Source of the DNA: an uncultured Clostridia bacterium
GTDB taxonomy: Bacteria; Bacillota; Clostridia; TANB77; CAG-508
Direction of reading: 5' to 3'
Length of the DNA: 64,000 nucleotides
NCBI GenBank assembly: GCA_944391575.1
Contig: CALXUC010000003.1
Coordinates: 16,459 to 80,458 of the forward strand
Below are positions 1 through 64,000 of the stretch, one piece after another; positions within the stretch are counted from its first letter, which is position 1; each line of letters begins with the position of its first letter. The notes under the pieces were generated by a model. That model was not told the DNA's origin, did not search any database, and was given only the letters and a program-made list of their open reading frames with translations. The position numbers and the translations under genes are program-made.

Positions 1-103
1 TAATATTTTTTATCAAAAACATAGCTAGGGCGACACAATCTGGGTCTTTGATTGCAAAATATTAATATATAAGTACTTTTAATATTTTAATAAGCTATAA
101 GTA
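1..103 (+). mobile_element. Nested-palindrome MITE-like element, type B, cut by window edge
   Basis: Contains the family core TATCAAAAACATAGCTAGGGCGACACAATCTGGGTCTTTGATTGCAAAAT, the right stem arm ATATTAATATATAAGTAC and an outer AGCTATAAGTA end. It matches the copies at 8044-8196, 19034-19187 and 47790-47940. Confidence 0.75.
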
Positions 104-110
104 TTTTATT

Positions 111-539
111 TTATACAAATATCTTTTTCATACTCACCTTTGTTCCTAGGCCAACTATAGATTCAACTTTTAATTCGTCCATAAAGCTATCCATAATTGT
201 AAAACCCATACCTGACCTTTCTAAATCCGGTTTAGTTGTATATAAAGGCTCTTTTGCAAGTTCTATGTTTTCTATGCCTTTTCCTCTATCTGATACTTCT
301 ATTTCTAATGAATTATTAGTTAGCCTTGCTTCTATTGTTATTATTCCTTCTGCCGTATCGTAAGCATGTATTATACAATTAGTAACAGCTTCTGATACGG
401 CTGTTTTTATATCGGCTAAATCTTCTATATTTAAATCTAGTTGTGAGGCAAATGCTGCTACTGCTACTCTTGCAAAAGATTCATTAGAAGATTTACTTAA
501 AATTTTTAATTCCATTTTATTTTCATAACATTCTTGCAT
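111..539 (-). CDS. spoIIAB: anti-sigma F factor / serine kinase SpoIIAB
   Basis: 142-aa ORF with HATPase-type motifs ([24 protein letters not shown]). It lies directly downstream of a STAS-domain ORF, as in spoIIA operons. Confidence 0.9.
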
Positions 540-556
540 ATGTACTTCACCTCTCT

Positions 557-886
557 TTATTCTTCTTTACTATATATGTTTATTATTTTTAATATGCCTG
601 ACATTTTTAATATTCTTTCAACACTTGGAGAAACATTTTTAATTTCTAATGTTCCTCCAAGCATAGATAAAAGCTTATATCTGCCTATTATCATGCCTAT
701 TCCTGCACTGTCCATAAAAGAGACACTACTAAAATCAAATATAGCTTTTCTAGGAATATGTCTTTGAATTTCATAATCCGCCCTCCTTCTTATAATTTCT
801 GTTGTGTGATGATCTATTTCTTCAGTTAGTTTAAATGTTAATATTTTTTCGTTGTTGTCATAATTTACGTCCATATTTAATATCAT
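557..886 (-). CDS. spoIIAA: anti-sigma F factor antagonist SpoIIAA (STAS domain)
   Basis: 109-aa ORF with the STAS signature [21 protein letters not shown], including the phosphorylatable Ser context. It is 17 nt upstream of spoIIAB. Confidence 0.9.
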
Positions 887-953
887 TCCTTTCGCAATGT
901 ATTTATTATTAACTTGTCCTACTTATTATACTGTATTTTTAATTAAATTTACA

Positions 954-999
954 GAGCGAAACTTAGGAAGTTTTGGCGAATTTTGAGAAGTTTTCGACA
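954..999. promoter_or_regulatory. Cluster of Spo0A-box-like heptamers upstream of spoIIAA
   Basis: GAGCGAA (954-960) and TGGCGAA (974-980) on the plus strand, and TGTCGAA on the minus strand (993-999). These fit the 0A-box consensus TGNCGAA. They lie 70-110 nt upstream of the spoIIAA start, and the first two are 20 nt apart. Confidence 0.45.
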
Positions 1000-1013
1000 T
1001 TATTCTACAAATG

Positions 1014-1050
1014 AAAAATAACTTGTAAGATTTAACTTACAAGTTATTTT
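1014..1050 (-). terminator. Rho-independent terminator after valS (bidirectional hairpin)
   Basis: Near-perfect ~13-bp stem AATAACTTGTAAG / CTTACAAGTTATT, flanked by an A-run and a T-run. It lies 19 nt past the valS stop. Confidence 0.75.
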
Positions 1051-1068
1051 TAGATAGATTTTAATTAT

Positions 1069-3486
1069 TTAATTTTCTTCCATATTTAATTCCACATTAT
1101 ACATTTCAAAATTTTCATCTATTATTTTGCTATCTAAATTTTCTATAAATAATGTTGCTCTAAAGTCTTTTATTGATGCGTCTATAGCGTCTTTTAATTC
1201 TTTACTAACTCCGATAGATAAATTTTTAATAGGTGTTTTTAATGATACATTGCTATTTGTTTTTGCTCCTCTTGCTTGGCTTATAATTTCTATCATTTGT
1301 TCACCATATTTTATCTCATTTTCAAAGTTAAAGTTTAATGGCTCTATTACTGTTGTATGAATTGAATTGTTATTGTGGTATAATTCTTGGAATATTTCTT
1401 CTGTTATAAATGGGAAGAATATACTAAAGTCTTGTAATAATTTATATAGTAATGTATAAACTGTTTTTTGTCCACTATATCTTGGTATGTCTCCAAATTC
1501 TTCTGGTCTATATAATCTATGTTTTACTATTTCTATATAATTATCACAGAATTCCCAGAAGAATTTTTCCAATATATTTAATGCTAAACCTACTTCATAT
1601 TCTTCTAAATAATTTATAAATTGTTTTTCCATTTCTTGGAAACGTCCTAATATCCACTTATCTACATATTCATAATCACTAAATTCTTTATCTTCGTAAT
1701 CTTGTAAATGCATTTCTATAAATTTTGATACGTTCCAAATTTTATTTACTAATTTTTTACCACGTAAAAAAGTTTCTTCACTATATACTATATCTGAACC
1801 TAATCTTCCTGTTCCTGCCCAATATCTTACTACATCTGCTGAATATTGTTTTATTAAATCCATTGGTTCGTGTTTGCTATTGCCTTTGCTTTTACTTATT
1901 TTTTCACCTTTTCCTGCCATAGCAAATCCTGAAATCATTACATTATCCCATGGTCTTTGACCAAAGTGATAAAAGCTTTTTACTATTGTATAGAAGTCCC
2001 ATGTTCTTATAATTTCACTTGCATTTGTTCTTAAGCTCATAGGTTTTAATATATCTTCATAATTTTCTTCTTCACCATATCTCATATTTATAAGTGGTGT
2101 TACTGATGATGTTGCCCAAGTATCCATTATATCTGTTTCTGGCATAAATTCTGTTCCACCACATTTTGGACATTTATCGCATTTTGGTGAGTCTACTAGA
2201 GGATTTACTGGTAAATCTTCTTTTTTTGCAAATATAGGTTCTCCACATTTTTTACAGTACCATACTGGGAATGGTACTCCAAAATATCTTTGTCTTGATA
2301 TACACCAGTCCCAAGCTATGTTATTAACCCATTCATCGTATCTAGCTTTCATGTGTGCTGGATGCCATTTTATCTCATTTCCTATTTTCAAGAAATCTTC
2401 TTTATGGCTCATTGTATCTATGAACCATTGATTCATTACAGCATATTCGACTTCTTTACCACATCTTTCATGTGTTTGAACTTCATGCTCTAATTCTTCA
2501 ATTTTTACAACAAATCCGCCTTCTTGTAAATCTTCAATTATATTTTTTCTAGCTTCTTTTATTTTTAATCCACCATACTTTGGAACTGAATCTACTATTT
2601 TTCCGTCACTAGTAAATATATATTTTAGTGGTAAATTATACTTTTTCCACCACTCTATATCAGTTTGATCTCCAAAAGTACAGCACATTACTATTCCTGT
2701 ACCTTTATCTATAGCGACTTTTTCGTCTCCCATTATAGGAACTTCCACATCTATTACTGGGATATGCGCTGTTTTACCTATTAAGTGTTTATGCTTTTCA
2801 TCATTTGGATTAACAAATACACTTACTATTGCAGGTAACAATTCTGGTCTTGTTGTTGCTATTGTAAATTCTTCATTATCTTCTACTGTTTTAAAATTTA
2901 TATAATTAAATGTTGTTTTTATTGTTTTAGTTTCAAGTTCTGCTTGTGCTATTGATGTTAAACATTCATTACACCATAACGCAGGACTTTCTTTATGGTA
3001 ACAATGTCCTTTTTCTACTAAATCTAAAAAAGATTTTTGACTTATTTTTATTGTAGATGGTGCAACTGTTTTGTAATGTATATTCCAATCTGTGCTTACG
3101 CCCATTCTACTAAATAATTCTTGAAATTCTTCTTCATATTTATCTGTTATTTCATAACATAATTTTGAAAATTCTTCTCTACCAATTTCATGTGCTCTTT
3201 TACCTTGCTCTTTTTCTACTAATCTTTCACTAGGTAAGCCATTATCGTCAAATCCAAAAGGATAGAATATATTATATCCCCTTAATCTTTTATATCTTGC
3301 TAACATTTCTGTTTGTGTATATGAGAAAACGTGTCCTATATGGATTCTTCCACTTACTGTTGGTGGTGGTGTGTCTATTGAGAATACTTCTTTTCCGTTT
3401 CTTTTAAATTCATATATTTTATTTTCTTTCCAATAATCCATCCATTTTATTTCTTTTTCTTCTGCATTATACTTTTTGTCTAACAT
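1069..3486 (-). CDS. valS: class Ia aminoacyl-tRNA synthetase, most likely valine--tRNA ligase (short form)
   Basis: 805-aa ORF with PPPTVSGRIHIGHV (HIGH), KISKSKGN (KMSKS) and Cys knuckles CKKCG / CPKCG. The Val-versus-Ile/Leu call rests on remembered family signatures, not a search. Confidence 0.75.
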   Translation of the reverse strand: MLDKKYNAEEKEIKWMDYWKENKIYEFKRNGKEVFSIDTPPPTVSGRIHIGHVFSYTQTEMLARYKRLRGYNIFYPFGFDDNGLPSERLVEKEQGKRAHEIGREEFSKLCYEITDKYEEEFQELFSRMGVSTDWNIHYKTVAPSTIKISQKSFLDLVEKGHCYHKESPALWCNECLTSIAQAELETKTIKTTFNYINFKTVEDNEEFTIATTRPELLPAIVSVFVNPNDEKHKHLIGKTAHIPVIDVEVPIMGDEKVAIDKGTGIVMCCTFGDQTDIEWWKKYNLPLKYIFTSDGKIVDSVPKYGGLKIKEARKNIIEDLQEGGFVVKIEELEHEVQTHERCGKEVEYAVMNQWFIDTMSHKEDFLKIGNEIKWHPAHMKARYDEWVNNIAWDWCISRQRYFGVPFPVWYCKKCGEPIFAKKEDLPVNPLVDSPKCDKCPKCGGTEFMPETDIMDTWATSSVTPLINMRYGEEENYEDILKPMSLRTNASEIIRTWDFYTIVKSFYHFGQRPWDNVMISGFAMAGKGEKISKSKGNSKHEPMDLIKQYSADVVRYWAGTGRLGSDIVYSEETFLRGKKLVNKIWNVSKFIEMHLQDYEDKEFSDYEYVDKWILGRFQEMEKQFINYLEEYEVGLALNILEKFFWEFCDNYIEIVKHRLYRPEEFGDIPRYSGQKTVYTLLYKLLQDFSIFFPFITEEIFQELYHNNNSIHTTVIEPLNFNFENEIKYGEQMIEIISQARGAKTNSNVSLKTPIKNLSIGVSKELKDAIDASIKDFRATLFIENLDSKIIDENFEMYNVELNMEEN

Positions 3487-3518
3487 ATTATATACTTCCT
3501 TTCTGATTATTATTATTA

Positions 3519-5216
3519 TTATTTGTTATTTAAAGTTCTTTTATATAAAGAGCGACTCGGAAACCGTACATAAACAGAAGATTTGTCTGCGGGTCCGTGA
3601 TCGCGGTAAGCAACCGGTCTCTCTTTAGCTAAACTTCCATAATGTCCGCCACGACTAACACGATAAGAACTGTATTTTTCCATTGTTCTTTCAAATACGT
3701 TTCCTGCTAAATCATATATATTTTTTTGTCTAAACCCTTCTCTTGCACCACATACGTCAGGTTCAGTTGAATTTGCTATATCATCACTACCGCTTGTTCC
3801 ATTAAAATTTCCCATTCCAGTTGAATCTGTTGCATAAGTATCATATCCTGTTTCGCCCACATCATATGCTCCTATAAATTTTAATGCCGTATCCCACTGT
3901 ACTCCGTATATTAATGTTGATGTCACACCATAATTTTTATCATTACTTGGATACATACTTCTTGCTATTGTTACCATTCCATTGCCTGGAGTTGAATCAT
4001 TATTACTTGTTCCCCACTGTATATAATTCCACACATATGCTCCTTTTTTAGATACAGGTTTGTACGTTCCATTTCCATAAGTTGTAGTAGAATTACTCGT
4101 TAATTTTTGCTGTGGCATATCTTCTGATATTCCAGCCTCATACCTCGCAATATAAAATCCTCCATTTTTTGTTACACTTGTTGTTATTTCTGTTGGTACT
4201 GTTTCTGAGCAACTAGAAAGTGCTAATCCTTTTCCAAAGTCATGCCTTTCAAATTTTACTATTTCTCCATCTACTGGCACCCATACAAATTCATTTCCTA
4301 TACTATTTCCGTTTTCGTCTATTTCATCTGTTATTACTAATCCATTTTTATATCCATCTGAACTCTTCCAAACTGCATTATTTTCATCTACTGCATAAAA
4401 TCCTGCTGGTATTAATGGATTATTATATGTTCCTGTTGTTTTTCCATCTATTGTTAAATTAATTGGTAATTTTTGTATTGTAACCTTTAATCCGTTATTA
4501 GTAGCGTATATTTCATTACCATTTCTATCAACTATTACCATGCTCACTGTATAAGTTTCATATTGATTTAAATTATCAAATGTGTATGAATTTTGAGTTT
4601 GTGCTTCCGTCCATGGTTCATTATCTATTTTAAATTTATAGTGAGCGATGTTAGCATTATTTATATCAGCATAAACTTTTAATTGTATATTTGGTACATC
4701 ATCAGTTACTGTAGCTGTTACTTCTGTTTTTAATTCATAACTTGGTACATTAAAACTAACTCCAGTTACATCTTGACTTACATCGCTAATACCATAATAA
4801 GTCTCGCCACTTACTGTTATTCCTGGATAATAATAAATATTATGACTTTCTTCATTTACGATATAATAATTATTAGATGTGTTATTTATACCATAAGTTA
4901 AATTCATATCATCTAAAAGACTTAAATCTAATTTATAATATACTTCTCCGTCATTCTCATTTCTGCTATCTCCTAATAAAGTTACCATATCAAAAGTAAT
5001 TTCTTCACTTACTGGCAATTCTTTGTTTTTTTCATAGTATACATCTGTTTTTTCTCTTACAATTTGTAAGTCATTATAAAATGTTTTTAGAGTTTTAACA
5101 TCACCATAACTGGATACACTTATTCCTATAGTTGTTATTAATAATGCCATAACAACAACAGTTAAAACTAACACAGATAAAGTTATACCCTTTTCATTTA
5201 CAATTTTTTTATTCAT
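3519..5216 (-). CDS. pilin-like N-terminus fused to Ig/Fn3-like and FGE-sulfatase (SUMF1-like) domains
   Basis: 565 aa. The N-terminus NEKG|ITLSVLVLTVVVMALLI resembles a prepilin leader plus helix. The C-terminus carries YDLAGNVFE and RVSRGGHYG, matching the GNVWEW and RGGS motifs of the FGE-sulfatase fold. RBS is AAGGAAGG. Confidence 0.55.
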   Translation of the reverse strand: MNKKIVNEKGITLSVLVLTVVVMALLITTIGISVSSYGDVKTLKTFYNDLQIVREKTDVYYEKNKELPVSEEITFDMVTLLGDSRNENDGEVYYKLDLSLLDDMNLTYGINNTSNNYYIVNEESHNIYYYPGITVSGETYYGISDVSQDVTGVSFNVPSYELKTEVTATVTDDVPNIQLKVYADINNANIAHYKFKIDNEPWTEAQTQNSYTFDNLNQYETYTVSMVIVDRNGNEIYATNNGLKVTIQKLPINLTIDGKTTGTYNNPLIPAGFYAVDENNAVWKSSDGYKNGLVITDEIDENGNSIGNEFVWVPVDGEIVKFERHDFGKGLALSSCSETVPTEITTSVTKNGGFYIARYEAGISEDMPQQKLTSNSTTTYGNGTYKPVSKKGAYVWNYIQWGTSNNDSTPGNGMVTIARSMYPSNDKNYGVTSTLIYGVQWDTALKFIGAYDVGETGYDTYATDSTGMGNFNGTSGSDDIANSTEPDVCGAREGFRQKNIYDLAGNVFERTMEKYSSYRVSRGGHYGSLAKERPVAYRDHGPADKSSVYVRFPSRSLYKRTLNNK

Positions 5217-5332
5217 ATGTTCCTTCCTTATTATATCAATTTTTATTAAAATGTCTAATTATAAAATCTATTATATTTTACTATATAATGTGAAAAAAAG
5301 CAAGATTTTACTCCTGCTTTTGTTAAAATTAA

Positions 5333-5473
5333 GTAACAATTCAGCGTGTACTTGCTAAAGGCTTGATATATAGCTATTTTTAGTCAAAACATATCTAGGG
5401 TAACACAATCCGGGTCTTGACTTGCAAATAGCTATATATCAAGCTTTTATTTAAATATCAGCTGAGTTGTTAC
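5333..5473 (+). mobile_element. Nested-palindrome MITE-like element, type A, full copy with TSD
   Basis: TIRs GTAACAATTCAGC / GCTGAGTTGTTAC. Inner stem GCTTGATATATAGCTATTT / AAATAGCTATATATCAAGC. Core ACACAATCCGGGTCTTGA. A perfect 8-bp duplication AAAATTAA sits at 5325-5332 and 5474-5481. Confidence 0.9.
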
Positions 5474-5481
5474 AAAATTAA

Positions 5482-6435
5482 TTAATTTAATCCCACTAAT
5501 TTCATTTTTAAATTAGATAAATCTGTTACTGATATTTTACCATCGCCATTTATATCGCTTGCTGCAATTTTATTTTCCACGAAATTATAATTTTTAACAA
5601 TATATCCTTTTAATAAAGATAAGTCTAATGCAGATAAATTCCCATCTTCGCTAATATCTCCAGTTACTATTATTATATAATTCCTATTATTAACACTTAA
5701 CTCCATACTTGTTGCTAACTTTTCATCTTCTGATACTACTTCTTCACCTCTATATACTTTTATTTCACTTTCACTTTTATTTGTAATATTACTTAATAAT
5801 TCTTTTACAGTTGTATTTGCTGTAATATTTTTAATCATACTTTTTTCTATTTTATATTTTTCAGATTCTATCACATCTGGATCATTAACTACCTTATGCA
5901 CAGTATCAAGTACTAAATCACCATTGCAAGCTATCTCTCCTAAAACTGCTTGTCTTTCATCTGCTGTTGTTGCTGAAAGGAAATCTTCAGATAAGCTTAC
6001 CATTATTAAATCAAATAATGAATATTCTGAATTTAATAAAAAGTACTCAATTCCTGGATATTTCACTTCATCAGTAGTTCCTGTTACTTTTAATTTTAAT
6101 TCTACTGCAAATTCTTGTCCAGGTTCAATGTTACCAAACGTAACTGTAATATAAAAATCAGATTTTTCATAGTTTTTATTATTTATACTTTCAAATTGTG
6201 TTCCTGTAGGTAGCGCAATTATCAATCTTGAACTTGAAAATTTTATATCTGATATATTTTTTAATGTTATTTTATATGTTATAATATCCCCACTTTTAAC
6301 TGCCGTAGTTGCTGGTGGATCTGCTACCATTGTAGCTTCAATATATTTTTGGGACTCTGCAAAATCTTTCTTACTCATACATAGAATTAATAATATAAAT
6401 ATAAAAAATATTAATATAATCGTTTTTTTCTTCAT
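5482..6435 (-). CDS. secreted protein with DUF11/CARDB-like repeat and C-terminal type I dockerin-like module
   Basis: 317 aa with a Sec signal peptide (MKKKTIILIFFIFILLILC). It carries two Ca-binding dockerin-like segments, GDISEDGNLSALDLSLLKGYIV and SDINGDGKISVTDLSNLKMKLVG. Confidence 0.6.
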   Translation of the reverse strand: MKKKTIILIFFIFILLILCMSKKDFAESQKYIEATMVADPPATTAVKSGDIITYKITLKNISDIKFSSSRLIIALPTGTQFESINNKNYEKSDFYITVTFGNIEPGQEFAVELKLKVTGTTDEVKYPGIEYFLLNSEYSLFDLIMVSLSEDFLSATTADERQAVLGEIACNGDLVLDTVHKVVNDPDVIESEKYKIEKSMIKNITANTTVKELLSNITNKSESEIKVYRGEEVVSEDEKLATSMELSVNNRNYIIIVTGDISEDGNLSALDLSLLKGYIVKNYNFVENKIAASDINGDGKISVTDLSNLKMKLVGLN

Positions 6436-6487
6436 TTCTATTATCCTTTCTTCTTCTTAAATTCTATTTTATTACAAATTTTTCTAA

Positions 6488-6516
6488 ATTATATCACTTT
6501 TTTTATGTAGGTTCAA
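6488..6516 (-). promoter_or_regulatory. sigma-A-type promoter for the dockerin-protein gene
   Basis: Minus strand reads TTGAAC - 17 nt - TATAAT with an extended TGa. It lies 53 nt upstream of the start at 6435. Confidence 0.5.
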
Positions 6517-6545
6517 GAAAAAAGTATATAATTTTTAAAAAAAAG

Positions 6546-6686
6546 GTTACAATTCAGGATATACTTACTAAAAGCTTGGTATATAGCTATTTTTAGTCAA
6601 AACATAGCTTAAGGCAAACAATCCGGGTCTTGACTTGCAAATAGCTATATATCAAGCTTTTATTTAAATGCCTGCTGAATTGTAAC
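6546..6686 (+). mobile_element. Nested-palindrome MITE-like element, type A, full copy with TSD
   Basis: TIRs GTTACAATTCAG / CTGAATTGTAAC. A perfect 8-bp duplication AAAAAAAG sits at 6538-6545 and 6687-6694. Confidence 0.9.
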
Positions 6687-6726
6687 AAAAAAAGATAAAC
6701 CTAATAATAGATTTATCTTTTCATTT

Positions 6727-7953
6727 TTAAATAACTTCGTTAATTTTTATATCTCTAACGTGATTAATTTTTTCCCATTTTACACTTGGTTTTATTAAAC
6801 ATTTTATATTTATTAAAATCCATGAACCTAAGAATAATGGATATGCTAATAATCCTTTTATCATAGGTCTTATTGGTCTTTTATCTAATATTAAAATAAG
6901 AAGTGCTGTTGCTATTGGTAGTAAGAATGTTGCGAATAAATATTTTCCGTAATTTAATATTAATTCTATACCTGTCATACCTCCAGCAGCATATATTATA
7001 CTGTTTATTGTTAATAATAAGAAAGTTATAAGCATCATTGGTATTCCTAATATATATAAGAAACCGTCAAAGTTCATTAATGTTTTATTTTTTGCAATAC
7101 CTTTTATTAAATCAACTGTATAATATCTCACACATTGTAAATGTCCTACTGTCCATCTTGATCTTTGTGACCATGATTGTTTAAATCCTATTGGTTGTTC
7201 ATCATATACTTTTGCATCAACAGCCCATCCTAATTTTCTTCCTTTTGCTATACTTTTTAAAGAAAATTCTATATCTTCTGTTAATGTTTTTGTATTCCAA
7301 CCTTCTTTTCTTACTATATCCATTTTTACCATAAAACCTGTTCCATTTATAAGTGGAGATAATCCTACATTATATCTAGCTAAATGATAAAATCTATTCA
7401 TTGTCCAGTAGAATATTGCATACCCTGCTGAAATCCAACTGTCTGTTGGGTTCTTTATATCTCTATACCCTTGAACTATTTCTTCGCCTTGGCAAAGTTT
7501 TTTATTCATTTGTGTTATAAAATCTGGCATTACTATATTATCGGCATCAAATACACAAAAAGCATCATAATCTGAACCGTCTTCTACTTTCTTGTTTAAA
7601 AACCATTGTAAAGCAAAACCTTTTGTTTTTTTAGTTTCATCAAATCTTTCATATACAATAGCTCCTGCATTTCTTGCAACTTGTGCAGTATTATCTGTAC
7701 AATTATCTGCTATTACGTATATATCTAAAAGGTTCTTATCATAATCTTGATTTTTTAAACTTTCTATTAAATTTGCTACAACTCCTGCTTCATTATGTGC
7801 TGGTATTATAGCCATAAATTTATGTTTTTTATTTGTTATTAATGGTTTATCTTTTAATTTTATAAGTGCTGTTGCACTAATTAAAATTTGATACAACCAG
7901 AATATTGTAATAATCCATACTAATGCAATTTGTAATACACCTAAATAATCCAT
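6727..7953 (-). CDS. membrane-embedded processive family-2 glycosyltransferase (PgaC/IcaA/cellulose-synthase-like)
   Basis: 408 aa with an N-terminal TM segment, GT2 motifs (IPAHNE, DNCTDNT, DADN, TEDIEFS), a QRSRW motif and C-terminal TM helices. Confidence 0.75.
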   Translation of the reverse strand: MDYLGVLQIALVWIITIFWLYQILISATALIKLKDKPLITNKKHKFMAIIPAHNEAGVVANLIESLKNQDYDKNLLDIYVIADNCTDNTAQVARNAGAIVYERFDETKKTKGFALQWFLNKKVEDGSDYDAFCVFDADNIVMPDFITQMNKKLCQGEEIVQGYRDIKNPTDSWISAGYAIFYWTMNRFYHLARYNVGLSPLINGTGFMVKMDIVRKEGWNTKTLTEDIEFSLKSIAKGRKLGWAVDAKVYDEQPIGFKQSWSQRSRWTVGHLQCVRYYTVDLIKGIAKNKTLMNFDGFLYILGIPMMLITFLLLTINSIIYAAGGMTGIELILNYGKYLFATFLLPIATALLILILDKRPIRPMIKGLLAYPLFLGSWILINIKCLIKPSVKWEKINHVRDIKINEVI

Positions 7954-7985
7954 AATTTTTTCCTTTCCTTTTAATTATTTTTCTT

Positions 7986-8014
7986 ATATTACACTTTTTT
8001 ACAAAAAAAGTCAA
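7986..8014 (-). promoter_or_regulatory. candidate sigma-A promoter for the GT2 gene
   Basis: Minus strand reads TTGACT - 17 nt - TAATAT, about 30 nt upstream of the start codon. Confidence 0.35.
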
Positions 8015-8043
8015 GATTTTTAAGAAATTTTTAATAATTTATT

Positions 8044-8196
8044 GTTACAACTTGTTCCTATTCACAGCGAAATAAATATTGCGGTACTTATATATTCAAA
8101 AACATAGCTAGGGTATAACAATCCAGGTCTTTGATTGCAAAATATTAATATATAAGTACTTTAATGTGTTCTATAATAAAAGCCATGAATAGTAAC
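8044..8196 (+). mobile_element. Nested-palindrome MITE-like element, type B, degenerate left arm
   Basis: Core CAAAAACATAGCTAGGGTATAACAATCCAGGTCTTTGATTGCAAAATATTAATATATAAGTAC. Outer ends are GTTAC...CTATTCACAGC and GCCATGAATAGTAAC. It ends 2 nt before the pnp stop. No clean TSD. Confidence 0.75.
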
Positions 8197-8198
8197 TA

Positions 8199-10361
8199 TT
8201 ATTTTTCTTCCTTCATAAATCCTTCTTCAAAATTGTAATGTTCTTCTTCCCCATCTTCATCTTCTTCTAGTCCTATTCTTGTTAAATCAATTTTTCCTTG
8301 TTCATCTATTCTTAATACTTTTACTTCTACTATATCTCCTACTTTAAATAAGTCTTCTGGTCTTTTTACTCTTTTCTTAGACATTTTAGATACATGAAGT
8401 AATCCTTCTTTTCCTCCACCCAAATCTATAAATGCACCGAATGGTACTAATTTTTGAACTGTTCCTTCATATATTTGTCCTGGTTCTATTTCTCTTACTA
8501 TTTCATGTATTATTTCATAAGCTCTTGTCGCTTTTTCAGTATCGTCTGAATAGATAAATACTTTTCCATCTTCTTCTATATCTATTTTTACTCCTGTTTC
8601 TTCTATGATTTTATTTATTACTTTACCACCTGTTCCTATTACGTCTCTAATCTTATCTACGTCTATTTTAAAGTTAATAATTTTTGGAGCATATTTTGAT
8701 ACTTCGTCTCTTGGCTTATCTATTTGTTTTAACATTACTTCATTTAATATATATAATCTTGCTTTTCTAGTTCTTTCAAAGGCCTCTTCTATAATATTAT
8801 ATGTTAGTCCATCTATTTTAATGTCAACTTGTATCGCTGTTATTCCATTTTTTGTTCCGCCTACTTTAAAATCCATATCTCCAAAGAAGTCTTCTAATCC
8901 TTGTATATCTGTTAACATTACGTAATTGTCTGGGTTTTCTTCGTCTGTTACAAGTCCTGTTGATATTCCTGCTACTGGTTCTTTTATTGGAACTCCAGCG
9001 TCCATTAATGCTAATGTACTTCCACATATACTTGCTTGAGATGTTGAGCCATTTGAGCTTAATACTTCTGATACTACTCTTATTGTATAAGGGAATTCTT
9101 CTTCTGATGGTATTACTGCTTCTAATGCTCTTTCTGCTAATGCTCCGTGGCCAATTTCTCTTCTTCCTTGTGCTTTTGCTGGTCTTGCCTCTCCTACGCT
9201 ATATGGTGGAAAATAATAGTGGTGCATATATCTTTTACTTGTTTGAGTATCTATTCCGTCTAATAATTGGTCTTCATTTGCCATTCCTAAAGTTGCTACA
9301 GACATTACTTGTGTTTGACCTCTTGTAAACAAGGCACTTCCATGTGTTCTTGGTAATATACCAACTTCACAAGATAATGGTCTTATTTCATCTATCGCTC
9401 TGCCATCTACTCTTTTCTTATCATGTAATATCATTTCTCTTACACATTTTTTCTCTAATTTATATATAGCATCTGCAATTTTTGCTTTATTTTCTTCTAA
9501 AGCTTCTTCTCCATGAACTTCTTTATATTTTTCTTCTATTTTTAAAGTTAATTCTTCAATATGTTCATCTCTAAGTGTTTTATCCACAGCTTGTACACCT
9601 TTTTTCATTTCTTCTTTAAATTCTTTTTCAATTTCTGCATAAATTTCTTCATCTACTACAAAAGGTGTATATTCAAATTTTGGTTTTCCTATTTCTTTTT
9701 GAATTTTACTTATAAAAGTACATAATTTTTTAATTTCTTTATGACCTTTTTTAATTGCTTCTAACATAGTTTTATCTGGTAATTCTTTAGCTCCCGCTTC
9801 TATCATAGCTATTTTTTCTTTAGTTCCAGCTACTAATAAATTAAGAATACTTTTTTCTCTTTCTTCTTCTGTTGGGTTTATTACAACTTTATTATCTACA
9901 TACCCAACTTGTACCGCAGCTGTAGGTCCATTAAATGGAATATCTGATATTGATAATGCTATTGAAGTTCCTAACATTGCACATACTTCCGGTGAATTAT
10001 CTTGTTCTACAGATACTACTAATGCGTTAACACATACATCATTTCTAAAATCCTTTGGAAATAATGGTCTTATAGGTCTATCGATAGCTCTTGCTGTTAA
10101 AATAGCTTTATCTGCTGGTTTTCCTTCCTTTCTTTGGAAACTTCCTGGTATCTTTCCTACTGCATATAATCTTTCCTCATAATCTACTGATAATGGGAAA
10201 AAGTCTATTCCCTCTTTTGGCTCTTTTGAAGCTGTTACATTTACAAGTACTGCTGTGTCTCCATATCTTACTAAACAACTTCCATTAGCTAGTTCACACA
10301 TTTTTCCTGTTTCTACAACTAGCTTCCTTCCTGCTAATTCTGTTTCAAATTTTTTAAACAT
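8199..10361 (-). CDS. pnp: polyribonucleotide nucleotidyltransferase (PNPase)
   Basis: 720 aa with two RNase PH domains, a KH domain and an S1 domain. Characteristic strings include FFPLSVDYEER, MHHYYFPPYSVGE and GRREIGHGALAERA. It lies downstream of rpsO. Confidence 0.95.
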   Translation of the reverse strand: MFKKFETELAGRKLVVETGKMCELANGSCLVRYGDTAVLVNVTASKEPKEGIDFFPLSVDYEERLYAVGKIPGSFQRKEGKPADKAILTARAIDRPIRPLFPKDFRNDVCVNALVVSVEQDNSPEVCAMLGTSIALSISDIPFNGPTAAVQVGYVDNKVVINPTEEEREKSILNLLVAGTKEKIAMIEAGAKELPDKTMLEAIKKGHKEIKKLCTFISKIQKEIGKPKFEYTPFVVDEEIYAEIEKEFKEEMKKGVQAVDKTLRDEHIEELTLKIEEKYKEVHGEEALEENKAKIADAIYKLEKKCVREMILHDKKRVDGRAIDEIRPLSCEVGILPRTHGSALFTRGQTQVMSVATLGMANEDQLLDGIDTQTSKRYMHHYYFPPYSVGEARPAKAQGRREIGHGALAERALEAVIPSEEEFPYTIRVVSEVLSSNGSTSQASICGSTLALMDAGVPIKEPVAGISTGLVTDEENPDNYVMLTDIQGLEDFFGDMDFKVGGTKNGITAIQVDIKIDGLTYNIIEEAFERTRKARLYILNEVMLKQIDKPRDEVSKYAPKIINFKIDVDKIRDVIGTGGKVINKIIEETGVKIDIEEDGKVFIYSDDTEKATRAYEIIHEIVREIEPGQIYEGTVQKLVPFGAFIDLGGGKEGLLHVSKMSKKRVKRPEDLFKVGDIVEVKVLRIDEQGKIDLTRIGLEEDEDGEEEHYNFEEGFMKEEK

Positions 10362-10393
10362 ATTTTTAACTCCTCCTAAAAATTATTTATAAT

Positions 10394-10520
10394 AATATTT
10401 GCAGAAAGAGTAACCTCTATTAAGAAATTTAGCTTTGTTAATTACTTGTTTAATATTTATTTAAAACTTGAGCTATCACTAAATTTTTTAATACAAGCTA
10501 CTACTCATTGCAAATATATT
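10394..10520 (-). promoter_or_regulatory. long imperfect hairpin in the rpsO-pnp intergenic (pnp leader) region
   Basis: Three colinear helices: 10395-10403 with 10509-10517 (9 bp), 10408-10412 with 10502-10506 (5 bp), and 10420-10432 with 10479-10491 (13 bp). Confidence 0.35.
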
Positions 10521-10538
10521 ATGTATCATAAATACCTT

Positions 10539-10624
10539 ATCTTGATATATAGCTATTTTTAATCAAAACATATCTGGGGTTTAACAATCCGGGTCTTGAT
10601 TTACAAATAGCTATATATCAAGAT
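10539..10624 (+). repeat. Nested-palindrome element, type A, core-only copy (no outer TIR)
   Basis: ATCTTGATATATAGCTATTTTTAATCAAAACATATCTGGGGTTTAACAATCCGGGTCTTGATTTACAAATAGCTATATATCAAGAT. Confidence 0.85.
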
Positions 10625-10656
10625 ATTATAAAATTAATTTATATTACAAACTTATA

Positions 10657-10692
10657 AAATAAGAGCAAAAAGATACAATTTTTTGCCCTTAT
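10657..10692 (-). terminator. Rho-independent terminator after rpsO
   Basis: 14-bp stem AATAAGGGCAAAAA / TTTTTGCTCTTATT (minus-strand sense, one G-T pair) followed by T-rich sequence. It lies 7 nt past the rpsO stop. Confidence 0.7.
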
Positions 10693-10698
10693 TATCCT

Positions 10699-10962
10699 TT
10701 ATTTTCTTAAATTTAATTTATCAACGATTGCTCTATATCTTTCTACATCAGTTTTTGCTAAATAATTTAATAAGCTTCTTCTTTTACCGATCATTTTATA
10801 AAGCCCTCTTCTTGAATGATTATCTTTTTTGTGAACTTTTAAATGTTCTGTTAATTCAGCTATTCTTTCTGATAATAAAGCTATTTGTACCTCAGATGAT
10901 CCTGTATCGTTAGAATCTCTTTGATATGTTTTAATTATTTCTTGTTTTCTTTCTGCTGTCAT
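10699..10962 (-). CDS. rpsO: 30S ribosomal protein S15
   Basis: 87 aa with [42 protein letters not shown], typical of S15. Confidence 0.95.
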
Positions 10963-11052
10963 TTAATACACCTCCATAATTTTTTATTCCTAAAACCTAG
11001 TTTAAGTGGTGTTGTTTACCTTAAACAAAGTAATAGGTAACTAACCTTTTTA

Positions 11053-11081
11053 ATTATACTACAAAAATACTTAGTTGTCAA
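11053..11081 (-). promoter_or_regulatory. consensus sigma-A promoter for rpsO
   Basis: Minus strand reads TTGACA - 17 nt - TATAAT, giving an ~85-nt leader before rpsO. Confidence 0.6.
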
Positions 11082-11150
11082 ATTTTTATTTATATTTATG
11101 TATATTTAGAAATTTTTTACAAATACTATTAAAAAATTGGAGGTTTTATA

Positions 11151-11576
11151 ATGGAAAATATTGAAATTTTAAATGAGGTTCATAAAGGAGCAAAAATGGG
11201 TATGGAGTCTATTGGCACTATTGCCGATAAAACTGAAGATGTTAATTTTAAAAAAGTTTTAACTTCTCAATATAATGAATATAAGAAAATATATGATAAT
11301 TCTGAAGTTTTACTTACTAAAAATAATGGCATACCTGAAGATATTCCACCTATGCAAAATGTTATGACCTGGATGGGCATACAGATGAATACTTTAACTG
11401 ATACTAGTAATAATAAATTAGCAGATCTTATGATACAAGGTATAAATATGGGAATTATTAAAGGTAATGAAATTTTAAATCATGAAAAAGATATGCCGAA
11501 TGAAACTAAAAAACTTGTTACTGATTACGTTGCTCTTCAAGAAAGAAACTTAGATGAAATGAAAAAGTGGTTGTGA
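11151..11576 (+). CDS. hypothetical helical protein
   Basis: 141-aa ORF with RBS GGAGG 7 nt upstream. Predicted all-helical with no TM segment. No confident family assignment. Confidence 0.45.
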   Translation: MENIEILNEVHKGAKMGMESIGTIADKTEDVNFKKVLTSQYNEYKKIYDNSEVLLTKNNGIPEDIPPMQNVMTWMGIQMNTLTDTSNNKLADLMIQGINMGIIKGNEILNHEKDMPNETKKLVTDYVALQERNLDEMKKWL

Positions 11577-11606
11577 TTTATTATATTTTACTTTTTATAT
11601 AATTCA

Positions 11607-11650
11607 AAAAAGGAATAAATTATACATTTGTAACTTATTCCTTTTGGTTT
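11607..11650 (+). terminator. terminator-like hairpin after the 11151-11576 ORF
   Basis: 11-bp stem AAAAGGAATAA / TTATTCCTTTT with a 16-nt loop, followed by GGTTTT. Confidence 0.45.
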
Positions 11651-11691
11651 TATCATAATTTTATAAATTTTCTAATTGTTCTTGGGTTACA
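11640..11691 (-). pseudogene. 3'-end remnant of a paralog of the 12660-13091 gene
   Basis: About 46 of 52 nt are identical to 12625-12676, which covers the last codons plus the 3' flank of that gene. Confidence 0.4.
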
Positions 11692-11784
11692 ATCATTACA
11701 TCTTTTTACAACCACTCGTTCGTTTTATCATTTTTACGAGTGATTGTAAATACATTTATTAAATATTATATTATTTTTTATTAC

Positions 11785-11878
11785 TTTTCATCATTATCGT
11801 ACAAAAATCCATAAAATGTAGAATCGTGAATATATATTTCTTTATCTATAATTTTTTATTTTTGTAATCTATTTTCAT
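11785..11878 (-). pseudogene. 5' fragment (frameshifted, truncated) of a paralog of the 13923-14330 gene
   Basis: Near-identical to 14237-14330, and the shared RBS spacer CTTACCTCATATATCTAATA follows. It reads MKIDYKNKK and then hits a stop after a 1-nt deletion relative to the intact copy. Confidence 0.6.
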
Positions 11879-11901
11879 TTCTTACCTCATATATCTAATA
11901 T

Positions 11902-12423
11902 TTACTTTGAAATCATATTTATTTTCTCTATTTCTTCCTTGAGCCATTTTTCGTGAAGATATAATACTTTTTCAAACATTTCTTTTGTATAATACTCCTT
12001 AGGTGTAATATTATTATTTATTGCTTGAAAAATATGTGGCGAATTTTTGGGTTGGCCTAATGATATCCAAAATTCTGAAATTTCTAATAACGAGTTAAAA
12101 TAATCTTTTTTATTCAATGTATCAAGCATCTTTTTAGTTAGATAAACAACCCACTTTTCGCTTTCAAATTCCATTTCAGTTTTTTCATTTTTTGAAAATT
12201 TATATAAAAGCTCTCTAAATTCAATATCACTTAAGCTTTTATCAGTTAATAATACTACATCATTGAAGTTAAAACTATTATTCTCTAACAATTCTTCTTC
12301 ATAGTCATATATGTCTTTTCTTGTAATTTGTGGATTTATTAATTCGTATCCAAAAAGCCCTATATTTATCAATTTCCATGTAATTTTAAAATTCATATTT
12401 TCTAATTCTTTTAATTTATTCAT
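11902..12423 (-). CDS. hypothetical cytosolic protein (immunity-protein-like cassette member)
   Basis: 173 aa, acidic, with no signal peptide or TM segment. It sits in a cassette array sharing junction sequences with the 14.3-kb locus. Confidence 0.4.
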   Translation of the reverse strand: MNKLKELENMNFKITWKLINIGLFGYELINPQITRKDIYDYEEELLENNSFNFNDVVLLTDKSLSDIEFRELLYKFSKNEKTEMEFESEKWVVYLTKKMLDTLNKKDYFNSLLEISEFWISLGQPKNSPHIFQAINNNITPKEYYTKEMFEKVLYLHEKWLKEEIEKINMISK

Positions 12424-12522
12424 ACATATTACACTTTCCGCTTTTTTTAGCTAAATATATTTGTACCCCAAGTTCTCATATAATGCACTCTCTTCACTTA
12501 TCATAAATAATTTTTCTATAAT

Positions 12523-12601
12523 TATTTATAAATAGGATTAATCCATAAAGCCTTAAATTCATTATCTTTTAAACTCATAATAGCATTGTTCATAAATTTT
12601 A
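12523..12601 (-). pseudogene. 3' fragment of a paralog of the 14354-14824 gene
   Basis: 79 nt nearly identical to 14352-14430, covering the last ~26 codons (…NEFKALWINPIYK*). Homology stops abruptly at 12601. Confidence 0.6.
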
Positions 12602-12659
12602 CATTCAATTTATTTTCCTCCTTCCTTTTAATTTTATCATAATTCTATAAATTATCTAA

Positions 12660-13091
12660 TTATTCTTGTGTTACATCTAAAGCTTTTAGTATGTCACGCT
12701 TTAAATCTTCTCCTCTAAAATCGCCTTTTGACTTTTCTATTACTACATTTATAGAATCTATTATATTTTTTATATATAATAATCTTTGCTTTTCTGGAGT
12801 TGCATTAAAAAATTTATCTCTATTTATATTTAATCTTATATCTGCTTCTTTATTTTTACGACTTATATATCTTCTTTCTTTAAATCCTCTATCAATTCTT
12901 TCTTGTGTTACAATCATTGTTATTATAGCTATTAATTTAAATTCTGTACCGTAATTATCTATATTTTCAAGATCTTTTTCTCTGTTACATATAAAATCTA
13001 ATTTTTTTTCTAAAACATTTAAAAAATTTAAAGAGATATTTGCTTTATCTATACCTATTAAATCTATTTCTTCACTTAAGAAAATTCTCAT
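12660..13091 (-). CDS. hypothetical cytosolic protein (immunity-protein-like cassette member)
   Basis: I prefer the ATG at 13091, which has RBS GAGGTGG 7 nt upstream. The ORF track extends to a TTG at 13109. No signal peptide. Confidence 0.4.
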   Translation of the reverse strand: MRIFLSEEIDLIGIDKANISLNFLNVLEKKLDFICNREKDLENIDNYGTEFKLIAIITMIVTQERIDRGFKERRYISRKNKEADIRLNINRDKFFNATPEKQRLLYIKNIIDSINVVIEKSKGDFRGEDLKRDILKALDVTQE

Positions 13092-13469
13092 GCTATCCAC
13101 CTCTACCAATCACTTTTATTTAATTTTAATCCAAGACCATTATGTGTATCTTTTATATTCTATTATCTTATATCTAATTCACATCTTCTTTCTTTTTGCT
13201 TAACACTTTTTCTATTGATTCAATACTCTGTTTGCAAAGTCTTCGTACGTCACTCTCCTTATAGTCAAGATATTTTTGAAATATTGGTAAAAGTAGTTTC
13301 ATATAATATAGTTCCGCTCTTAATATATTGCTCTACAATATCTTTATTTTCTATTTTTTGCACATTTTATTCCTCCGAACATTTTCTAATTTTTATTAAT
13401 TATTTTAATGTTGGTAATCCTTTCTCTAAAAAACATTCATCATTAAATTTAATAATTTTACATTTTTTA

Positions 13470-13856
13470 TCATTTGATTTCAATATACTCACAAACTATA
13501 CTGATTTTATTTCTACTTTTTAAAATAATTTCTAATTCTATATAATTTTTTTCTAAATCTAATACAGATGATTTATAATTATTTTCTATTAACTTTTTTC
13601 GTATATCTTTTATTAAATTTTCGCTATCAGAAATTTTAAATTCTATTATCTCATCATCTATCATGCAAGGTTGGTACATATTACAATTTAATATTAATAC
13701 ATTAAAAAATTCTATTTTTAATGTTTCTGACAAGCCGAAATTATTTAATTTAATAGAAAGTAATTTTTCTATTTCGTCATAAATAAATCCTTGAAAAATC
13801 AAATTATTAATATTAATTTCATTTATAATATCTTTATTTGTATAATCTATTTTCAT
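13470..13856 (-). CDS. hypothetical protein, paralog of the 13923-14330 gene
   Basis: MKIDYTNKDII…VCEYIEIK aligns with MRIDYKNKKII…ICEYVEFFEI of the upstream gene. The start at 13856 was chosen by homology; the ORF track extends to a GTG at 13910. Confidence 0.5.
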   Translation of the reverse strand: MKIDYTNKDIINEININNLIFQGFIYDEIEKLLSIKLNNFGLSETLKIEFFNVLILNCNMYQPCMIDDEIIEFKISDSENLIKDIRKKLIENNYKSSVLDLEKNYIELEIILKSRNKISIVCEYIEIK

Positions 13857-13922
13857 ATTTAATGATATTCCTTTCTTCACTTTCGCTGACGCTACGTCTA
13901 TGAAAGGCACATTTTTTTTAAC

Positions 13923-14330
13923 TTACCTCTCATTTTTAATATTATCATCCCAATTAATTTCAAAAAACTCCACATACTCACAAATTATAGTGATTATGTC
14001 TCCTGTTTCTAAAACGAATTTGGTCTCTATATAATTTTTAAACTCTGAAATCTTTTCTTTTTCCTCTTCCAATATCTTATTTTTTAATTGTTCTTCACCA
14101 ACAGTTTCCCAATTCAATATACCATTAGTATATGACCAAAATTGGCACATTTCACAGTTTAAAGCTAATACATTAACAAATTTTAATTTGAATGTTTTAT
14201 GCAAACAATAATTTTTTAATTTTAACAAAAGTGTTTTTTCATCATTATCGTACAAAAATCCATAAAATGTAGAATCATGAATATATATTTCTTTATCTAT
14301 AATCTTTTTATTTTTATAATCTATTCTCAT
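13923..14330 (-). CDS. hypothetical protein, paralog of the 13470-13856 gene
   Basis: 135 aa with RBS GAGGTAAG. Its 5' end is duplicated at 11785-11878. Confidence 0.5.
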   Translation of the reverse strand: MRIDYKNKKIIDKEIYIHDSTFYGFLYDNDEKTLLLKLKNYCLHKTFKLKFVNVLALNCEMCQFWSYTNGILNWETVGEEQLKNKILEEEKEKISEFKNYIETKFVLETGDIITIICEYVEFFEINWDDNIKNER

Positions 14331-14353
14331 TTCTTACCTCATATATCTAATAC

Positions 14354-14824
14354 TTATTTATAAATAGGATTAATCCATAAAGCCTTAAATTCATTGTCCT
14401 TTAAACTCATAATAGCATTGTTCATAAATTTTATATTGCAATTATAATTGTTTATATCTTTATCCCCTATACATAACCAATTATTTTCTTTACAAAAATA
14501 AATTTTATTTTCTTTTGCTAAATAGTCTCCCATTCCTGATAGCCAATTTCTTTTAGTTTTAACAAAAATTCTACCTTTCCCAATATCCTTTGGAGGAACA
14601 AGCTTTTCTATATTCCAACTATTTTTAGAGCAAAAACCTGTTATAGTCATTATTTGCATATTATCTAAATTTATATCAAAGCCTAAATATGGACAACCTG
14701 TCATTAATGTAAAATGAGTTATATAATCAGGCTCTGTAGTAAAGCTCCTATCTTCTTCATAATATAATATATCCGCCTTAATAGGAGTAGAAGGCTCTTT
14801 ATAAAACAATATTTTTTCGCTCAA
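14354..14824 (-). CDS. hypothetical cytosolic protein (immunity-protein-like cassette member)
   Basis: 156 aa with no signal peptide. Its 3' end is duplicated at 12523-12601. Confidence 0.4.
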   Translation of the reverse strand: MSEKILFYKEPSTPIKADILYYEEDRSFTTEPDYITHFTLMTGCPYLGFDINLDNMQIMTITGFCSKNSWNIEKLVPPKDIGKGRIFVKTKRNWLSGMGDYLAKENKIYFCKENNWLCIGDKDINNYNCNIKFMNNAIMSLKDNEFKALWINPIYK

Positions 14825-14945
14825 TTATATTCCTCCTTCAGTTTATCTTATAATTCTACATATTTCTTAACATTTATTTTTGTTATATTTTACCACTTCA
14901 TCATGATTACTGTCAAGTAGAACTAGTATAGTACAAACTAGTGTA

Positions 14946-17570
14946 CTATAAAGTATTACCAAATTTCATCACAATTTCTCCTTCTAAATCTGTTCTTCTT
15001 ATAATTACCTTTTTATCTTTTAACCTAGCAAGTACTTCTTCACTAGGGTGTCCGAAAGTATTATTTTTTCCAACTGATATAACTGCAATTTTAGGATTTA
15101 CTAATTCTAAAAAGCTTTCTATTGTAGAAGTTTTTGAGCCGTGATGAGCAACTTTTAAAATGTCCGCTTCTAATTTATTTTTCTCTCTATATAAGCTAAT
15201 CAACTTTTCTTCTGCAATTTTTTCTATGTCGCCTGTATATAATATGCTTATATTTTTATCTTTATATTTAAATACTAAAGAGTTATTATTTATCGCATTT
15301 TGAGATATGTATTTTTTTACATTTTCTAATGGAAATAATACTTCTATGTAGGAATGTTTATCTATTTTTATTACATCTCCTTTTTTAGCTAATATTAAAT
15401 TTATCTTTTTTTCTTTTAGAATACTTAAAAATTTTTCATAATTTTCTGTCATTTCATATTGTTTACTAAGTATTACATTTAACACTTTTATATTTTTTAA
15501 AACAGCAAATAAGCCTTGTACATGGTCTGAGTCAAAGTGAGATATTATTACATAATCTAATTTGCTTATCCTCCTATCTAGTAAGTAAGGTAGTGTTGTA
15601 TTTTTTCCTACATCGTAGCTTTCACTACCACCACCGTCTATTAAGATTTTTTTATTTTTCTCTGTTATTATTAAACTACAATCCCCCTGTCCTACATCTA
15701 CAAAATATACTTTTGTATTATTAAAATTAAAAGTTCCTATATCTATTGCTATTATAATTATTATATAACATACTAAAATTATCTTAAATATCTTTAAAAT
15801 CTGTTTATAATATTGCTTTACCTTTCTTTTTATAACATCTTCTCTGGCTATATACATTCCTATTAAAATTAATACGAAAACAAAGTATATTAATATAGAT
15901 AATACATACGGAGTTTTTAAGTATAAATTTGCATTTGGCAATTTGGATATATAGTTTGTCATTATGTTTATGGATTCTAATAGGAAGTTTTCTATGTAAT
16001 TCAAAGAAATGGCTAATGGAGGAAAGATATAGGATATAAATATTATGATAAAGCCTAGAATTACTATTACACCTATTATAGGTGCTACTAGTACATTAGA
16101 TATTAAGAAATATATAGAAAAATTATTAAAGTTCAGTAAAATTATTGGAAATACAAATAACTGTGCTGATATACATACTATTATAGCATCTATGAAGAAT
16201 TGTTTTATTGTATTAAATTTTTCTAAAATAAATTGTTTTCTTTTATTATCTTTTTCTATTTTTTTAAATTCTACTTTACTGTAGTTTATATTTATTTTCT
16301 TTTTAATTTCTAAATCGTTCATTTCTGCGTATGTGTATGTCTTATCATTTAAACATTTACTATTTTGGGTTTCTTCTCTTCGCCTTTTATACTCTCCTAC
16401 AACTTTCATTCCTAAAACTATCCCTATAGTACCTAAGTACGATAATTGATAGCTTAAGCTTAACAGAATATATGGATTATATATTAAAGTTATTAAACTT
16501 GCTATAGATATATTTATCCAAAAATCTGATTTACGTTTTACTAAAAAAGATATTAAAAATATAATTCCCATTATGCTAGCTCTTACAACTGATGGTGCGA
16601 AGTTTGTTAAAAACATAAAGAATATTATTATACATATTGTTGCTATATGTATACTTTTTTTAGATATTTTAAATAATCGTAATATAAAGATAGTACTTAA
16701 TATAATATACGAAATATGCATTCCAGATACAGCAAGTATATGTGATAAACTCGTTATCTTAAAATTTTCCGTTTGCTCCTCTGTTATCTCCTCTACTTCT
16801 CCTATAAGTATTCCCTTTAATAAGGCTTTTTCTTCATTATTATTTCCATATAATTTATCTAATTGAGTCTCAAAACTATTTTTAACTTTATTTGATAACA
16901 TATATATACTGTTTAAAGAGTTCTCACCAATAACTTTTAATTTATTTTTTGAAACTTTAAAAGTTCCATATACATTTATTGTTTTTAAATATTCTTTGTA
17001 ACTAAATCCTTTATAATTCGTACTATCTTGTGCTTCTTCAAATTCTCCTTCAAAATAAATCAAATCTCCATATTTTATTTCAACTTTATCTTTTTTATTA
17101 AATTTTATATAGCAATACATATTGTAATATGATTTATTGCTTATACTTTGGATTTTCACTTTATGCATATCACTATATTCTTTTTCTTCTTTATCTCCAA
17201 CAACTATGGCATATACTTTTATATTCTTATTTTCTAACAAATTCATGTCATATATAAAATCTTGAAATTTTTCTGCTTTAAATGTTAATAATAGAAATCC
17301 AATTATTAAGAAAATAGAAAATATTATTAGTACTGTTTTATTTATATATTTTTTTAAATATCTTAAAGAGCAATATAGAAGTCTACCTAAAGATGTTTTT
17401 CCTATTTTCGATTTAAAAAGTATGCTCAAAAATGCTTTTTTCTTTAATAATAATAGTAAACTTATGACAAAAATCGACAAAAAAAGGATTATACTTTTAC
17501 TAAAGTATAATCCCATTATTATTCCAATTATTAATCCTATATTTGCTACTACTATTAAACGATATTTCAT
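14946..17570 (-). CDS. comEC: DNA internalization competence protein ComEC/Rec2
   Basis: 874 aa. It has a polytopic competence domain and a C-terminal metallo-beta-lactamase fold (DVGQGDC, ISHFDSDHVQG, VAHHGS). Confidence 0.85.
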   Translation of the reverse strand: MKYRLIVVANIGLIIGIIMGLYFSKSIILFLSIFVISLLLLLKKKAFLSILFKSKIGKTSLGRLLYCSLRYLKKYINKTVLIIFSIFLIIGFLLLTFKAEKFQDFIYDMNLLENKNIKVYAIVVGDKEEKEYSDMHKVKIQSISNKSYYNMYCYIKFNKKDKVEIKYGDLIYFEGEFEEAQDSTNYKGFSYKEYLKTINVYGTFKVSKNKLKVIGENSLNSIYMLSNKVKNSFETQLDKLYGNNNEEKALLKGILIGEVEEITEEQTENFKITSLSHILAVSGMHISYIILSTIFILRLFKISKKSIHIATICIIIFFMFLTNFAPSVVRASIMGIIFLISFLVKRKSDFWINISIASLITLIYNPYILLSLSYQLSYLGTIGIVLGMKVVGEYKRRREETQNSKCLNDKTYTYAEMNDLEIKKKININYSKVEFKKIEKDNKRKQFILEKFNTIKQFFIDAIIVCISAQLFVFPIILLNFNNFSIYFLISNVLVAPIIGVIVILGFIIIFISYIFPPLAISLNYIENFLLESINIMTNYISKLPNANLYLKTPYVLSILIYFVFVLILIGMYIAREDVIKRKVKQYYKQILKIFKIILVCYIIIIIAIDIGTFNFNNTKVYFVDVGQGDCSLIITEKNKKILIDGGGSESYDVGKNTTLPYLLDRRISKLDYVIISHFDSDHVQGLFAVLKNIKVLNVILSKQYEMTENYEKFLSILKEKKINLILAKKGDVIKIDKHSYIEVLFPLENVKKYISQNAINNNSLVFKYKDKNISILYTGDIEKIAEEKLISLYREKNKLEADILKVAHHGSKTSTIESFLELVNPKIAVISVGKNNTFGHPSEEVLARLKDKKVIIRRTDLEGEIVMKFGNTL

Positions 17571-17604
17571 TAAGTCTCCTTCTAGTTTTAATTAAAACTT
17601 TACA

Positions 17605-17690
17605 AGCTTGATATATAGCTATTTTTAATCAAAACATAGCTAAGGTGACACAATCCGGGTCTTGATTTGCAAATAGCTATATATCAAACT
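17605..17690 (+). repeat. Nested-palindrome element, type A, core-only copy
   Basis: AGCTTGATATATAGCTATTTTTAATCAAAACATAGCTAAGGTGACACAATCCGGGTCTTGATTTGCAAATAGCTATATATCAAACT. Confidence 0.85.
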
Positions 17691-17712
17691 TCAAATTAAA
17701 ATTATAAATATC

Positions 17713-18921
17713 TTATATCAATCTTCTACCTTCGACAAATCTTACATCGTAATAACCACTCATAATAGTATCTGTTGTTACACCACTATATGAATTTTCA
17801 GCATGAACAATTTTACCATTACCAATATAAATACCTGCGTGACCTATTGATGTATTTGAGTAATCATTAAATATAACTAAATCGCCTGGTACCAAATTTT
17901 CTTTACTTACATATGCACCATAATTAGATTGTGTTACTGCATTATGTGGTAAGTTTATTCCAAATTGTTGGAATACATACATTGTAAATCCTGAACAATC
18001 AAATGCTGTTGGTCCAGAACCTCCGTATACATAACTATATCCTACATATTGTTTTGCAAATTCTGCTACAGAATTACCAGATGCGCTCGCTATTAAAGCT
18101 GCACTTTTTTCACTTGAAACTGGTGTAGCTGTTCTATTTATAGAACTTCTGCTTGTTACTTCCGTTCTTTCATCAGATACTAAACTTGCAAATATATATG
18201 CTTCTCCATCTCCATTTTTAATTTTATACCATTCGCCTAAATCTTCTAATATTTGTACTTCATCATTTAATACTGCCATATCAACTACTTCAGAATCTGT
18301 AGAAGCTTCTGCTCTTATATTAGCACTAGTTACATTTACATACCCTGTTTTAGTTTCAGTAGTATTTGTGTCAGGTGTTTCCGTGTTATTTATTTTATCA
18401 AAATTTTCAATATACTTATTTAAAACCCAACCATTAGTACCTTCAACTTCTATATTACTCCAATTATTTAGTGTTTCTACAATTCTTATAGAAGTTGCAT
18501 TTTCTACTGTTTTTATCGAACTTGAAATTAAGGCTGGTAATATATATACTTCTGTATTTGCTTTCAACCTAATTTCGTTATCATTTGTATTTGCGTTATT
18601 ATCTGTATTACTATCTGCTGTTTGATTATTTTCATCTGTTGTGGAAGGAATATCTTGATTTATTCGTATATATTCCGCAGCAACGTAACCTTCATATCCC
18701 TCAAAAGAAATTTTATACCAATCTCCTTCTTGAGAAATTACTTCGAGTTCATCCCCTTCATCTAAGTTTCTTAAAATATTTGATTCTGTCGTTGGTTCTT
18801 TTCTAAGTCTTAAAGTCTCTGTTATTACTGTTGCTGTTTCAGCATAACTAACTGACATTATAAGCTGACTTATTGTTATTGCAGAGATTATCGTTAGTGT
18901 AAGCTTTCGAGCTTTTTCCAT
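17713..18921 (-). CDS. cell-wall hydrolase: signal peptide, three SH3b-like repeats, C-terminal NlpC/P60 peptidase
   Basis: 402 aa. Repeated LRLRKEPT / NIRAEAS SH3b-type segments. The catalytic context FDCSGFTMYVF and HAGIYIGNGKIVHA is present. Confidence 0.85.
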   Translation of the reverse strand: MEKARKLTLTIISAITISQLIMSVSYAETATVITETLRLRKEPTTESNILRNLDEGDELEVISQEGDWYKISFEGYEGYVAAEYIRINQDIPSTTDENNQTADSNTDNNANTNDNEIRLKANTEVYILPALISSSIKTVENATSIRIVETLNNWSNIEVEGTNGWVLNKYIENFDKINNTETPDTNTTETKTGYVNVTSANIRAEASTDSEVVDMAVLNDEVQILEDLGEWYKIKNGDGEAYIFASLVSDERTEVTSRSSINRTATPVSSEKSAALIASASGNSVAEFAKQYVGYSYVYGGSGPTAFDCSGFTMYVFQQFGINLPHNAVTQSNYGAYVSKENLVPGDLVIFNDYSNTSIGHAGIYIGNGKIVHAENSYSGVTTDTIMSGYYDVRFVEGRRLI

Positions 18922-18957
18922 TTTTTTATATCTTCCTTTCTTAACACGACTGTTTCT

Positions 18958-18986
18958 ATTATACTATTTTTTTTTATATTTGTCAA
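18958..18986 (-). promoter_or_regulatory. consensus sigma-A promoter for the NlpC/P60 gene
   Basis: Minus strand reads TTGACA - 17 nt - TATAAT, 37 nt upstream of the start codon. Confidence 0.6.
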
Positions 18987-18998
18987 ATTTTGGAATAG

Positions 18999-19036
18999 AA
19001 AAAATACTAGAGTAAATAAACTCTAGTATTTTTTTT
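18999..19036 (-). terminator. bidirectional rho-independent terminator downstream of rnj
   Basis: Stem AATACTAGAG / CTCTAGTATT with an 8-nt loop, an A6 run before and a T6 run after. The same stem sequence recurs at 40578-40611. Confidence 0.7.
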
Positions 19037-19187
19037 ACAATTTACAGCTATCATTGTAAAGATATTACCGTACTTATATATTAATATTTTGCAATCAAAG
19101 ACCCGGATTGTTAACCCCAGCTATGTTTTTGATAAAAAATATTAATATATAAGTACTACTAATATTTATTTAGCTATGAATTGTAGC
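19034..19187 (-). mobile_element. Nested-palindrome MITE-like element, type B, full copy
   Basis: Ends TTTACAATTTACAGCT / AGCTATGAATTGTAGC. Inner stem GTACTTATATATTAATATTTT / AAAATATTAATATATAAGTAC. Near-TSD AGTATTTT / AGTGTTTT. It is inserted in the T-run of the rnj terminator. Confidence 0.85.
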
Positions 19188-19202
19188 AGTGTTTTCTATT
19201 TA

Positions 19203-21038
19203 TTAAACATCCATAATTATCGGTAAAATCATTGGATTTCTCTTTGTTTTTCTAAATATATATTCTTTTAAATCTTCTCTTAAATTACCTTTTATTGTTG
19301 CCCAGTCTGTTGTTCCATTTTCTTCACAAGTTGTAATTATATCTTTAACTACCATTTTTACTTCGTCCATTAAGTTTTCAGATTCTCTTACGTATACAAA
19401 TCCTCTTGAAATTACATCTGGTCCTGATATTACTTCTCCTGTTTTTGAATCCATTGTTAATACAATTATTATTAAACCGTCTTGTGATAAATGTTGTCTA
19501 TCTCTTAACACTATGCTTCCTACGTCGCCTACGCCTAAACCATCAACCATAATTTTTCCAGATGGTACTACAGCTCCAAATTTAGCAGTATTTGATGTTA
19601 ATTCTAATGTTTTTCCATTTACCATCATAAATATATTTTCACTTGGTATTCCTATCTTTTTAGCCGTTTCTGCATGGCAAACTAATTGTCTATATTCACC
19701 ATGTACTGGCATAAAGAATTTTGGCTTTAATAATGTTAATATAAGTTTTTGTTCTTCTTGACATGCATGTCCTGAAACATGTATATCTGCTAATGAGCTA
19801 TATATTACTTCTGCACCTAATTGCATTAAATCATCTATAACTTTTGAAACATACTTTTCATTACCCGGTATTGGATTTGCAGATATAATTACTAAATCGT
19901 TTGATGTTATAGTAACTTTTCTATGGTCACCTGCTGCCATTCTAGTTAATGCTGACATTGTTTCACCTTGGCTACCTGTTGTTATTATTACTAATTGTTC
20001 TGGTGTATAATTTTTAATCAAATCTATATCTATAAATACATTATCTGGTACATCTATATATTTTAATTCTCTTGCTGTTTCTATCATTTTTATCATACTT
20101 CTACCACATACAGCAACTTTTCTGTTATGTGTTACTGCTGAATTTATGATTTGTTGTACTCTATGAACATTAGATGCAAATGTTGCTACTACTATTCTTT
20201 TTTTACAACCATAAAATAATCTTTCAAATACATCTCCTACACTATGCTCAGACATTGTATAGCCTTTTCTTTCTGCATTTGTACTATCTGATAATAATGC
20301 TAAAACACCTTCTGTACCGATTTCTGCTAATCTATTTAAATCCATTCTTTGATTATCTATTGGTGTATAATCTATCTTAAAATCTCCTGTATGCACCACA
20401 GTTCCTACTGGCGTTTTTATTGCAAGCATTACAGAATCTGGTATACTATGACAACTTTGTATAAATTCTATTACAAATTTTCCTAATCTTATTTTATCTC
20501 CTTGCATTACAACTTTTAATTTTGTACTATTTACTAATCTATGTTCTTCAAGTTTATTTGTAATTAAACCAGCAGCAAGTCTAGTTGCATATATAGGTAC
20601 ATTTATTTGTTTTAAAAAATATGGAATTCCTCCTATATGGTCTTCGTGGCCATGTGTTATTACTAATCCTCTTATTTTTTCTTTATTTCTTAAAAGATAT
20701 GTTACATCTGGTATTACTAAATCTATACCTAACATATCATCTTCTGGGAATGCTAGTCCACAGTCTACTATAACAATATCGTTTTCGTACTCGAATACTG
20801 TCATATTTTTCCCTATTTCTAGTAATCCTCCTAATGGTATTATTTTTAATGGTGATTCTTTAAATATACTTTCTTTATTTTCAATTTTTTTAGTTTTTCT
20901 TACTGTTTTAGAATCTTTATTAATATTTCTAGGTGTGTATGGCTTTTTTGTATTTCTGTTTTTTATAATACTTGTTTGGTCTTTTTTTTCTATCATACCT
21001 CCTTTTTTTGAAATGCTATTAAGTCTTTCTTTTTCCAA
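19203..21038 (-). CDS. rnj: ribonuclease J
   Basis: 611 aa with a beta-CASP metallo-beta-lactamase fold (IIPLGGLLEIGKNM, ITHGHEDHIGG). It has a basic ~55-aa N-terminal extension. TTG start with RBS GAGGAG. Confidence 0.9.
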   Translation of the reverse strand: MEKERLNSISKKGGMIEKKDQTSIIKNRNTKKPYTPRNINKDSKTVRKTKKIENKESIFKESPLKIIPLGGLLEIGKNMTVFEYENDIVIVDCGLAFPEDDMLGIDLVIPDVTYLLRNKEKIRGLVITHGHEDHIGGIPYFLKQINVPIYATRLAAGLITNKLEEHRLVNSTKLKVVMQGDKIRLGKFVIEFIQSCHSIPDSVMLAIKTPVGTVVHTGDFKIDYTPIDNQRMDLNRLAEIGTEGVLALLSDSTNAERKGYTMSEHSVGDVFERLFYGCKKRIVVATFASNVHRVQQIINSAVTHNRKVAVCGRSMIKMIETARELKYIDVPDNVFIDIDLIKNYTPEQLVIITTGSQGETMSALTRMAAGDHRKVTITSNDLVIISANPIPGNEKYVSKVIDDLMQLGAEVIYSSLADIHVSGHACQEEQKLILTLLKPKFFMPVHGEYRQLVCHAETAKKIGIPSENIFMMVNGKTLELTSNTAKFGAVVPSGKIMVDGLGVGDVGSIVLRDRQHLSQDGLIIIVLTMDSKTGEVISGPDVISRGFVYVRESENLMDEVKMVVKDIITTCEENGTTDWATIKGNLREDLKEYIFRKTKRNPMILPIIMDV

Positions 21039-21117
21039 ATTATATTCTCCTCTCTTTTCTTATAAATCTTATTATTTAATTTTGGCATAACTTAAATTAA
21101 GTATAAAGCTATTTTAT

Positions 21118-21266
21118 GTTACAGTTTAGTATGAGAACATACAACTTTTGCGAAAACTTGATATATAGCTATTTGTAAGTCAAGACCCGGATTGTGTCAC
21201 TCTAGCTATGTTTTGACTAAAAATAGCTATATATCAAGTTTTATAAAATTTTTACTGAATTGTAAC
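21118..21266 (-). mobile_element. Nested-palindrome MITE-like element, type A, full copy with TSD
   Basis: TIRs GTTACAGTTTAG / CTGAATTGTAAC. A perfect 8-bp duplication TATTTTAT sits at 21110-21117 and 21267-21274. Confidence 0.9.
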
Positions 21267-21534
21267 TATTTTATACTCATTTTATAAAAATATTTTATCT
21301 CTTACTACATATATATTAGTCTGTTTTTTATATAATTATACATTACATTCCTAATTATATATTAATATTTGTCTATATTAACTATAAATTATAATAATCA
21401 TATTAACATAACTAATAAAAGCTAACTTATTCGCCAGCTTTAAAAATATTTTAATTCTCCGAACATCCTATTTTTTAAACAATAAATTTATATCTCTTTT
21501 TTCCCAAATGCAACTTTGGTACTTGCTAGGTTGT

Positions 21535-21563
21535 ATTATACTACATTTTATATAATTTGTCAA
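21535..21563 (-). promoter_or_regulatory. consensus sigma-A promoter pointing toward rnj
   Basis: Minus strand reads TTGACA - 17 nt - TATAAT. This would give a ~490-nt leader that contains the MITE at 21118-21266. Confidence 0.5.
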
Positions 21564-21592
21564 ATAGAATTTTGTAAGCTTACTTAATAACG

Positions 21593-21733
21593 GAAACAAC
21601 TCAGCAGATATTCAAATAAAAGCTTGATATATAGCTATTTGTAAGTCAAGACCCGGATTGTTACACCTGAGCTTGTTTTTTGACTGAAAATAGCTATATA
21701 TCAAGCTTTAGAAAGTATATTCTAAGTTGTTAC
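21593..21733 (-). mobile_element. Nested-palindrome MITE-like element, type A, full copy with TSD
   Basis: TIRs GAAACAACTCAGC / (A)CTAAGTTGTTAC. A perfect 8-bp duplication TAATAACG sits at 21585-21592 and 21734-21741. Confidence 0.9.
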
Positions 21734-21754
21734 TAATAACGTTATAGTTTAATA

Positions 21755-21801
21755 CAAAAAATTTGAAATATGATATTTTAATAAATAGCATATTTCAAAT
21801 T
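21755..21801 (-). terminator. Rho-independent terminator after pilC
   Basis: 13-bp stem AATTTGAAATATG / CATATTTCAAATT followed by a T5 run on the minus strand. Confidence 0.65.
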
Positions 21802-21813
21802 TATAACTTATTT

Positions 21814-23160
21814 TTAGAAGCCTCCTGCTGAAAATAAGAAGTCTCCCATGTATACTTGTATAATTGGAACTAATACTACTACAACGAAGAAAATTAAGAA
21901 TATACCAACTATAAGATATACTACTTCAGGTAAAACTTTCATAATCTTAGACATTAGTGCGTCTATATCTATCTTCATGTATTCTAACAATTTTTCCAAC
22001 ATAAGTGTTAAGTCAGTTTGCATACCTATTCTTAACATTTCAGTTATCATCGATGATGATAATCCTGATTTTTCAAAAGGTTCAATCCAAGATTTTCCCA
22101 TTAATATATTGTTAGCAGAAGTTTCTATTATTGATAGTAAAACTAAATTATGAACTACGTTCTTGCTAACTTCTAATGCATCTTGTATTCTTATACCACT
22201 TTTTACATTTAATAATACAGCTTGCATAAATCTTGAAAAATCTATTGCATATATTAATTTACCAAATATTGGCATTTTATACTTAAAATAATTAAATTGA
22301 TATTTTCCATGCTCTGTATTAATATAGAATATAATTACACCTACAATTACAGCTATTAGGATAACTGGTACATACCAGAAATGAATTATTGTTTCTAATA
22401 CTCCTTGGAACCATAATGATATTGCTGGTAATTGTTTAGTTGAACCTACACTTTCATAAACACCTTGAATCATTGGAATTGCAAATAAGGTTCCTAGAAC
22501 TAATAATACAAGAATTCCAACAAATTGTACTATATTAGGTATTAATATTCCTCTTAATTTTTTATTTAAAGCTGCTGTATCTTCAAGGTACTCAATAGCT
22601 TGATATAAAGTTTCTGTTAGTGAACCTGATAATTCACCACTTTTTATCATACTTATATATATAGAAGGGAATATTCCTTCGTAATATTCTAATGTTGCAT
22701 ATATACTTTCACCTGCTTCTACACCTGCCAGTACATCTTCGAGTATTTCTTTTAATGTTAAGTTTTCAGTATTTTCTATTACAGTAGAAAGTGCATGAAT
22801 ATTATTAAAGTTAGCTTTTTTCAAAAGATAAAAATTTTGCGTAAAAATTATTATATCTCTTATTGTTACTTTTTCAGTAAGCGCTAACTTACCATATACT
22901 CTCTCTTTTAATGTAAGTTTTGCTGTTCCATTTCCTAATCTTGCATTTATGTTTGCATTCTTTACAATTTCCGTCATACCAGATGTATTTTTTTTAGGTC
23001 TTCTGGCTGTATTTTTTCTTTTAGCTGTTTGCATTACAGATATAGGTATTAAGCCATTTCTTTTTAATTTTTTTAACAAGCTAATTCTACTCATATCTTC
23101 AACTTTATTCTTTACGACTTTACCATTTTTAGTAACAGCTTTATAAAAATATAGTGGCAT
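21814..23160 (-). CDS. pilC: type IV pilus platform protein PilC (GspF family)
   Basis: 448 aa with two T2SSF repeats and three TM segments. It lies downstream of pilB and pilT. Confidence 0.85.
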   Translation of the reverse strand: MPLYFYKAVTKNGKVVKNKVEDMSRISLLKKLKRNGLIPISVMQTAKRKNTARRPKKNTSGMTEIVKNANINARLGNGTAKLTLKERVYGKLALTEKVTIRDIIIFTQNFYLLKKANFNNIHALSTVIENTENLTLKEILEDVLAGVEAGESIYATLEYYEGIFPSIYISMIKSGELSGSLTETLYQAIEYLEDTAALNKKLRGILIPNIVQFVGILVLLVLGTLFAIPMIQGVYESVGSTKQLPAISLWFQGVLETIIHFWYVPVILIAVIVGVIIFYINTEHGKYQFNYFKYKMPIFGKLIYAIDFSRFMQAVLLNVKSGIRIQDALEVSKNVVHNLVLLSIIETSANNILMGKSWIEPFEKSGLSSSMITEMLRIGMQTDLTLMLEKLLEYMKIDIDALMSKIMKVLPEVVYLIVGIFLIFFVVVVLVPIIQVYMGDFLFSAGGF

Positions 23161-23184
23161 TACTTAACCTCCTTTTGCACTTTT

Positions 23185-24276
23185 CTATTGAATTCTTAAT
23201 TGCATTATTGTTCTATTTAAAATTTCTTGGTTCTTATCTTCTATTTGTGCTTTTGCTTGTTCTAAAGAAATTTTACCAGCCACAAATAAATTCGCAATAG
23301 AATTTATTAAACTTATATTTCCCTTATCTATATTAGATTGAATAGCATCCTCAATTTCAGATGTACTGAATTTTTCTTTTCTTATATATCCAGCCATTAC
23401 ATTATCAACTACCATAACTTCTGGTACTAATATTAAATTTCCATCTTGCGCTCTTAATAATCTTTGTGATATAACTAATTTTAATATAGAAGATAATAAA
23501 TATTTTACAGTTATTTGATCTTGTATGTCATAGAAGTTAATAACTCTATCTATAGTTTCTGCACATGATTTTGTATGAACAGTTCCAATAACTAAATGTC
23601 CTGATTCTGCCATTTCTATTGCAGCATCCATAGTTTCTCTATCTCTAACCTCACCAATAACTAGTATATCACAGTCCTCTCTTAAAGAGTTTTTAACACC
23701 ATCGCTAAAAGACAAAGAGTCTCTACCTAATCCTACTTCTTTTTGAACTATAATTGATTTTTTTGATACGTGTTTAAACTCAACTGGGTTCTCTAATGTT
23801 AATATTTTTTTATTTTCTCTTTCATTTATATCATTTATCAATGCATTTAATGTTGTTGTTTTACCTGAATTTGTTTTACCAGTTACTAATAACAAGCCTT
23901 GTTTTTCTCTAGTCATTCTTCTAACTATTTCAGGAACACCTAAATCTTCAAATTTAGGTAAAGTATTTTTTATTATTCTCAATGTAAAAATTGGTACATC
24001 GCTAGACATAGAAATATTTACCCTTATACGAATATCTTTATACTCAGCTGATGCATCTAGCTTCCTAGTTTCTCTAAAAACTTTATCTTTTTCTAAATTA
24101 CCTCTTACAAAGTAATCATATAAATCAAACATATCTTCAGTACTTAATACTGGGAAATCATCAGCTGACACTAATTCTCTTTTTATTCTTAATGTTGGTT
24201 TCAATTTAGATATTAAGTGTATATCTGATGCATCTTCCATGATAGCTTTATCTAATAATTTATCTATCTCTATCAT
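23185..24276 (-). CDS. pilT: type IV pilus retraction ATPase PilT
   Basis: 363 aa with Walker A GKTNSGKTTT, the LVIGEVRD Asp box and the HLVIGTVHT His box. Confidence 0.85.
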   Translation of the reverse strand: MIEIDKLLDKAIMEDASDIHLISKLKPTLRIKRELVSADDFPVLSTEDMFDLYDYFVRGNLEKDKVFRETRKLDASAEYKDIRIRVNISMSSDVPIFTLRIIKNTLPKFEDLGVPEIVRRMTREKQGLLLVTGKTNSGKTTTLNALINDINERENKKILTLENPVEFKHVSKKSIIVQKEVGLGRDSLSFSDGVKNSLREDCDILVIGEVRDRETMDAAIEMAESGHLVIGTVHTKSCAETIDRVINFYDIQDQITVKYLLSSILKLVISQRLLRAQDGNLILVPEVMVVDNVMAGYIRKEKFSTSEIEDAIQSNIDKGNISLINSIANLFVAGKISLEQAKAQIEDKNQEILNRTIMQLRIQ

Positions 24277-24290
24277 AATATTCCTCCTAA

Positions 24291-25919
24291 TTAATATAGC
24301 ATTAACTTTTTATTTAGTTCCTCTAATGTAATTACTCCATTTACAACTTTGTTTAAGCCGTCAATAAATAAAGGTTTGTAATTATGCTCTTTTGCAATTC
24401 GTTTTATCTCTAAACTTGATTTATTATTTGCAATAGCCTCTCTTATTTCTGGTGTCATTATTAACACCTCAAAAATTGCAATACGGTCATAATATCCTGT
24501 ATTATTACAATACTCGCAGCCTTTAACATCGTAAGTCTTTTTATTATTAAAATCAAATTGGATATTGTAATTTTTAACTAATTCATTTATTAAATATTTT
24601 TCTTCTTCTGTAAATTCTCTTTCTACTGCACATTTAGGACAAATTCTTCTAATTAATCTTTGTGAAATAGATGTTGCTACTGTACTTGCAATATCGTAAT
24701 TAGAAATGCCTAATTTTCTAAGTCTTGTTATAGCTTCTACAGAATCTATAGTATGAATTGTAGACAATACGTAGTGACCTGTTTGTCCTGCTTGCATTGC
24801 TATTTCAGCAGTTTCTTCATCTCTTATTTCACCTACTAAAATTATATCTGGGTCTTGTCTTAATACAGTCCTTAAAGAATCTGAAAAACTTACTTTTGCA
24901 TCAACTTCTATTTGGTTTAAACCTGGAATTCTTATTTCTACTGGATCCTCTATTGTTGTAACATTTATTTGAGGTTTATTTAAATAATCTATTATACTAT
25001 ATAATGTTGTTGTTTTACCTTCTCCGGTTGGAGCTGCTACAACTGTAATACTATTTCTTTTTTCAAAAGCATTTTTTACTAACTTTTCATCCTTCATAAA
25101 GCCTAAATCGAATATATTTTTAATGTTTGTATTTTTCTTTAATAATCTTAATACTATCTTCTCACCATATACATTTTTTTGTGATGAGGCACGAATATTA
25201 TAATCTGGATATAAAGTAATTCTTCCTTCTTGAGAATCTTGTTTTTCTTGGTGCATATTAGATATAGCCTTTAAACGTCCTATTAATTGTGCTTTTTTCT
25301 CATTTGGAATAGTAGTTATTACTAATAACTCTCCATCTATTCTGTATCTTATTCTTACTCCATCTTCAACTGGCTCAAAGTGGATATCACTTGCTCTTTT
25401 CTCCATCGCCATTTTTATAATACTATTAACTAAAGTAATAATATCTTTATTTACATTTATCACATCAACAGTATTTTCTGAAAAAGATTTTAAAATTTGC
25501 TCTATTATACTTTCAAAAGTCAAATATTTTTCCATTATTAAACCTTTATTTAATAATATTAAACGTACTGTTTCTACAGTTCTAGGATTTGAACTGTCAG
25601 CAAAACAAACTTTTATTCTGCTTCCTACTATTTCAAAAGGTATAGCTTTATATTTTTCTGCTATATCTAAAGATATATACTCTAAAAAGTCTATTTTAAT
25701 ATCGCTTGATTTTAATAATATTGATTTTTCGCCTAAAATTTCTCCTATAGAATCTATCAATTTTTGTGGGTCACAAATATTTAGAATATATAATATATCT
25801 CCCATTTTTTTATCTGGATTTTCTTTTTGATAATTTAAAGCTACTTGTATATCATCTTCTGTTATTAAACCTTTTTTAACTAATTCTATTCCTATTGGAA
25901 TATTTTTTCTCATTTCCAT
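24291..25919 (-). CDS. pilB: type IV pilus assembly ATPase PilB (GspE family)
   Basis: 542 aa with Walker A APTGEGKTTT, ILVGEIRD, the tetracysteine CPKC…CEYC and an N-terminal GSPII-like domain. Confidence 0.9.
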   Translation of the reverse strand: MEMRKNIPIGIELVKKGLITEDDIQVALNYQKENPDKKMGDILYILNICDPQKLIDSIGEILGEKSILLKSSDIKIDFLEYISLDIAEKYKAIPFEIVGSRIKVCFADSSNPRTVETVRLILLNKGLIMEKYLTFESIIEQILKSFSENTVDVINVNKDIITLVNSIIKMAMEKRASDIHFEPVEDGVRIRYRIDGELLVITTIPNEKKAQLIGRLKAISNMHQEKQDSQEGRITLYPDYNIRASSQKNVYGEKIVLRLLKKNTNIKNIFDLGFMKDEKLVKNAFEKRNSITVVAAPTGEGKTTTLYSIIDYLNKPQINVTTIEDPVEIRIPGLNQIEVDAKVSFSDSLRTVLRQDPDIILVGEIRDEETAEIAMQAGQTGHYVLSTIHTIDSVEAITRLRKLGISNYDIASTVATSISQRLIRRICPKCAVEREFTEEEKYLINELVKNYNIQFDFNNKKTYDVKGCEYCNNTGYYDRIAIFEVLIMTPEIREAIANNKSSLEIKRIAKEHNYKPLFIDGLNKVVNGVITLEELNKKLMLY

Positions 25920-25936
25920 TTCTTACACCTCAACTT

Positions 25937-26365
25937 TTAAATATTATTATTTAATTTTAAAGTATTAATCTTTATGTTTTTTGTTAAATCTCCATCCTGA
26001 TATTCTATATTAAGCTCTAGTATTTTTATTAAATTTTCTTTAGATTCGTTACCTTCTAATTTGTTATAATCTTTTATACTTAATTTTGCAGTATAATTAT
26101 CTGATAACTCAACTCCTAATAAGTTTTTTCCTTCATATTCACCTTGTTCTAATTTAGAATCATAATAATTAAGTAATTTTGCGTTTTCTAATATTTCTAC
26201 TGCATAATTTGTTGCCATAGATGTCCTATGCATTGATAAATTTGTATTGTATATATTTATTACTAAAAGTATAACTAAACCTGAAAGAATTATAAAAATA
26301 CCTATACCTAAAATTGCATCTGCAGCTACATAGCCTTTGTTAGATTTTATTTTTCTACAATGCAT
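25937..26365 (-). CDS. minor pilin-like protein
   Basis: 142 aa. The N-terminus KSNKG|YVAADAILGIGIFIILSGLVILLV has Gly at -1, an aromatic residue at +1 and Asp at +5, followed by a hydrophobic helix. It sits between pilD and pilB. Confidence 0.45.
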   Translation of the reverse strand: MHCRKIKSNKGYVAADAILGIGIFIILSGLVILLVINIYNTNLSMHRTSMATNYAVEILENAKLLNYYDSKLEQGEYEGKNLLGVELSDNYTAKLSIKDYNKLEGNESKENLIKILELNIEYQDGDLTKNIKINTLKLNNNI

Positions 26366-26404
26366 AGTTTCATTCCTTTCTTATATATTTTAATTTTTTA
26401 ATCT

Positions 26405-27154
26405 TTATATAATAAAATTACTTCCTATAAATATGCTTATAAAATATATTACATAATAAAAAGCTAGTGGAATTTCTGTTTTAGTAATTCTGCTATGGAT
26501 AGCTCCTGTTAATACAGCTAAAATAGTAGCAAATAATATAATGTATGAATTTGCAAATATTGCTGTAAGCATTACTAATATTATAAAATATATTATATAC
26601 TTATTTTCATCACTTTTTATTAAAAATTTATTTATTGCAAAAAAAACGATTGAAGCTATTAAAATTATTATATTATATAACACATCTAGTTTTAATAAAT
26701 ACATATATATTACATATATTGCAGTAAATATTATTCCAAAAAATATAATTGATTTTTCTATTTTCCTATTTTCTTTATCTATTCCTGCCAATATAATTAA
26801 CGATATAAAAAATATAGCAATAAACGAAATTACTACTAAATCGTTTATATTAACATTATAAAAATCTATATTGAAAGAAAGGAAAAATAGCAGAAAAATT
26901 ATACCCGATAATAATTCTAATATTAAATATCTTGCTCTAATCTTTTCACCACAATGACTACATCTGCCTCTTAAAAATATATAACTAAAAATTGGTATTA
27001 AGTCTTTTAACACTAATCTTTCTTTACAATTTGGGCAATATGAATGTTTTATAAGTATATCTTCCTTTATAGGAATGCGATATACTGCTAAACTTGCGAA
27101 ACTCCCTATAAAAGCTCCCATTATAAATATTATTACATATATAATTACTTCCAT
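26405..27154 (-). CDS. pilD: prepilin peptidase (A24 family) PilD
   Basis: 249 aa, polytopic, with the Cys motif CPNC…CSHCG in the first cytoplasmic loop and a GIDKEN-type Asp region. Confidence 0.85.
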   Translation of the reverse strand: MEVIIYVIIFIMGAFIGSFASLAVYRIPIKEDILIKHSYCPNCKERLVLKDLIPIFSYIFLRGRCSHCGEKIRARYLILELLSGIIFLLFFLSFNIDFYNVNINDLVVISFIAIFFISLIILAGIDKENRKIEKSIIFFGIIFTAIYVIYMYLLKLDVLYNIIILIASIVFFAINKFLIKSDENKYIIYFIILVMLTAIFANSYIILFATILAVLTGAIHSRITKTEIPLAFYYVIYFISIFIGSNFII

Positions 27155-27292
27155 TCTTACTCCTTAAGTATATAGATCTAATATATATTTTCTCATAAAA
27201 AACATATATTAAACCTATATTTTATTTAAAATAAAGGCATATAGAATTTTATATGCCCTTACTTATAAAATTACCTAAAACTAATTAATCAA

Positions 27293-27520
27293 CTATGGAT
27301 TATTTTGTATATATATTTGTTGATCAACATAGTTCATTAAGTTTTGTAATAATTGATTTTCATTTTCGCTTTCATGTTCATATATGTCTGCTGCATTTCT
27401 TGTTCTGCTGAATAAGCCATCACCATCTACAACTGCTGCTATAGCAACACCTGCTAAAATTAACATTACAACAACTGTAATTACTAATGCAACTAATGTT
27501 ATACCTTTTTGTCCTTTCAT
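27293..27520 (-). CDS. very short type IV pilin-like protein (helix-only)
   Basis: 75 aa: MKGQKG|ITLVALVITVVVMLILAGVAIAAV plus a ~40-aa acidic tail. Strong RBS AAGGAGGG. It occupies the major-pilin position in the cluster, and Ala replaces the usual Glu5. Confidence 0.6.
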   Translation of the reverse strand: MKGQKGITLVALVITVVVMLILAGVAIAAVVDGDGLFSRTRNAADIYEHESENENQLLQNLMNYVDQQIYIQNNP

Positions 27521-27584
27521 TAAAAATACCCTCCTTTAATTAAATTAAATTTGTATATATTTATAAAATAAATATTACCTAAAG

Positions 27585-28004
27585 TTATTTACCAGGTGTG
27601 GTTTCTGTAAGTTGTCCGCCACCTGAACTATTTGTGTTTTGATTATCTCCAGCTCCATCAGAACCTGAAGAATTATTATTTCCTTCTGTATTTCCATTTG
27701 TATTTCCAGTACCTTCAGAATAATCTGAGAATGGGTCTATTTTACCTGGATTATACTTATCAGTTTCTTGATATCTATCTAAATCATCTTCTTCTATAGT
27801 GTAAGTTACTAATACTTCTTGTTCTGCTTCATCTTCTAAAGTTTGTTCTAATTCCTCTTCTAATTTCTCTGGTACTGTATATTCAACCTTACCAGGAACT
27901 ACTTTATTAGAAGGTAATTGTTCATAAAAGATTATTCCAAATACTAGTGCTATTAACGCTACTAACAATATATAGATAAAAATTTCTCTTATAACTTTTA
28001 ACAT
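27585..28004 (-). CDS. pilus-cluster membrane-anchored protein, acidic/low-complexity ectodomain
   Basis: 139 aa with one N-terminal TM segment, an E/D-rich segment and a G/N/T/S-rich tail. No family recognised. Confidence 0.35.
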   Translation of the reverse strand: MLKVIREIFIYILLVALIALVFGIIFYEQLPSNKVVPGKVEYTVPEKLEEELEQTLEDEAEQEVLVTYTIEEDDLDRYQETDKYNPGKIDPFSDYSEGTGNTNGNTEGNNNSSGSDGAGDNQNTNSSGGGQLTETTPGK

Positions 28005-28024
28005 AATACATTACCCTCCTTCTT

Positions 28025-28720
28025 TTATTCTTCTACAACATTCGTTGTATTTCCTGTAGTATTTCCAACTGTGTTTTCAACTGTATTTTCAGTAGTTTCT
28101 TCTGTTACATCATTTATTGCTGATGCGGCAACATTTGATATGTTAACATTAATATCTTTAACAGTAAATGTAGATTTTAGATTTGATTTTTCTACATCTG
28201 GTACCATATTAAAATTTTCTATTTTAAATTCTAATTCTGGATCATCTTCTAAATCATATATAAAATCTGTTATTCCTACATAACTACCATTTACAGTAAA
28301 TCTTAAATCTTTTACCTCTGCTATACCGCTAGAACTATTTGTAATTTGCAAATTAACTTTCACATTGTGTTCATCAGCGTAATTTCCTATTGAAATCCAC
28401 AACTTTTCTACTTCATATTTTTCTTTAGTTAATGCTTCTCGTATATCTTCTGTACTGCTTTGTGCTAAAACTCTTTCATATTTTTCTCTTTGAGTTGCAA
28501 CTTCTTCTAAAGCTGTATTTAATTTATCATTTTCTGTATTAAATTCTACTTGAGTTAAGTCAGTTGCTTCCTCTATCTTCATATCTACTTGATCATTTAA
28601 AGTCTGTATTTCTGATACGCCTAAAACTTTAAATTCGCCTATATCAAAGCCATCTCGTATAAAGAAAAATGCTAACACTAAAATTAATATAGCAAGTACT
28701 GCAAATAAAAACTTTCTCAT
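28025..28720 (-). CDS. PilO-like pilus assembly protein
   Basis: 231 aa with an N-terminal TM segment followed by coiled coil. It overlaps the pilM/N stop by 4 nt. Confidence 0.45.
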   Translation of the reverse strand: MRKFLFAVLAILILVLAFFFIRDGFDIGEFKVLGVSEIQTLNDQVDMKIEEATDLTQVEFNTENDKLNTALEEVATQREKYERVLAQSSTEDIREALTKEKYEVEKLWISIGNYADEHNVKVNLQITNSSSGIAEVKDLRFTVNGSYVGITDFIYDLEDDPELEFKIENFNMVPDVEKSNLKSTFTVKDINVNISNVAASAINDVTEETTENTVENTVGNTTGNTTNVVEE

Positions 28721-30369
28721 GGCAATTCTCCTTCTATAGTTACTTTTACAATATTATCCAATTTTACACTACTGTCACTTGATACATTTTTTAATATATT
28801 ATTAGTTTTTAATATAGCTTTAAAATACCCTAAATCATCATAATTTTGTGATTCTGCATTAATTACTATTTTTCCATCAACATTATTCTCTATAGAAGTT
28901 AATTTAACTTCTTTTGGAATAACTGACATTATTCTATTTAATAAAATTGGTATTGCTTTTTTATACTTATTATCTTCAACAACTTGATTTGTAAGACTTT
29001 CTAATTTTGCAATACGTTGTGAATATTCTAAAGATTTGGCTTTAACTGTTTCTGTATTTTCTTGTATAGTTTTAATTTCCTTATTAGTCTCATCTATTAC
29101 TTCATCAGCTTCTGCAATTTTTTTAGTCATTTCACTATTTAAATACACACTTCCAGCTGCAAAAACAGACATACACAATATACCAGTTACACCAACTCTA
29201 ATAGCACTCATTTCAAAAGGCTTTATTGGACCTTTTAATGATAAAGCTGGTTTTAAATCTACTCCACCACCATTTTTAAATCTATTTGCTAATTCTTTAA
29301 AGCTTGGTAATTTAACATCAGAATTTAATTTCATTTGCAATGTTTTAGTAGACATTGTTGTTTTTAAATATGTGTTTTTGAACATTGCTTCTTTATATCT
29401 TTTTTGTAATCCTTGCATTGCAACTGCTACTGCTGAATTCACTTCTATATAATCTTTTATATTTATATTATTAGCAAATTTATCTATAAAAAATGGTGAT
29501 AATATTTCGCATTTATATGTCGGCATATATTCTTGAAAATATAAGTCTATATTATTAATTAAAGCCGCAGAACCAGTAATATAAATTTTTCTAACTGTTA
29601 ATAATTGATTTTCAAATTTATTTTTTACTTCTGATACAATTTTATATAATACTGGCATTATCTCTTTCAAGTATACATTTTCTACTAATTGCATATCACT
29701 AGTTTCCATAGTGTAGATTGTTGTATTTTTACATATCTCGTAAGCTTTTTGTATTGAATTTTCTTTTTCATTTATTTGTTCTATTATGTCTTTCATACCT
29801 AAATTAATAACTTCAATATCATTAATTTCATTATTAACCATAGTAGTTATTTTGGTATCTTCTTCTATATTTACTATTGCGTAATTTTCTTTTTCTTTTT
29901 TTGGCAAATTAGACAATGCTACTGGTAATGGAACTAAATGCCCTACCCTAAAAGCTTGCAATTTTTGCATTTTTGAAGTTATATCAGCTCTTTCAACAGA
30001 TATATATATAGCTTTTGATTTTTCCTTATTCATATAATCTTCCGCCAATATATATCTAGAATCTAATGTTTTGTAACTATACCCTTTTTCATCACACAAT
30101 AATTCAAATTCAGAATTTAACGCTTCTTCTATATCTTTTTTCTTAAGCAAGCTAAATACAGAAAAATAATTATACATTTCCCCTGTTAAATTCATACAAA
30201 TTGGAATATTATGACTATCTGTTTCTTCTAAAATTTCTTTTAAAGCTTTTTCTAGGTCATCATTAAATTTAATTCCAAATGCTTCGATTTTAATATCTTC
30301 TTTTTCAATTCTAACTTTAGCATATTTAATTAAGTTATTTTCCGTTGAAATACCTAAACAAGTCGCCAT
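28717..30369 (-). CDS. pilM: PilM (actin-like ATPase fold) fused to a TM + PilN-like C-terminal region
   Basis: 550 aa. The N-terminal ~330 aa are PilM/FtsA-like, with a TM segment (VTGILCMSVFAAGSVYL) and then coiled coil. It is the first gene of the cluster. Confidence 0.6.
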   Translation of the reverse strand: MATCLGISTENNLIKYAKVRIEKEDIKIEAFGIKFNDDLEKALKEILEETDSHNIPICMNLTGEMYNYFSVFSLLKKKDIEEALNSEFELLCDEKGYSYKTLDSRYILAEDYMNKEKSKAIYISVERADITSKMQKLQAFRVGHLVPLPVALSNLPKKEKENYAIVNIEEDTKITTMVNNEINDIEVINLGMKDIIEQINEKENSIQKAYEICKNTTIYTMETSDMQLVENVYLKEIMPVLYKIVSEVKNKFENQLLTVRKIYITGSAALINNIDLYFQEYMPTYKCEILSPFFIDKFANNINIKDYIEVNSAVAVAMQGLQKRYKEAMFKNTYLKTTMSTKTLQMKLNSDVKLPSFKELANRFKNGGGVDLKPALSLKGPIKPFEMSAIRVGVTGILCMSVFAAGSVYLNSEMTKKIAEADEVIDETNKEIKTIQENTETVKAKSLEYSQRIAKLESLTNQVVEDNKYKKAIPILLNRIMSVIPKEVKLTSIENNVDGKIVINAESQNYDDLGYFKAILKTNNILKNVSSDSSVKLDNIVKVTIEGELP

Positions 30370-30513
30370 ATTATTCTCCTTTGTTCTTATTTTTTACAAT
30401 TAGTACAAAAAAATACTTGTATATTTTTACAATTTTATATATTTTTTTTCGTTAACTCTTTCTTTATTATATTTTATCTTTTTTTTTGAAAAAGTCAATA
30501 CTTTTTATTAAAA

Positions 30514-30557
30514 TGTAATATTATTGTAATATTTTTGTAATATTTTTGTAATATTTG
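30514..30557. repeat. four tandem 11-bp repeats TGTAATATT(T/A)T
   Basis: TGTAATATTAT TGTAATATTTT TGTAATATTTT TGTAATATTTG, in the divergent pilM / dodecin-spoVA intergenic region. The period of 11 bp is about one helical turn. Confidence 0.8.
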
Positions 30558-30650
30558 TTAAATATACTTTTTTTCTTTAATTTTTATAGTATATTTTTGA
30601 TTTTTTTGTAAAAAATATTACTATAATTTAAAATTTTAGGAGGTAAATTT

Positions 30651-30890
30651 ATGGCAGTAAAAAAACATATTAGAATTACAGGGTGTTCAAATATATCTTG
30701 GAAGGATGCTATTGTTAAAGCTATTGAAGATGTTTCAAAGACTATTCATAATTTAGAAAAGGTAAGTGTTCTTGAGCAAACAGCTTGCATACAAGATAAT
30801 AAAATTACTGAATACTTTGTATTATTAGAAATACGTTTTACTATTGATGACAATATTAGAAACGAAAAATGTAATAATGAAGAAGATTAG
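30651..30890 (+). CDS. dodecin-family protein
   Basis: 79 aa: KHIRITGCSNISWKDAIVKAIEDVSKTIHNLEKVSVLEQTACIQDNKITEYFVLLEIRF, matching the dodecin pattern. RBS is AGGAGG. Confidence 0.55.
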   Translation: MAVKKHIRITGCSNISWKDAIVKAIEDVSKTIHNLEKVSVLEQTACIQDNKITEYFVLLEIRFTIDDNIRNEKCNNEED

Positions 30891-30898
30891 AAAGGTGT

Positions 30899-31348
30899 AT
30901 GAATTTTATGGAAAATAAAATTACTCCTCAAGAGTATGAGGAATATGTAGAAAAGAAATCACCTAATTCGCCTATTTTAAAAAATTGTTTTAATGCTTTT
31001 TGGGTAGGTGGTTTAATTTGTACTATAGGGCAATTTATTTTAGAATATTGCAAATATATCAACTTAGATACACAAATTTCATATACTGTTGTTTCTGTAG
31101 TATTAATATTTTTGAGTGCTTTTTTAACTGCATTAAATATTTTTAATAAAATAGGTAAATTCGCAGGAGCAGGTTCGCTCGTTCCTATTACTGGTTTTGC
31201 TAATTCTATTGTCTCTCCTGCTATGGAGTACAAATCTGAAGGATATGTTTTAGGAGTAGGTGCTAAGATGTTTACTGTAGCGGGTCCGGTTTTGGTGTAT
31301 GGCATTTCTACATCAGTAATTGTTGGAATTATCTATTCATTTTTTTAG
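30899..31348 (+). CDS. spoVAC: stage V sporulation protein AC
   Basis: LKNCFNAFWVGGLICTIGQ and TGFANSIVSPAMEYKSEGY are typical SpoVAC strings. An alternative ATG lies at 30908. Confidence 0.9.
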   Translation: MNFMENKITPQEYEEYVEKKSPNSPILKNCFNAFWVGGLICTIGQFILEYCKYINLDTQISYTVVSVVLIFLSAFLTALNIFNKIGKFAGAGSLVPITGFANSIVSPAMEYKSEGYVLGVGAKMFTVAGPVLVYGISTSVIVGIIYSFF

Positions 31349-31417
31349 ATTTTTTAATTATATATTGTTTGTAAATATAATTAATAATAAATAAAAATAT
31401 TTAAGAAAGGATTTCAT

Positions 31418-32428
31418 ATGAAAAAAATTGGTTCTCAAACTATTCAATTAGAAAATAAAGTATATATTTTAAGTTCTGCATCTATTGTTGGTCCTAAAGA
31501 AAGTGAAGGGCCTCTAGCAAAACACTTTGACTTATGTTTAGATGATGAGTTTTGGGGTGAAAAAACTTGGGAAAAAGCTGAAAGCAAAATTATAAAGGAA
31601 TGTGTAAATATGGTTGTTGCTAAATCTGGTTTAGCTAGCCAAGATATAGATTTATGTTTTGCTGGTGATTTGTTAAACCAATGCATATCTTCTTGCTTTG
31701 GATTACGTTCTTTAAACATCCCATTTATAGGCGTTTTTGGAGCTTGTTCAACTTTTATTGAAGCCATTTCTTTAGGTTCTGTTTTTATTGCTGGTAATGC
31801 TGCTAAAAATGTTGTTTGTGCTACTTCAAGTCACTTTTGTAGTGCTGAAAAACAATTTAGATACCCTTTAGAGTTAGGAAATCAAAGGCCACCTACAGCT
31901 CAATGGACTGTTACTGGTAGTGGCAGTGTTGTTTTATCTACTTCTTGTGATAATAGCCCTTATGTTACTTATGTTACTCCCGGTAAGATTGTAGACATGG
32001 GTATTAAAGATGCTAACAACATGGGAGCTGCAATGGCAATGTCAGCTGTAGATACTATAATAACTCACTTCAAAGATACTGGCAGAACTCCGGATTTTTA
32101 TGATTTAATATTAACTGGAGATTTAGGTTATATAGGTAAAGAAATTGTTATAGAAAATTGTAAAAAAGAAGGATACGACTTATCAAATAATTATAACGAC
32201 TGCGGTGTTTTAATCTTTGATAAGGATAAACAAGATACACATTCTGGCGGTTCCGGTTGTGCATGCATTGCAACAGTTTTTTCTGGATATATCTATAAAT
32301 TATTAAAAGAGAAAGAAATTAAAAAAGTTTTGCTTGTTGCAACAGGTGCATTAACTAATGCAACAACATCTGCTCAAGGTGAAAGTATTCCGGGAATTGC
32401 ACACGCTATTAGTGTAGAGTTTGAATAA
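31418..32428 (+). CDS. spoVAD: stage V sporulation protein AD (thiolase-like fold)
   Basis: 336 aa with SSASIVGPKESEGPL and GACSTFIEA. It sits between spoVAC and spoVAE. Confidence 0.9.
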   Translation: MKKIGSQTIQLENKVYILSSASIVGPKESEGPLAKHFDLCLDDEFWGEKTWEKAESKIIKECVNMVVAKSGLASQDIDLCFAGDLLNQCISSCFGLRSLNIPFIGVFGACSTFIEAISLGSVFIAGNAAKNVVCATSSHFCSAEKQFRYPLELGNQRPPTAQWTVTGSGSVVLSTSCDNSPYVTYVTPGKIVDMGIKDANNMGAAMAMSAVDTIITHFKDTGRTPDFYDLILTGDLGYIGKEIVIENCKKEGYDLSNNYNDCGVLIFDKDKQDTHSGGSGCACIATVFSGYIYKLLKEKEIKKVLLVATGALTNATTSAQGESIPGIAHAISVEFE

Positions 32429-32476
32429 AATATTCTAGTCAAAGTTTGCAATTTAAAGAAAGGATTGATATTAAGA

Positions 32477-32863
32477 ATGGATTTTATAAATAGTATAGAT
32501 TGGTCTTTAGTTTTAAAATGTTTTATTACTGGAGGATTAATGTGTATAATAGGACAAATTTTAATAGATAAAACTAAATTAACTCCCGCTAGAGTTCTTG
32601 TTATATTTGTAACTACAGGAGGTATTTTAGGCGCTCTTGGAATATATCAACATCTAATAGATTTTGCAGGTGCTGGCGCTACCGTTCCTTTAACAGGTTT
32701 TGGTAACTTGCTTGCAAAAGGTGCTATTCAAGAAGTTCAAACTAATGGACTAATAGGTGCATTTATAGGTGGTACTAAAGCAGCAGCTGGTGGTATTGCA
32801 GCAGCAATTTTCTTTGGTTATATTGCTTCACTTATTTCTAAGCCTAAGATTAAAAAGCAATAA
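32477..32863 (+). CDS. spoVAE: stage V sporulation protein AE (AEB type)
   Basis: ITGGLMCIIGQILID, KLTPARVL and PLTGFGN are present. I prefer the ATG at 32477; the ORF track starts at a TTG at 32465. Confidence 0.85.
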   Translation: MDFINSIDWSLVLKCFITGGLMCIIGQILIDKTKLTPARVLVIFVTTGGILGALGIYQHLIDFAGAGATVPLTGFGNLLAKGAIQEVQTNGLIGAFIGGTKAAAGGIAAAIFFGYIASLISKPKIKKQ

Positions 32864-32936
32864 GGTAAAAAATACTAATTTTTTAATAAATATCAATAAA
32901 GTCTTATTATTATATGTTTTTTCATTTAGAAAGAAT

Positions 32937-33290
32937 TTAAAACTGTCCACGATTGATTTTTTTTATTGTATAATTAGTTGTTGAAAAAGTGTTACACAAA
33001 TATTCTACAACCTTTTCAATATTAATACTTATGTCACATAAAAAAATATCAATAGCAGCATACTGATGTTCTGGCCATGTATGAATTGTAAAATGTGATT
33101 CTTTTAATACCAACACTCCACTAACTCCATATGGCTTGAATTGATGAAAGCAGCTCTTTACTACATTAAAATTACCAATCTTTCCTGCTTTCGTCATTAC
33201 ATCTTTTATTTTAGAAATTGAAATAAGATATTCATCGTTACAGTCGTAAAAATCCAATATGTAATGTACACCCAATATATCATTCATCAT
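32937..33290 (-). CDS. speD: pyruvoyl-dependent S-adenosylmethionine decarboxylase proenzyme (SpeD/SpeH type)
   Basis: 117 aa with GVSGVLVLKESHFTIHTWPEHQYAAIDIFLCD, which carries the E-S self-cleavage site and HTWPE. This closely parallels Bacillus SpeD. Confidence 0.85.
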   Translation of the reverse strand: MMNDILGVHYILDFYDCNDEYLISISKIKDVMTKAGKIGNFNVVKSCFHQFKPYGVSGVLVLKESHFTIHTWPEHQYAAIDIFLCDISINIEKVVEYLCNTFSTTNYTIKKINRGQF

Positions 33291-34368
33291 AATTCTCCTC
33301 CATAATCATTTGAAAATAGTCTACTGAATAATCTCTAAAAAATTTTTTTGGTTCTTCAATCCAGCTTCTTACCTCTTCCCATAATTTATTCATCCCTTGA
33401 ACACCATAATAATTTATAAAGTTATCATAGCTTATAAATGCTTTATTAATATCTTTATATGCATCGTTTTTTAAGTATAAACTTTTTGAAAACTTAGCAC
33501 CTGACCAATCTAATATAACAGGAGCAAAAAGTCTTATAGGGAATTCGTTAAAACCTAATTTTACAAGCCCTTCCGTATGTATTCTTTGTGCCCAAATACC
33601 AGACCAATCACTACCATCCAACATTATTGTTAAAGTATTATTCTTCTTATCTTCTTCTAACATGGCCGCACCTTTAGTTAAATCTCTGAATTGAGTATTT
33701 AAATCCACGTATTCTTTATTACTTTCTGTAACATTTATTTCATATGAACCATGAATTGGGCAATCTCCCTTAAGAAATATCTCATTTTTATTATGTTTTT
33801 CTTTTAATTTTTTTATATTTTTTTTACCAAGTCCACATATTGGGCAGATTGTTCTAACATGCAAATCAGACGAAGATGGAAATAACAGTTTTTTAAAATA
33901 CTCCTTTTCATTTATAATATTTATAAGAGTTCTTCTTACAAATTTATTGCTTTGAAATTCATTATAACTTCTTATATAATATGGAAGATTTGCATAAGTT
34001 GATAAGATTTCTAAAATCTCTTTAAATCGTCTCATATTAGCTAGTTCTTTAGTTTCATGATTATAATAACTATGACGTTGATCTTTATAAAAAATCTCAC
34101 CATTATATTCAACTATTTCTGCTGGACTATTCTCTAATTCATCGAATTGAACTTCAGTTTGCACTTTCAAATCATCTCTAATCTTATTTGCCAGTGCAAA
34201 AGCGGACATAAGTGTTGTTATAGTTCCTAAATGCGGACTGCTATTTGGTTGTGCTGATGTATTTATAATTATCTTTTTTTGATTTCTATACTTATATAAT
34301 ATTAAATCGCTAAGTTTGTTAGTTATATGTGCCATTCCAACTGGTGGATAGAATACTTCTCTTATCAC
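33280..34368 (-). CDS. truncated class-I aminoacyl-tRNA-synthetase-like ligase (catalytic domain only)
   Basis: 362 aa with a HIGH-like NSSPHLGT, a KMSKS-like GAKFSKS and a Zn knuckle CPICG…CPIHG. There is no room for an anticodon-binding domain. GTG start with RBS GGAGGT, overlapping the upstream stop by 1 nt. Confidence 0.5.
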   Translation of the reverse strand: MIREVFYPPVGMAHITNKLSDLILYKYRNQKKIIINTSAQPNSSPHLGTITTLMSAFALANKIRDDLKVQTEVQFDELENSPAEIVEYNGEIFYKDQRHSYYNHETKELANMRRFKEILEILSTYANLPYYIRSYNEFQSNKFVRRTLINIINEKEYFKKLLFPSSSDLHVRTICPICGLGKKNIKKLKEKHNKNEIFLKGDCPIHGSYEINVTESNKEYVDLNTQFRDLTKGAAMLEEDKKNNTLTIMLDGSDWSGIWAQRIHTEGLVKLGFNEFPIRLFAPVILDWSGAKFSKSLYLKNDAYKDINKAFISYDNFINYYGVQGMNKLWEEVRSWIEEPKKFFRDYSVDYFQMIMEENYDE

Positions 34369-35420
34369 TATTTACCTCCATGATATACTACCATAATTTC
34401 TTTTTTAAATACTTCTTTTCCAATTTTAACAAATTTCTTTTCTAATTTATTTTTTTCCCCTTTTGTAAAAGGAATAATCTCATTTATTTCAAAAATTATT
34501 TTATTCCTTCTCAATTTATAATGCCATGTTCCCTTTAATCCATTAGATACTAATATTACACCTTCAACTTGTCCAGCCGCTTTCCAAATTAGTGATTTAT
34601 TATTTCCATTTAATACCCATTCCTTATCTTCATAGCTAATTAAAAGTGGATCAAACTTGCCAAGAATAATTGGATAATTTATTTTTATTTCATTAAAATC
34701 CGGCAATGATTCATAATAATATTTTTTATTATTAATATATATATACTTTGCAGATTTAATATACTCATCTAAGTCCTCTTTGATTTCTTTATATTTTAAT
34801 CCAGACCAATGCAAGAAATCTTGCCTTGTTGCCGGTCCATAATATTTAAAATACCTATAAATCAAATCGGAAATTGGCTTTTTATTGTCTATAATATCAT
34901 TTTGCTTATACAATTTTTTATCTTCTTTGTTAAGAATACCATACAGCACCTTATAATACGTAGCTAAAATTAATAAACCACTCCATTCCATTATCTCTTT
35001 TGATTTGTATTTGGGTATAATATTTTGAATTTCTTTTTTTTCTATCATATTATTTTTATTCTTATCTAAAAATCTGACGATCGAATTTAAATATTCACTA
35101 TAATCTAATTCTAAATGTTTAGCATATTTATATACCCAATTATCACTTTCGCGATATAAATCTGAAATTAGATTATAATCATTTTTATGATATATATGTA
35201 ATGTTGTCCTTTGTCCCCAACTTTTAATTAAATTTGTATCAGTAAAAATATTATTTTTATGCTTTATCCTATTATATATAGATATTAATGCATAAGTTTG
35301 ATATTGGCATTGTATACCAATTAATGATTGAACACATATGTCAGCATTTTCAAACCTATTTAATAGTCCATTATTATACAACCTTAACTTTTGCAAGTCT
35401 AAATTTGAATAATCACTCAT
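34368..35420 (-). CDS. HTH_42 winged-helix protein, AlkZ/YcaQ-family DNA glycosylase-like
   Basis: 350 aa with IGIQCQYQTYALISIYNR (Q37-C38-Q39), WGQRTTLH and YFKYYGPATRQDFLHWSGL. This pattern matches the 'winged helix DNA-binding domain' / YcaQ family. Confidence 0.55.
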   Translation of the reverse strand: MSDYSNLDLQKLRLYNNGLLNRFENADICVQSLIGIQCQYQTYALISIYNRIKHKNNIFTDTNLIKSWGQRTTLHIYHKNDYNLISDLYRESDNWVYKYAKHLELDYSEYLNSIVRFLDKNKNNMIEKKEIQNIIPKYKSKEIMEWSGLLILATYYKVLYGILNKEDKKLYKQNDIIDNKKPISDLIYRYFKYYGPATRQDFLHWSGLKYKEIKEDLDEYIKSAKYIYINNKKYYYESLPDFNEIKINYPIILGKFDPLLISYEDKEWVLNGNNKSLIWKAAGQVEGVILVSNGLKGTWHYKLRRNKIIFEINEIIPFTKGEKNKLEKKFVKIGKEVFKKEIMVVYHGGK

Positions 35421-36108
35421 GTTTTATCGCATATATAAGTACAGAATCATAGTTTTCGTCATTAGCTATTGAGACCTTCTTTACATTTAAAATCTTACAA
35501 TTACGTTTTCTAGCAAAATTTTGCACAATTTTTTCAGATAGATAATTATTATTAAATCCCATTTTTTTACTATATGATGTAGAAAAACACCAATTAGCCC
35601 CTAACAATATTCCATCCTTTTTTAACAAATCATAAAGTTTTTCTAAATTACTTATATATTCCCTTTCATTTTTACATAATCCTAATAATCCAAATTGTGA
35701 GACATTGTTATATTTAATGGTACTATTCATAGATGAGCATAAAACGTCACATATTAAATAATTGATATTTGTCTTAAGAACATCATTAAAATCTTTATTA
35801 TACTTCTTTAACGGATATTCATAGCTTTTGGGGTATATTTCTTTTTTTCTAATCTGTTCATTAATAAAAAAAGCTTCTTTAGAAATATCTACACACAATA
35901 CTTTTTCAATATTTTTAAATGCAATTAACCAAAAATATATATTGCTCCCGCTACCAAAGTCAATTAACGTTCCATTAGAAGAATAATTATTTATTAATTC
36001 TAAAATATCTTCTGTCCCTTGGTCTTCTCTAAATGGTGCACCATAATAATCGTAAAAATATCTTAACTGCTTACTATATTCTTCTTTGTTTATCCTATCA
36101 AAATCCAT
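35413..36108 (-). CDS. class I SAM-dependent methyltransferase-fold protein
   Basis: 231 aa with motif I LIDFGSGSNIYF, then acidic CVDIS. Confidence 0.55.
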   Translation of the reverse strand: MDFDRINKEEYSKQLRYFYDYYGAPFREDQGTEDILELINNYSSNGTLIDFGSGSNIYFWLIAFKNIEKVLCVDISKEAFFINEQIRKKEIYPKSYEYPLKKYNKDFNDVLKTNINYLICDVLCSSMNSTIKYNNVSQFGLLGLCKNEREYISNLEKLYDLLKKDGILLGANWCFSTSYSKKMGFNNNYLSEKIVQNFARKRNCKILNVKKVSIANDENYDSVLIYAIKHE

Positions 36109-36144
36109 AATCAGTCACACGTTCAATCTCATAGTTTTATTAAT

Positions 36145-36906
36145 CTATTCGATATGCTCCTTTCTATTTTTATCAAAAATTCGTTTTAACACAATAATAT
36201 ATGTTCCATTATCATATTCAACTTTTTCTTGTATTAAAAATTTATTACTTTTTTCTATTATTTTTTCGACTAAATTATATTCATAGTTGTATAATCTAAA
36301 ATTTGTTTCAAAAAGAAAATTATCTTTATCAAAGTATCGATACCCAAAATCAATATAATTTTTATGATGTATATGCTTATTGTACCTTTTAATATTTAAC
36401 CCTTTAAATGTAAATCGTTTTGAAAAATAAAATTTATTATCTTCAATTTTTGAATCATAGTATGGCAAAAACTTTCCATAATTAAAATTAAATAAATCTA
36501 AAACAATATATTCTGATACAAGATAACTATTATTTAAAAAAGTTTTAAATTCGGAATAGTTTAAATATTGCATCCCTTGCTCTAAAACAAAAATACAATC
36601 ACATTTAATTTTTAACTTATTAATATCTTTCATATCTTGAACATATGTTTTTACATTTTTTATCTTTCTTCTTTTTTTTTGCTCATTTATAAAATCTATC
36701 ATGTTTTTTTCAATATCTATAAAATATGATTCTTTAAATAACTTTGAATAATCCTCTAAATATAATCCGCTAGCACAAGGACAAAGAACCGCATAATTAA
36801 TATAGTATTTGCTTTTAATTGCTTTTAGTAATTTAATATTCTTCATGTCTTTTTTTACTTCTCTACTATAAAAAGCAGCTCTTTCTTTATATGTTATTTT
36901 CTTCAT
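36145..36906 (-). CDS. divergent class I methyltransferase-fold protein
   Basis: 253 aa with a variant motif I AVLCPCASGLYL, then FIDIE. The assignment is tentative. Confidence 0.35.
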   Translation of the reverse strand: MKKITYKERAAFYSREVKKDMKNIKLLKAIKSKYYINYAVLCPCASGLYLEDYSKLFKESYFIDIEKNMIDFINEQKKRRKIKNVKTYVQDMKDINKLKIKCDCIFVLEQGMQYLNYSEFKTFLNNSYLVSEYIVLDLFNFNYGKFLPYYDSKIEDNKFYFSKRFTFKGLNIKRYNKHIHHKNYIDFGYRYFDKDNFLFETNFRLYNYEYNLVEKIIEKSNKFLIQEKVEYDNGTYIIVLKRIFDKNRKEHIE

Positions 36907-37990
36907 AATAATCCCAATGTTCTTTTATAACTTGATGACAAATTTTACCTTTATCAAATATCCTTCCCCTTATAACTTCATGGCTATTCTTCCCTAATAG
37001 TTCATAATCTAGTATTTTTATTATCCATTCTTTTGCATTTGATGAATATGCTTCAGTCGTTGACTTTGGATAAGCAGACGGAAGGTTATCAATTTTACAG
37101 CATACGATTCCATTATCTGATATATATATCGGATTATCTAAAGTGGTATTTTTATAGATACTTGGTATGTAACCGCTCCCATACCCACAGGTCACATCAA
37201 TTACTACTGTTCCTGGTTTTAGCAAATTAAATATTTCTTTTGTTATAATTGGCTCAGTATCAAATGTTGAAATAAGAATTGCACCAATTATAGCGTCCAT
37301 TTTAGGTAAAATCTCTTTCAAATTTTTTTCAGTTGATTCTATACAATGAATACCTTCATCCATGTAAACACTATTCTTTTTTAACTTATTAATATTACTA
37401 CCAAAAACATAAACGTCATTACCCAGTTTTGAAGCAAGTTTAATTGCTGCTCCACCTACATTCCCATAGCCAATTACTGCAATTTTTGATTTTACACAAC
37501 CACGAATCCCAAACAAGGATTTACCTGCTCCACCATATTGTTTTTGTTGATAAAAATTAGCATACATTACAGCCATTTTCCCAGCAATTTCTCCGCCCGG
37601 ATAAGCCATTGGGAAATATCCGTCATCAGTTTCTATAAATTCATATGTATATGCTGTTACTTTCTTTTTTTGTAATTCTTTTAATAATTCATAGTTTCCT
37701 TCAGCATGAAATATTGCAGCAATTTTGGTATTTTCATTTAAATATTTATACTCGTCTTTTGTTGGGTATTTATATTTTAAAATAAAATCACTATTTTTCC
37801 AACAATATTCTTTATCTTTAATTATTGCTCCATGTTTTTTATATTCATCATCTAAAAAGCCAAGTTCTTTACCTGCACCTTCTTCTACATACACTTCATA
37901 TTTTTTTGTTAATTCGTCAATATCATTTGGTAATAGAATAACTCTATTTTCTCCATTAATTGTTTCCTTTAATATGGCGACTTTTTTCAT
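36887..37990 (-). CDS. alanine dehydrogenase / PNT-family NAD(P) dehydrogenase (AlaDH-, opine- or CEOS-like)
   Basis: ENRVILLP, the Rossmann motif IAVIGYGNVGGAAIKLA, VVIDVTCGYGSG and IDNLPSAYPKSTT are present. The ATG at 37990 has RBS AGGGGTGA and a 4-nt overlap with the upstream stop. Confidence 0.6.
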   Translation of the reverse strand: MKKVAILKETINGENRVILLPNDIDELTKKYEVYVEEGAGKELGFLDDEYKKHGAIIKDKEYCWKNSDFILKYKYPTKDEYKYLNENTKIAAIFHAEGNYELLKELQKKKVTAYTYEFIETDDGYFPMAYPGGEIAGKMAVMYANFYQQKQYGGAGKSLFGIRGCVKSKIAVIGYGNVGGAAIKLASKLGNDVYVFGSNINKLKKNSVYMDEGIHCIESTEKNLKEILPKMDAIIGAILISTFDTEPIITKEIFNLLKPGTVVIDVTCGYGSGYIPSIYKNTTLDNPIYISDNGIVCCKIDNLPSAYPKSTTEAYSSNAKEWIIKILDYELLGKNSHEVIRGRIFDKGKICHQVIKEHWDYYEENNI

Positions 37991-38793
37991 ACTTTCACCC
38001 CTACTATACAAATATATTTTCCTCGATTACACAACTTTTCATCTTGTATATATTGCTTTTCTATATTAAAAATATAATCATAATCATCTGTTAATATTTT
38101 ACTTATTGAATATTTATTTGAAGTCAATGTCTCTTCTACACCAATTAATGAAATAACTGGATAGCCACATTTAAAAATAGATTCAATACCATACTGCTTA
38201 TGAATTCTTTCCAGCTCATCTATCTTATTAAAATGCAATTTAGGAACATATTGTGATAGTGAACCAGTATTATTATTTATTACCAATTTTACTTCACAAG
38301 TGTTTCCTTTTAATATATTTAAAGCCAAGCCATTATAAAAATTTTCACCTACAGAAATTGATATACCACCGCTCTTCAAATATGATGATACAATTTTAAT
38401 TAATTGATCAGCATTACAAAAAAATGGTAATACATATATATTTAAAACAATATCAAACTGCTCATCTAACTTTAAATCATTAATATCAGAGTTAACTATT
38501 TTAACACGTTTTTTGAATTTGCTGAGTTTTTGTTTTGCTTGATTAAGCATATTATCAGAGAAATCAACCAATACGCATCTTGTGTTGTCAAACTCTCGCA
38601 AAATTTTATAAGCCCATTCTCCGGTTCCAGCCCCCAACTCTAAAAATACTATTGGTTTTTCTTTAGGAATATGTTTTTTTATAATTTCCCACAATAAATC
38701 ATCAGCTAATTTCCAATATACTTTTTTGTTATTTTCATCATATTTTGTTGATATATTATCAAAATGCTTTAACACTATTTCTTTCTCACCCAT
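37987..38793 (-). CDS. class I SAM-dependent methyltransferase
   Basis: 268 aa with the clear motif I FLELGAGTGEWA, motif II VLVDFS and FDIVLNIYVL. Confidence 0.75.
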   Translation of the reverse strand: MGEKEIVLKHFDNISTKYDENNKKVYWKLADDLLWEIIKKHIPKEKPIVFLELGAGTGEWAYKILREFDNTRCVLVDFSDNMLNQAKQKLSKFKKRVKIVNSDINDLKLDEQFDIVLNIYVLPFFCNADQLIKIVSSYLKSGGISISVGENFYNGLALNILKGNTCEVKLVINNNTGSLSQYVPKLHFNKIDELERIHKQYGIESIFKCGYPVISLIGVEETLTSNKYSISKILTDDYDYIFNIEKQYIQDEKLCNRGKYICIVGVKV

Positions 38794-38795
38794 AA

Positions 38796-39242
38796 TTAAA
38801 TTCTCTCTCTAGATTCTAAAAAAGATAACAACTCTTTTTTTTTATCTAAACTATAATATGATTGTGGGACAATAAAGTTATGAAACTTTTGCTGTAACTC
38901 GCTTAATTTGACTTCCTTTATTGGAATTATTTTTTCTATAGGAATTGCATATCCTATATTATTATGTAAATATTCCATCATACTATTGTAGCTTTCTGGT
39001 TCTTCTTGTTCTGATATAGTAGCTATAGTCTGTGCGTCACCTATTATTGGTTGTCCAAATCTAATTTTAGCAACTATACTTTTTTTGGTTTTTGAAATAT
39101 AAATATATGCGTCACTCGGTTCTTTTAAATATCTTGTTCTGTATTCGTAATGCTTTTTTCCCTGTATCATTGCATTATAATATTCTTCTCTTAAACTCAT
39201 TAAAACACATTTAGGTTCACAGAATGATAATTGTCTCTCCAT
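38796..39242 (-). CDS. ASCH (PUA-like) domain protein
   Basis: 148 aa. MSLREEYYNAMIQGKKHYEYRTR matches the ASCH N-terminal pattern (xIKxEYxxxIlxGxKxxExR). Confidence 0.5.
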   Translation of the reverse strand: MERQLSFCEPKCVLMSLREEYYNAMIQGKKHYEYRTRYLKEPSDAYIYISKTKKSIVAKIRFGQPIIGDAQTIATISEQEEPESYNSMMEYLHNNIGYAIPIEKIIPIKEVKLSELQQKFHNFIVPQSYYSLDKKKELLSFLESRERI

Positions 39243-39244
39243 TT

Positions 39245-39847
39245 TTACTCCCTCTCTTCTATTACTTTCTTTTGATTTATTAATTTAATATTTTTTATTA
39301 CAATATCAGCTACTTCTTCTGGTAATAAGGCTTCTGTATCAATTACGATATATTTAAACCCAATATTTTGCAAAAATTTTTCCATCTTCTCATAACCATC
39401 CTTATACATTGCACAATTAGATAAATCTCTATCTTGTTTATCTCTTTCATAAATTCTTTTCATTCTAGTAGAGACACTTGCCTTTAGTAAAACAGTTAAA
39501 TCCGGTACACCACATAATTTTATCAACTCATAATGTAATGGAATTGTTTCTTTATTTCCATGCCAATAATAATTTGAAACAAAATGCCTATCATAAACTA
39601 TGTTCTTTTCTTGATTACATCTTGTTCCATATAATAAGCCCATTCCATAAAATAAAGTCATAAGAGCCTCATCATTTGTCTTGTACAAATTCCATTCTAA
39701 ATCCTTTAATCTAGATTCACTTAAATTTAATCCTTCAAATAAAAACTTAAATGGCTTATCAAGATATTTATATCCTAACTTTTGCGCTAAAATTTTTGAA
39801 ACCGTCGTCTTTCCTGAACCATCCATTCCTTCAATTGCAATTCTCAT
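39245..39847 (-). CDS. thymidylate-kinase-fold P-loop (d)NMP kinase-like protein
   Basis: 200 aa with IAIEGMDGSGKTT (the Tmk-type P-loop), a DRH motif (YDRHFVSNYYW) and a lid-like RMKRIYERDK. Confidence 0.55.
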   Translation of the reverse strand: MRIAIEGMDGSGKTTVSKILAQKLGYKYLDKPFKFLFEGLNLSESRLKDLEWNLYKTNDEALMTLFYGMGLLYGTRCNQEKNIVYDRHFVSNYYWHGNKETIPLHYELIKLCGVPDLTVLLKASVSTRMKRIYERDKQDRDLSNCAMYKDGYEKMEKFLQNIGFKYIVIDTEALLPEEVADIVIKNIKLINQKKVIEERE

Positions 39848-39872
39848 AAATATTCCTCCAATTCTAACGGCT

Positions 39873-40340
39873 TTAATACAATTTTAAATTCCATCTTAAA
39901 TTTTCATCTGTATTTTCGTTATCTTCATATACCATTTCATTAATGTTTGCATCATTAAAGACCTCTAATAATTTATCAAAGTCAGTAGCCAATTTTTTAT
40001 CTTTCAATTCTTCTTCATCAATCCAATATAACTTTCCCTCTGATGTTTCTGAAATTATTTCTCCGCTATAATCATCTGATATAAATAAAATAACTAGTTG
40101 CCTTTCTTTTTCTTTTTTACTATACCAATCTTTTACTCCACATATTCTCACATTATTTAGTTTTAGACCTGTTTCCTCATACACTTCTCTTTTTACAGAG
40201 GGAACAATGCTTTCTCCGCTCTCAATTTTACCTCCAGGAAATGCAATTCCTTGCCAACTTTTTATTCTTTCTTGAACTAGTACTTGTTTTGTTTTAGGAT
40301 TAACTATTTTACACATATTCATTAATTTAATATTTTCCAT
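39873..40340 (-). CDS. NUDIX hydrolase (MutT-like)
   Basis: Nudix box GGKIESGESIVPSVKREVYEETGL. I prefer the ATG at 40340, which has RBS GGAGTGAGG. The ORF track extends to 40361. Confidence 0.8.
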   Translation of the reverse strand: MENIKLMNMCKIVNPKTKQVLVQERIKSWQGIAFPGGKIESGESIVPSVKREVYEETGLKLNNVRICGVKDWYSKKEKERQLVILFISDDYSGEIISETSEGKLYWIDEEELKDKKLATDFDKLLEVFNDANINEMVYEDNENTDENLRWNLKLY

Positions 40341-40441
40341 TACCTCACTCCTCACATACATTTATATCAAAAAGAAATCACAATAAAGGACCTAACTTTT
40401 TAAAATAAATCAAAAAATAACAAATATGATAATTACAATAT

Positions 40442-40470
40442 ATCTTAACATGCTTAACAAATAATGTCAA
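40442..40470 (-). promoter_or_regulatory. candidate sigma-A promoter of the 10-gene operon
   Basis: Minus strand reads TTGACA - 17 nt - TAAGAT, about 100 nt upstream of the Nudix start. Confidence 0.4.
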
Positions 40471-40506
40471 TACCGCAAGACTTATTTCGTAAATGAATGT
40501 AAAAAT

Positions 40507-40535
40507 TTGACAAGTTTAAAAAAAGTGTATATAAT
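40507..40535 (+). promoter_or_regulatory. consensus sigma-A promoter with no downstream ORF
   Basis: Plus strand reads TTGACA - 17 nt - TATAAT. It is back-to-back with the operon promoter and faces the terminator at 40578-40611. Confidence 0.5.
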
Positions 40536-40541
40536 AAAAAT

Positions 40542-40612
40542 AAGTTTGATGATATTTTCACTAATTTTTTAGGGAATAAAAAATACTAGAGTGTGCGAAC
40601 TCTAGTATTTTA
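40542..40612 (+). ncRNA. candidate ~70-nt small RNA (promoter-to-terminator unit)
   Basis: Bounded by the consensus promoter and the hairpin AATACTAGAG/CTCTAGTATT plus TTTT. The only ORF inside is a 7-codon one without an RBS. Confidence 0.25.
40578..40611 (-). terminator. bidirectional terminator after the replication-relaxation gene
   Basis: Stem AATACTAGAG / CTCTAGTATT with an 8-nt loop, an A6 run before and T4 after. It lies 6 nt past the stop at 40617. Confidence 0.65.
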
Positions 40613-40616
40613 CTTA

Positions 40617-41555
40617 TTAATTTAAAATCGCTATATCTGGATTTTCTATTTTATATTTTTTAGTTTCTTTATCTAAAACGAATTTAACAAGAGTTTTTCC
40701 TAACTTTTCTGAAATTTGTTTTAAATCTGTTGTAAAGTATAATGGCATATCTTTTATTTCTACTTTATTTACTACGACAGTTTTAAATGTTTCTGCCATA
40801 TGCTTATCATCTTCGCATACAAATATTATAAGTGGTTTTTGTGGGAATCCACCATCCATTGGTACGAAGTTATCATAAAAATCTTGATATAATCTCATTT
40901 TATCTACTAATTTGTTTTGCCAATCTTCTTCTCTTCTTACAACTTCAAATAAAAAGTCTAATTCTTTTTTGTCTCTTTCTAATTTTACACAACCGCCTGT
41001 TACTTTAAATTTTTTCCCCATCATTTTCGCATTTAATGTTGGTTTTGGAGCATAATCTTTGGCTAATCCTACTTTTTCTAAATATGCTATTATAACTTGA
41101 TTTCCAGCTAATCTTTTCTTAAACATTTCTATTGGTTTTGTATTATCAGTTGGTTGCCACTTACATTCTACTTCTTTAGAATTTAATAAGTATTTTCCCA
41201 TTTTTTCCATACAGTAAATTCTAAAAATGCCTTGTCCTTCTTCTGATTCAAAAAAATATCTTGTTAACATTTTTAATTTTACCATTTGTTCTAATTTTGT
41301 ATTTACTCTATCTTGTGTATCTATATCAACATTTTCTATTTTTAGCATTTGAAAAATTTGGCGTGATGTCATAAATTCAAATTTATTAATTAATTCCAAA
41401 ATTTTAAAATGTACATCTGTAATTTGACCATTATTTATTCTAGAAATAATTTGATTTATTGATACAAATCCATCCTTTCCAGCAAATTTTTTTATTTCTC
41501 CTTCTCTCATTGCAAAAGGTGATACTTTTGCTTTAATTTCAGCATCTGTTACCAT
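40617..41555 (-). CDS. replication-relaxation (Replic_Relax) family protein, plasmid/ICE-associated
   Basis: 312 aa. HFKILELINKFEFMTSRQIFQML…KLEQMVKLKMLTRYFF…FRIYCMEKMGKYLL fits the wHTH pattern of that family. Confidence 0.5.
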   Translation of the reverse strand: MVTDAEIKAKVSPFAMREGEIKKFAGKDGFVSINQIISRINNGQITDVHFKILELINKFEFMTSRQIFQMLKIENVDIDTQDRVNTKLEQMVKLKMLTRYFFESEEGQGIFRIYCMEKMGKYLLNSKEVECKWQPTDNTKPIEMFKKRLAGNQVIIAYLEKVGLAKDYAPKPTLNAKMMGKKFKVTGGCVKLERDKKELDFLFEVVRREEDWQNKLVDKMRLYQDFYDNFVPMDGGFPQKPLIIFVCEDDKHMAETFKTVVVNKVEIKDMPLYFTTDLKQISEKLGKTLVKFVLDKETKKYKIENPDIAILN

Positions 41556-41672
41556 AAATAAATCCCTTTCCTTTCTCGAAATCTGAAATATACTTCAAAT
41601 TTCTTTAAACATTAAAATTATTTAACATTTACTTAATACAATTTATATTATAATATTAATTATTAGAAATGT

Positions 41673-42401
41673 CTAGTGTTTTTTTATTAATTCTTTCACT
41701 TCTTTTTCAGTTAAAAATCTATATTTCCCTATTTCCAGTGGTTTTACTGCTATATTTCCTATTTTAGTTCTATGCAAAGCTAATACTTTTTTTCCTATTG
41801 CCTCACACATTTTTCGTACTTCCCTATTTTTGCCTTCATGAATTATTATTTCTAATCTAGTTTCATCTTTTTCTAAATCATATTTTATTATTTTTACTTT
41901 TGCTTTTCCTGAAATATAATCTTCTATTTTTACTCCATTTTTTAATTTTTCCACTTCTTCTTGTAATACTTTTCCTCTTAAAGTTACAATATATGTTTTT
42001 TCTATTTCATATTTTGGATGAGTAATTTTATAAATAAAATCACCATCGTTTGTTAATATAATTGCACCTGATGTATACATATCTAATCTTCCTACTGGAA
42101 CTATTCTCTCTTTTATATTTTTCACTAATTCCATTACAGTTGGCCTACCAAATTGTTCTTTTACTGTTGTAACATATCCAATTGGCTTATTTAATAATAC
42201 ATATATTTTCTTACTGCTTACATTTTGTAGCTTTTTACCATTATATTCTACTACATCTTTACTTGGATCTATCTTTATCCCCAATTTATTAACAATTTTG
42301 CCATTTACTTTTACTAAATTATTTAAAATATACTCTTCACATTTTCTTCTTGAATCAATTCCACAGTCTGCCATATATTTTTGTAATCTAACTTCGTTCA
42401 T
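41673..42401 (-). CDS. rluB: rRNA pseudouridine synthase, RsuA/RluB family (S4 domain)
   Basis: RLQKYMADCGIDSRRKCEEYI (S4 domain) and VGRLDMYTSG (catalytic Asp). The ATG at 42401 has RBS GAGG. Confidence 0.85.
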   Translation of the reverse strand: MNEVRLQKYMADCGIDSRRKCEEYILNNLVKVNGKIVNKLGIKIDPSKDVVEYNGKKLQNVSSKKIYVLLNKPIGYVTTVKEQFGRPTVMELVKNIKERIVPVGRLDMYTSGAIILTNDGDFIYKITHPKYEIEKTYIVTLRGKVLQEEVEKLKNGVKIEDYISGKAKVKIIKYDLEKDETRLEIIIHEGKNREVRKMCEAIGKKVLALHRTKIGNIAVKPLEIGKYRFLTEKEVKELIKKH

Positions 42402-42425
42402 ACGATACCTCAATTTATATTTTTA

Positions 42426-42486
42426 TTTTTGATAAAAAATATTAATATATAAGTACTACTAATATTTATTTAGCTATGAATTGTAA
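42426..42486 (-). repeat. half copy of type B nested-palindrome element
   Basis: TTTTTGATAAAAAATATTAATATATAAGTACTACTAATATTTATTTAGCTATGAATTGTAAC is near-identical to 19126-19187. The core and the other arm are missing. Confidence 0.8.
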
Positions 42487-42499
42487 CATAATTTTATAT

Positions 42500-43405
42500 T
42501 TAAAATCTATCAATTAACTCTAATACATCTTTAAAATATTTTGGTAGTTCCGCTTCTAATTCCATTTTTTTATTTGTAATTGGATGATTAAATTCTAGTT
42601 TCCAAGCATGCAACATTTGCCCCTCTATATTAAATGGATTTTTACCATTCGAATATACCATATCTCCTACTACAGGATATCCAATTTCTGCCATATGTAC
42701 TCTTATTTGATGTGTTCTTCCTGTTTCTATTTTTATTTCTAATAAAGTATACCCATCATATCGTTTTAATACTTTAAAATGTGTTATTGCATTTTTACCA
42801 TTCTTCTTAACAGCCATTTTAGTTCTAACATTATCGCTTCTGCCTATTGGCATATCTATTGTTGCTTCGTTTTCTTTTACAACGCCTCTTACTAATGCTA
42901 AATATGTCTTTTTTATATTATGATTTTTTAAATCTTCGCTTAATTTTATATGTGCTTTATCATTTTTTGCAACGATAATTAATCCAGATGTATCCTTATC
43001 AAGCCTATGTACTATTCCTGGTCGTATCTCACCACCTATACCTGATAAAGAACCTTTGCACCTCTCTAAAACGGCATTTACTAAAGTTCCTTCCAAATTA
43101 CCATTCCCAGGGTGAACTACCATTCCTTTTTCCTTATTTATAACTATTATGTCGTTATCTTCATATACTACATTTAATGGTAATTTTTCAGGTTTTAGCG
43201 TAGTTTCTTTTGGTTCTTCTACTACAACTCTTATAACATCTCCTACATTCACTTTATACGAAGCTTTAACTATTTTTTCATTTACTGTTACATTGCCACT
43301 ATCTATTAATCTCTGTATCATAACTCTTGATAAATCTTTATTCTGTTCACTTAAATATTTATCTAATCTTATTCCTGAATCTTTAGAAATATATTTATAT
43401 TCCAT
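42500..43405 (-). CDS. rluD: RluA-family pseudouridine synthase (RluD-like)
   Basis: 301 aa with an S4 domain, HRLDKDTSGL and GRTHQIRVH. Confidence 0.9.
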   Translation of the reverse strand: MEYKYISKDSGIRLDKYLSEQNKDLSRVMIQRLIDSGNVTVNEKIVKASYKVNVGDVIRVVVEEPKETTLKPEKLPLNVVYEDNDIIVINKEKGMVVHPGNGNLEGTLVNAVLERCKGSLSGIGGEIRPGIVHRLDKDTSGLIIVAKNDKAHIKLSEDLKNHNIKKTYLALVRGVVKENEATIDMPIGRSDNVRTKMAVKKNGKNAITHFKVLKRYDGYTLLEIKIETGRTHQIRVHMAEIGYPVVGDMVYSNGKNPFNIEGQMLHAWKLEFNHPITNKKMELEAELPKYFKDVLELIDRF

Positions 43406-43434
43406 ATACTACACGCCTTTTATTATAATTTAGC

Positions 43435-43520
43435 TCTTAAGATATAGCTATTTTTAATCAAAAAACAAGCTCAAGCGACACAATCCGGGTCTTGATTTGC
43501 AAATAGCTATATCTCAAGAA
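43435..43520 (+). repeat. Nested-palindrome element, type A, core-only copy
   Basis: TCTTAAGATATAGCTATTTTTAATCAAAAAACAAGCTCAAGCGACACAATCCGGGTCTTGATTTGCAAATAGCTATATCTCAAGAA. Confidence 0.85.
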
Positions 43521-43542
43521 TTATTATTTCAAAATAATACAA

Positions 43543-44166
43543 TTATTCTTTAGTTAATTCTATAACTTTATGTAGAACTTGTCCGTATTTCCCAATACCT
43601 GTTTCACCTTTGTTTATTAAAAAATCGTTAAAATCTATTTTTTCTTGTTTTGTTACAATTTCATTATTTTCCTTTGTTATAATTTCTGCATCTATCATAC
43701 CTTTTTCGTTTTCCATTAATTTTAAAGCATCTGTTGCTTTTACTTTTACTAAACCTGAAACTTCGCTTTCATCAAAATTTAAATGACTAAAGTCATCATC
43801 AAACTCGTACACAAATACATTAGCAAATGCTCTATCATTAAAAACACTTCCATCAGATTTTATTTTATTCATACTAAATTTTACCACATCTACTAAATTT
43901 GCATTATCATAAAATAAATCTAATCCTATTTCCTCCTTTATTTCTCTTCCAAAAGCTTCTTTTACATCTTCGCCAGCAATTACATGGCCTGAAGCCGTTG
44001 TGTAAAGCTTATTCTCGTCTTTCCTTATTTGAAAATATACATTTCCAGCTTCATCATACAACCAACAATGAACAGTTTTATGCCACAATGCATTTTCATG
44101 AATATTTTTCCTAGTCTCCCTTCCTAAATAATTTAATTTTTCATCATAATAATCTAAATACTCCAT
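43543..44166 (-). CDS. NUDIX hydrolase
   Basis: 207 aa with Nudix box SGHVIAGEDVKEAFGREIKEEIGL. Confidence 0.75.
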   Translation of the reverse strand: MEYLDYYDEKLNYLGRETRKNIHENALWHKTVHCWLYDEAGNVYFQIRKDENKLYTTASGHVIAGEDVKEAFGREIKEEIGLDLFYDNANLVDVVKFSMNKIKSDGSVFNDRAFANVFVYEFDDDFSHLNFDESEVSGLVKVKATDALKLMENEKGMIDAEIITKENNEIVTKQEKIDFNDFLINKGETGIGKYGQVLHKVIELTKE

Positions 44167-44170
44167 TTCA

Positions 44171-44614
44171 CTATTCCTTTCTTATATCTTTTAATACTCC
44201 AATTATTAATAAAATCCAGCCAGCTACTAATACTATATCTGCCAAATTAAAAACTGGGAAATTAACAATTTGTGTAAAATCTATATAATCTATTACATAG
44301 CCTCTAAAAATTCTATCAATTAAATTACTTATTCCACCTGCTATTAAGAAAAGCAAGCCTATATATACTAAGTTATTCATATATTTTCTTCTGATTATTA
44401 TAAATCTAATCATTAGTGCTATTAATATTAAGTTTAATATTGTTATCATAATTATATTTGTATTAAAAATTCCAAATGCTCCACCAGTATTTTGAACATT
44501 TGAAAATTTTAATACTCCTTCTATCAACATTAAATCTTTTGCACATAAAACTTTTAGTATTTGATCTATTATTATAAATAATATTATACCAATTATTGGG
44601 ATGTACTTTTTCAT
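44171..44614 (-). CDS. lspA: lipoprotein signal peptidase II
   Basis: 147 aa with NTGGAFG, VIDYIDF and FNLAD. Confidence 0.9.
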   Translation of the reverse strand: MKKYIPIIGIILFIIIDQILKVLCAKDLMLIEGVLKFSNVQNTGGAFGIFNTNIIMITILNLILIALMIRFIIIRRKYMNNLVYIGLLFLIAGGISNLIDRIFRGYVIDYIDFTQIVNFPVFNLADIVLVAGWILLIIGVLKDIRKE

Positions 44615-44626
44615 ATCTCTCCTTAA

Positions 44627-46282
44627 TTACTCATCTACTTCACTATATCCTGAATTTAACCTTTCATATATTTTAAAATGCTCATCTGTATAAATGCAAT
44701 TATAATTATCGTCTTGATTTAATAATAAGTTTAATTTTCCATTTTTAACGATTATAACATGTGTTACTCCATATTCTTCAAATACTGATTCATATCCTAC
44801 GCTCATTCCATATACATTTATACAATCATTAAATATGTTTACACCTTCATTAAATTCTGGTGTGTATAAATCGCATCTTGAGTCTATAAATACTGGTATT
44901 CCTCTATATATTAAGTAACTACCATAATTATATTCATTAAATAATTTCATTCTATCTACATCTAAATTTTCTAATATATAATCTGCAGCTTCTATAGGAT
45001 ATTCTGATGTAGATATATATTCTTGATTATATTTAGGTTTTAATAATGAAACTGCCATTGTTGTAATTAGTACTAATGTTATTATTATTCCAAATGGCTT
45101 GGTCATTAATTGCATTACTTCTTTTGTACCGTCTTTATCGTACTTATCAAAAAGTTGTACTAATATATTTGAAATTGGTATTAATGCTATTAAATATACC
45201 ATAGAAGCTTGTCTCCTACTAATTAATGCCAATATCATTAAACCAAATATCATAAACCAATCTTTTAATCTTAATTTTACTTTTGCAAATATAGCCAACA
45301 TAATTGTTAATCCAAATAAAATTGAAAAACTTATATTATTAGCTAATGTCATTGGTAAATGTTCATTTATAGATTTTGTTGTCGTTCCATCCATTATTCT
45401 AAATAAATATGTGTAAGGCATATCTCCTATAGGTGTTAAGAAACCAGTAAATCCACATATTAAAGCTATTAAAATTAACCATTTACAATTAGAATTTTTT
45501 TCAAATTGAATCTTATCTGTAATATAATCTTCTTTACCTTTATAATCTAATAATTTAGACATTTTTGCATATACTTTTATTAATTTAGAATTTAATTCTT
45601 TAATTAATTCTACATCATTATTAGCTTTTTGAATTTTCTTATTTAATCTTTTTATTTTAAATTTATAATAATATATATCTAAATTAATTAAAAACGCATT
45701 ACAAATATAATCACCAATATATGGTAAGAATAACACAAAATAAAATGGCCATACTGCTGAGTGAACATTTGCTATTATTATTGGTAATATGATTAAGCCT
45801 ATTGCATACCTTTTCTTCTTAGTAGCTAAAAACTTCTCTATAAAAAATACTTCTAGTAAAAATAATATAAATGTAACTAATTGAGCGCGTGCCGCAATAA
45901 ACGATTGTAGTAAGTAAATAGATAATAGCGCCATTACAAATGCTAATAAGTGATTTTTATTAAGTTTAGAATGTACTGTATATATCAAAAGTCCTAATAT
46001 TGCTGTAAGAATACAGGTAGATAAATATATTCCCGTCATTCCACCAATATTATACACTAAATATACAAATACATCATATGCCCAATGTGGGAATGCATAT
46101 TCAAGATTTTCATGCCACGAAAATGGATCTTGCCCTACAGATATACCATTTTCTACAATATATTCTCCAATTTTTATAGTATAAAAAGTATCATTTTGTA
46201 ATGCCACAGGAGCTATAGCGAAACAAAATATAATTATTGATATAATTGCTAAAATTTCAAATTTTAATTTATATTTTTCCAT
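44627..46282 (-). CDS. polytopic membrane protein (GT-C/ArnT-like fold possible)
   Basis: 551 aa with more than 10 TM helices and a C-terminal soluble domain. No confident family. Confidence 0.35.
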   Translation of the reverse strand: MEKYKLKFEILAIISIIIFCFAIAPVALQNDTFYTIKIGEYIVENGISVGQDPFSWHENLEYAFPHWAYDVFVYLVYNIGGMTGIYLSTCILTAILGLLIYTVHSKLNKNHLLAFVMALLSIYLLQSFIAARAQLVTFILFLLEVFFIEKFLATKKKRYAIGLIILPIIIANVHSAVWPFYFVLFLPYIGDYICNAFLINLDIYYYKFKIKRLNKKIQKANNDVELIKELNSKLIKVYAKMSKLLDYKGKEDYITDKIQFEKNSNCKWLILIALICGFTGFLTPIGDMPYTYLFRIMDGTTTKSINEHLPMTLANNISFSILFGLTIMLAIFAKVKLRLKDWFMIFGLMILALISRRQASMVYLIALIPISNILVQLFDKYDKDGTKEVMQLMTKPFGIIITLVLITTMAVSLLKPKYNQEYISTSEYPIEAADYILENLDVDRMKLFNEYNYGSYLIYRGIPVFIDSRCDLYTPEFNEGVNIFNDCINVYGMSVGYESVFEEYGVTHVIIVKNGKLNLLLNQDDNYNCIYTDEHFKIYERLNSGYSEVDE

Positions 46283-46402
46283 TTCTACTTTCCTTCCTTA
46301 TTTTATCGCTATTATAATATCACATTAATTTAAAAGTTACAAGCTTTTTTGCAAATAAAGCATAATTAAAAGAAAAAAACATATTTATTTAATGGTGATA
46401 TT

Positions 46403-47788
46403 TTGAGGAAAACAAAAATCTTTTTTATTAATGGAACAATTCTAACTGTTACTGCTTTTACTATGAGAAGCATTGGAACGGTATTTAATTTATACATTTC
46501 TAGAAAAATTGGTTCAGAAGCAGTCGGTGTATTCAGCCTAGTTATGTCGGTATATATGTTTTTTGTTACATTAGCCACTTCTGGATTAAGTCTTGCTTGT
46601 ACGTATATTGTTTCAGAACAATTTTCTAAAGGTAACTTTTATGATGGTCTTAAAGCTGTTAGAAGTTGCCTTTTGTTTTCTTTATTATTAGGAATATTAA
46701 GCAGTATTATTGTTTTAATGTTTTCTAATGTAATATCACAAAATTGGTTGAACTCCACGATTTCTTGTACACCTCTATATTTAATTTCGATAGGATTACC
46801 TTTTATTAGCGTTTCAAGTGTAATTAACGGATATTTTTCAGCCGTAAGAAAAGCTTATAAAACTGCAGTTTCACAAGTATTTGAATTGCTGATTAAAATA
46901 TTTGCAACTGTTTTTTTATTAAATTTATATCCTACAAATAATATAGAAGCTATTTGTAGCTACTTAATTTTAGCAGATATAATTTCCGAAATTTGTTCTT
47001 GTAGTTTATTAATTTACTTATACAAAAAAGATAAAAGTAAATATAGTAAAGAACCTATTAAGACTATTACCTTTAAGAAAAAAATTTTTAATATAGCATT
47101 CCCTGTTTCTATTACTTCTTACATACGTTCTGGCCTATCAACTGTAAAACAATTTATTATTCCTGCTAGATTAGAGCTATTTGGCTTATCGTATAGCGTA
47201 GCACTTTCAGAATATGGCAAAATTAACGGAATGGCAATGTCTATCCTCACATTCCCTACTGTATTTTTTATGTCATTTGGCAATTTAATTGTACCAGAAT
47301 TTGCTGCTTTATCTGCTAAAAATTATAAAAAGAGAATATTAGATGTCTGTAAAAAAGTTTTTTTAACTACTTCTATATTTTCTATTGCTATTTCTTTAAT
47401 TTTCTTCTTCTTTGCTGAAGAAATTAGTTTTCTAGCATTTAATAATTATGAATGTGCAGAATACATTAGAATACTTTCTCCATTAATTTTATTTATGTAT
47501 CCTGATAAAATATTAGATAATATGCTAAAAGGTTTAAATAAACAATTTGGTGTTATGGTTTGCAATATAATAGATTTAATATTAACAATCACAATTTTAT
47601 ATTTTTTGCTACCAGTTTTAGGTATAACAGGTTATCTTTTGGCCATTATGATTAGTGAAATATTTAATTTTTCTATTAGTTACATTCAGCTTTATAAGGC
47701 AACTGGTTTTAAGATGTTTCCTTATATTATTTGTTGCTATATATTTTTTATGTTTTTAGGGCTTTATGAGATAGGTGAGATTTTATAA
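46403..47788 (+). CDS. MOP-superfamily flippase, SpoVB-like
   Basis: 461 aa with ~14 TM segments. The N-terminus FINGTILTVTAFTMRSIGTVFNLYISRKIGSEAVG is typical of SpoVB/MurJ-like proteins. TTG start. Confidence 0.55.
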   Translation: MRKTKIFFINGTILTVTAFTMRSIGTVFNLYISRKIGSEAVGVFSLVMSVYMFFVTLATSGLSLACTYIVSEQFSKGNFYDGLKAVRSCLLFSLLLGILSSIIVLMFSNVISQNWLNSTISCTPLYLISIGLPFISVSSVINGYFSAVRKAYKTAVSQVFELLIKIFATVFLLNLYPTNNIEAICSYLILADIISEICSCSLLIYLYKKDKSKYSKEPIKTITFKKKIFNIAFPVSITSYIRSGLSTVKQFIIPARLELFGLSYSVALSEYGKINGMAMSILTFPTVFFMSFGNLIVPEFAALSAKNYKKRILDVCKKVFLTTSIFSIAISLIFFFFAEEISFLAFNNYECAEYIRILSPLILFMYPDKILDNMLKGLNKQFGVMVCNIIDLILTITILYFLLPVLGITGYLLAIMISEIFNFSISYIQLYKATGFKMFPYIICCYIFFMFLGLYEIGEIL

Positions 47789-47789
47789 T

Positions 47790-47940
47790 CTATTCATAGC
47801 TTCCAACACAAATATCTTGAAGTACTTATATATTAATATTTTGCAATCAAAGACCCGGATTGTTACACCCTAGCTATGTTTTTGATAAAAAATATTAATA
47901 TATAAGTACTACTAATATTTATTCAGCTATGAATTGTTAC
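47790..47940 (-). mobile_element. Nested-palindrome MITE-like element, type B, full copy
   Basis: Ends CTATTCATAGCT / AGCTATGAATTGTTAC. Perfect inner stem GTACTTATATATTAATATTTT / AAAATATTAATATATAAGTAC. It starts 2 nt after the stop at 47788. Confidence 0.85.
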
Positions 47941-48009
47941 AAATATATACGGAATTTATTCATACTATTAAAATCACCAGCATATACTAAAGTAAGGAGT
48001 TGGTATTAA

Positions 48010-48246
48010 ATGGCAAATCAAAAAGGACTTGATTTTAAACATAAAGAAGTTATCAACATTACTGACGGAAGAAGATTAGGCTATGTACAAGATGTTACAG
48101 CAGATTTAGAATCAGGCACAATCACTTCTATAATTGTACCTGGTTCTAGCAAGCCATTTAATATTTTTCAATCTAGCCAAGACATTGTTATACCATGGAA
48201 TAAAATCCATTGTATCGGAGAAGATATTATTTTAGTAGAGATTTAA
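48010..48246 (+). CDS. ylmC: YlmC/YmxH-family sporulation protein (PRC barrel)
   Basis: 78 aa with EVINITDGRRLGYVQDV…IIVPG…VIPWNKIHCIGEDIILV. Confidence 0.85.
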   Translation: MANQKGLDFKHKEVINITDGRRLGYVQDVTADLESGTITSIIVPGSSKPFNIFQSSQDIVIPWNKIHCIGEDIILVEI

Positions 48247-49016
48247 TAATATCTTCTTATTGTTTTTATTGCACTTTTTTCTAATCTCGAAACTTGTGCT
48301 TGTGATATCCCCAATTCTTCTGCCACTTCTATTTGAGTTCTGCCATCAAAGAAACGTTTTTCTACTATTTTCCTTTCACGGTCTTTTAATTTTTTTAATG
48401 AATCTTTTATTGTTATGTTACTTGCCCATACATCTTCATTATTCTTTTTATCTTTAATTTGGTCTTCTATATACACATTATCTCCGCTATCACTATATAT
48501 AGGCTCTTGTAATGAAACTGGCATTTGTATTGCCTCTAAACTTACTACCACTTCTTCTTTTTCCACACCTAATTCTTTTGCAAGTTCTTCTACTGTTGGT
48601 TCTTTTAAATTTTCTTTCGCGCATTTTTCTTTAATCATCATTATTCTATATGATAAATCTCTAATAGAACGACTTACTCTTATTGAAGTATTATCTCTTA
48701 AATATCTTCGTATTTCTCCTATAATCATTGGAACTGCATACGTAGAAAATTGTACGTTTAAAGATGTATCAAAATTATCTAATGCTTTTATTAAACCAAC
48801 ACAACCTATCTGAAATATGTCATCTAAATTTTCTCCTCTTGGATTAATTCTTTGTATAATACTTAATACTAATCTTAAATTTGCATTTATAAATTCTTCC
48901 CTAGCTTCTAAATCTCCTTTTTTTATTTTTTCTAATAATTCGTTTTTTTCTGTATTTGTTAGCACAGGTAATTTTGAGGTATTTACTCCAGTTATTTCAA
49001 CCTTGTTAACAAACAT
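48243..49016 (-). CDS. sigG: RNA polymerase sporulation sigma factor SigG
   Basis: 257 aa. NKVEITGVNTSKLPVL, NLRLVLSIIQR and FSTYAVPMIIGEIRRYLRDN closely parallel B. subtilis SigG. Confidence 0.85.
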   Translation of the reverse strand: MFVNKVEITGVNTSKLPVLTNTEKNELLEKIKKGDLEAREEFINANLRLVLSIIQRINPRGENLDDIFQIGCVGLIKALDNFDTSLNVQFSTYAVPMIIGEIRRYLRDNTSIRVSRSIRDLSYRIMMIKEKCAKENLKEPTVEELAKELGVEKEEVVVSLEAIQMPVSLQEPIYSDSGDNVYIEDQIKDKKNNEDVWASNITIKDSLKKLKDRERKIVEKRFFDGRTQIEVAEELGISQAQVSRLEKSAIKTIRRYY

Positions 49017-49045
49017 AAAAACCTCCTTAAATAAATATAATTTAT

Positions 49046-49135
49046 AAAGCTTAATATATAGCTATTTTTAATCAAAACATAGCTGGGGCTTAACAATCCG
49101 GGTCTTGATTTGCAAATAGCTATATATTAAGCTTT
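49046..49135 (+). repeat. Nested-palindrome element, type A, core-only copy
   Basis: AAAGCTTAATATATAGCTATTTTTAATCAAAACATAGCTGGGGCTTAACAATCCGGGTCTTGATTTGCAAATAGCTATATATTAAGCTTT. Confidence 0.85.
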
Positions 49136-49139
49136 TTTA

Positions 49140-49287
49140 ATTACAGTTCACTAAAAATTTTATAAAACTTGATATATAGCTATTTTTAGTCAAAACATAG
49201 CTAGGGTTTAACAATCCGGGTCTTGACTCGCAAATAGCTATATATCAAGTTTTGACAAAGTTATTTATTCTCTTACTGAATTGTAAC
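49140..49287 (+). mobile_element. Nested-palindrome MITE-like element, type A, full copy adjacent to the previous one
   Basis: Ends ATTACAGTTCAC / CTGAATTGTAAC. Near-TSD CTTTTTTA / CTTTTTAT. It is inserted at the right edge of the 49046-49135 copy. Confidence 0.85.
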
Positions 49288-49315
49288 CTTTTTATTAACT
49301 TTAGCTATTTAAAAT

Positions 49316-49344
49316 TATTATTTCCAAATACGGAAGTTTTATAC
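49316..49344 (-). promoter_or_regulatory. forespore (sigma-F/G)-type promoter-like sequence upstream of sigG
   Basis: Minus strand reads GTATA - 14 nt - GGAAATAATA, compared with the consensus GTATA-N15-GGnnAnAnT. It lies ~290 nt upstream of sigG, with two MITE copies in between. Confidence 0.3.
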
Positions 49345-49395
49345 TTTATTTTTTAAACTTTAACATTAATTATATTTGTCTATCATAAACTTATA

Positions 49396-50479
49396 TTGGT
49401 GGTGTTATTGTTAAAAAATAATTTTTTAGTTTTTAATATAAAACGATTTATTTTACCGCTCATTTTTTGTGGATTTACATTGGCTTTAATTATTTTTTCT
49501 AGAGAAAATTTAAATGCTGCTAAAACTCGGACTTGCATTATGGGCAGATTCCGTATTACCTGCTTTGTTACCTTTTTTTATTGCTACAGAGCTTTTAAGT
49601 TATACTAATGTAATTCCTTTTTTAGGTAGAATGTTAAATAAATTTATGAGACCCGTTTTTAATGTACCGGGTGAAGGAGCTTTTCCTTTTATAATGGGAA
49701 TTATTAGTGGTTATCCAGTTGGTGCTAAAATTGTTACTAAACTTAGAGAAAATAATACTTGTACTAAAGAAGAATGTGAGCGTTTATTAGCATTTACAAA
49801 TAATTCTGGTCCACTTTTTATAGTAGGTACTGTTGGTATTAGCTTAATAGGTGATACTGCTATCGGTATAACACTTCTTATAATACATATTCTCGCTTCT
49901 ATAACAGTTGGTGTATTATTTAGATTTTGGAAATCTAATAAAGCTTTAAATAGAAATTATAAGTTCTCATACAATTACTTATCTTATTCTAGAAATGAAA
50001 GTAGTACTAATGTTTCTTTTTCTAATTTAGGTGAAATTTTAGGAAAGAGTATTATGAATAGTATAAATACTGTTGTAATGATTGGAGGATTTGTAGTACT
50101 CTTTTCTGTTATTATTTCCATTTTAGAAAATAGTAATGCATTGTATGTGTTAAGTGTTTTAATTTATCCTATTTTAGACTTACTACGTATTCCACATGAA
50201 TATGCAATAGGATTACTTTCAGGTATTATAGAATTAACTAATGGTTTAAATACTATATCTACAATTCCTATAAAAGAATATTCGTATACTATAATATTAT
50301 CTAGCTTCTTGCTTGGGTTTGGTGGTATATCTGTACTATTACAAGTGTTTAGCATTATATCTAAAACAGATATTTCTATAAAGCCATATATTATTGGTAA
50401 AATTTTACACGCTGTTATATCTGCAATTTATTTTTTTATTTTTTTTAATTTTTTTGTTGTATTTTCTCTAAATTTGTAA
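49396..50479 (+). pseudogene. ylbJ: sporulation integral membrane protein YlbJ, interrupted by a +1-nt frameshift near 49522-49528
   Basis: Frame A (49396 onward) encodes the first TM segment plus …SRENLNAAKT. Frame B (49514 onward) continues KLGLALWADSVLPALLPFFIATELL… Removing one nt from GCTGCTAAAACTCGG restores a continuous YlbJ-like N-terminus. Confidence 0.7.
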
Positions 50480-50553
50480 TATAAATAAAACAATTTGCTT
50501 TTATATTATTTTTCTGGTAAAATAGTATAAAAGTTTAAGAAAGGATTAAACAA

Positions 50554-51084
50554 ATGAAATCTATGGAAGAATTTAATGTAAACAATAAAGAAGATTTCTC
50601 TAAAATTATTGAGAAAATCCAAGATGAATTATACACATTTTCTAAGAGTAAGATTAAAAACGAATGTGATATTAATGATGTTATACAAGAAACTATAATA
50701 AAAATTTATAAATATCGTCACTGTTTAAAAGATAAGTCTCGCTTTAGATCTTGGTATATGGCGATTCTTAGGAATGAATGTAATAGGTATTATAACAACC
50801 AACGTAAAAACACTTTACTTTTAGAAAAGATTTTCAGTGCTACTGAAATAGTTACAGTAGATAATTCTGTTGGTGACTTTGAAGATGACTCGTGTTTTCA
50901 AGAACTTTTAAAAGTATTAGAGGATGTTGATAGAGAAATAATTGTTTTACATTACCAATGTAATTATTCATTAAAAGATATTTCGCATATACTAGGTATA
51001 AATCAAAATACTATAAAAAGTAAGCTTAAAAGAAGTAAAGATAAACTAAAAGAATATAAGGAAGGTGGTTTAAATGAAAAATAA
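50554..51084 (+). CDS. ECF-type RNA polymerase sigma factor
   Basis: 176 aa with region 2 (VIQETIIKIYKY, FRSWYMAILRNECNRYY) and region 4 (SLKDISHILGINQNTIKSKLKRSKDKL). Confidence 0.8.
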   Translation: MKSMEEFNVNNKEDFSKIIEKIQDELYTFSKSKIKNECDINDVIQETIIKIYKYRHCLKDKSRFRSWYMAILRNECNRYYNNQRKNTLLLEKIFSATEIVTVDNSVGDFEDDSCFQELLKVLEDVDREIIVLHYQCNYSLKDISHILGINQNTIKSKLKRSKDKLKEYKEGGLNEK

Positions 51085-52207
51085 AAAGAAGAACAAAAAC
51101 CAGTTAGACGACATGGACGTATTTTTATATGAAATTGCCAAAAAAGATTTAAAACCTATTCCTAAAGAAATACAAGATAATATTCAAAAAACTATAGATA
51201 GTTTGGATTTTGAGCCAAAAGTTCCTGCAAGAACAAAAGTTAAAGTACCTTTGCGTTACCGTTTTAAAGAAAAGCTGGGTACTATAATTACGAAACCGGC
51301 TCATGCTGTAATTGCTAGTTTTTTAATAGTTATGCTTGTTGCTACTGGTGCAGTAGGTGCAAGACAAATGTCTGAAAAATTTTTTGGTAAAGATACAGTT
51401 AGATTAACTAACATTGGTATAGCAAATGAATTTACTTTTACTGAAGAAATGGAAAATGCTTTAAAACAAAATGTACCTTTAAATTTAGTAGAATTAAATG
51501 AGGATTATTATGTAAGCATACATTCTATTTTACTTGATGAAATAAATTTCTTTACAGTTTTTGAGTTGCATAGTAAGAATATGAAGATAACAGATGATTT
51601 GAGTTTTGCTTTTAACGACTTAAAGATAACTGATGAAAATGGAACAACTTTATATGATTCTTATCTAGAAACAAATATAAATACAATTAAAGGATATAAA
51701 CCTATTTATAATACAGAAAATAGTATAAGAATACTTTTTTTTATGTTTGGTAATGATAATTCTCAAATAAAAGAATTAAATTTTACTTTTTCGAATTTAG
51801 AAATACATAAAATTAAACCTGATTTAAATCTAAATTCAGACTTTCAAGATATTAATATATCTTGTGATAATAAAAGTGTTACTGTTCCTATAACTAAAGA
51901 TAATTATAGTACTATACAAAAATATGCATGGGATAAAGAAAATTCTGAAAGTAAATATAATATTGAAGATGCCATTTTGACTAAAACTGGATTATATATA
52001 ACATTAAAAACACCTATTTCTTCAATTGAGCCATTAATAGAAACAAATAATAAGTTTTATACTATGTTATATAACATACCATTAAAAAGAGTTGGAAGTG
52101 ATGGATTTTTAATTTTGATAGCATATAATATTACTGAATATCAAGATAATATAAAATTATATAATAATTTAGATAAAAATATATATAATTTAATTCCAAA
52201 AAATTAA
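51074..52207 (+). CDS. putative anti-sigma factor (single TM, large extracytoplasmic domain)
   Basis: 377 aa. It overlaps the sigma-factor gene by 11 nt. TM segment is AVIASFLIVMLVATGAVGA. Confidence 0.5.
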   Translation: MKNKKKNKNQLDDMDVFLYEIAKKDLKPIPKEIQDNIQKTIDSLDFEPKVPARTKVKVPLRYRFKEKLGTIITKPAHAVIASFLIVMLVATGAVGARQMSEKFFGKDTVRLTNIGIANEFTFTEEMENALKQNVPLNLVELNEDYYVSIHSILLDEINFFTVFELHSKNMKITDDLSFAFNDLKITDENGTTLYDSYLETNINTIKGYKPIYNTENSIRILFFMFGNDNSQIKELNFTFSNLEIHKIKPDLNLNSDFQDINISCDNKSVTVPITKDNYSTIQKYAWDKENSESKYNIEDAILTKTGLYITLKTPISSIEPLIETNNKFYTMLYNIPLKRVGSDGFLILIAYNITEYQDNIKLYNNLDKNIYNLIPKN

Positions 52208-52233
52208 GAAGTATTTCCTATACTTCTTAATTT

Positions 52234-52728
52234 TTAATACCAGCTATATGATTTTACATCTACTGTATTTGTTGCACTTGCGTAAGCACTATCTACATAA
52301 TAATAACAATCTGCCGCACTGCCACCTCTAGATCCCAAGCTTATCCAATCAAATTTATTATTACTTCCATTTGCCCATATTGTACAATCATGATGTGTTA
52401 CTGTATTGTAAACGTATAAATCTATATGTATTGGTATTACACCTGCAGTTGAAGTAGCACTAGCTTCTAGAGCCATCCACCCTCCATCATAATATCTAGT
52501 TTCTCCATTCATTTCATTAACAAATGTAAATGGACCTGGATCAAAATATCCTCTCGTTACTGGATTTTCTCCATCTCCGTAATATATACTTAATATTTTA
52601 TGGCCATCTATATATAAATCTTCATTGTTTGTTGCATAAATATTGCTTGGAACCATTGTGAATAGCAGAATCCCTAAAATAAAAATCAAAAAGACTTTAA
52701 ACATAACATTATTTCTAATTTTTTCCAT
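52234..52728 (-). CDS. secreted hypothetical protein
   Basis: 164 aa with a signal peptide (FKVFLIFILGILLFTMVPSNIYA). The mature part is rich in Gly, Tyr and aromatic residues. No family recognised. Confidence 0.4.
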   Translation of the reverse strand: MEKIRNNVMFKVFLIFILGILLFTMVPSNIYATNNEDLYIDGHKILSIYYGDGENPVTRGYFDPGPFTFVNEMNGETRYYDGGWMALEASATSTAGVIPIHIDLYVYNTVTHHDCTIWANGSNNKFDWISLGSRGGSAADCYYYVDSAYASATNTVDVKSYSWY

Positions 52729-52976
52729 AAAACCCTCTCAATTCTACACGAAAGCAACACTATATTTACCTCACATTTTTAATATATATTTTTCTAACAT
52801 TTTCAGACGGCAAAAAATAAAATAAAATAAATTATTTTTTACCTTTTTTATAAATTTTGAATTTTTTTGAAATTTTTTAAAAAATTTTAAAAAAAATGCA
52901 ACCTTTTTTGTATAAACTTGTATCTTATATTATATAGAGATTAATTCTCAAAAAATAAATATTCAAGGAGGAAGCT

Positions 52977-53699
52977 ATGTTAAATATACTTATAGCGAAT
53001 AAAAATTTAGAAAATTTGCAAAATTTGCAAAATTACATTTCGCAATATATCCCAGACATAAGAGTTGGATATCTTGCATCAGATGGAAAAGATGTTTTGG
53101 AAGCATTAAAAATTCAGCATTACGACATTGTAGTAATGGACACTAATCTACCAAAAATGGATGGATTTGATGTTCTACAAAAACTTTCATCTATAAAACA
53201 AGTAGAGTTAAAACATTCTTTTATCGTTTTAACTAAAAATGAGAACATGATTAAAAACTTAAATAAACATGATTTAGTTTATAAAGCTTTTAAATCTGGT
53301 GAATCTTTAAGTATGATAATACATACTATACAACAAATAGTAGATAGTCGCAAAGAAAAAGATGAAACTACATGTATTAGGAATAAAATAATTAATGAGT
53401 TACAAACTATAGGTTTTAATTTATCACATAAAGGAACTCATTACTTAGCAGAAAGTGTAGTATTAATGGCTACAACAGAAAAAAATAATGAAAACTTAAG
53501 CAAACATATTTATCCTATAGTTTCAAAAATATTTAATAAAGATTTAAACAATATAAAATGTAACATAACAAGTGCTACAGAGGCTGCTTGTAAAAATATA
53601 ACAGATGATATTTTATTAAATTATTTTAAATTATCTACACATGTAAAACCTACTACAAAAATGATAATATATTCAATTCTAAAAAAATTAAATAAGTAA
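52977..53699 (+). CDS. Spo0A-like regulator: degenerate receiver + Spo0A_C-type DNA-binding domain
   Basis: 240 aa. The C-terminus LQTIGFNLSHKGTHYLAESVVLM…IYPIVSKIFNKDLNNIKCNITSATEAAC…KPTTKMIIYSILKKL aligns with the Spo0A C-terminal domain. The receiver has IANKN where IADDN is expected. Confidence 0.6.
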   Translation: MLNILIANKNLENLQNLQNYISQYIPDIRVGYLASDGKDVLEALKIQHYDIVVMDTNLPKMDGFDVLQKLSSIKQVELKHSFIVLTKNENMIKNLNKHDLVYKAFKSGESLSMIIHTIQQIVDSRKEKDETTCIRNKIINELQTIGFNLSHKGTHYLAESVVLMATTEKNNENLSKHIYPIVSKIFNKDLNNIKCNITSATEAACKNITDDILLNYFKLSTHVKPTTKMIIYSILKKLNK

Positions 53700-53736
53700 A
53701 TTTTCTAATAAATTAAAAAAAATTTCTTTCACAATT

Positions 53737-53770
53737 AGAGGGTTCCTGTAATTAGGAGCCCTCTTTCTCT
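53737..53770 (+). terminator. terminator-like hairpin after the Spo0A-like gene
   Basis: 10-bp stem AGAGGGTTCC / GGAGCCCTCT (one G-T pair) followed by TTCTCT. Confidence 0.45.
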
Positions 53771-53780
53771 GAAATCAATA

Positions 53781-53820
53781 AAAAATTTGGATAATCTCTT
53801 TTATCCAAATTTTTTATTTT
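53781..53820. terminator. bidirectional terminator between the Spo0A-like gene and sortase
   Basis: Stem AAATTTGGATAA / TTATCCAAATTT, flanked by A5 and T5 runs. Confidence 0.65.
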
Positions 53821-53828
53821 ATATATTA

Positions 53829-54554
53829 CTATGCCTCTCTTGCGCAAATTATAATTCTGTTTTGGCTATCGTCTGTACAAGTAGTAAGAACTACTTCCCT
53901 CTTACCTCCTGTATCAACTGTTGAAAATGATGCATCTTCTGGAGTTGTTTGATACTTTTTATAAATAGTATATGTAACTCTATTTCCACTTTCATCAGTT
54001 ATATATATTTTATCTCCTACTGATAATTTATTATTGTTTGAAAAGAATAATCCGTTTCTATAATTATGTCCAGATATAACTGTTACTCCAACTTGATTTA
54101 ATCCAGGTCCTGTTAAAATACATACAGATGTTTCCATAGCATTCATTGTTGCTTCTTTTAAAACTGGTAGTTCTAAATCTGTTTTAGGTATTTCAATATA
54201 TCCTACCATTGGGAAACCTTTATATAAAGTTTCTCCTGTTGAATTTCCTGAGGTTGTATTTCCTCCATTATTATTTGTTATTGTGTTTTGGTCTGGTACA
54301 ACTAAATTACCATATGGATCAACTAATCCACCTGAAGTTGAATTGTTTAATGTATTATCTCCTGTTGTTGGTAAATTTAAAGATGTATTACCATTCACTT
54401 GGTTTTTAAATGCTTCTATTCCTGTTTCTGCATCGCTATTAACTCTATATTTTGTTAATGTATCTACACCCCAAAAAATAAGTAAGCCAACTATTATTAC
54501 TATTACTATTATTAATATAATTGTTAGAAATTTACTATATCTACTATTATACAT
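53829..54554 (-). CDS. sortase family transpeptidase
   Basis: N-terminal TM segment, VISGHNYRNG and VVLTTCTD (the TLxTC catalytic Cys). The ATG at 54554 has RBS AAGGAG 8 nt upstream. The ORF track extends to 54596. Confidence 0.8.
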   Translation of the reverse strand: MYNSRYSKFLTIILIIVIVIIVGLLIFWGVDTLTKYRVNSDAETGIEAFKNQVNGNTSLNLPTTGDNTLNNSTSGGLVDPYGNLVVPDQNTITNNNGGNTTSGNSTGETLYKGFPMVGYIEIPKTDLELPVLKEATMNAMETSVCILTGPGLNQVGVTVISGHNYRNGLFFSNNNKLSVGDKIYITDESGNRVTYTIYKKYQTTPEDASFSTVDTGGKREVVLTTCTDDSQNRIIICAREA

Positions 54555-54723
54555 AATATAATCTCCTTTCACACTCATAATAATATTATACCACATTTTT
54601 AAGGGTTTGAACAGTGTTTTTTGTCATTTTTTATATAATTTCCCAAAAAAATATAGTTTTCATAACTTTATATGTGTATATTTTATGTAGATTTAGATAT
54701 ATATTAATTATTTTTAACGTACT

Positions 54724-54755
54724 TGAAAAAAGAAGAGCCTCTCTTTGCTCTTCTT
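54724..54755 (-). terminator. Rho-independent terminator inside the sortase upstream region
   Basis: Minus strand reads AAGAAGAGC-aaagagag-GCTCTTCTT followed by TTTTTTC. Confidence 0.6.
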
Positions 54756-54969
54756 AAAAAATATAATAAGGGTAATTTTATACAAATTCTATGGGGTTAA
54801 TTATAAAAACAATCTATAGGCAAGCACATCCTTTCTTTTTATTATTAATTTTAAGGGTTCCCTCTTAACTTGTCCTTATTTTATAATACGTTTATGACCT
54901 TTTAGTGAAAATAATTTGTAATTTGAGTAAATTAAAACAAGAATAAATATTACATTTAAATTTTAAAAA

Positions 54970-55001
54970 TACAAAAATAACAGGGAAGCATATAGCTTCC
55001 C
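54970..55001 (-). terminator. terminator after the 70-aa membrane-protein ORF
   Basis: Minus strand reads GGGAAGC-tatat-GCTTCCC followed by TGTTATTTTTGT. Confidence 0.55.
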
Positions 55002-55025
55002 CTCTCCTTCCTTTTCTTTAATTTA

Positions 55026-55238
55026 TTAAGAAAAGATTATCGACCAAAGGACATACCCAAAATATACAATAGTAAAGCCACTTAGCATAACAATAATTGC
55101 TAGATTAACTTTTGTTTTTGCATTAAGCTGATTCCGCTCAATGCAATAATTAAGTCTAAAAATAACTAACGCAACTCCGATAAGTAAAAATACTATTAAC
55201 GCTATAACAAAAAAAGTTGAAAGTATAACACTGAACAT
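55026..55238 (-). CDS. small two-TM membrane protein, hypothetical
   Basis: 70 aa with two hydrophobic helices and RBS GGGAGG. Confidence 0.45.
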   Translation of the reverse strand: MFSVILSTFFVIALIVFLLIGVALVIFRLNYCIERNQLNAKTKVNLAIIVMLSGFTIVYFGYVLWSIIFS

Positions 55239-55308
55239 GGATACCTCCCGGCTTTAAATTATAAAAGGATAATTATATTATACAATTTTCTAAGTAAATT
55301 TGCAAGTT

Positions 55309-55686
<378 letters not shown>

Positions 55687-55708
55687 TTACTGTTCAATAA
55701 GAGAATAT

Positions 55709-55735
55709 CTAACTTTTGCAAAAACTTGATATATA
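55709..55735 (-). repeat. 27-bp remnant of type A element edge
   Basis: ACTTTTGCAAAAACTTGATATATAG matches 21144-21168, the flank plus stem start of that copy. Confidence 0.5.
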
Positions 55736-55748
55736 GTATAATAATATA

Positions 55749-57494
55749 CTATTTTATAAGCACAGCTTTTATTCTTCTAACTCCAGCAGAACTTGCCTCT
55801 TCTTTTTTAATTTTAAATTTTCCCATATTTCCAGTTCTTGCAACGTGTGGGCCACCACAAATTTCTTTCGAGAAATCTCCTATTGTATATACTTTTACTT
55901 TATCTCCATACTTATTAGTAAATAAGCCGATTGCTCCGCTTTTTTTAGCTTCTTCTAATGTCATTTCTTCACAAGTTACTGGTAAATCTCTTTTAATTTG
56001 CTCATTTACTATTCTTTCTACTTCTTCTAATTGTTCTTTAGTAAGTTTTTCTGGATGTTTAAAGTCAAATCTTAATCTTTCTTCTGTAATATTTGAGCCA
56101 CTTTGTGTTGCATGTTCCCCTAGAACTATTTGCAAAGCTTTATGTAAAAGATGAGTCGCTGTATGGTATGCTATTGTTTTTTCATTTTGGTCTGCCATAC
56201 CGCCTTTAAATTTTTGTGTTGAACCTGCTCTAGATAATTCTTGGTGTTTTGCAAATAATTCTTTAAATTCATTCATATTAATAGTTTTTCCATGCTCTTT
56301 TGCCAATTCTTCTGTCATTTCTGGAGGAAATCCATATGTATCATATAATCTAAATACTAATTCTCCAGGTATTTCTTTATCTTTTACTTCATCAATATGT
56401 TTTAAAAATTCCTTTTCGCCTTTTTCTAATGTTGTAACAAACTTATCTTTTTCTTTTAATAATTCTTTTATTACAATCTCTCTATTCTCTTCTAATTCAG
56501 GATACATATTATTTATACTATTTACCATAGTATTTGCAATAAGTTCTAAATTACTAAACTCTATTTCTAATTTTCTTAAATGACGTACTAACCTACGTAT
56601 TAATCTTCTTAAAATATAACCTTGGTCTACATTGCTTGGTCTTACACCATCCACCATAAGCATTAAACTAGCTCTCACATGGTCTGATATTATTCTTGCA
56701 CTTGATACATTATAATTTTTAGATAATTCTTTTATTTTATCCATTGTTGGCTTAAATATTTCTGTATCAAATGGTGTTTCTTTTCCTTGTAATAACATCG
56801 TAGCTCTCTCTAAACCTAAACCAGTATCTACATTTTTTTGTTCTAAAGGTCTAATTCCGTTTTTATCTTTATAATATTGCATAAATACATTATTCCAAAT
56901 CTCTACATATTTACCACAGCCACAAGATGGATTACATTCTTCAGAGCATTTTTCTTTTCCAGTATCATAAAAAATCTCTGTATCTGGTCCACAAGGTCCT
57001 TCTTCTCCAGCTATCCACCAGTTATCATCTTTTCCAAAGAAATATATTCTTTCTCTTGGTATACCACATTTTTCCCAAATTGCAGCAGCTTCTTCATCTC
57101 TTGATGCATCCTCATCACCTTTAAAGCAAGTTACTGATAATTTTTCAACAGGTATCTCTAAATCTTTTGTTAAAAACTCATAACTCATGCTTATAGATTC
57201 TTCTTTAAAATAATCTCCTATAGACCAATTTCCTAACATTTCAAAAAATGTTAAATGTCTATTATCTCCTACATCTTCAATATCGCCTGTTCTTAAACAT
57301 TTTTGGTAATCTGTAATTCTTTTTCCCATAGGATGTTTTTCTCCTAAAAGATATGGTACTAATTGTTGCATTCCAGCTGATGTAAATAATACTGATGAAT
57401 CATTTTCAGGTACAAGTGGTGCACTTGGTATTACTGCATGTCCATGTCTTTTAAAAAAATCTAAATATTTGTTTCTCAATTCTATTGCTTTCAT
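55749..57494 (-). CDS. alaS: alanine--tRNA ligase, short form (catalytic + editing domains, no C-Ala domain)
   Basis: 581 aa with FTSAGMQQLVPY, FFEMLGNWSIGDYFK, the editing motifs HTATHLLH and CGGPHV. It ends at RRIKAVLIK. Confidence 0.75.
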   Translation of the reverse strand: MKAIELRNKYLDFFKRHGHAVIPSAPLVPENDSSVLFTSAGMQQLVPYLLGEKHPMGKRITDYQKCLRTGDIEDVGDNRHLTFFEMLGNWSIGDYFKEESISMSYEFLTKDLEIPVEKLSVTCFKGDEDASRDEEAAAIWEKCGIPRERIYFFGKDDNWWIAGEEGPCGPDTEIFYDTGKEKCSEECNPSCGCGKYVEIWNNVFMQYYKDKNGIRPLEQKNVDTGLGLERATMLLQGKETPFDTEIFKPTMDKIKELSKNYNVSSARIISDHVRASLMLMVDGVRPSNVDQGYILRRLIRRLVRHLRKLEIEFSNLELIANTMVNSINNMYPELEENREIVIKELLKEKDKFVTTLEKGEKEFLKHIDEVKDKEIPGELVFRLYDTYGFPPEMTEELAKEHGKTINMNEFKELFAKHQELSRAGSTQKFKGGMADQNEKTIAYHTATHLLHKALQIVLGEHATQSGSNITEERLRFDFKHPEKLTKEQLEEVERIVNEQIKRDLPVTCEEMTLEEAKKSGAIGLFTNKYGDKVKVYTIGDFSKEICGGPHVARTGNMGKFKIKKEEASSAGVRRIKAVLIK

Positions 57495-57529
57495 TATTAT
57501 CTCTCCTTTTTTAGTCTTACTAGATATTT

Positions 57530-57558
57530 ATAATACCATAATTTCTTTAAAATTTCAA
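57530..57558 (-). promoter_or_regulatory. sigma-A promoter for the alaS-like gene
   Basis: Minus strand reads TTGAAA - 17 nt - TATTAT with an extended TGg. The leader is only ~30 nt. Confidence 0.45.
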
Positions 57559-57597
57559 CTAATTAAGGAAAATCAGTAAAAAAATTGTAACGTACCA

Positions 57598-58470
57598 TTA
57601 CCTCGTACTTATATGTACATTTTCAATTTCTGCATTTAATTCTCTAGTTACTATATTTTGAATTTGAGCAATCTCCTCTTTTGATAATTCATCTGCTTTT
57701 ACAATTACGCTTATACTATCTATATTTATAAATATAACAACATCTTCTAAACCTTTAGTTTTTATTAAGTTTTCTGCTATCATTATTGAATTTTTTTGAT
57801 TATTTATTTTAGCAATTTCTTCTGTTGCTATTGCTTTTTGTTCTGCACTTACATTTATATTGTCTAATATTTTTTGATAGCTTTCTAACATTTGTGAATA
57901 CATTTTATCTCTATCTAATCTTGAATTTATAAAATAATCATCCACTTCTTTTACTTCGGCATTAGTATTTATTGTTGTATTTTCTATAATCTTATTTGTT
58001 TCTGTGATATTATTTTCTACGATATTTTCATTTTCCGTATTATTATCTACATTTCCACTCACATTTTGAACAGTATTTTCTTCTACATCTAACTTATTAT
58101 TTTCTTTAGCCTCTTCTATTTCTTCCACTATTTGTTGAGTACTTACAAATGTTGCATCCCCTATATCTGCTAATGCACTATTATCTAGAGTAGTACTTAC
58201 AAAATTAGTTTCTGCCATTGGGTTATACGCCAAATAACCAACACCTACTAAACAAAGTGCTGATATAAACATTATTATTTGATTTTTCTTTATCACTTTT
58301 ACAAAGAACCTCCTACTTTTTTTATTTTTTGTATTTACATTTCTCTTTACCATTAAACTTGTGTTCTCTTTAGATTCATCTGTTATAAATATTGTAGGTA
58401 TAGTTTTTTTCATCCTCTTTCCTTCTTGTTGCTTCTTTTTTAAACTACTTATTAATTCCCTTCTATTCAT
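57598..58470 (-). CDS. spoIIIAH: stage III sporulation protein AH
   Basis: One TM segment and a C-terminal YscJ/FliF-like domain (KTKGLEDVVIFINIDSISVIVKADELSKEEIAQIQNIV). Start is uncertain (58479 or 58470). Confidence 0.8.
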   Translation of the reverse strand: MNRRELISSLKKKQQEGKRMKKTIPTIFITDESKENTSLMVKRNVNTKNKKSRRFFVKVIKKNQIIMFISALCLVGVGYLAYNPMAETNFVSTTLDNSALADIGDATFVSTQQIVEEIEEAKENNKLDVEENTVQNVSGNVDNNTENENIVENNITETNKIIENTTINTNAEVKEVDDYFINSRLDRDKMYSQMLESYQKILDNINVSAEQKAIATEEIAKINNQKNSIMIAENLIKTKGLEDVVIFINIDSISVIVKADELSKEEIAQIQNIVTRELNAEIENVHISTR

Positions 58471-58494
58471 AAAACTCATCCTTTCAAAATATTT

Positions 58495-59130
58495 TTAACT
58501 TTTTAATTGAAAAACTTGTATTTTATGAGTACTTAATCCTGTAACCGCTTCTACTGCTAATATAATATTATTCTTTATATTTGCATCATTTGCACCTTCT
58601 GCTAAAACTATTGCCCCCTCAACTTTTGGCATAGTAACCTTTTCCGTTATAGGTACTTTTTCGCCATTGTTTTCTGTATAAACTACTTCCTTACTACTAT
58701 CAGTTTCTGCTATTGTTCTCACACCTCCTGAAGAATCTGTTTCTTCCGTAGTACTTTCTGTTATATTTTCATTATACATAGGTTGAACGGTGCTACTTTC
58801 TGTATATGTAATCATAACTTGAACTTTACCAGCTCCATCTATATTAGATAATATGTTTTCTAACTCATTCTTTAATATATATTCCTGATTTTCAATATTT
58901 GTTCCAGTTTGTTCAGTTGCTAAAACAGTTGTATTTTCATTTTGAGTAACAAATTGTTTTTCACTATTTATTATATTACTATTTTTACTATCATCAGGTT
59001 GCCAGATTAAATTTATTGCTATTACTACTACTATTAATAATATTAGAAAAAATACCAAATTTTCTATCTTTTTCTTTTGATTAGCATCTTTATTAAAACC
59101 TTCTTTTAATTTTTTAAAAAACTCTCCCAT
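58495..59130 (-). CDS. spoIIIAG: stage III sporulation protein AG
   Basis: 211 aa with GAGKVQVMITY and VEGAIVLAEGANDANIKNNIILAVEAVTGL. Confidence 0.85.
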   Translation of the reverse strand: MGEFFKKLKEGFNKDANQKKKIENLVFFLILLIVVVIAINLIWQPDDSKNSNIINSEKQFVTQNENTTVLATEQTGTNIENQEYILKNELENILSNIDGAGKVQVMITYTESSTVQPMYNENITESTTEETDSSGGVRTIAETDSSKEVVYTENNGEKVPITEKVTMPKVEGAIVLAEGANDANIKNNIILAVEAVTGLSTHKIQVFQLKS

Positions 59131-59165
59131 AACAATTTCATTCCTTTCATATTTTTATATACAAT

Positions 59166-59750
59166 TTAACTTATATAAATATCTTTTGCAGATATTCTGT
59201 AATTTTTATTTAAAAATTCCTTTATTATTGATTTATCATTTTCAGTTAATTTACTTTCGTTTTTTATTTCCGTATTACTTGTATTAGAAACATCTATTTC
59301 GACATTCTCTATATTTATTTCAGGAACTAATTCTACATTTTCAACTTGCAAATATATTTTTTTAATATCTCCATAATTTTTACTTTCGTCTATTTCAAGT
59401 TCTATAGAATTTACAACGTAATTCAAGTTTTCAATTCCTGTTTTTATATTTCTAGTTAAATTTTCTCTATAAACTTTTATAATATTTTGGTCTGTTACTA
59501 TACTTGCAGTTTCTTGTACTTCTACTACATTTTCTGGCATAAGCATATTAGTATATTTATCTATATCTAATTCTATATTTCCATTAAATTTAAGAACTAT
59601 AGGGGAAATAATTGTAAATAGTATAAAAACTCCTGATACCATTTTTATGTATTTTTTATTTTTATTTTCAGGTAATATAAGTTCTAAAATAGTCGCTATT
59701 ATAACTGCAACTATTACGCCACTTGCCCAACTATTTATAAATTGCTGCAC
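59166..59750 (-). CDS. spoIIIAF: stage III sporulation protein AF
   Basis: 194 aa with an N-terminal TM pair (WASGVIVAVIIATILELILPE). Operon position supports the call. Confidence 0.8.
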   Translation of the reverse strand: MQQFINSWASGVIVAVIIATILELILPENKNKKYIKMVSGVFILFTIISPIVLKFNGNIELDIDKYTNMLMPENVVEVQETASIVTDQNIIKVYRENLTRNIKTGIENLNYVVNSIELEIDESKNYGDIKKIYLQVENVELVPEINIENVEIDVSNTSNTEIKNESKLTENDKSIIKEFLNKNYRISAKDIYIS

Positions 59751-59764
59751 ATTATTTACCTCCT

Positions 59765-60986
59765 TTACCTATACATCATTCCGCTATTCGAAATTTTAAT
59801 TACTATTGCAACACCTATTAAAAACATTGCTGTTATAACAAAGAGGATTCCTAGCAAAACCTTAAATGTATCACCTACTTGCTCTAATAATTTTACAATT
59901 TTTTTATCTGCAATAGGCTCTGCTAAAGCTGTTGCAATACTATATGTAATTGTTATTAAGCTCAGTTTTATAAGTGGTACTATAGCTATACTTATAATTA
60001 CCAAAATACCTACTATTCCTACTGCATTTTTTAAAACAACTGCACTACCTAAAACAGTGTCTATAGAATCACCTAATGCTTTACCGCACTACAGGTACTA
60101 AACTCGAAACTGCTGCTTTGGCAGTTTTAGCTGTTATACCATCTATGCTACTGCTTAAAGTTCCTTCTAATGATAAAACACCTACAAAAACAGTTAGAAC
60201 TATTCCTAAAATCCAAACTACTGTTGATTTAAAAAATTTAGATAATTTCCCTATTTCTATTTTTTCTGAAATATTTGATACTATTGATAATACTGTACCT
60301 ACTAAAATTAATGGTATTATAACTATAGAAATTAAATTTCCTATAAATGCTATAAAAAACAATATTAACGGTTGTACAAGTCCAGCAGATACAATACTTC
60401 CAGTACTTATCATTAAAGTAATAAGAAGTGGAACTAAGGTATATAAAAATCCTATCAAACTATCTATTGTTGTAGTTATTAATGATAAAATTTCTGAAAA
60501 ATTCGATAAAATAATTGTTACTATTAAAATATATTGTACAAAGTATGCGACTTTTGCTGCACTATTATTCTCTAAATTTTCTGCTATAGTTTTTACTATA
60601 CTTACAATAACAATTACAGCTAAAATCATTGCTAATAATCTTATAGTTAATATTATTTCTTCACCAACTAAATTTAAGATTTTATTAAAAATACCTTCAT
60701 TATCTACTTTCCCAGTAATAGCAGATGCCAATATTTCTGATGTATCTATATCTGGGAACGTATTTTTAGTATATTCATCCGCTTCTTTTATAAAAGTAGA
60801 AATATTTAGTGTAGATTTCTGTTCATTTATTATTTCATCTAAAACTTCTTCTCTTATCTCTTCTGTTGACTCTTCTGAATTTATTTCTGTTGCATATGTA
60901 ATTATAGGGGTAAATATATGTAGAGCTAGAAAAACTATAATATATATAAGTAAAAATTTCTTTAACAGTTTTTTCATATAACTCAT
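59765..60986 (-). pseudogene. spoIIIAE: stage III sporulation protein AE, interrupted by a 1-nt frameshift at ~60084-60091
   Basis: The upstream frame ends …AVSSLVPVVR* at 60081. The next frame reads GKALGDSIDTVLGSAVVLKNAVGIVGILVIISIAIVPLIK… into the 59765-60004 ORF. Deleting one nt from GTAGTGCGGTAAA rejoins a normal ~406-aa SpoIIIAE. Confidence 0.75.
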
Positions 60987-61001
60987 TCCTTTGTTCTTAT
61001 A

Positions 61002-61388
61002 TTAAGTCATTATTTTTAATATCATTTCTAATAAACTTGCTATAATCGGTATTGAAATTGCAACCATGATTATTTTAGCACCAAAATCAATTTTAGAAGC
61101 AATAGCCGCTTCACCTGCATCTTTACATACACTTATTGCAAATTCACTTAATATAGCAATTCCTGTTATTTTTAGTAATATAATTATAAAATCTTTATTA
61201 ATATTTGCTTTATTAGAAAGATTCATTAATAAATCTATTATTCCAGATAGTTTGTCCATTACTAATAAAAATATAATAAGACCTGCAGCTATAGATATGT
61301 ACAATGCAAATTCTGGTTTATATTGCTTTATTACTATTATTAATATTAAAGCAATAAGACCAATACCAATAATCTTTATAATTTCCAT
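61002..61388 (-). CDS. spoIIIAD: stage III sporulation protein AD
   Basis: 128 aa with four TM segments. MEIIKIIGIGLIALILIIVIKQYKPEF is typical of SpoIIIAD. Confidence 0.85.
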   Translation of the reverse strand: MEIIKIIGIGLIALILIIVIKQYKPEFALYISIAAGLIIFLLVMDKLSGIIDLLMNLSNKANINKDFIIILLKITGIAILSEFAISVCKDAGEAAIASKIDFGAKIIMVAISIPIIASLLEMILKIMT

Positions 61389-61422
61389 ATGTACTCCTTT
61401 TTAATAATAAAAGAAAGCATAC

Positions 61423-61617
61423 TTATAAATTAAATATTGTCCTTACTGTTGTAAATAATGTACTTATTTCTTTTATTACTATTGTTAAAACTATAATAAG
61501 ACCTGCTAATGTTGTCATCATTGCTTGGTCTTCTCTACCTGCTCGTACTAAAACTTGATGCAAAACTGCTACTAATATTCCTATAGCCGCTATTTTAAAT
61601 AATAAATTTATATCCAT
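61423..61617 (-). CDS. spoIIIAC: stage III sporulation protein AC
   Basis: 64 aa with FKIAAIGILVAVLHQVLVRAGREDQAMMTTLAGLIIVL. Confidence 0.9.
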   Translation of the reverse strand: MDINLLFKIAAIGILVAVLHQVLVRAGREDQAMMTTLAGLIIVLTIVIKEISTLFTTVRTIFNL

Positions 61618-61665
61618 AATCTTTTTACAACCTTTCTAATTTTTTATAATTAATATTCTCTATAA

Positions 61666-61753
61666 AATCTTGATATATAACTATTTGCAAATCAAGACCC
61701 GGATTGTTAAGCCATAGCTATGTTTTGATTAAAAATAGCTATATATCAAGATT
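61666..61753 (-). repeat. Nested-palindrome element, type A, core-only copy inside the spoIIIA operon
   Basis: AATCTTGATATATAACTATTTGCAAATCAAGACCCGGATTGTTAAGCCATAGCTATGTTTTGATTAAAAATAGCTATATATCAAGATT, located between spoIIIAB and spoIIIAC. Confidence 0.85.
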
Positions 61754-61774
61754 AAAAATAAGTTTTATAGTAAT

Positions 61775-62284
61775 TTATATTAAAATAATTACTAAAGTAC
61801 AGCCTACAACGCCACCTAATGTTTTATATAATTTTTCATTTTTTATTCTTTCCTTTTCAGCCTTTTCTATTTGCATGTCCAAAAATTGTTCAGTAAGTTC
61901 TATCTCACTTATTTGACCATCTTTATTAGTTTTACCTAATAATTTTCCTAAACCTTTTAAAATTTTTTTATCCTCTTTAGAAATACTTAAAAAACTATAT
62001 TCATCTATAGCACTTTCCCATGCTTTACCTGCAGCGTATCTTTTCATTCTTTCTCTCGACATTTTAAAAACGCCACCTACTGTACTTTCAAATTTATTTG
62101 ATATTTCTAAAAAAATTTCTGGTATAGGTTCATATGTATATCTTATTTTTGCTTTTAATAAATTTAATGCACTTTTAAAATCTTTTAATTCTACTACTCT
62201 ATCTTTATATTTCATAGAAATCGCATTTCCTATTAATAATGAAATTATAAATATTAAAAACATAAATATGTATTTTATAACCAT
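61775..62284 (-). CDS. spoIIIAB: stage III sporulation protein AB
   Basis: 169 aa with an N-terminal TM segment and a C-terminal TM segment. Operon position supports the call. Confidence 0.8.
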   Translation of the reverse strand: MVIKYIFMFLIFIISLLIGNAISMKYKDRVVELKDFKSALNLLKAKIRYTYEPIPEIFLEISNKFESTVGGVFKMSRERMKRYAAGKAWESAIDEYSFLSISKEDKKILKGLGKLLGKTNKDGQISEIELTEQFLDMQIEKAEKERIKNEKLYKTLGGVVGCTLVIILI

Positions 62285-62351
62285 AACAACTTCTCCTATT
62301 GTTTATTCTTCAACGTTATTCTTCATAACTTTCATTTTTTGGCTTTTACAG

Positions 62352-63263
62352 TTAATCGCAAAATCTTTCATACTTTAAAGTTCTTGTGTTTAAGTAACAT
62401 GCATTTCTAATTCTTTTATTTTCTAAAAAAATTATTCTTTGGATAATATTTAATTTTATTAAATTATTTAGTGTTGGATTTAATAATAAATCATTATAAC
62501 TATTTCCGTGTGCTGTGAAAATCCCACTCACTCCTGAACATATTGCATAATTTATAGTCTCTGTCTCATCTGCCCCACCAATTTCATCTGCTACTATAAC
62601 TTGTGGTGCCATAGACCTTATTAATAATCTCATACCTAAAACTTTAGGAACATTATCTATTACATCTGTTCTAATCCCTATATCGTTCTGCGCAACTCCT
62701 TTATACATTGCAGCTATTTCTCCTCTTTCATCTACTAAACCTACATTTAAACCTCTAAAGCCATTAACACCATTACTTATATTTCTAACTAAATCTCTTA
62801 AAATAGTTGTTTTACCTCCACCTGGTGGAGATACTATTAAAGTATTTCTTACTGTATTATTTTCGTAATCAATAACGTAATTTAAAAGTGGTCTACTGCA
62901 ATCTATAACTTGTCTTGCTATTCTAAAGTTTAAACTAGATATATAATTTATATTAATAATTCTGCCTTCTTCCATAACAGCATTTCCAGTTATACCTACT
63001 CTATGTCCACCAGTTACAGTAATAAATCCGCCACAAATTTGATTTTGATATGTATATACAGAATTTTCGCATATTCTTTCTAAAGATGTTAAAATATCTT
63101 CTGTTGTTACTATGTAATCTAAAGTAATTTCTTCTAATGATGTTCGTATTATTAGTGGCTTTTCTGCTCTTATTCTTATTTCTTCTATATTGTCGAAAGA
63201 AATAAGAGAAGAATCTATAGCTTCTACTATTAAATTAGATAAAAAAATATTTATACTTTCCAT
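62352..63263 (-). CDS. spoIIIAA: stage III sporulation protein AA (AAA+/secretion ATPase-like)
   Basis: 303 aa with Walker A SPPGGGKTTILRDL and Walker B VIVADEIG. Confidence 0.85.
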   Translation of the reverse strand: MESINIFLSNLIVEAIDSSLISFDNIEEIRIRAEKPLIIRTSLEEITLDYIVTTEDILTSLERICENSVYTYQNQICGGFITVTGGHRVGITGNAVMEEGRIININYISSLNFRIARQVIDCSRPLLNYVIDYENNTVRNTLIVSPPGGGKTTILRDLVRNISNGVNGFRGLNVGLVDERGEIAAMYKGVAQNDIGIRTDVIDNVPKVLGMRLLIRSMAPQVIVADEIGGADETETINYAICSGVSGIFTAHGNSYNDLLLNPTLNNLIKLNIIQRIIFLENKRIRNACYLNTRTLKYERFCD

Positions 63264-63288
63264 ATTAATATATATATTCAGGAAAAAT

Positions 63289-63330
63289 AAAAATAGAACT
63301 AAAATTTTAAAAATTTTAGTTCTATTTTTT
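63289..63330. terminator. bidirectional terminator between prmC and spoIIIAA
   Basis: Near-perfect palindrome ATAGAACTAAAATTTT / AAAATTTTAGTTCTAT, flanked by an A-run and a T6 run. Confidence 0.6.
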
Positions 63331-63387
63331 GATAAAAAATATTAATATGTAAGTACCACTAATATTTATCTAGCTGTGAATAGTAAC
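63326..63387 (-). repeat. half copy of type B nested-palindrome element
   Basis: TTTTTGATAAAAAATATTAATATGTAAGTACCACTAATATTTATCTAGCTGTGAATAGTAAC, comparable to 42426-42486 and 19126-19187. Confidence 0.75.
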
Positions 63388-63427
63388 TGATATATAGCTA
63401 TTTTTAGTTAAAAACCAAGCTTAAGCA
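63388..63427 (+). repeat. left-half fragment of type A element, ending at the prmC stop codon
   Basis: TGATATATAGCTATTTTTAGTTAAAAACCAAGCTTAAGCAC. The ACAATCCGGGTCTTGA core and the right arm are absent. Confidence 0.65.
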
Positions 63428-64000
63428 CTACAAGTTATAATTCACCACAATTACTCTATCTAGACCGCTTAAATCTTTAATACATTTTATATTTTTAAAC
63501 TTTTCCTCAAATATTTTACTTACACTTTCCCTTTGATTATACCCTATCTCTAAAAAAATTTGACCAGCTTTCTCTAGAAATTTATCTGTATTATTAAATA
63601 TATTTCTATAAAAATCTAAGCCATCTTTTCCTCCATCTAATGCCATTTTAGGCTCATTCTGAACATCTTTTGTTAATGTATTTATAACATCACTTTCTAT
63701 ATATGGCGGATTTGAAACTATTATATTATATCTATCCTTTAAATTCTCAAACATATCCGAATTTATAAACTCTATTTTTTCATATACTCCATGTTTTTTT
63801 GCATTTTTTATAGCCACATTTAAAGCACCGTTACTCTTATCTACTGCAGTTATATCCACGTTTTTGCAATATTTTGCTAAAATTATAGCTATTATTCCAC
63901 TTCCTGTACACATATCAAGGATTTTAATATCACTTTTCGTGTCTTTAATACTTTTAATAACTTCTTCAACTAAAATTTCTGTATCTGCCCTTGGGATTAA
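63428..64000 (-). CDS. prmC: release-factor glutamine N5-methyltransferase PrmC/HemK (5' end outside the window)
   Basis: The frame is open to the window edge. It reads …LIPRADTEILVEEV…ILDMCTGSGIIAI (motif I) and IVSNPPYI (NPPY). Confidence 0.85.
   Translation of the reverse strand, partial: LIPRADTEILVEEVIKSIKDTKSDIKILDMCTGSGIIAIILAKYCKNVDITAVDKSNGALNVAIKNAKKHGVYEKIEFINSDMFENLKDRYNIIVSNPPYIESDVINTLTKDVQNEPKMALDGGKDGLDFYRNIFNNTDKFLEKAGQIFLEIGYNQRESVSKIFEEKFKNIKCIKDLSGLDRVIVVNYNL

What the first reader, a model, noticed from the sequence alone, without database searches (positions are those of the whole stretch)
3519..5216. Pilin-leader protein fused to an FGE-sulfatase (SUMF1-like) domain, 22 kb from the pilus cluster and directly upstream of valS
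The N-terminus (NEKG|ITLSVLVLTVVVMALLITTIG) matches the pilin leader class of 27293-27520. The rest is a beta-rich Ig/Fn3-like region followed by a C-terminal domain with the GNVFE and RVSRGGHYG motifs of the formylglycine-generating-enzyme fold. This suggests an enzyme- or lectin-like domain displayed on, or secreted through, the type IV pilus machinery. The gene is bracketed by a MITE copy (5333-5473) and by valS only 32 nt downstream.
Basis: partly seen in the sequence, partly recalled or inferred. Interest (0 to 1): 0.6.

Follow-up and report, generated by a model that had tools for sequence, protein, structure and literature searches.

The report
Pilin-like adhesin with retroelement-written tip
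This gene encodes a pilus-type surface protein whose lectin-like binding tip was once rewritten by a mutagenic retroelement that this genome no longer has, and its last strand sits one base out of frame, a quirk shared by about half of its relatives.

Summary
The ORF (3519-5216, minus strand, 565 aa) is real. [quoted passage not shown] Its best structural matches are DGR variable proteins (TaqVP Z 16.1, TvpA Z 14.5) and FGEs (Z ~13). It gives no Pfam FGE-sulfatase or N_methyl hit itself. In-frame relatives pass the FGE cut-off.

It is GC-rich and A-poor, and 12-35% identical between orthologues whose framework is 52-83% identical. Relatives carry complete DGR cassettes with A-specific TR/VR pairs. 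This genome has no DGR RT or template. The VR is the same in contigs from two other studies, so it is an orphan, frozen VR.

The final strand GFRVALYIKEL* lies in the +1 frame. All 6 local paralogues share this, as do 17 of 69 classified copies and 55 of 118 homologue clusters, always at one site. It is template-encoded: two TRs carry it, and VR frame tracks TR frame in 3 of 3 cases.

Most likely this is a non-enzymatic modular type IV pilin adhesin. The meaning of the +1 offset is unresolved.

The parts
3519..5216 (-). ORF, 565 aa (P0001): modular pilin-like surface protein
   Evidence: 933 homologues at E<=1e-3 among the 8000 candidates scored
5187..5216 (-). Basic leader MNKKIVNEKG ending in the invariant Gly (putative prepilin-peptidase site after G10)
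   Evidence: cleavage itself not tested
5124..5186 (-). Hydrophobic alpha1-N segment ITLSVLVLTVVVMALLITTIG; position +5 is Val, not Glu
   Evidence: a helix spans residues 10-64 in the low-confidence full-length model
4482..4739 (-). Ig/Fn3-like beta-sandwich spacer (residues 160-245)
   Evidence: pLDDT 85-90; weak fn3 and CBM87 Pfam hits below cut-off
3522..4481 (-). C-terminal FGE-subclass C-type-lectin fold domain (residues 246-565)
   Evidence: pLDDT 90.2, pTM 0.91; Foldseek top hit TvpA 2y3c, E 7.6e-5; VIA Z: TaqVP 16.1, PvdO 15.1, TvpA 14.5, FGEs ~13
3547..3680 (-). DGR variable-region equivalent (orphan, frozen)
   Evidence: 46% GC and 25% A against 30% GC and 42% A for the rest of the gene; overlies the stretch templated by TRs in L065/L075; 12-35% identity between orthologues against 52-83% for the framework
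3564..3566 (-). CGG codon of the annotated frame that spans the frame junction; the only CGG in the ORF
3530..3565 (-). +1-frame coding of the canonical last strand GFRVALYIKEL plus stop
   Evidence: matches the in-frame end GFRVALYIKEV of the syntenic orthologue in L002
5230..5257 (-). Best promoter-like site (TAGACA-16-TG-TATAAT, 11 of 12)
   Evidence: a consensus match only, and the total count is not above shuffles
5333..5473 (.). MITE-like palindromic repeat upstream of the gene
   Evidence: 301 BLAST hits in the genome, 13-nt TIRs, hairpin of -27.9 kcal/mol
27293..27520 (-). 75-aa short pilin with the same leader class; its whole sequence recurs as the N-terminal module of the ~400-aa paralogues
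   Evidence: N_methyl 20.6 bits against cut-off 21.2
21814..30369 (-). Type IV pilus machinery: PilC, PilT-like, PilB, pseudopilin-like ORF, prepilin peptidase, pilin, PilM/N/O-like ORFs

Best explanation
The gene encodes a modular type IV pilin-like surface protein. [quoted passage not shown] The C-terminal ~134 nt of the gene is a DGR variable region. In relatives, a DGR of the MSL+Avd+RT architecture copies an adenine-rich template repeat into this segment with adenine-specific errors, which randomises the exposed binding residues. The window's genome has lost that retroelement, or it was never assembled, so this copy is a frozen specificity. Inferred steps: the prepilin peptidase at 26405-27154 cleaves after G10, and the pilus machinery at 21.8-30.4 kb presents the protein on or at the tip of a filament, where it binds an unknown ligand. 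It is not an enzyme. The canonical last beta-strand lies in the +1 frame because the template that last wrote this VR carried one extra base just before it. Shown: the architecture, the fold, the VR signature, real DGRs in relatives, template-encoding of the +1 offset in relatives, and absence of RT and TR here. Inferred: cleavage, pilus display, binding function, and what the cell makes of the +1 offset.
For: Fold. In-frame relatives pass PF03781. Profile hits to SUMF2 (E 1.2e-3) and PorK.
DGR link: A-specific TR/VR pairs next to family genes in L065 (25 mismatches, 96% at TR adenines) and L075 (23 mismatches, 96%). 15 of 30 further RT loci hold a TR/VR pair. The L065 cassette has MutS_I 29.7 bits, bAvd 62.1 bits and RVT_1 69.9 bits. 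This RT type occurs in 112 of 200 genomes of the same taxonomic family.
VR signature here: GC-rich and A-poor. Paralogues have NNC-rich cores, with third-position C in 19 of 27, 18 of 26 and 12 of 25 codons. VR identity is 12-35% against 52-83% for the framework. The syntenic orthologue in a close relative (pnp 97% identical) has a wholly different VR.
Pilin side: leader invariants; 39 ORFs in the genome carry the leader; five paralogues begin with the whole 75-aa pilin module; the machinery is present.
Constraint: the window copy departs from 1 of 92 highly conserved framework columns.
+1 offset is template-encoded: the TRs of L098 and L102 carry it. In G183 both VRs match the +1 TR without gaps and are +1, and sister genome G143 is in frame.
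Against: This protein has no Pfam PF03781 or N_methyl hit, even at E<=10 and even when read with the +1 step, and no NCBIfam family. The leader lacks Glu at +5. No TR and no DGR RT were found in this 99.6%-complete genome. Its only RT is group-II-intron-like. The genus-mate's DGR has a non-cognate TR. The window copy has the weakest NNC signature of the six, with 5 of 26 third-position C. Its VR is unchanged in contigs from two other studies: 3 differences in 353 nt, and 0 in 90 nt. In the annotated frame the canonical GFR strand is replaced, so the protein may be impaired. The full-length model is poor (pLDDT 56), so the pilin head domain is not established. Cleavage and pilus display are untested.
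Confidence: 0.75

Rival explanations
1. Non-functional relic. After the DGR was lost, or after its template picked up an extra base, the gene was left with a frameshifted C-terminus. It is effectively a pseudogene that has not yet decayed.
For: The canonical last strand is out of frame. One local paralogue stops straight after the junction (RRL*), and 4 of 17 +1 copies end at RF*/RL*. There is no RT or TR in the genome. The VR is frozen between samples. Earlier scan notes on other genomes read similar copies as possibly dead (leads only).
Against: The framework is as conserved as in any family member (1 of 92 deviations, rank 54 of 118). All 17 +1 copies keep at least 255 aa of open frame upstream in AT-rich genomes. 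The +1 state is in 55 of 118 homologue clusters. It is written by DGRs with intact RTs. It fills two deep clades rather than scattered tips (quick tree).
Confidence: 0.2
2. Programmed +1 ribosomal frameshift. Ribosomes pause at the rare CGG, or at the following UCG/CCG/UAG codon, and tRNA-Phe slips from UUU to UUY. This would restore the canonical ...FRVALYIKEL C-terminus.
For: The junction reads CGG-UUU-Y in 14 of 17 +1 copies. The base before GGN is C in 17 of 17 +1 copies against 18 of 52 in-frame copies, and the Gly codon is GGT in 14 of 17 against 25 of 52. CGG is the rarest codon (101 of 374,473), and ARAGORN found no tRNA-Arg(CCG). All four copies with an AGA Arg codon give UUU-UAG or CUU-UAG in the annotated frame; from recall, this resembles the prfB site. 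Differences in the terminal strand fall mainly at +1-frame third positions, whereas the annotated-frame tail beyond it looked unbiased on reading the alignments by eye (sequences).
Against: The syntenic orthologue in a very close relative is in frame, and nearest orthologues alternate between states. Lineages therefore spend time in frame, which explains the +1-frame synonymous pattern without any frameshifting. The C and GGT enrichments could be inherited from the template lineage, since in-frame TRs also read ATC-GGT. The codon before CGG is hypervariable. The tRNA set of this MAG is incomplete at 37 tRNAs. No stimulatory structure was sought or found.
Confidence: 0.15
3. Signal-anchored surface protein that is not part of a pilus. 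The 'pilin leader' would be a general export or anchoring signal, uncleaved or cleaved, shared by dozens of unrelated surface proteins. Assembly into a filament would not occur.
For: 39 ORFs, up to ~970 aa and with several unrelated C-terminal domains, carry the leader in one 1.84-Mb genome. That is many for subunits of a single pilus. There is no Glu+5. There is no N_methyl hit for this protein.
Against: The strict conservation of the [KRNQ]-G-[IV]-T-L junction behind leaders of variable length points to a processing site. A prepilin peptidase and a full assembly machinery are present. Five paralogues carry the entire 75-aa pilin as their N-terminal module. Large modular pilins are documented (PMC8179133).
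Confidence: 0.25
4. FGE-like enzyme displayed on or secreted through the pilus system.
For: FGE-fold matches with Z ~13 to genuine FGEs.
Against: There is no PF03781 hit for this protein. There is no Cys after residue 491, so no Cys pair lies in the segment after RGG, where FGE's C336 and C341 lie. Those residues are named in PDB titles, but their placement relative to RGG is recalled and only approximate. The best fold matches are non-enzymatic DGR variable proteins. The corresponding segment is hypervariable. TvpA is reported to lack FGE activity (introduction of PMC5758913).
Confidence: 0.03

Closest known systems
DGR variable proteins of the FGE-type C-type-lectin fold (TvpA of Treponema denticola, PDB 2y3c; TaqVP of Thermus aquaticus, PDB 5vf4); category 'b' targets of Wu et al. 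2018 (PMC5758913)
   Same: Same fold (Z 14.5 and 16.1). The VR lies at the extreme C-terminus, spanning RGG to GFR. Relatives have A-specific TR/VR pairs and MSL+Avd+RT cassettes (Architecture D).
   Different: This protein is carried on a type IV pilin-class leader and module with an Ig-like spacer. No RT or TR exists in this genome. The last strand is encoded in the +1 frame.
Modular type IV pilins (Streptococcus sanguinis PilB with a vWA module, PilC with a lectin module; Raynaud et al. 2021, PMC8179133)
   Same: An N-terminal pilin carrier module with a grafted binding module. The architecture IPR012902-IPR005532 is listed in their Dataset S1 with 8 proteins.
   Different: No Glu+5 and no Pfam N_methyl hit for this protein. 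The grafted module is DGR-diversifiable. There are 39 leader-bearing ORFs in one small genome. The passages I saw do not discuss the FGE module.
DGR-diversified adhesive components of Bacteroides Type V pili (preprint 10.1101/2024.11.15.621889 / PMC11601372)
   Same: The same concept: a DGR diversifies a pilus-borne adhesin in a gut bacterium (abstract).
   Different: Type V pili of Bacteroidota rather than a type IV system of Clostridia. That paper's text contains none of 'type IV', 'Firmicutes', 'Clostridia', 'frameshift' or 'prepilin'.
Formylglycine-generating enzyme / SUMF1, SUMF2 (PF03781)
   Same: Fold (Z ~13) and the YDxxGNV.EW, RGG and GFR motifs.
   Different: No Pfam hit for this copy. 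No conserved Cys pair. The active-site-equivalent segment is hypervariable.
prfB (RF2) type +1 programmed frameshift site CUU-UGA-C (recalled, not from a call)
   Same: One local paralogue reads CGG-CUU-UAG-A at the junction, and most others read CGG-UUU-Y followed by a rare codon or a stop.
   Different: No experimental evidence. No upstream Shine-Dalgarno-like stimulator was shown. The resemblance follows automatically from G-F-R being read one base early.

Membership tests
Type IV pilin (class III signal peptide) | Short basic leader ending in Gly, followed by a ~20-residue hydrophobic alpha1-N | tested here: met
   MNKKIVNEKG|ITLSVLVLTVVVMALLITTIG; G10, T12 and L13 invariant in 16 relatives
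Type IV pilin (class III signal peptide) | Glu at position +5 of the mature protein | tested here: not met
   +5 is Val here and Ala in the family consensus ITLVALV. That Glu5 is the rule for classical pilins is recalled knowledge.
Type IV pilin (class III signal peptide) | Pfam N_methyl (PF07963) or NCBIfam prepilin-type hit | tested here: not met
   No hit for P0001 at E<=10 and no NCBIfam family. The 75-aa pilin scores 20.6 bits against a cut-off of 21.2, and P0029 scores 17.8 bits.
Type IV pilin (class III signal peptide) | Prepilin peptidase, assembly ATPase and platform protein encoded in the genome | tested here: met
   A24_N_bact 7e-30, T2SSE 1e-101 and 2.8e-41, T2SSF 3.6e-25
Type IV pilin (class III signal peptide) | Cleavage by the peptidase and incorporation into filaments | not testable with these tools
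   Needs biochemistry
DGR variable protein | C-type-lectin-fold domain with the variable segment at its C-terminus | tested here: met
DGR variable protein | Cognate template repeat differing from the VR almost only at template adenines | tested here: not met
   None found in the window or the genome. Met for relatives: L065, L075, 15 of 30 RT loci, G183 and G143.
DGR variable protein | DGR-type reverse transcriptase (IGNxxSQ, [YF]MDD) in the genome | tested here: not met
   PF00078 finds only a group-II-intron-like RT. The L065 RT query gives 0 matches in G000 but matches 112 of 200 family genomes. The assembly is a MAG of 84 contigs, so an unbinned element is not excluded.
DGR variable protein | Adenine-mutagenesis footprint (NNC/NNT codons, A-depleted and GC-rich) with variability confined to the VR | tested here: met
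   A fraction 0.25 against 0.42, GC 0.46 against 0.30. VR identity 12-35% against 52-83% for the framework. The footprint is strong in paralogues C1, C50 and C6 and weak in the window copy.
FGE-sulfatase (PF03781) / formylglycine-generating enzyme | Pfam profile hit above the gathering score | tested here: not met
   No hit at E<=10 in either reading frame of the tail. In-frame relatives score 25.2-27.9 bits against 23.3.
FGE-sulfatase (PF03781) / formylglycine-generating enzyme | FGE fold | tested here: met
   Z 12.6-13.6 to FGEs and SUMF2, rmsd 3.2-3.9 A over 177-188 residues
FGE-sulfatase (PF03781) / formylglycine-generating enzyme | Catalytic Cys pair (C336 and C341 of human FGE) | tested here: inconclusive
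   The protein has no Cys after residue 491, and alignment A2 has no invariant Cys. No residue-level alignment to FGE was obtained, so the correspondence is approximate. The residue numbers come from PDB titles.
Modular pilin (Raynaud et al. 2021) | Pilin module fused through a linker to a functional module not specific to pilus biology | tested here: met
   Architecture listed in their Dataset S1.

The most novel reading that the evidence does not exclude
The one-base offset before the last strand may be a designed feature of this DGR family rather than damage. The template writes a +1 junction (CGG-UUU-Y). That junction is either decoded by +1 ribosomal frameshifting at a hungry codon, or it serves as a reversible off or altered state. 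In either case the retroelement would control whether, or how much, intact adhesin is made, as well as what the adhesin binds. This would be a new layer of DGR biology, in a type IV pilus system with dozens of interchangeable pilin-borne binders.
Probability: 0.2. Interest if true: 0.85.

Novelty: new variant of a known kind. Interest (0 to 1): 0.6.

Why it matters
DGR variable proteins and modular pilins are each known. A large family of type IV pilin-borne, DGR-diversified lectin-fold binders in small-genome gut Clostridia is at most mentioned in passing in the papers I could search. This genome alone has 39 leader-bearing ORFs. If confirmed, these bacteria would have a retroelement-driven repertoire of pilus adhesins, which bears on how they attach to hosts, particles, other cells or phages.

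The recurrent, template-encoded +1 offset directly before the last beta-strand is the unexpected part. It occurs at one site, in about half of the family, and VR frame tracks TR frame. It is either a very frequent way for DGR targets to be switched off, or a case of recoding. Both are directly testable. It also matters for annotation, because gene callers and Pfam will mislabel or miss about half of this family.

Tried and rejected
1. Template repeat in the window or genome: sensitive BLAST of the VR against the window and of all six VRs against the genome found only paralogues and a 63-nt remnant on C37.
2. DGR RT in the genome: PF00078 and the L065 RT protein found only a group-II-intron-like RT.
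3. Genus-mate G052: its DGR TR belongs to another target class and does not match the local VRs.
4. RT loci of five genomes that hold +1 copies (G001-G005): no cognate TR for those copies within 1.5 kb of the RTs. An unfiltered BLAST was too noisy to use.
5. I predicted that reading the gene with a +1 step at CGG would bring out the Pfam FGE hit. It did not.
6. The full-length AlphaFold model from 16 sequences was too poor (pLDDT 56) to classify the N-terminal pilin head.
7. Rfam found nothing in the window.
8. Read laying: all runs are kept as contigs. Rare VR variants, RNA ends and expression therefore could not be assessed, and many contigs break at paralogue-conserved stretches.
9. I could not decide whether tRNA-Arg(CCG) is absent, because only 37 tRNAs were found in this MAG.
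10. treekit's careful tree search did not finish in 300 s, so a quick tree was used.
11. I considered complex prediction for pilin-pilin packing and did not run it, because the tool advises against filament questions.
12. Earlier scan notes by place and by sequence returned nothing.
Full report
OBSERVATION. The ORF at 3519-5216 on the minus strand is real: 565 aa with an ATG start. It begins MNKKIVNEKG|ITLSVLVLTVVVMALLITTIG. This shares the G-I-T-L...T..VVM pattern of the 75-aa pilin at 27293-27520. G10, T12, L13, L16, T19, M23 and L26 are invariant in an alignment of 16 relatives of both architecture classes. valS starts 32 nt downstream. The element at 5333-5473 is a genuine abundant palindromic repeat, with 301 BLAST hits in the genome and 13-nt terminal inverted repeats. 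The pilus cluster at 21.8-30.4 kb encodes PilB (T2SSE 1e-101), a PilT-like ATPase, PilC (T2SSF), a prepilin peptidase (A24_N_bact 7e-30) and the short pilin (N_methyl 20.6 bits, just under the 21.2 cut-off).

WHAT THE PROFILE LIBRARIES SAY. The protein has no Pfam FGE-sulfatase hit and no N_methyl hit at E<=1 or E<=10, and no NCBIfam family. It does have 933 homologues at E<=1e-3 among the 8000 candidates scored, and about a quarter of the 120 listed carry a precomputed PF03781 hit. Three in-frame relatives that I scanned pass Pfam's cut-off (25.2-27.9 bits against 23.3). Profiles built from the family reach SUMF2 (E 1.2e-3 and 3.1e-3) and PorK/GldK, and weakly reach short pilins such as geopilin (E 0.025-0.06).

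FOLD. A full-length model from 16 sequences was poor (pLDDT 56). It showed a helix over residues 10-64 and a confident beta-sandwich at ~160-245. The C-terminal domain (residues 245-565), modelled with 118 sequences, gave pLDDT 90.2 and pTM 0.91. Foldseek's best PDB match is TvpA of Treponema denticola (2y3c, E 7.6e-5), followed by FGEs, SUMF2, EgtB, PvdO, PorK and TaqVP. VIA-align gives Z 16.1 for TaqVP (rmsd 3.5 A, 210 residues), 15.1 for PvdO, 14.5 for TvpA, about 13 for FGEs and SUMF2, and 13.2 for Mtd. [quoted passage not shown]

A DGR VARIABLE REGION. Relatives differ wildly in the ~26 residues between RGG and the last strand. Against the window protein, the framework (245-512) is 52-83% identical while this core (525-550) is 12-35% identical, across the first 24 rows of the alignment after the query, all that I tabulated. 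The segment 3547-3680 is 46% GC and 25% A, against 30% GC and 42% A for the rest of the gene. The genome (1.84 Mb, 27% GC) has six close paralogues. Three of them have cores made almost wholly of NNC codons, with third-position C in 19 of 27, 18 of 26 and 12 of 25 codons. The window copy has the weakest footprint, 5 of 26.

Among 76 related loci from uncultured gut Clostridia MAGs, self-comparison found two clear TR/VR pairs. L065 has 134 bp with 25 mismatches, 96% at template adenines. L075 has 23 mismatches, 96% at template adenines. Two other flagged pairs were short palindromic or contig-end matches. L065 holds a full cassette behind a pilin-leader target: a MutS-like ORF (MutS_I 29.7 bits), bAvd (62.1 bits), an RT with IGNYTSQ and YMDD (RVT_1 69.9 bits), then the TR. 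This is Architecture D of Wu et al. 2018 (passages read). The TR templates ...NRVNRGGNYNNTGSNNPASNRNNNNPANSNDNIGFRLTL, the same stretch that is variable here. This RT type is found in 112 of 200 other genomes of the window's taxonomic family, in 39 of 50 genera. 15 of 30 fetched RT loci contain a TR/VR pair.

ORPHAN AND FROZEN HERE. No TR was found in the window or the genome. The genome's only RT is group-II-intron-like, with YADD, a maturase-like motif and two split ORFs. The L065 RT query finds nothing in G000. The genome is 99.6% complete by marker genes but has 84 contigs, so an unbinned element cannot be excluded. A genus-mate's DGR has a non-cognate TR. Contigs from other studies match this VR: X5 covers 3534-3886 with 3 differences and no gaps, and X20 covers 3534-3623 with none. 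So the sequence is not an error of one assembly, and the VR is not visibly diversifying. Contigs cannot show rare variants. The syntenic orthologue in a very close relative (L002; pnp 97%, GT2 94%, dockerin protein 79% identical) has a quite different and longer VR. The VR was therefore rewritten after those lineages split. That locus is followed by spoIIAA-spoIIAB-sigF, not valS, so the valS adjacency carries no meaning.

THE +1 OFFSET. In the annotated frame the protein ends ...SSVYVRFPSRSLYKRTLNNK. One base further on, the DNA reads GFRVALYIKEL followed by a stop (3530-3565). That is the canonical last strand, and it nearly matches the in-frame end GFRVALYIKEV of the L002 orthologue. All six local paralogues are built this way.

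Of 73 copies with the YDxAGN anchor motif in the fetched loci and this genome, my final pattern classed 69. Of these, 52 are in frame, 17 are +1, and none is +2. Four were unclassified. The 17 come from at least 8 genomes. In all 17 the change is at one place: NNC codons in the main frame, one extra base, one more NNC codon, then GGN-TTY-CGN/AGA in +1. The annotated frame therefore always reads CGG across the junction.

Among 118 aligned homologue clusters, 55 end in the +1-type tail and 52 end in frame. The other 11 are different or truncated, and at least 3 of those also look +1. P0002, P0098 and P0101 were left out of that alignment.

IT IS TEMPLATE-ENCODED. TR-like segments were found in 23 of 30 new RT loci. 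Two of these TRs, L098 and L102, themselves carry the offset, and both sit beside intact RTs. In G183 (L102) the TR and two VRs align without gaps over 137 nt. VR1 has 27 mismatches, 24 at template adenines. VR2 has 28 mismatches, 19 at adenines. Both VRs are +1. The sister genome G143 (L104) has an in-frame TR and an in-frame VR. VR frame thus tracks TR frame in 3 of 3 VRs.

WHAT THE OFFSET MEANS IS OPEN. Against simple decay:
- The window copy departs from 1 of 92 highly conserved framework columns (rank 54 of 118, median 1).
- All 17 +1 copies keep at least 255 aa of open frame upstream.
- On a quick ML tree of 68 copies with the VR excluded (one copy under 200 aa was dropped), the state needs 9 changes, at least 6 of them forced, against 15.3 in shuffles (0 of 500 shuffles as low). 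It fills one 99%-supported clade (8 of 9 rows) and most of another (7 of 11).

For recoding:
- CGG is the rarest codon, 0.27 per 1000.
- The base before GGN is C in 17 of 17 +1 copies against 18 of 52 in-frame copies, and the Gly codon is GGT in 14 of 17 against 25 of 52.
- Four copies read UUU-UAG or CUU-UAG in the annotated frame.
- Differences in the terminal strand fall mostly at +1-frame third positions. I read this by eye; it is not a formal test.

Against recoding:
- Close orthologues alternate between states, so selection during in-frame periods explains that pattern.
- The C and GGT biases may be inherited from the template lineage.
- The codon before CGG is hypervariable.
- The tRNA set is incomplete.

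AlphaFold places the annotated-frame residues RSLYK as the last strand at pLDDT ~62-77. However, the alignment mixes both tail types.

THE LEADER IS A GENOME-WIDE DEVICE. 39 ORFs in this genome carry [KRNQ]G[IV]TL... followed by a hydrophobic helix. Five paralogues of the query begin with the entire 75-aa pilin sequence followed by a linker and the lectin-fold domain. This fits the 'modular pilin' concept (PMC8179133, passages read), whose Dataset S1 lists IPR012902-IPR005532 with 8 proteins. Differences from classical pilins are the absence of Glu+5 throughout and the sub-threshold or absent N_methyl hits.

LITERATURE.
- DGR diversification of Type V pilus adhesins in Bacteroides is described (abstract). 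That text has no 'type IV', 'Firmicutes', 'Clostridia', 'frameshift' or 'prepilin'.
- PMC11661182 lists a G-type pilin domain among rare VR holders (one passage).
- PMC6642488 mentions putative pilin structures in DUF1566 targets (one passage).
- Roux et al. 2021 has no 'pilin', 'pilus' or 'pili' in its main text.
- Wu et al. 2018 notes TR-VR indels that cause frameshifts (one passage). I did not read its supplementary data.
- I found no description of a recurrent, template-encoded frame offset, nor of type IV pilin-borne DGR targets in Clostridia. This holds only for the library searched.

Earlier notes of this scan on other genomes describe the same family as orphan VRs, two of them 'frameshifted'. 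I treated these as leads.

CONTEXT. The best promoter-like site (11 of 12 matches, with an extended -10) lies at 5257-5230, between the MITE and the start codon. No terminator-like site separates the gene from valS. The total number of promoter-like sites is not above shuffles. No Rfam family is present in the window.

VERDICT. The gene is a member of known kinds (DGR variable protein, modular pilin) in an uncommon combination. Here it is orphaned and frozen. It carries a family-wide +1 architecture that I could show to be template-written but could not explain.

Noticed in passing
whole genome G000 (e.g. C19:282, C23:11883, C33:8559/13074/17483; C2:10463, C22:19402/23680, C39:359/12575, C54:5597): 39 ORFs carry the same pilin-class leader. 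Besides the query's family there are ~500-545-aa proteins ending ...SFRPVLVLL or similar (another lectin-fold-like, possibly DGR-type ending), six ~950-977-aa proteins ending ...YEWVRCPSLEK or a close variant, and a group ending ...GNGSEGSPWTLTK.
   Followed up: no
window 5333-5473 and genome-wide: MITE-like palindromic element with 13-nt terminal inverted repeats. It gives 301 BLAST hits in a 1.84-Mb genome, 20 of them on the window's contig.
   Followed up: partly
L001 = G000:C1:109136-112750: The genome's only RT is group-II-intron-like (YADD, maturase-like motif), split into 323-aa and 142-aa ORFs. It lies directly upstream of paralogue C1:108229-109521.
   Followed up: partly
G000:C37:3267-3329: A 63-nt remnant of a family gene's 3' end (...YRVALYIK*) sits just upstream of a gene whose N-terminus matches the PF09820-annotated chimeric homologue P0098. 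This suggests a recombination or deletion scar.
   Followed up: partly
G000:C10:42989-49006: An ORF of more than 2005 aa, running to the contig end, with dockerin-like repeats near its N-terminus, many Ig-like repeats and two internal FGE-like domains that end in-frame with GFRIALF.
   Followed up: no
window 1069-3486 and 3487-3518: valS has only a 32-nt spacer upstream. No T-box or any other Rfam family is detected anywhere in the 64-kb window. No terminator-like site separates it from the pilin-like gene.
   Followed up: partly
window 5482-6435: The neighbouring 317-aa secreted protein has a DUF11-like repeat (below cut-off) and a C-terminal type I dockerin (E 3.5e-11). Its orthologue is syntenic in L002 at 79% identity.
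   Followed up: no
L079 / L088 (G004:C2:49330-54172): A DGR RT of the L065 type appears interrupted right after its YMDD motif (...YMDDSAPRMYNK*), with a high-scoring 419-aa RT, possibly a group II intron, immediately downstream. Its in-frame TR is still present.
   Followed up: no
window 27293-27520 and 25937-26365: The putative major pilin is only 75 aa and lacks Glu+5. The family profiles weakly match geopilin domain 1 at their N-terminal pilin-module positions (E 0.025-0.06). A 142-aa ORF with a different leader (KG|YVAADAILG...) lies between PilB and the peptidase.
   Followed up: no
window 30899-32863: Spore-related small membrane and SpoVAD-like ORFs flank the pilus cluster (read from the translations; names recalled, not tested). 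The orthologous locus L002 places spoIIAA-AB-sigF next to the pilin-like gene.
   Followed up: no

Follow-up and report, generated by a model that had tools for sequence, protein, structure and literature searches.

The short repeats scattered through the DNA analyzed here are a previously uncatalogued MITE family of the IS66/ISBst12 type, a well-known kind of element, and what sets them apart is how densely they occur and how they are assembled from modules, with a compensated, invariant-loop hairpin at the core. We consider it highly probable that the family is non-autonomous and is moved in trans by a single-ORF transposase of the IS66 family (ISBst12 group), an enzyme whose identity we infer from the ends of the repeats and the footprint they leave. 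The window, by which we mean the whole 64-kb stretch that was analyzed, comes from an uncultured low-GC gut Clostridia bacterium and has a G+C content of 26%. Its genes are housekeeping and sporulation genes of Firmicute type (LeuRS, PNPase, RNase J, ComEC, the spoIIIA operon, SpoVAD), together with type IV pilus genes and a dockerin protein.

A loop-motif scan of reference genomes led to two MAGs named “uncultured Clostridia bacterium”, CAKPRQ01 (Hadza gut) and CALXCD01, the first of which is in parts syntenic with the window at 83-90% nucleotide identity. Metagenome contigs at 94-99.9% identity to the window were also recovered and were treated as conspecific. Beyond the ~18 loci of the window, the relatives contain 40 more copies of the repeat. 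When a metagenome collection was scanned with an 18-nt loop motif, 120 loci were returned, about 15 of them real and the remainder chance matches; the repeat is confined to a few low-GC contigs in that collection, and its lineage range therefore looks narrow.

Repeats in the window were located with a profile HMM built from eight full copies (nhmmer). The profile recovered every one of the 18 copies and fragments that a preliminary description had listed, and their intervals add up to ~1.93 kb, in agreement with the ~1.9 kb given there. This amounts to ~3% of the window, or about one copy per 3.5 kb (Table 1). The 16-nt loop motif ACAATCCGGGTCTTGA occurs 12 times in the window, against 0.02 occurrences expected by chance. 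The copies had been described as all intergenic, in both orientations and in several cases abutting stop codons. Indeed, none overlaps any ORF of at least 100 aa, dispersed copies lie on both strands, and abutment is true for the copies at 5333 (whose right TSD abuts the stop codon at 5482), 8044 (which terminates 3 nt from the PNPase stop codon) and 47790. Several entries in the list required revision: the fragment given as 55709-55735 is longer, and the loci at 10539, 17605, 43435, 49046 and 61666, although present, are hairpin modules with neither TIRs nor TSD. Three other entries are truncated pieces. The longer fragment, at 55685-55736, lies 20 nt upstream of the ribosome-binding site of a HIT gene; the idea that it splits an alaS-like gene was rejected, since the ORF downstream encodes the HIT protein. 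The RNase J stop codon is on one side of the copy at 19034-19187 and a conventional terminator hairpin (18988-19037) on the other, the copy sitting in the T-tract of that hairpin. That terminator and another at 40567-40616 are similar, bidirectional A-tract/hairpin/T-tract structures with the core CTAGAGT...ACTCTAG.

Table 1. Repeat copies in the window and IS66-like elements used for comparison of termini (TSD flank coordinates in brackets)
Location	Strand	Feature	Details
1-103	+	Partial copy, GTACTTATATATTAATATTTT-arm subfamily, cut by window start	nhmmer 4-79, E 2.7e-17; 91% to 8096-8162
5333-5473	+	Composite, 141 bp; ends GTAACAATTCAG / GTAACAACTCAG (reverse complement)	Perfect TSD AAAATTAA (5325-5332 / 5474-5481)
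6546-6686	+	Composite, 141 bp; GTTACAATTCAG at both ends	Perfect TSD AAAAAAAG (6538-6545 / 6687-6694)
8044-8196	+	Composite, second arm subfamily; internal deletion (part of left arm)	Imperfect TSD
10539-10624	+	Solo hairpin module between rpsO and pnp	No TIR/TSD
17605-17690	+	Solo hairpin module	No TIR/TSD
19034-19187	-	Composite, second arm subfamily	Near-perfect flanks
21118-21266	-	Composite, 149 bp	Perfect TSD TATTTTAT (21110-21117 / 21267-21274); absent at matching site of relative L023
21593-21733	-	Composite, 141 bp	Perfect TSD TAATAACG (21585-21592 / 21734-21741)
42426-42486	-	Truncated half copy (one arm and one TIR), second arm subfamily	94% to 19126-19202
43435-43520	+	Solo hairpin module	
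47790-47940	-	Composite, second arm subfamily; one degenerate end	Begins 2 nt after stop codon 47788
49046-49135	+	Solo hairpin module adjoining the 49140 composite	Absent in relative L016
49140-49287	+	Composite, 148 bp	Flanks CTTTTTTA / CTTTTTAT; absent in relative L016
55685-55736	-	Terminal 52-bp fragment: one TIR and outer module to arm edge	85% to 21117-21168
61666-61753	-	Solo hairpin module	
63326-63387	-	Truncated half copy, second arm subfamily; TIR at its end	
63388-63427	+	Truncated left arm and part of hairpin loop; abuts the 63326-63387 fragment	nhmmer 63386-63433, E 1e-4
L171 14107-15741		IS66-like, Geobacillus pHTA426	Ends GTATCTATTCAGCCC / GTAACTATTCAGCCC; perfect 8-bp TSD GACGAGTT
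L172 526-2155		IS66-like, B. thuringiensis pLM4	GTAACTACTCAGCTT at both ends; TSD imperfect
L173		AT-rich (30%-GC) metagenome IS	GTAACTACTCAGCCC at both ends; TSD imperfect
L178, L179		IS66-like	Left ends of same type as L171-L173

The flanks of the copies carry the footprint of mobility. All four of the perfect 8-bp duplications claimed for the window were found where they had been placed (Table 1). When the window was pooled with 28 loci from related MAGs, 14 of the resulting 31 full copies had flanks identical at 8/8 positions and a further 4 at 7/8, versus none and 1.2%, respectively, of 930 mismatched pairs of left and right flanks. The duplicated 8-mers are mutually unrelated and 87.5% A+T, and their positions 2-7 are almost purely A/T. 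Empty sites exist as well, in that individual copies are missing at matching sites in related genomes (relative ~88% identical). At sites flanked to left and right by aligned sequence of the relative MAG, three copies of the window have no counterpart: 49046-49135 and 49140-49287 in L016, and 21118-21266 in L023, where the downstream junction AAAATAGCTTTATA is uninterrupted. The promoter at window positions 21563-21535 has a copy upstream of it both in the window (21593-21733) and in L023, ~16 bp apart. These two copies belong to different subfamilies, have opposite orientations and lie between different flanks, and thus represent independent insertions.

Within the species, almost every copy is shared by the conspecific metagenome contigs, a near-fixation that offers no evidence of present-day activity. 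There are two exceptions. The contig L034 lacks 127 bp, including the solo hairpin at 10539, with TATTT(T)AT microhomology at the boundaries of the missing segment, and L041 has undergone a 118-bp deletion through recombination between the hairpins of the neighbors 49046-49135 and 49140-49287, which left a chimera with one TIR. Near-fixation is what one would look for if the repeats were non-mobile, whether as conserved regulatory palindromes or as products of local duplication. However, such a reading is almost certainly wrong: copies are dispersed beside unrelated genes, flanked by unrelated 8-bp duplications and missing at matching sites in the relative, and in two species different subfamilies have inserted ~16 bp apart in opposite orientations. 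The original reading of the repeats as MITEs therefore stands. They are dispersed, short (50-159 bp) and non-coding, with a 12-nt TIR, a fixed 8-bp TSD far above chance, empty sites and within-species indels, and no full copy has a stop-free stretch of more than 48 aa, whichever frame is read.

The non-coding stretch that contains the promoter mentioned above (21271-21583, upstream of RNase J) is ~82% conserved in L023. Its promoter (21563-21535) is a perfect TTGACA-17-TATAAT, a terminator-like hairpin is present at 21441-21418, and the stretch may be a leader or small RNA. MITE insertions just upstream of this stretch have occurred independently in two species.

The termini link these repeats to a family of insertion sequences. 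The TIR, previously put at ~13 nt, is 12 nt long and reads GTTACAATTCAG, with the variants GTAACAACTCAGC, GTAACTACTCAG and GTGACTACTCAG; across positions 1-12 the left and right ends are complementary in mostly 71-97% of cases (median ~90%), from position 13 onward the values are mostly far under 60%, and sequence conservation likewise does not extend past nucleotide 12. Ends of the IS66 family, ISBst12 group, start with GTAA and have the subgroup consensus GTAACTAYTCAGC; the comparison was made with ends read from L171, L172, L173 and L179 and with those of the published ISDge4. MITE termini fit the skeleton GTnACnnnTCAG(C) seen in these ISBst12-group ends. The main-type end GTTACAATTCAG agrees with ISBst12-type ends at 10/12 positions and the 141-bp-type end GTAACAACTCAGC with an ISBst12-type IS end at 13/14, anchored at the end, while the variants GTAACTACTCAG (L002) and GTGACTACTCAG (L013) are identical to IS ends at 12/12. 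The published element ISDge4 of Deinococcus (IS66 family, ISBst12 group) has the ends GTGACTACTCAGCA / GTAACTGCTCAGCA and an 8-bp direct repeat, CCTCGATG (PMC12898284), and the ends of the IS66 family in general start with GTAAGCG and come with a direct repeat of 8 bp (PMC11946415). In other words, the 12-nt TIR and the 8-bp footprint match those of single-ORF IS66-family ISBst12 elements, and so, as far as sequence comparison can tell, the source IS family is identifiable as IS66, ISBst12 group.

Members of that group (ISBst12, ISDge4 and the pHTA426 and pLM4 elements) share with the MITEs the skeleton, at 10-13 of 12-14 positions, and the 8-bp duplication. They differ in being autonomous elements of ~1.6 kb with a DDE_Tnp_IS66 transposase of 470-490 aa, whereas the MITEs, at 50-159 bp, have no ORF. 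Beyond the termini the MITEs have no sequence in common with those ISs, and their internal hairpin is absent from all inspected ISBst12-type IS ends (nhmmer negative). Just inside the ends, at positions 12-22 of copies of the 150-bp type (L028 4453-4602, L007 2664-2813), a second TIR-like motif, GTAACTATTTT, follows right after the terminal GTTACAATTCA. Nine nucleotides of it are identical to the Geobacillus IS terminus, and the same 11-mer recurs in L173, 40 nt inward from the left end. The motif is a candidate for a subterminal repeat to which the transposase would bind.

It is very improbable that the MITEs are mobilized by another IS family that duplicates 8 bp (ISL3, IS6/IS26, IS256 or IS1595) and that the ISBst12 resemblance is coincidental. 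Several IS families give 8-bp duplications (ISfinder summaries), the cognate IS was not found in the DNA searched, and the commonest terminus, GTTACAATTCAG, is at 2/12 positions off every IS66-type end inspected, all of which would suit a source of this kind. However, the match is end-anchored and covers all invariant GTnACnnnTCAG positions, and some variants reach full identity. Exact matches to the skeleton, written GTNACNNNTCAG, are expected 0.55 times in 64 kb, yet the window has 6, all of them at element ends. MITE ends do not resemble those of ISL3, IS6 and IS256, which start with GG or GA.

No transposase had been noticed in the window, and both tblastn and Pfam scans of ~42 ORFs (all those of at least 250 aa included) were likewise negative there. 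Searches of the window, of ~220 kb from the relative MAG and of contigs from conspecifics and metagenomes turned up neither an IS66 transposase nor a TIR-bounded IS, and tblastn with two IS66-type transposases against all DNA fetched from the lineage returned nothing. Every solo TIR in the window and loci turned out to belong to a mini-MITE or a truncated copy, or to be a chance match. The most AT-rich hits of two large protein searches gave ISs with related ends (GTAACTACTCAGCCC) in which the exact MITE terminus was absent, and nothing tied these ISs to the host organism. MAGs usually lack ISs that are present in several copies. A single long repeat was seen among the loci of the relative (L005 3141-4817, L025 1784-3460; 1.75 kb) and was rejected as the parent IS. 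It consists of two paralogous genes, 92% identical and located on one MAG contig, for a protein of 558 aa, and one of the two adjoins a MITE; from inspection of its sequence, the protein is taken to be AAA-ATPase/PD-(D/E)XK-like rather than a transposase.

The repeats had been described as nested palindromes. Palindromic they are, but a TIR mini-MITE and a hairpin can be told apart in them as modules, and either one is also found alone. Three states can thus be distinguished: a composite of 141-159 bp, a hairpin module of 86-94 nt without TIR or TSD (five in the window and more in MAGs), and a TIR-only mini-MITE of 50-56 bp, found in the relative MAG. The sequence is ...CTATTTTACAAAAGTTATATG... 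in the mini-MITE L027 and ...CTATTTTACAAAA[hairpin]TTTTGCAAAAGTTATATG... in the composite L007; the hairpin of the composite is flanked by TTTTACAAAA and TTTTGCAAAA, of which the mini-MITE has one copy. The palindromic site TTTTRCAAAA accordingly occurs once in the mini-MITE and borders the hairpin on both flanks in the composite. The hairpin is present on no fewer than three unrelated outer backbones that have only the 12-nt TIR in common, a distribution poorly explained by a single chance capture. Four copies have a loop whose orientation is reversed with respect to the outer module, an outcome that recombination between long inverted arms would produce.

This modularity raises the question of whether the hairpin moves by itself, as an independent element of the REP/RAYT or IS200/IS605-PATE type that travels as single-stranded DNA without a TSD and became nested in the mini-MITE. 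Solo hairpins that have neither TIRs nor TSDs, the repetition of TTTTRCAAAA around the hairpin in composites, and the conspecific contig without a solo hairpin would all agree with this. So would the complementarity of the arms, which is kept as their sequence drifts, as expected under recognition by a structure-specific enzyme. We nevertheless regard such independent movement as improbable. No HUH/Y1 transposase was found among the ~42 window ORFs scanned, and solo copies have no conserved target or flanking tetranucleotide beside them. The indel in L034 is larger than the hairpin and bounded by microhomology, and therefore looks like a deletion; L041 shows that deletion can yield copies lacking a TIR; and a remnant of the outer module, a few nucleotides long, persists in several solo hairpins. 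Two loci that do not match each other, in two species (window 49035-49287, L003 2576-2848), have a solo hairpin directly followed by a composite, and in the window the TSD of the composite overlaps the foot of the solo hairpin. These tandems may reflect preferred insertion beside existing hairpins.

Returning to an IS66-type origin, we propose the following course of events. A DDE transposase, encoded elsewhere in the genome or now lost, would recognize the 12-nt termini with their GTnACnnnTCAG skeleton and insert the element by an 8-bp staggered cut into A/T-rich DNA, at a target of the form NWWWWWWN. The surviving copies would be mostly those just past stop codons and clear of the promoter of the following gene. 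At some stage the hairpin module was probably placed at the central TTTTRCAAAA site of a mini-MITE, and the composite would then have been amplified after its assembly; this order of assembly is our reconstruction from the three states. The long inverted arms would destabilize the element, giving rise to loop inversion and to deletions between neighbors, and leaving behind TIR-less hairpins and half copies.

The stems of the hairpin are strongly compensated. Its layout is an A-tract, a stem of 21+5 bp, an asymmetric loop and a T-tract, with the A- and T-tracts measuring 3-5 nt on both sides. Two to three G/C pairs at the base of the stem are conserved, the stem being otherwise AT-rich, and T93 and T94 are at least 90% conserved. 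In an alignment of 48 modules, pairing extends to 97.9% of stem cells, and 14 of the 26 stem pairs show double compensatory changes (one pair, for example, is GC in 20, UA in 20 and CG in 6). None of 500 shuffles reaches this level and slid controls come nowhere near it. The loop varies in its 5' half but is nearly invariant across species in its 3' half, ACAATCCGGGTCTTGA. Folding z-scores range from -5 to -9, and the better fold of the TCAAGACCCGGATTGT strand is due to one G.U pair.

It is possible, though in our judgment unlikely, that the hairpin is a functional structure selected by the host, such as a bidirectional terminator or a 3'-UTR stabilizer or processing site, which the MITE merely spreads and whose stems would be kept intact by selection for base-pairing. 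The stem compensation, the invariant loop, the strong folds, the A-tract/stem/T-tract build with its conserved T93 and T94, and the presence of the hairpin on three unrelated outer backbones all speak for this possibility. So does its position, since copies typically follow a stop codon (median distance roughly 30 nt) and precede the next start by about 100 nt. On the other hand, a terminator scan did not call the hairpins, finding only a small internal stem in one copy, and an AT-rich stem, a loop of ~30 nt and a T-run of only 3-5 contrast with the G+C-rich stem, small loop and U-tract of an intrinsic terminator, although the G/C pairs at the base of the stem and the short T-run on both sides are conserved. 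At 19034-19187 a conventional terminator follows the copy, which is therefore dispensable there, and relatives lack the hairpin at the same genes. Orientation with respect to transcription is mixed (22:10 overall, 4:5 in the window), and because the loop also flips relative to the ends, no conclusion follows from the orientation bias. G.U intermediates are no commoner than other mismatches, which fits a palindrome maintained at the DNA level; together with the mixed orientation this means that nothing specifically favors an RNA-level over a DNA-level constraint. Arm complementarity could, for instance, be kept by quasi-palindrome template switching or by an enzyme that recognizes the structure. 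The layout after stop codons is compatible with a terminator-like role and equally with purifying selection against insertions in promoters. No sigma-70-type promoter was seen by eye within the element, and in a scan promoter-like sites were not in excess in the region.

A broader version of these ideas is that the hairpin is a structure-constrained unit, either a new dispersed bidirectional terminator or RNA-processing hairpin or a self-mobile REP-like one, that was captured at least three times by an IS66-type mini-MITE and spread into 3' UTRs genome-wide. We think it distinctly unlikely, but if a functional hairpin was in fact captured in this way, the transposon would be a delivery vehicle for a regulatory hairpin. 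Until function data indicate otherwise, the element is ordinary mobile DNA.

The repeats had also been said to resemble no named repeat family, and this was upheld by the Rfam, plasmid, phage and viral collections and by the literature searched. Over the whole window, Rfam gave no hits at gathering thresholds and only generic miRNA hairpins below them. No similar DNA was found in the plasmid collection, apart from one weak chance hit, or in the phage collection; viral contigs gave no hits, and an exact-sequence search of the literature returned nothing relevant. The closest likenesses are of kind. Correia repeat-enclosed elements, the MITEs of Neisseria, are co-transcribed with neighboring genes. 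Like the present repeats, they are dense, intergenic, palindromic MITEs (~100-155 bp) with long and short forms, but their TIRs are 26 bp and they duplicate TA, as against 12 nt and 8 bp here, and there is no sequence similarity. More generally, the TA duplication and family TIRs of Correia-, RUP- and ERIC-type elements are not seen, the TSD here being 8 bp and of varied sequence. BOX and RUP of Streptococcus pneumoniae and bcr1 of the Bacillus cereus group are also small intergenic Firmicutes repeats that form stable hairpins. BOX is modular as well, combining boxA, boxB and boxC in different ways, but lacks a TSD; RUP, which is linked to IS630, duplicates TA and bcr1 duplicates TTTAT, whereas these MITEs have an 8-bp TSD and no sequence similarity to any of the three. 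REP/BIME sequences with their RAYT resemble the solo hairpins in being dispersed intergenic palindromes without TIR or TSD that keep complementarity despite drift. However, REPs are 20-40 nt long with a conserved GTAG head and a RAYT gene, whereas the solo hairpin is 86-94 nt long with a large conserved loop; no GTAG head is present, and no Y1/HUH protein is encoded among the ~42 ORFs scanned.

The family thus provides a MITE for the ISBst12 group, none of which was found in the literature searched. As a very dense repeat, it is a useful marker for this lineage of uncultured gut Clostridia. Its three-state system of mini-MITE, hairpin and composite is a tractable case of MITE build-up and decay, and the combination of a position after stop codons with a compensated hairpin offers a testable case for 3'-UTR structures borne by MITEs. 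It is also an assembly problem, in that many public metagenome contigs of the species end inside the repeat. Contigs that end in copies include L001, L044, L045 and L047-L050, and the element fragments short-read assemblies.

Two other regions of the window deserve mention. On the minus strand at 11600-14900 there is a cassette of small paralogous ORFs, including members of the Imm44 and DUF2247 families, with internal direct repeats and 23% GC. It resembles a polymorphic-toxin immunity gene array, and conspecific contigs differ in what it contains (L030 and L031 versus L033, L032 and L034). At 40617-41555, amid housekeeping genes, lies an ORF with a Replic_Relax (replication-relaxation) domain that may have been left behind by an integrated mobile element.

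Follow-up and report, generated by a model that had tools for sequence, protein, structure and literature searches.

A transferable ten-gene cassette around a LysRS-like ligase and an ASCH protein: a possible short pathway to an amino-acid-decorated nucleotide or base

Operon structure and selection

The question raised by this locus is whether nucleotide-handling enzymes, methyltransferase folds, a dehydrogenase, a DNA glycosylase homologue, an aminoacyl-tRNA synthetase (aaRS)-like protein and a decarboxylase encoded side by side belong together, and if so, what they could make. In the window (the whole 64-kb stretch of DNA analysed), ten genes are tightly packed on the minus strand between 32937 and 40361, and the window flanks consist of ordinary chromosomal genes (spoVA, rluB/D, lspA, pilus genes, comEC). 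All features below lie on the minus strand, with transcription running from gene 10 to gene 1. In this order the junctions measure +25, +2, +2, -4 (-25 from a TTG start), -20, +36, -8, -1 and -11 nt. Five of them overlap; the original prediction had counted four, missing 33280/33290, while its tightly packed, translationally coupled ten-gene unit is upheld by the ORF layout. Purifying selection was detected on all ten genes (dN/dS of 0.08-0.27 in comparisons with three other genomes) and, thus, none of them is a chance ORF. The ten genes are confirmed as one real operon.

At the 5' boundary of the operon, a hairpin with a 13-bp stem and a T-run (40580..40611) ends the upstream Replic_Relax gene. 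It is followed by a candidate TG-extended sigma-70 promoter, TTGACA-17-(TG)TAAGAT (40442..40470), which falls within the conserved block in locus L008. The predicted motif is indeed present, read from 40470 to 40442, but as a consensus match only, and such matches occur at chance frequency in this AT-rich DNA (82 found versus 73 expected).

Distribution and mobility of the cassette

Fifteen other assemblies, mostly labelled as gut Bacilli MAGs, have a cassette that is about 82% identical at the nucleotide level to the block 32946..40472 and repeats the complete ten-gene order. The operon is therefore not the orphan it had been taken for. Using blastn against loci L005, L008, L019 and L020 (77.5-82.6% identity), homology stops exactly at 32946 and 40472, that is, at the operon ends, and no other part of the 64-kb window gives a match. 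The flanks differ between genomes, with integrase or recombinase neighbours present. The cassette moves between gut bacteria as a single 7.5-kb unit.

A subset comprising the alanine dehydrogenase (AlaDH)-like, MT2, MT3, AlkZ-like, aaRS-like and ASCH genes recurs with or without the decarboxylase. These six genes are cargo of a Tn7-like element in Pseudoalteromonas, and are also found in Thermoactinomycetaceae, Christensenella, Burkholderiaceae, an alphaproteobacterium and a CPR bacterium, so the homologues do travel together, as the proposal of a functional system demanded. Consistent with the earlier statement that no characterised pathway with this combination was known, our search of characterised pathways, defence models and papers found nothing that matches the cassette.

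The ligase/ASCH core

The domain calls of the original prediction were all verified, with the Nudix, thymidylate-kinase fold, class I methyltransferase, AlaDH_PNT N and C, AlkZ-like and AdoMet_dc domains passing Pfam or NCBIfam thresholds, and the ASCH and aaRS-like proteins being recognised through AF2 models. Moreover, profile and structure searches refined the aaRS-like, AlkZ-like and AlaDH-like assignments and did not move them to housekeeping families.

The core protein, encoded by gene 2 (33280..34368, 362 aa), has no Pfam match. Its AF2 model (pLDDT 92.6) was searched with Foldseek and matched best to class I LysRS (1irx, E 3e-9), then to GluRS, MetRS, CysRS and GluQRS. It is a truncated class-I LysRS-like adenylate-forming ligase, in which HIGH-like and KMSKS-like motifs (ATP-binding signature) are kept and the anticodon-binding domain is absent; QPNxxPHxG, DWSGxKxSKS and C175/C178/C203 are invariant in the family, which is rare (544 representatives among 1.84 billion). 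Its partner, gene 8 (38796..39242), encodes ASCH-A, a ZmASCH-like protein of the GKER subgroup with the motif QGKKHYEYR. This protein stays below the Pfam cutoff (18.6 versus 21.2), and was placed by its AF2 model (pLDDT 91.7; Foldseek TM of 0.73-0.76 to ZmASCH 5guq/5y6c, its closest structure) and by a profile match to 5guq (7e-8). Within the GxKxxExR motif, K, E and R are invariant in 63/63 homologues. These three residues are the triad of ASCH amidohydrolases acting on N4-acyl-cytidine, and several ASCH proteins take ac4C off tRNA (bioRxiv 10.64898/2026.02.27.708502).

In 68 of 83 loci, a GKER-type ASCH protein is encoded next to the ligase or in one polypeptide with it. Fusions of the ligase in other genomes involve ASCH-A, ASCH-B or AdoMetDC (in P0254, the AdoMetDC-family decarboxylase and the ligase are one protein), and several lineages have the ligase/ASCH partners in single polypeptides. 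The loci span Firmicutes, Proteobacteria, CPR, DPANN archaea, plasmids and temperate Streptomyces phages, and the pair also exists as a two- or three-gene stand-alone module in unrelated contexts, with heterogeneous neighbours (159 Pfam families among 133 proteins, none in more than three). The ligase/ASCH pair is thus the real conserved unit, which the original prediction could not see, and is also a mobile module by itself. CPR and DPANN genomes are tiny and seldom carry secondary-metabolite pathways; the presence of the module there and beside a temperate-phage integrase suggests a macromolecular or conflict-related target, which counts against the pathway reading proposed below.

The extension of the core

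In about 33 loci the core is extended, as in the window, by a decarboxylase, an AlkZ-type (QΦQ) glycosylase, an AlaDH variant and two methyltransferases of the small-molecule type. The AlaDH variant, gene 6 (36887..37990, PF05222 and PF01262), lies in the ORF 36887-38011, where the ATG at 37990 is a likelier start than the TTG. Its nearest PDB entries are true AlaDH (6e-48), but it reaches only 200 bits against the 392-bit NCBIfam AlaDH cutoff. R15, K75, H96 and E118, which bind the 2-oxo-acid carboxylate or act in catalysis, are retained, while Asp270 is lost, with D270G and Q271Y invariant in 24/24. A pyruvate-kinase-like gene adjoins the variant in L033 and L043, and is one gene away in L086.

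Concerning the methyltransferases, MT1 (gene 7, 37987..38793) is a class I SAM methyltransferase (Methyltransf_25/31/12/11, 1e-13 to 4e-16) with weak full-length likeness to CmoM, BioC and UbiE; blastp clusters place a distinct copy only in the ten-gene version, as a lineage-specific accessory. MT2 (gene 5, 36145..36906), a small-molecule-type class I methyltransferase fold, was detected at 33 loci with blastp clusters and at 36 with an iterated profile. In the PDB, its family profile hits 9ri2 (5e-13) and 3d2l (1e-12), and next glycine/sarcosine N-methyltransferase, ToxA and TehB. MT3 (gene 4, 35413..36108), an NNMT/PNMT-like fold (PF01234, 6.8e-6; profile against NNMT structures 2e-3) with D50, G52 and G54 of the SAM motif invariant, occurs at 31 loci and had no match in phage and plasmid collections. 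MT3 and MT2 barely exceed the Pfam cutoff, in one family each (PF01234, 25.9 versus 25 bits, and PF13649, 30.1 versus 27, respectively). By their profiles, they resemble small-molecule N-methyltransferases rather than DNA methyltransferases or the aminopropyltransferases that had been suggested. Neither looks like an aminopropyltransferase, so no user of decarboxylated SAM was found, which counts against that part of the pathway proposed below. The pyruvoyl AdoMetDC-family decarboxylase itself (gene 1, 32937..33290; PF02675, 7e-37; TIGR03330, 124 bits versus a 75.65 cutoff) shows the KES|HFTIHTWPE processing site and a downstream Cys; in L086 a PLP Orn/Arg-type decarboxylase takes the place of AdoMetDC.

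Gene 3 (34368..35420, PF06224, 5e-22; 79 bits versus a 25.9 cutoff) encodes an AlkZ-like HTH_42 DNA glycosylase homologue of the AZL type, as defined in PMC9040887. Aligned to AlkZ 5uuj, its QCQ lies opposite the catalytic QAQ, and the QΦQ motif is retained in 25/28 cluster homologues. According to PMC9040887, AZL proteins are markers of genotoxin gene clusters.

Nucleotide-handling genes and defence models

Gene 10 (39873..40361, PF00293, 1.3e-17; dN/dS 0.09-0.15) encodes a Nudix hydrolase, whose likely start is the ATG at 40340, just after a GAGGAG ribosome-binding site. Gene 9 (39245..39847, PF02223, 2e-16) encodes a thymidylate/(d)CMP-kinase-fold P-loop kinase (Tmk-like), matching TIGR00041 and TIGR02173, both below their cutoffs. 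Nucleotide-handling accessories (Nudix, Tmk-like, deoxyribosyltransferase) are frequent across loci: L023 and L026 have a deoxyribosyltransferase, two Tmk-like kinases and a Nudix protein, L025 a deoxyribosyltransferase and two Tmk-like kinases, and a Pantoea locus LOG and a HAM1 NTPase. Using PADLOC, the Nudix protein was matched to PDC-S07 (1e-10), the Tmk-like kinase to PDC-M51B (4e-18) and the viperin-associated kinase VakA (2e-14), the ASCH protein to PDC-M11B (2e-14) and MT1 to mad2. The ligase, the AlaDH variant, MT2, MT3 and the AlkZ-like protein, which show the strongest conservation, matched no PADLOC model, and neither did any of 52 ligase homologues.

Proposed pathway and alternatives

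A nucleotide or base that carries an amino acid and can harm DNA is the probable product, whether the cassette synthesises or installs it. Our preferred reading, put forward tentatively, is a mobile short biosynthetic pathway to an aminoacylated and N-alkylated product derived from a nucleotide or base, the glycosylase serving for self-protection. The decarboxylase would provide an amine or decarboxylated SAM, and the AlaDH variant would reductively link the amine with pyruvate or a similar 2-oxo acid. The resulting N-(carboxyalkyl) amino acid could then be methylated by MT2, MT3 and, in the lineage of the window, MT1. The LysRS-like ligase, with ATP, may activate the carboxylate and couple it to an acceptor that the ASCH protein would present; the exocyclic amine on a cytosine-type base or nucleotide is the likeliest acceptor. 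The Tmk-like kinase and the Nudix hydrolase would set the phosphorylation state of this nucleotide. The product or an intermediate would react with DNA or enter it, and we propose that this is why the AZL-type glycosylase travels with the pathway: it would cut the lesions out of the genome that carries the cassette. Both the acceptor and the sequence of steps are inferred from family analogies. The evidence leans towards a blend of two earlier suggestions, a decorated aminoacyl-nucleoside/nucleotide metabolite and a genotoxin with AlkZ-type resistance. For small-molecule pathways one would expect exporters and ATP-grasp ligases, and sister clusters encode both. Since no exporter was found in AlkZ-containing clusters, including that of the window, a secreted toxin is not indicated, and the product may remain intracellular or be a nucleic-acid modification.

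The latter possibility leads to nucleic-acid hypermodification, which we consider less likely. Here the ligase would aminoacylate a base directly in DNA or tRNA/RNA, much as TmcAL acylates N4 of C34, with the ASCH proteins binding or flipping the target base or erasing the mark, and the AlkZ-like protein as a DNA-handling component. Once attached, the amino acid would be altered further on the base by the dehydrogenase, decarboxylase and methyltransferases of the extended cassette, much as phages hypermodify thymidine. Phage 5-NeOmdU synthesis follows such a logic, with decarboxylation after ligation. The action of ASCH proteins on nucleic acids (tRNA ac4C removal; a TRIP4 ASCH crystal structure with dsDNA), the carriage of the module by mobile DNA (plasmids, temperate phages, a Tn7-like element) and its occurrence in CPR and DPANN genomes, the missing exporter and a Dam-like DNA methyltransferase adjoining L036 all fit this scheme. 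However, MT2 and MT3 are of the small-molecule N-methyltransferase kind and have no target-recognition domains, the AlaDH variant retains a site for a free 2-oxo acid, mononucleotide enzymes recur (Tmk-like, Nudix, deoxyribosyltransferase, LOG, HAM1), sister clusters have exporters, and a catalytically intact glycosylase motif would destroy a base modification, not install one. An anti-phage or inter-element conflict role appears improbable: an intracellular toxic or chain-terminating nucleotide analogue would poison invading replication and be cleared from host DNA by the AlkZ-like glycosylase, similar to prokaryotic viperins and their associated kinases. The PADLOC matches of the peripheral genes, the cargo position in Tn7-like and integrative elements, the integrase-proximal, moron-like position of the pair in phage Picard, the lack of an exporter and deoxynucleoside-salvage-type genes in sister loci would agree with it, but the conserved proteins and ligase homologues escape PADLOC, the PDC families are candidates that still await validation, no enrichment of defence islands is seen right beside the stand-alone module, and the cassette has no typical defence sensor or effector.

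The pathway reading treats ligase and ASCH protein as partners. It is very unlikely that they instead form a writer/eraser addiction pair analogous to DarT/DarG, with the ligase as a toxin acylating an essential nucleotide or RNA, one or more ASCH amidohydrolases as antidote and the extended cassette as a later elaboration. Such a pair would explain the self-contained module in unrelated contexts, plasmids and prophages, and both partners keep their catalytic residues; yet their fusion in several lineages is unusual among toxin-antitoxin pairs, and their inclusion in multi-enzyme pathways with exporters speaks for cooperative, not antagonistic, chemistry. Finally, each domain family has housekeeping members and the window flanks are ordinary, so the genes (polyamine, alanine, nucleotide sanitation, DNA repair) might lie together by chance, without a common function. 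This is effectively refuted by the identical gene order in 15 other assemblies (about 80% identity), where homology stops at the borders of the operon, and by a core subset kept across phyla and in transposon cargo; family-specific signature substitutions, fusion proteins and translational coupling further counter it.

A recurrent ten-gene cassette

Ten consecutive ORFs are located on the minus strand between 32937 and 40361 of the window (ORF calls, G+C content of about 26%). In operon order, they encode a Nudix hydrolase, a Tmk-like kinase, an ASCH protein (ASCH-A), a class I methyltransferase (MT1), a variant of alanine dehydrogenase (AlaDH), two further methyltransferase-fold proteins (MT2 and MT3), an AlkZ-like protein, a ligase of 362 aa (33280-34368), and a protein similar to S-adenosylmethionine decarboxylase (AdoMetDC). 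With the most plausible starts, the successive junctions measure +25, +2, +2, -4, -20, +36, -8, -1, and -11 nt. The tight packing and the two 2-nt gaps of the original prediction were thus recovered, while the overlaps are five instead of the four listed there. When compared with three genomes carrying the cassette, all ten genes show dN/dS values of 0.08-0.27.

The operon had been described as an orphan, which the genomic survey contradicts. When one genome of each GTDB species was scanned, 79 loci (L-numbers below) were seen to encode a relative of the ligase, and the ten genes occur in the same order in 15 assemblies, wherever the contig is long enough; the proposed check for co-localization of the homologs in other genomes was therefore positive. 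Most of these assemblies are labelled as uncultured Bacilli MAGs, and one is named "Firmicutes bacterium CAG:822". At the nucleotide level, the region 32946-40472 is 77.5-82.6% identical to the cassette loci. The homology ends exactly at the operon ends, the rest of the 64-kb window has no match, and the operon is therefore a discrete 7.5-kb cassette residing in different flanks. Chance juxtaposition of ordinary genes is effectively excluded, and serine recombinases or tyrosine integrases are frequent neighbors in the other cassette genomes.

The closest protein clusters contain 225 and 261 member sequences, and these sizes, together with the presence of the cassette in Hadza, Brazilian, and Chinese gut metagenome samples, indicate that it is common in the human gut. 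MT3 had no match in the phage or plasmid collections searched, and a single IMG/VR contig encodes a relative of the ligase. The extended cassette resides on chromosomes or transposons, and viral collections essentially lack it.

The domain calls of the original prediction were upheld by Pfam and NCBIfam for the Nudix hydrolase, the thymidylate/(d)CMP-kinase fold, the class I methyltransferase, the N- and C-terminal AlaDH_PNT domains, the AlkZ-like protein, and AdoMet_dc, and by AlphaFold2 (AF2) models and Foldseek for the ligase and the ASCH protein. The two extra methyltransferase folds each match one Pfam family, barely over the cutoff (PF01234, 25.9 versus 25; PF13649, 30.1 versus 27).

A class I synthetase-like ligase outside LysRS

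The ligase has no match in Pfam or NCBIfam, and a direct search of its sequence against the PDB returned noise only. Its AF2 model, built from 52 homologs, has a pLDDT of 92.6, and Foldseek retrieved class I lysyl-tRNA synthetase (LysRS) 1irx as the best match (E 2.8e-9, TMq 0.51), followed by GluRS, MetRS, CysRS, GluQRS, and BshC, which places a class I Rossmann catalytic fold in the model. The alignment with 1irx comprises the catalytic part only (about 300 of 507 residues). With a family consensus of about 360 aa, versus about 500 aa for full-length LysRS, the ligase lacks the C-terminal anticodon-binding domain and, with it, the LysRS architecture. Sequence similarity to class I LysRS is marginal: the family profile aligns with 1irx at an E of 0.025, with the HIGH region opposite "HVGN", and PF01921 (tRNA-synt_1f) is present in four of the 120 homologs listed.

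The catalytic signatures are strongly conserved. Across 52 sequences, P45, H46, and G48 of the HIGH-like motif PHLGT are invariant and T49 is nearly so, while K292, S294, K295, and S296 of the KMSKS-like motif KFSKS are all invariant; in the family alignment, this corresponds to invariant QPNxxPHxG and DWSGxKxSKS, respectively. The same alignment shows three invariant cysteines (C175, C178, and C203) and a near-invariant H206, which could form a zinc knuckle, like that of class I aminoacyl-tRNA synthetases (aaRS), or else the kind of Fe-S site that has been reported for BlsK. BlsK is the tRNA-dependent leucyl-transferase of blasticidin S biosynthesis, in which aminoacyl transfer serves as cryptic self-protection (PMC12710036).

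A profile search among 1.84 billion sequences recovered 544 representatives at E <= 1e-3, far too few to include the canonical LysRS, from which the family thus appears to be separate. By both sequence score and domain architecture, the ligase fails class I LysRS membership, and charging of tRNA-Lys is at most a putative function. The relatives are named "hypothetical protein" or "tRNA synthetase" throughout the databases, the PHROGs label is "tRNA synthetase" only, and a homolog search starting from a Streptomyces family member gave more than 600 Streptomyces relatives carrying only these two names.

As a truncated class I aaRS-type paralog, the ligase is comparable to GluQRS/YadB, MshC, BshC, and TmcAL, with GluQRS and BshC being among the Foldseek matches. 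These enzymes ligate amino or carboxylic acids to acceptors other than the tRNA 3' end. We also take BlsK to be a possible relative of the family. The absence of an anticodon-binding domain is shared with GluQRS, and the ligase additionally has the Cys-rich knuckle. Unlike any of the known truncated paralogs, it has an ASCH protein as partner. The core enzyme represents a new branch of class I aaRS-like ligases, and its chemistry would be new enzymology.

The ligase/ASCH pair as conserved core

ASCH-A scores 18.6 bits versus the Pfam cutoff of 21.2 bits and is thus sub-threshold, while a few close homologs do carry PF04266. Its assignment is secured by the AF2 model (pLDDT 91.7), which superposes on ZmASCH 5guq/5y6c (TM 0.73-0.76, E 7e-10), and by the family profile, which matches 5guq at 7e-8; TthASCH 2dp9 and the TRIP4 ASCH domain follow in Foldseek. 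The motif QGKKHYEYR corresponds to the octapeptide GxKxxExR; all 63 sequences have its K, E, and R, and 55 have the G. A second, shorter ASCH protein (ASCH-B, PF04266/DUF3850) follows the ligase and ASCH-A in about 30 loci and keeps the same K, E, and R in 30-31 of 31 sequences. In this octapeptide, known as the GKER motif, the Lys and Glu are reportedly essential for removal of the N4-acetyl group from cytidine in tRNA, and the group can be installed by TmcAL, an aaRS-like enzyme that N4-acylates cytidine through an acyl-adenylate (bioRxiv 10.64898/2026.02.27.708502 and work cited therein).

ASCH-A shares the β-barrel fold and the GKER octapeptide with YqfB and TthASCH, which are N4-acylcytidine and tRNA ac4C amidohydrolases, and with ZmASCH. 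It differs from the three in always being paired with, or fused to, a ligase, and in the occurrence of two different ASCH proteins in stand-alone modules. Hydrolysis, binding, or presentation of a substrate are its putative roles.

Based on iterated profile searches and de novo clustering of neighbors, the ligase is adjacent to an ASCH-A homolog in 68 of 83 loci, and this pair is the conserved core of the cassette. The synteny extends across phyla: the pair also exists as a stand-alone two- or three-gene module, both in archaea (Micrarchaeota, Pacearchaeota, Woesearchaeota, and Aenigmarchaeota) and in bacteria (Saccharibacteria and other CPR as well as gut Bacilli and Clostridia). The three-gene form (L035, L037-L042, L044, L049, L051, L058, L063, L065, L075, L078, and others, with the ligase at about 10001-11100 in most) is composed of the LysRS-like ligase, a 140-aa ASCH-A, and a 118-aa ASCH-B amid unrelated genes. 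The immediate neighbors of the stand-alone modules are heterogeneous: in 133 proteins, 159 Pfam families are represented, each of them at most three times. The pair is carried by Streptomyces linear plasmids (L091, L092) and by the temperate Streptomyces phages Picard (L088, 5959-7430) and Mojorita, where it adjoins the integrase and is annotated as "tRNA synthetase" and "RNA-binding protein". Fusions were found of the ligase with ASCH-A (protein P0297, L068), with ASCH-B (P0346, P0362), and with an AdoMetDC domain (P0254).

Two assemblies hold two family members each (L007 and L012 in CAKOHQ01; L017 and L066 in CALVZC01). One of them has two extended cassettes and the other an extended cassette plus a stand-alone three-gene module, the latter combination hinting that the two forms are not redundant.

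Enzymes of the extension

Beyond the core, the AlaDH-like gene is found in about 33 loci, MT2 in 33 (blastp clustering) or 36 (iterated profile), MT3 in 31, the AlkZ-like gene in 30, and the AdoMetDC-like gene in 28.

The AlaDH variant matches PF05222 (3e-27) and PF01262 (9e-36), aligns end to end with AlaDH structures, and has the two-domain AlaDH/PNT architecture with a dinucleotide-binding site. This fold is shared with N5-(1-carboxyethyl)ornithine synthase and the Lys-forming saccharopine dehydrogenase. In common with such opine-type synthases, the variant keeps the 2-oxo-acid carboxylate-binding residues and the catalytic His (R15, K75, H96, and E118, all invariant; M. tuberculosis numbering), and in some loci a pyruvate-kinase (PK)-like gene is adjacent. 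Unlike them, it is nearest to true L-alanine dehydrogenases (6e-48), and it scores 200.6 bits against the 391.85-bit cutoff of the equivalog TIGR00518. The AlaDH catalytic set is incomplete, with D270 replaced by Gly and Q271 by Tyr in 24 of 24 sequences and M133 by Gly in 21 of 24. A retained 2-oxo-acid site beside an enlarged amine site would suit a secondary-amine (opine-type) synthase; this assignment derives solely from the D270/M133 to Gly and Q271 to Tyr changes, which are predicted to open the ammonia site.

The profile of MT2 hits SAM methyltransferases of the small-molecule type, such as glycine/sarcosine N-methyltransferase, ToxA, and TehB, and that of MT3 weakly matches nicotinamide N-methyltransferases; profile comparison revealed no resemblance of either to DNA methyltransferases. 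The suggestion that methyltransferase-fold genes of the operon could be aminopropyltransferases found no backing, since MT2 and MT3 match only generic or small-molecule N-methyltransferases and neither Spermine_synth nor BpsA. A BpsA_C-type gene is limited to the Streptococcus variant described below. An apparent AdoMetDC-MT2 fusion in a Burkholderiaceae locus (L043), which would have implied the use of decarboxylated SAM by MT2, was rejected because the two domains lie in different frames, the long ORF being a high-GC artifact.

The AlkZ-like protein matches PF06224 with 79.4 bits (cutoff, 25.9 bits) over residues 30-329 of 350. Its IQCQ aligns with VQAQ of AlkZ 5uuj, placing QCQ opposite the catalytic QAQ, and QΦQ is found in 25 of the 28 cluster homologs, with Φ being Cys, Ser, or Ala and thus not strictly aliphatic. 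The motif (Q/H)ΦQ defines AlkZ-like proteins (AZLs) as opposed to QΦD in YcaQ-like proteins, and in Streptomyces the AlkZ-like clade is enriched inside genotoxin gene clusters, whereas the QΦD YcaQ-like clade is housekeeping (PMC9040887). By domain score and motif, the protein is of the AZL type, with excision of N7-alkylguanine or crosslink lesions and protection of the producer as putative functions. As in the AZLs of azinomycin B (AlkZ) and hedamycin (HedH4), the HTH_42 domain and the (Q/H)ΦQ motif are encoded within a multi-enzyme operon and not at a housekeeping locus. The known examples come from Streptomyces polyketide or NRPS clusters with exporters, whereas the host here is a low-GC gut Firmicute, and the cassette has no PKS, NRPS, or exporter and no evident electrophilic warhead chemistry.

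The decarboxylase is above the equivalog cutoff of the Bacillus-type model TIGR03330 (124 versus 75.65 bits) and matches PF02675 at 7e-37. Its translation contains KES/HFTIHTWPE...IFLC, that is, the Glu-Ser self-processing site and the downstream His and Cys, with residue roles as in the T. maritima enzyme. By curated score and processing site, the protein is of the AdoMetDC type, and SAM is its putative substrate, whereas neofunctionalized homologs use Arg or Orn. Given that in L086 a PLP-dependent Orn/Arg-type decarboxylase occupies the AdoMetDC position, SAM does not seem to be fixed as the substrate of this step.

Variants of the cassette in other genomes

Nucleotide-handling genes recur as accessories, with Nudix and the Tmk-like kinase being those of the lineage of the window. 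Two loci (L023, L026) encode a nucleoside 2-deoxyribosyltransferase, two Tmk/dNK-like kinases, a 232-aa protein without assignment, and a Nudix protein, and a CPR locus (L025) has the same set minus Nudix and plus an AlkZ-like gene. AlkZ-like and deoxyribosyltransferase genes had been considered as mutually exclusive alternatives, an idea discarded because L025 contains both. On a plasmid of Pantoea sp. JZ29 (L090, 8264-12044), a single operon comprises a methyltransferase, the ligase, a LOG-family nucleotide N-glycosidase (TIGR00730), a DMT transporter, and a HAM1 NTP pyrophosphatase, making it a nucleotide-centered variant without ASCH. In Pseudoalteromonas, a six-gene set is carried as cargo by a Tn7-like element, with the TnsABC genes on one side and TniQ on the other, and Burkholderiaceae-type versions have, in addition, two PhyH dioxygenases, an extra methyltransferase, and a PK-like gene.

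Other variants are equipped with exporters. Streptococcus infantis/S. pneumoniae clusters (L045-L047, 2649-12211) encode two ATP-grasp ligases, the BpsA_C-type aminopropyltransferase homolog, and two ABC exporters, and a Macrococcus plasmid (L089, 1837-8048) encodes two ATP-grasp ligases and an MFS transporter. In both, the ligase/ASCH pair and the exporter adjoin an integrase or recombinase, and this variant has the appearance of a separate pathway for a secreted metabolite in pathogen-related genera. Radical-SAM and DegT aminotransferase genes are present in four loci of gut Bacilli and Clostridia MAGs (L052, L053, L059, and L076), the first three with an ABC exporter beside them, and L033, which lacks an AlkZ-like gene, has two ABC exporters alongside its PK-like, AlaDH, MT2, and ligase genes. 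The exporter-carrying variants look like small-molecule pathways. No exporter was found in the AlkZ-containing versions, the window included.

On a contig common in the human gut (L002-L004, 1-16443; protein P0052, present in 174 index blocks), the cassette adjoins a gene for a 2231-aa DUF8437/SNF2-type helicase and a SpoVG gene; after it come a PK-like gene, another ASCH/ligase-like pair, and, beyond these, IS21 and Mu-type transposases.

Proposed chemistry and alternative explanations

The operon reported in the original prediction is confirmed, and the case for it is strengthened by synteny, mobility, and the core pair. The statement that no characterized pathway has this combination also stands, given that a full-text literature search found no paper describing it. 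The functions then offered (a decorated aminoacyl-nucleoside or -nucleotide metabolite, a genotoxin cluster with AlkZ-type resistance, or hypermodification of DNA or tRNA bases) are only partly supported.

For the chemistry as a whole, we infer the following as the most economical scheme, which, with all steps taken together, we hold tentatively and as somewhat short of probable. The decarboxylase would produce an amine or decarboxylated SAM, the AlaDH variant would join the amine with pyruvate, and the methyltransferases would N-methylate the coupled product. The LysRS-like ligase would then adenylate the carboxylate and pass it to the acceptor that the ASCH protein holds; following the TmcAL/ASCH analogy, this acceptor may be the N4 amine in a base or nucleotide of the cytosine type. 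The Tmk-like kinase and the Nudix enzyme would adjust the phosphates, and the AZL-type glycosylase would clear product-derived lesions from the carrier DNA. We class the operon as a putative compact biosynthetic cassette with glycosylase self-protection. In logic, and not by homology, it resembles the microcin C and blasticidin S pathways, which combine a methyltransferase-fold enzyme and a decarboxylase with N-methylation and ligation of an amino acid to a nucleoside scaffold. Microcin C is aminopropylated by MccD/MccE, and the blasticidin S pathway includes the CMP hydrolase BlsM and the N-methyltransferase BlsL. Sister loci add to the likeness with peptidyl-nucleotide pathways through a deoxyribosyltransferase or LOG (N-glycosidase-type) enzyme and exporters. 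Unlike those clusters, the window has no precursor peptide, ThiF-like enzyme, or sugar-modifying enzyme.

The main rival is that the enzymes hypermodify DNA or RNA directly. The distribution over mobile elements, CPR, and DPANN and the lack of exporters favor this explanation, but MT2, MT3, and the AlaDH variant are of small-molecule character and enzymes acting on mononucleotides are present, so we regard it as unlikely, if worth serious attention. In phage post-replicative thymidine hypermodification, an amino acid is reportedly appended to the DNA base and then decarboxylated. The cassette is similar to such systems in having a P-loop kinase, an amino-acid-appending enzyme, a decarboxylase, and an association with mobile elements, but it lacks the families of the 5-hmdU kinase, aGPT-Pplase, radical-SAM, and PLP enzymes. 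A comparison of the cassette proteins with PHROGs gave generic matches only, and none for the AlkZ-like protein, MT2, and MT3.

Defense through a toxic nucleotide analog would be suggested by the accessory genes, for which PADLOC-DB 2.0 returned PDC-M11B (ASCH), PDC-M51B and VakA (Tmk-like), PDC-S07 (Nudix), and mad2 (MT1), all of them generic folds and unvalidated candidate families. The core genes are without any PADLOC match: nothing significant was obtained for the ligase, the AlkZ-like protein, the AlaDH variant, MT2, MT3, or AdoMetDC, nor for any of the 52 ligase homologs (0/52). Identity with a known defense system was rejected on these grounds, and a defensive role in general seems to us quite improbable. 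Even less credit is given to an addiction module composed of a writer and an eraser, which would fit the stand-alone pair but not the fusions, and which we consider very improbable.

A further and more novel reading is, like the hypermodification rival, unlikely but worth serious attention. A tRNA-synthetase-derived ligase, guided by base-binding ASCH partners, would aminoacylate a nucleobase (N4-cytosine-type), either at the level of the nucleotide pool or on DNA/RNA itself, and would constitute a categorically new class of mobile-element hypermodification or conflict system common to Bacteria, CPR, and DPANN Archaea. The extended version of gut Firmicutes would make a cationic, N-alkylated adduct, with its DNA lesions managed by a dedicated AlkZ-type glycosylase. 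If true, this would amount to commensal-encoded endogenous DNA-adduct chemistry.

The gene-cluster family is not described by any database model or paper found in the databases and literature searched. AlkZ-type glycosylases have already served as beacons for genotoxin pathways in Streptomyces, and here such a gene is locked into a conserved cassette that circulates among Bacilli MAGs of uncultured origin, of which several derive from human gut metagenome sample sets (Hadza, Brazilian, and Chinese cohorts). This finding raises the possibility that human commensals produce a DNA-reactive metabolite or a DNA modification. The spread of the stand-alone module over plasmids, a transposon, temperate phages, and ultra-small CPR/DPANN genomes suggests a compact and widely exchanged nucleotide or nucleic-acid function. 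Its three-gene form is compact and experimentally tractable, and two or three proteins now suffice for a direct test of the function of the module.

Surroundings of the operon in the window

Upstream of the operon, the sequence TTGACA-17-TAAGAT with a TG extension (40470-40442, minus strand) matches the promoter consensus, and a ribosome-binding site, GAGGAG, precedes the ATG at 40340 (minus strand). In DNA this rich in A+T, promoter-like hexamers are about as frequent as chance predicts (82 found versus 73 expected), which leaves this one as no more than a candidate promoter. No Rfam families or tRNAs were detected in the whole window (Rfam, ARAGORN).

The flanking genes are ordinary chromosomal genes. 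Dodecin and spoVAC/AD/AE are located downstream, whereas the upstream side has two RluA-type pseudouridine synthases, a Nudix gene, and lspA; at greater distance there are type IV pilus genes, RNase J, and comEC. The tandem S4-domain RluA-family pseudouridine synthases and, following them, the second, unrelated Nudix gene and lspA (41673-44166, minus strand) are housekeeping genes outside the cassette. Three ORFs without a Pfam match, all on the minus strand, are located at 28025-28720 (231 aa), 28717-30369 (550 aa), and 44627-46282 (551 aa); the first and second share 4 nt and are flanked by the pilus genes on one side and the dodecin/spoVA operon on the other.

Immediately upstream of the cassette, a Replic_Relax gene (PF13814, 2e-7; 40617-41555, minus strand) stands alone and is ended by its own terminator, a hairpin with a 13-bp stem and a T-run (40580-40611, minus strand). 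Since it is outside the block common to the other genomes, it may be a remnant of a different mobile element or of a delivery vehicle. A spoVAD-based search for an empty site in a related strain yielded one 2.7-kb contig, which has the same junction on the spoVA side.
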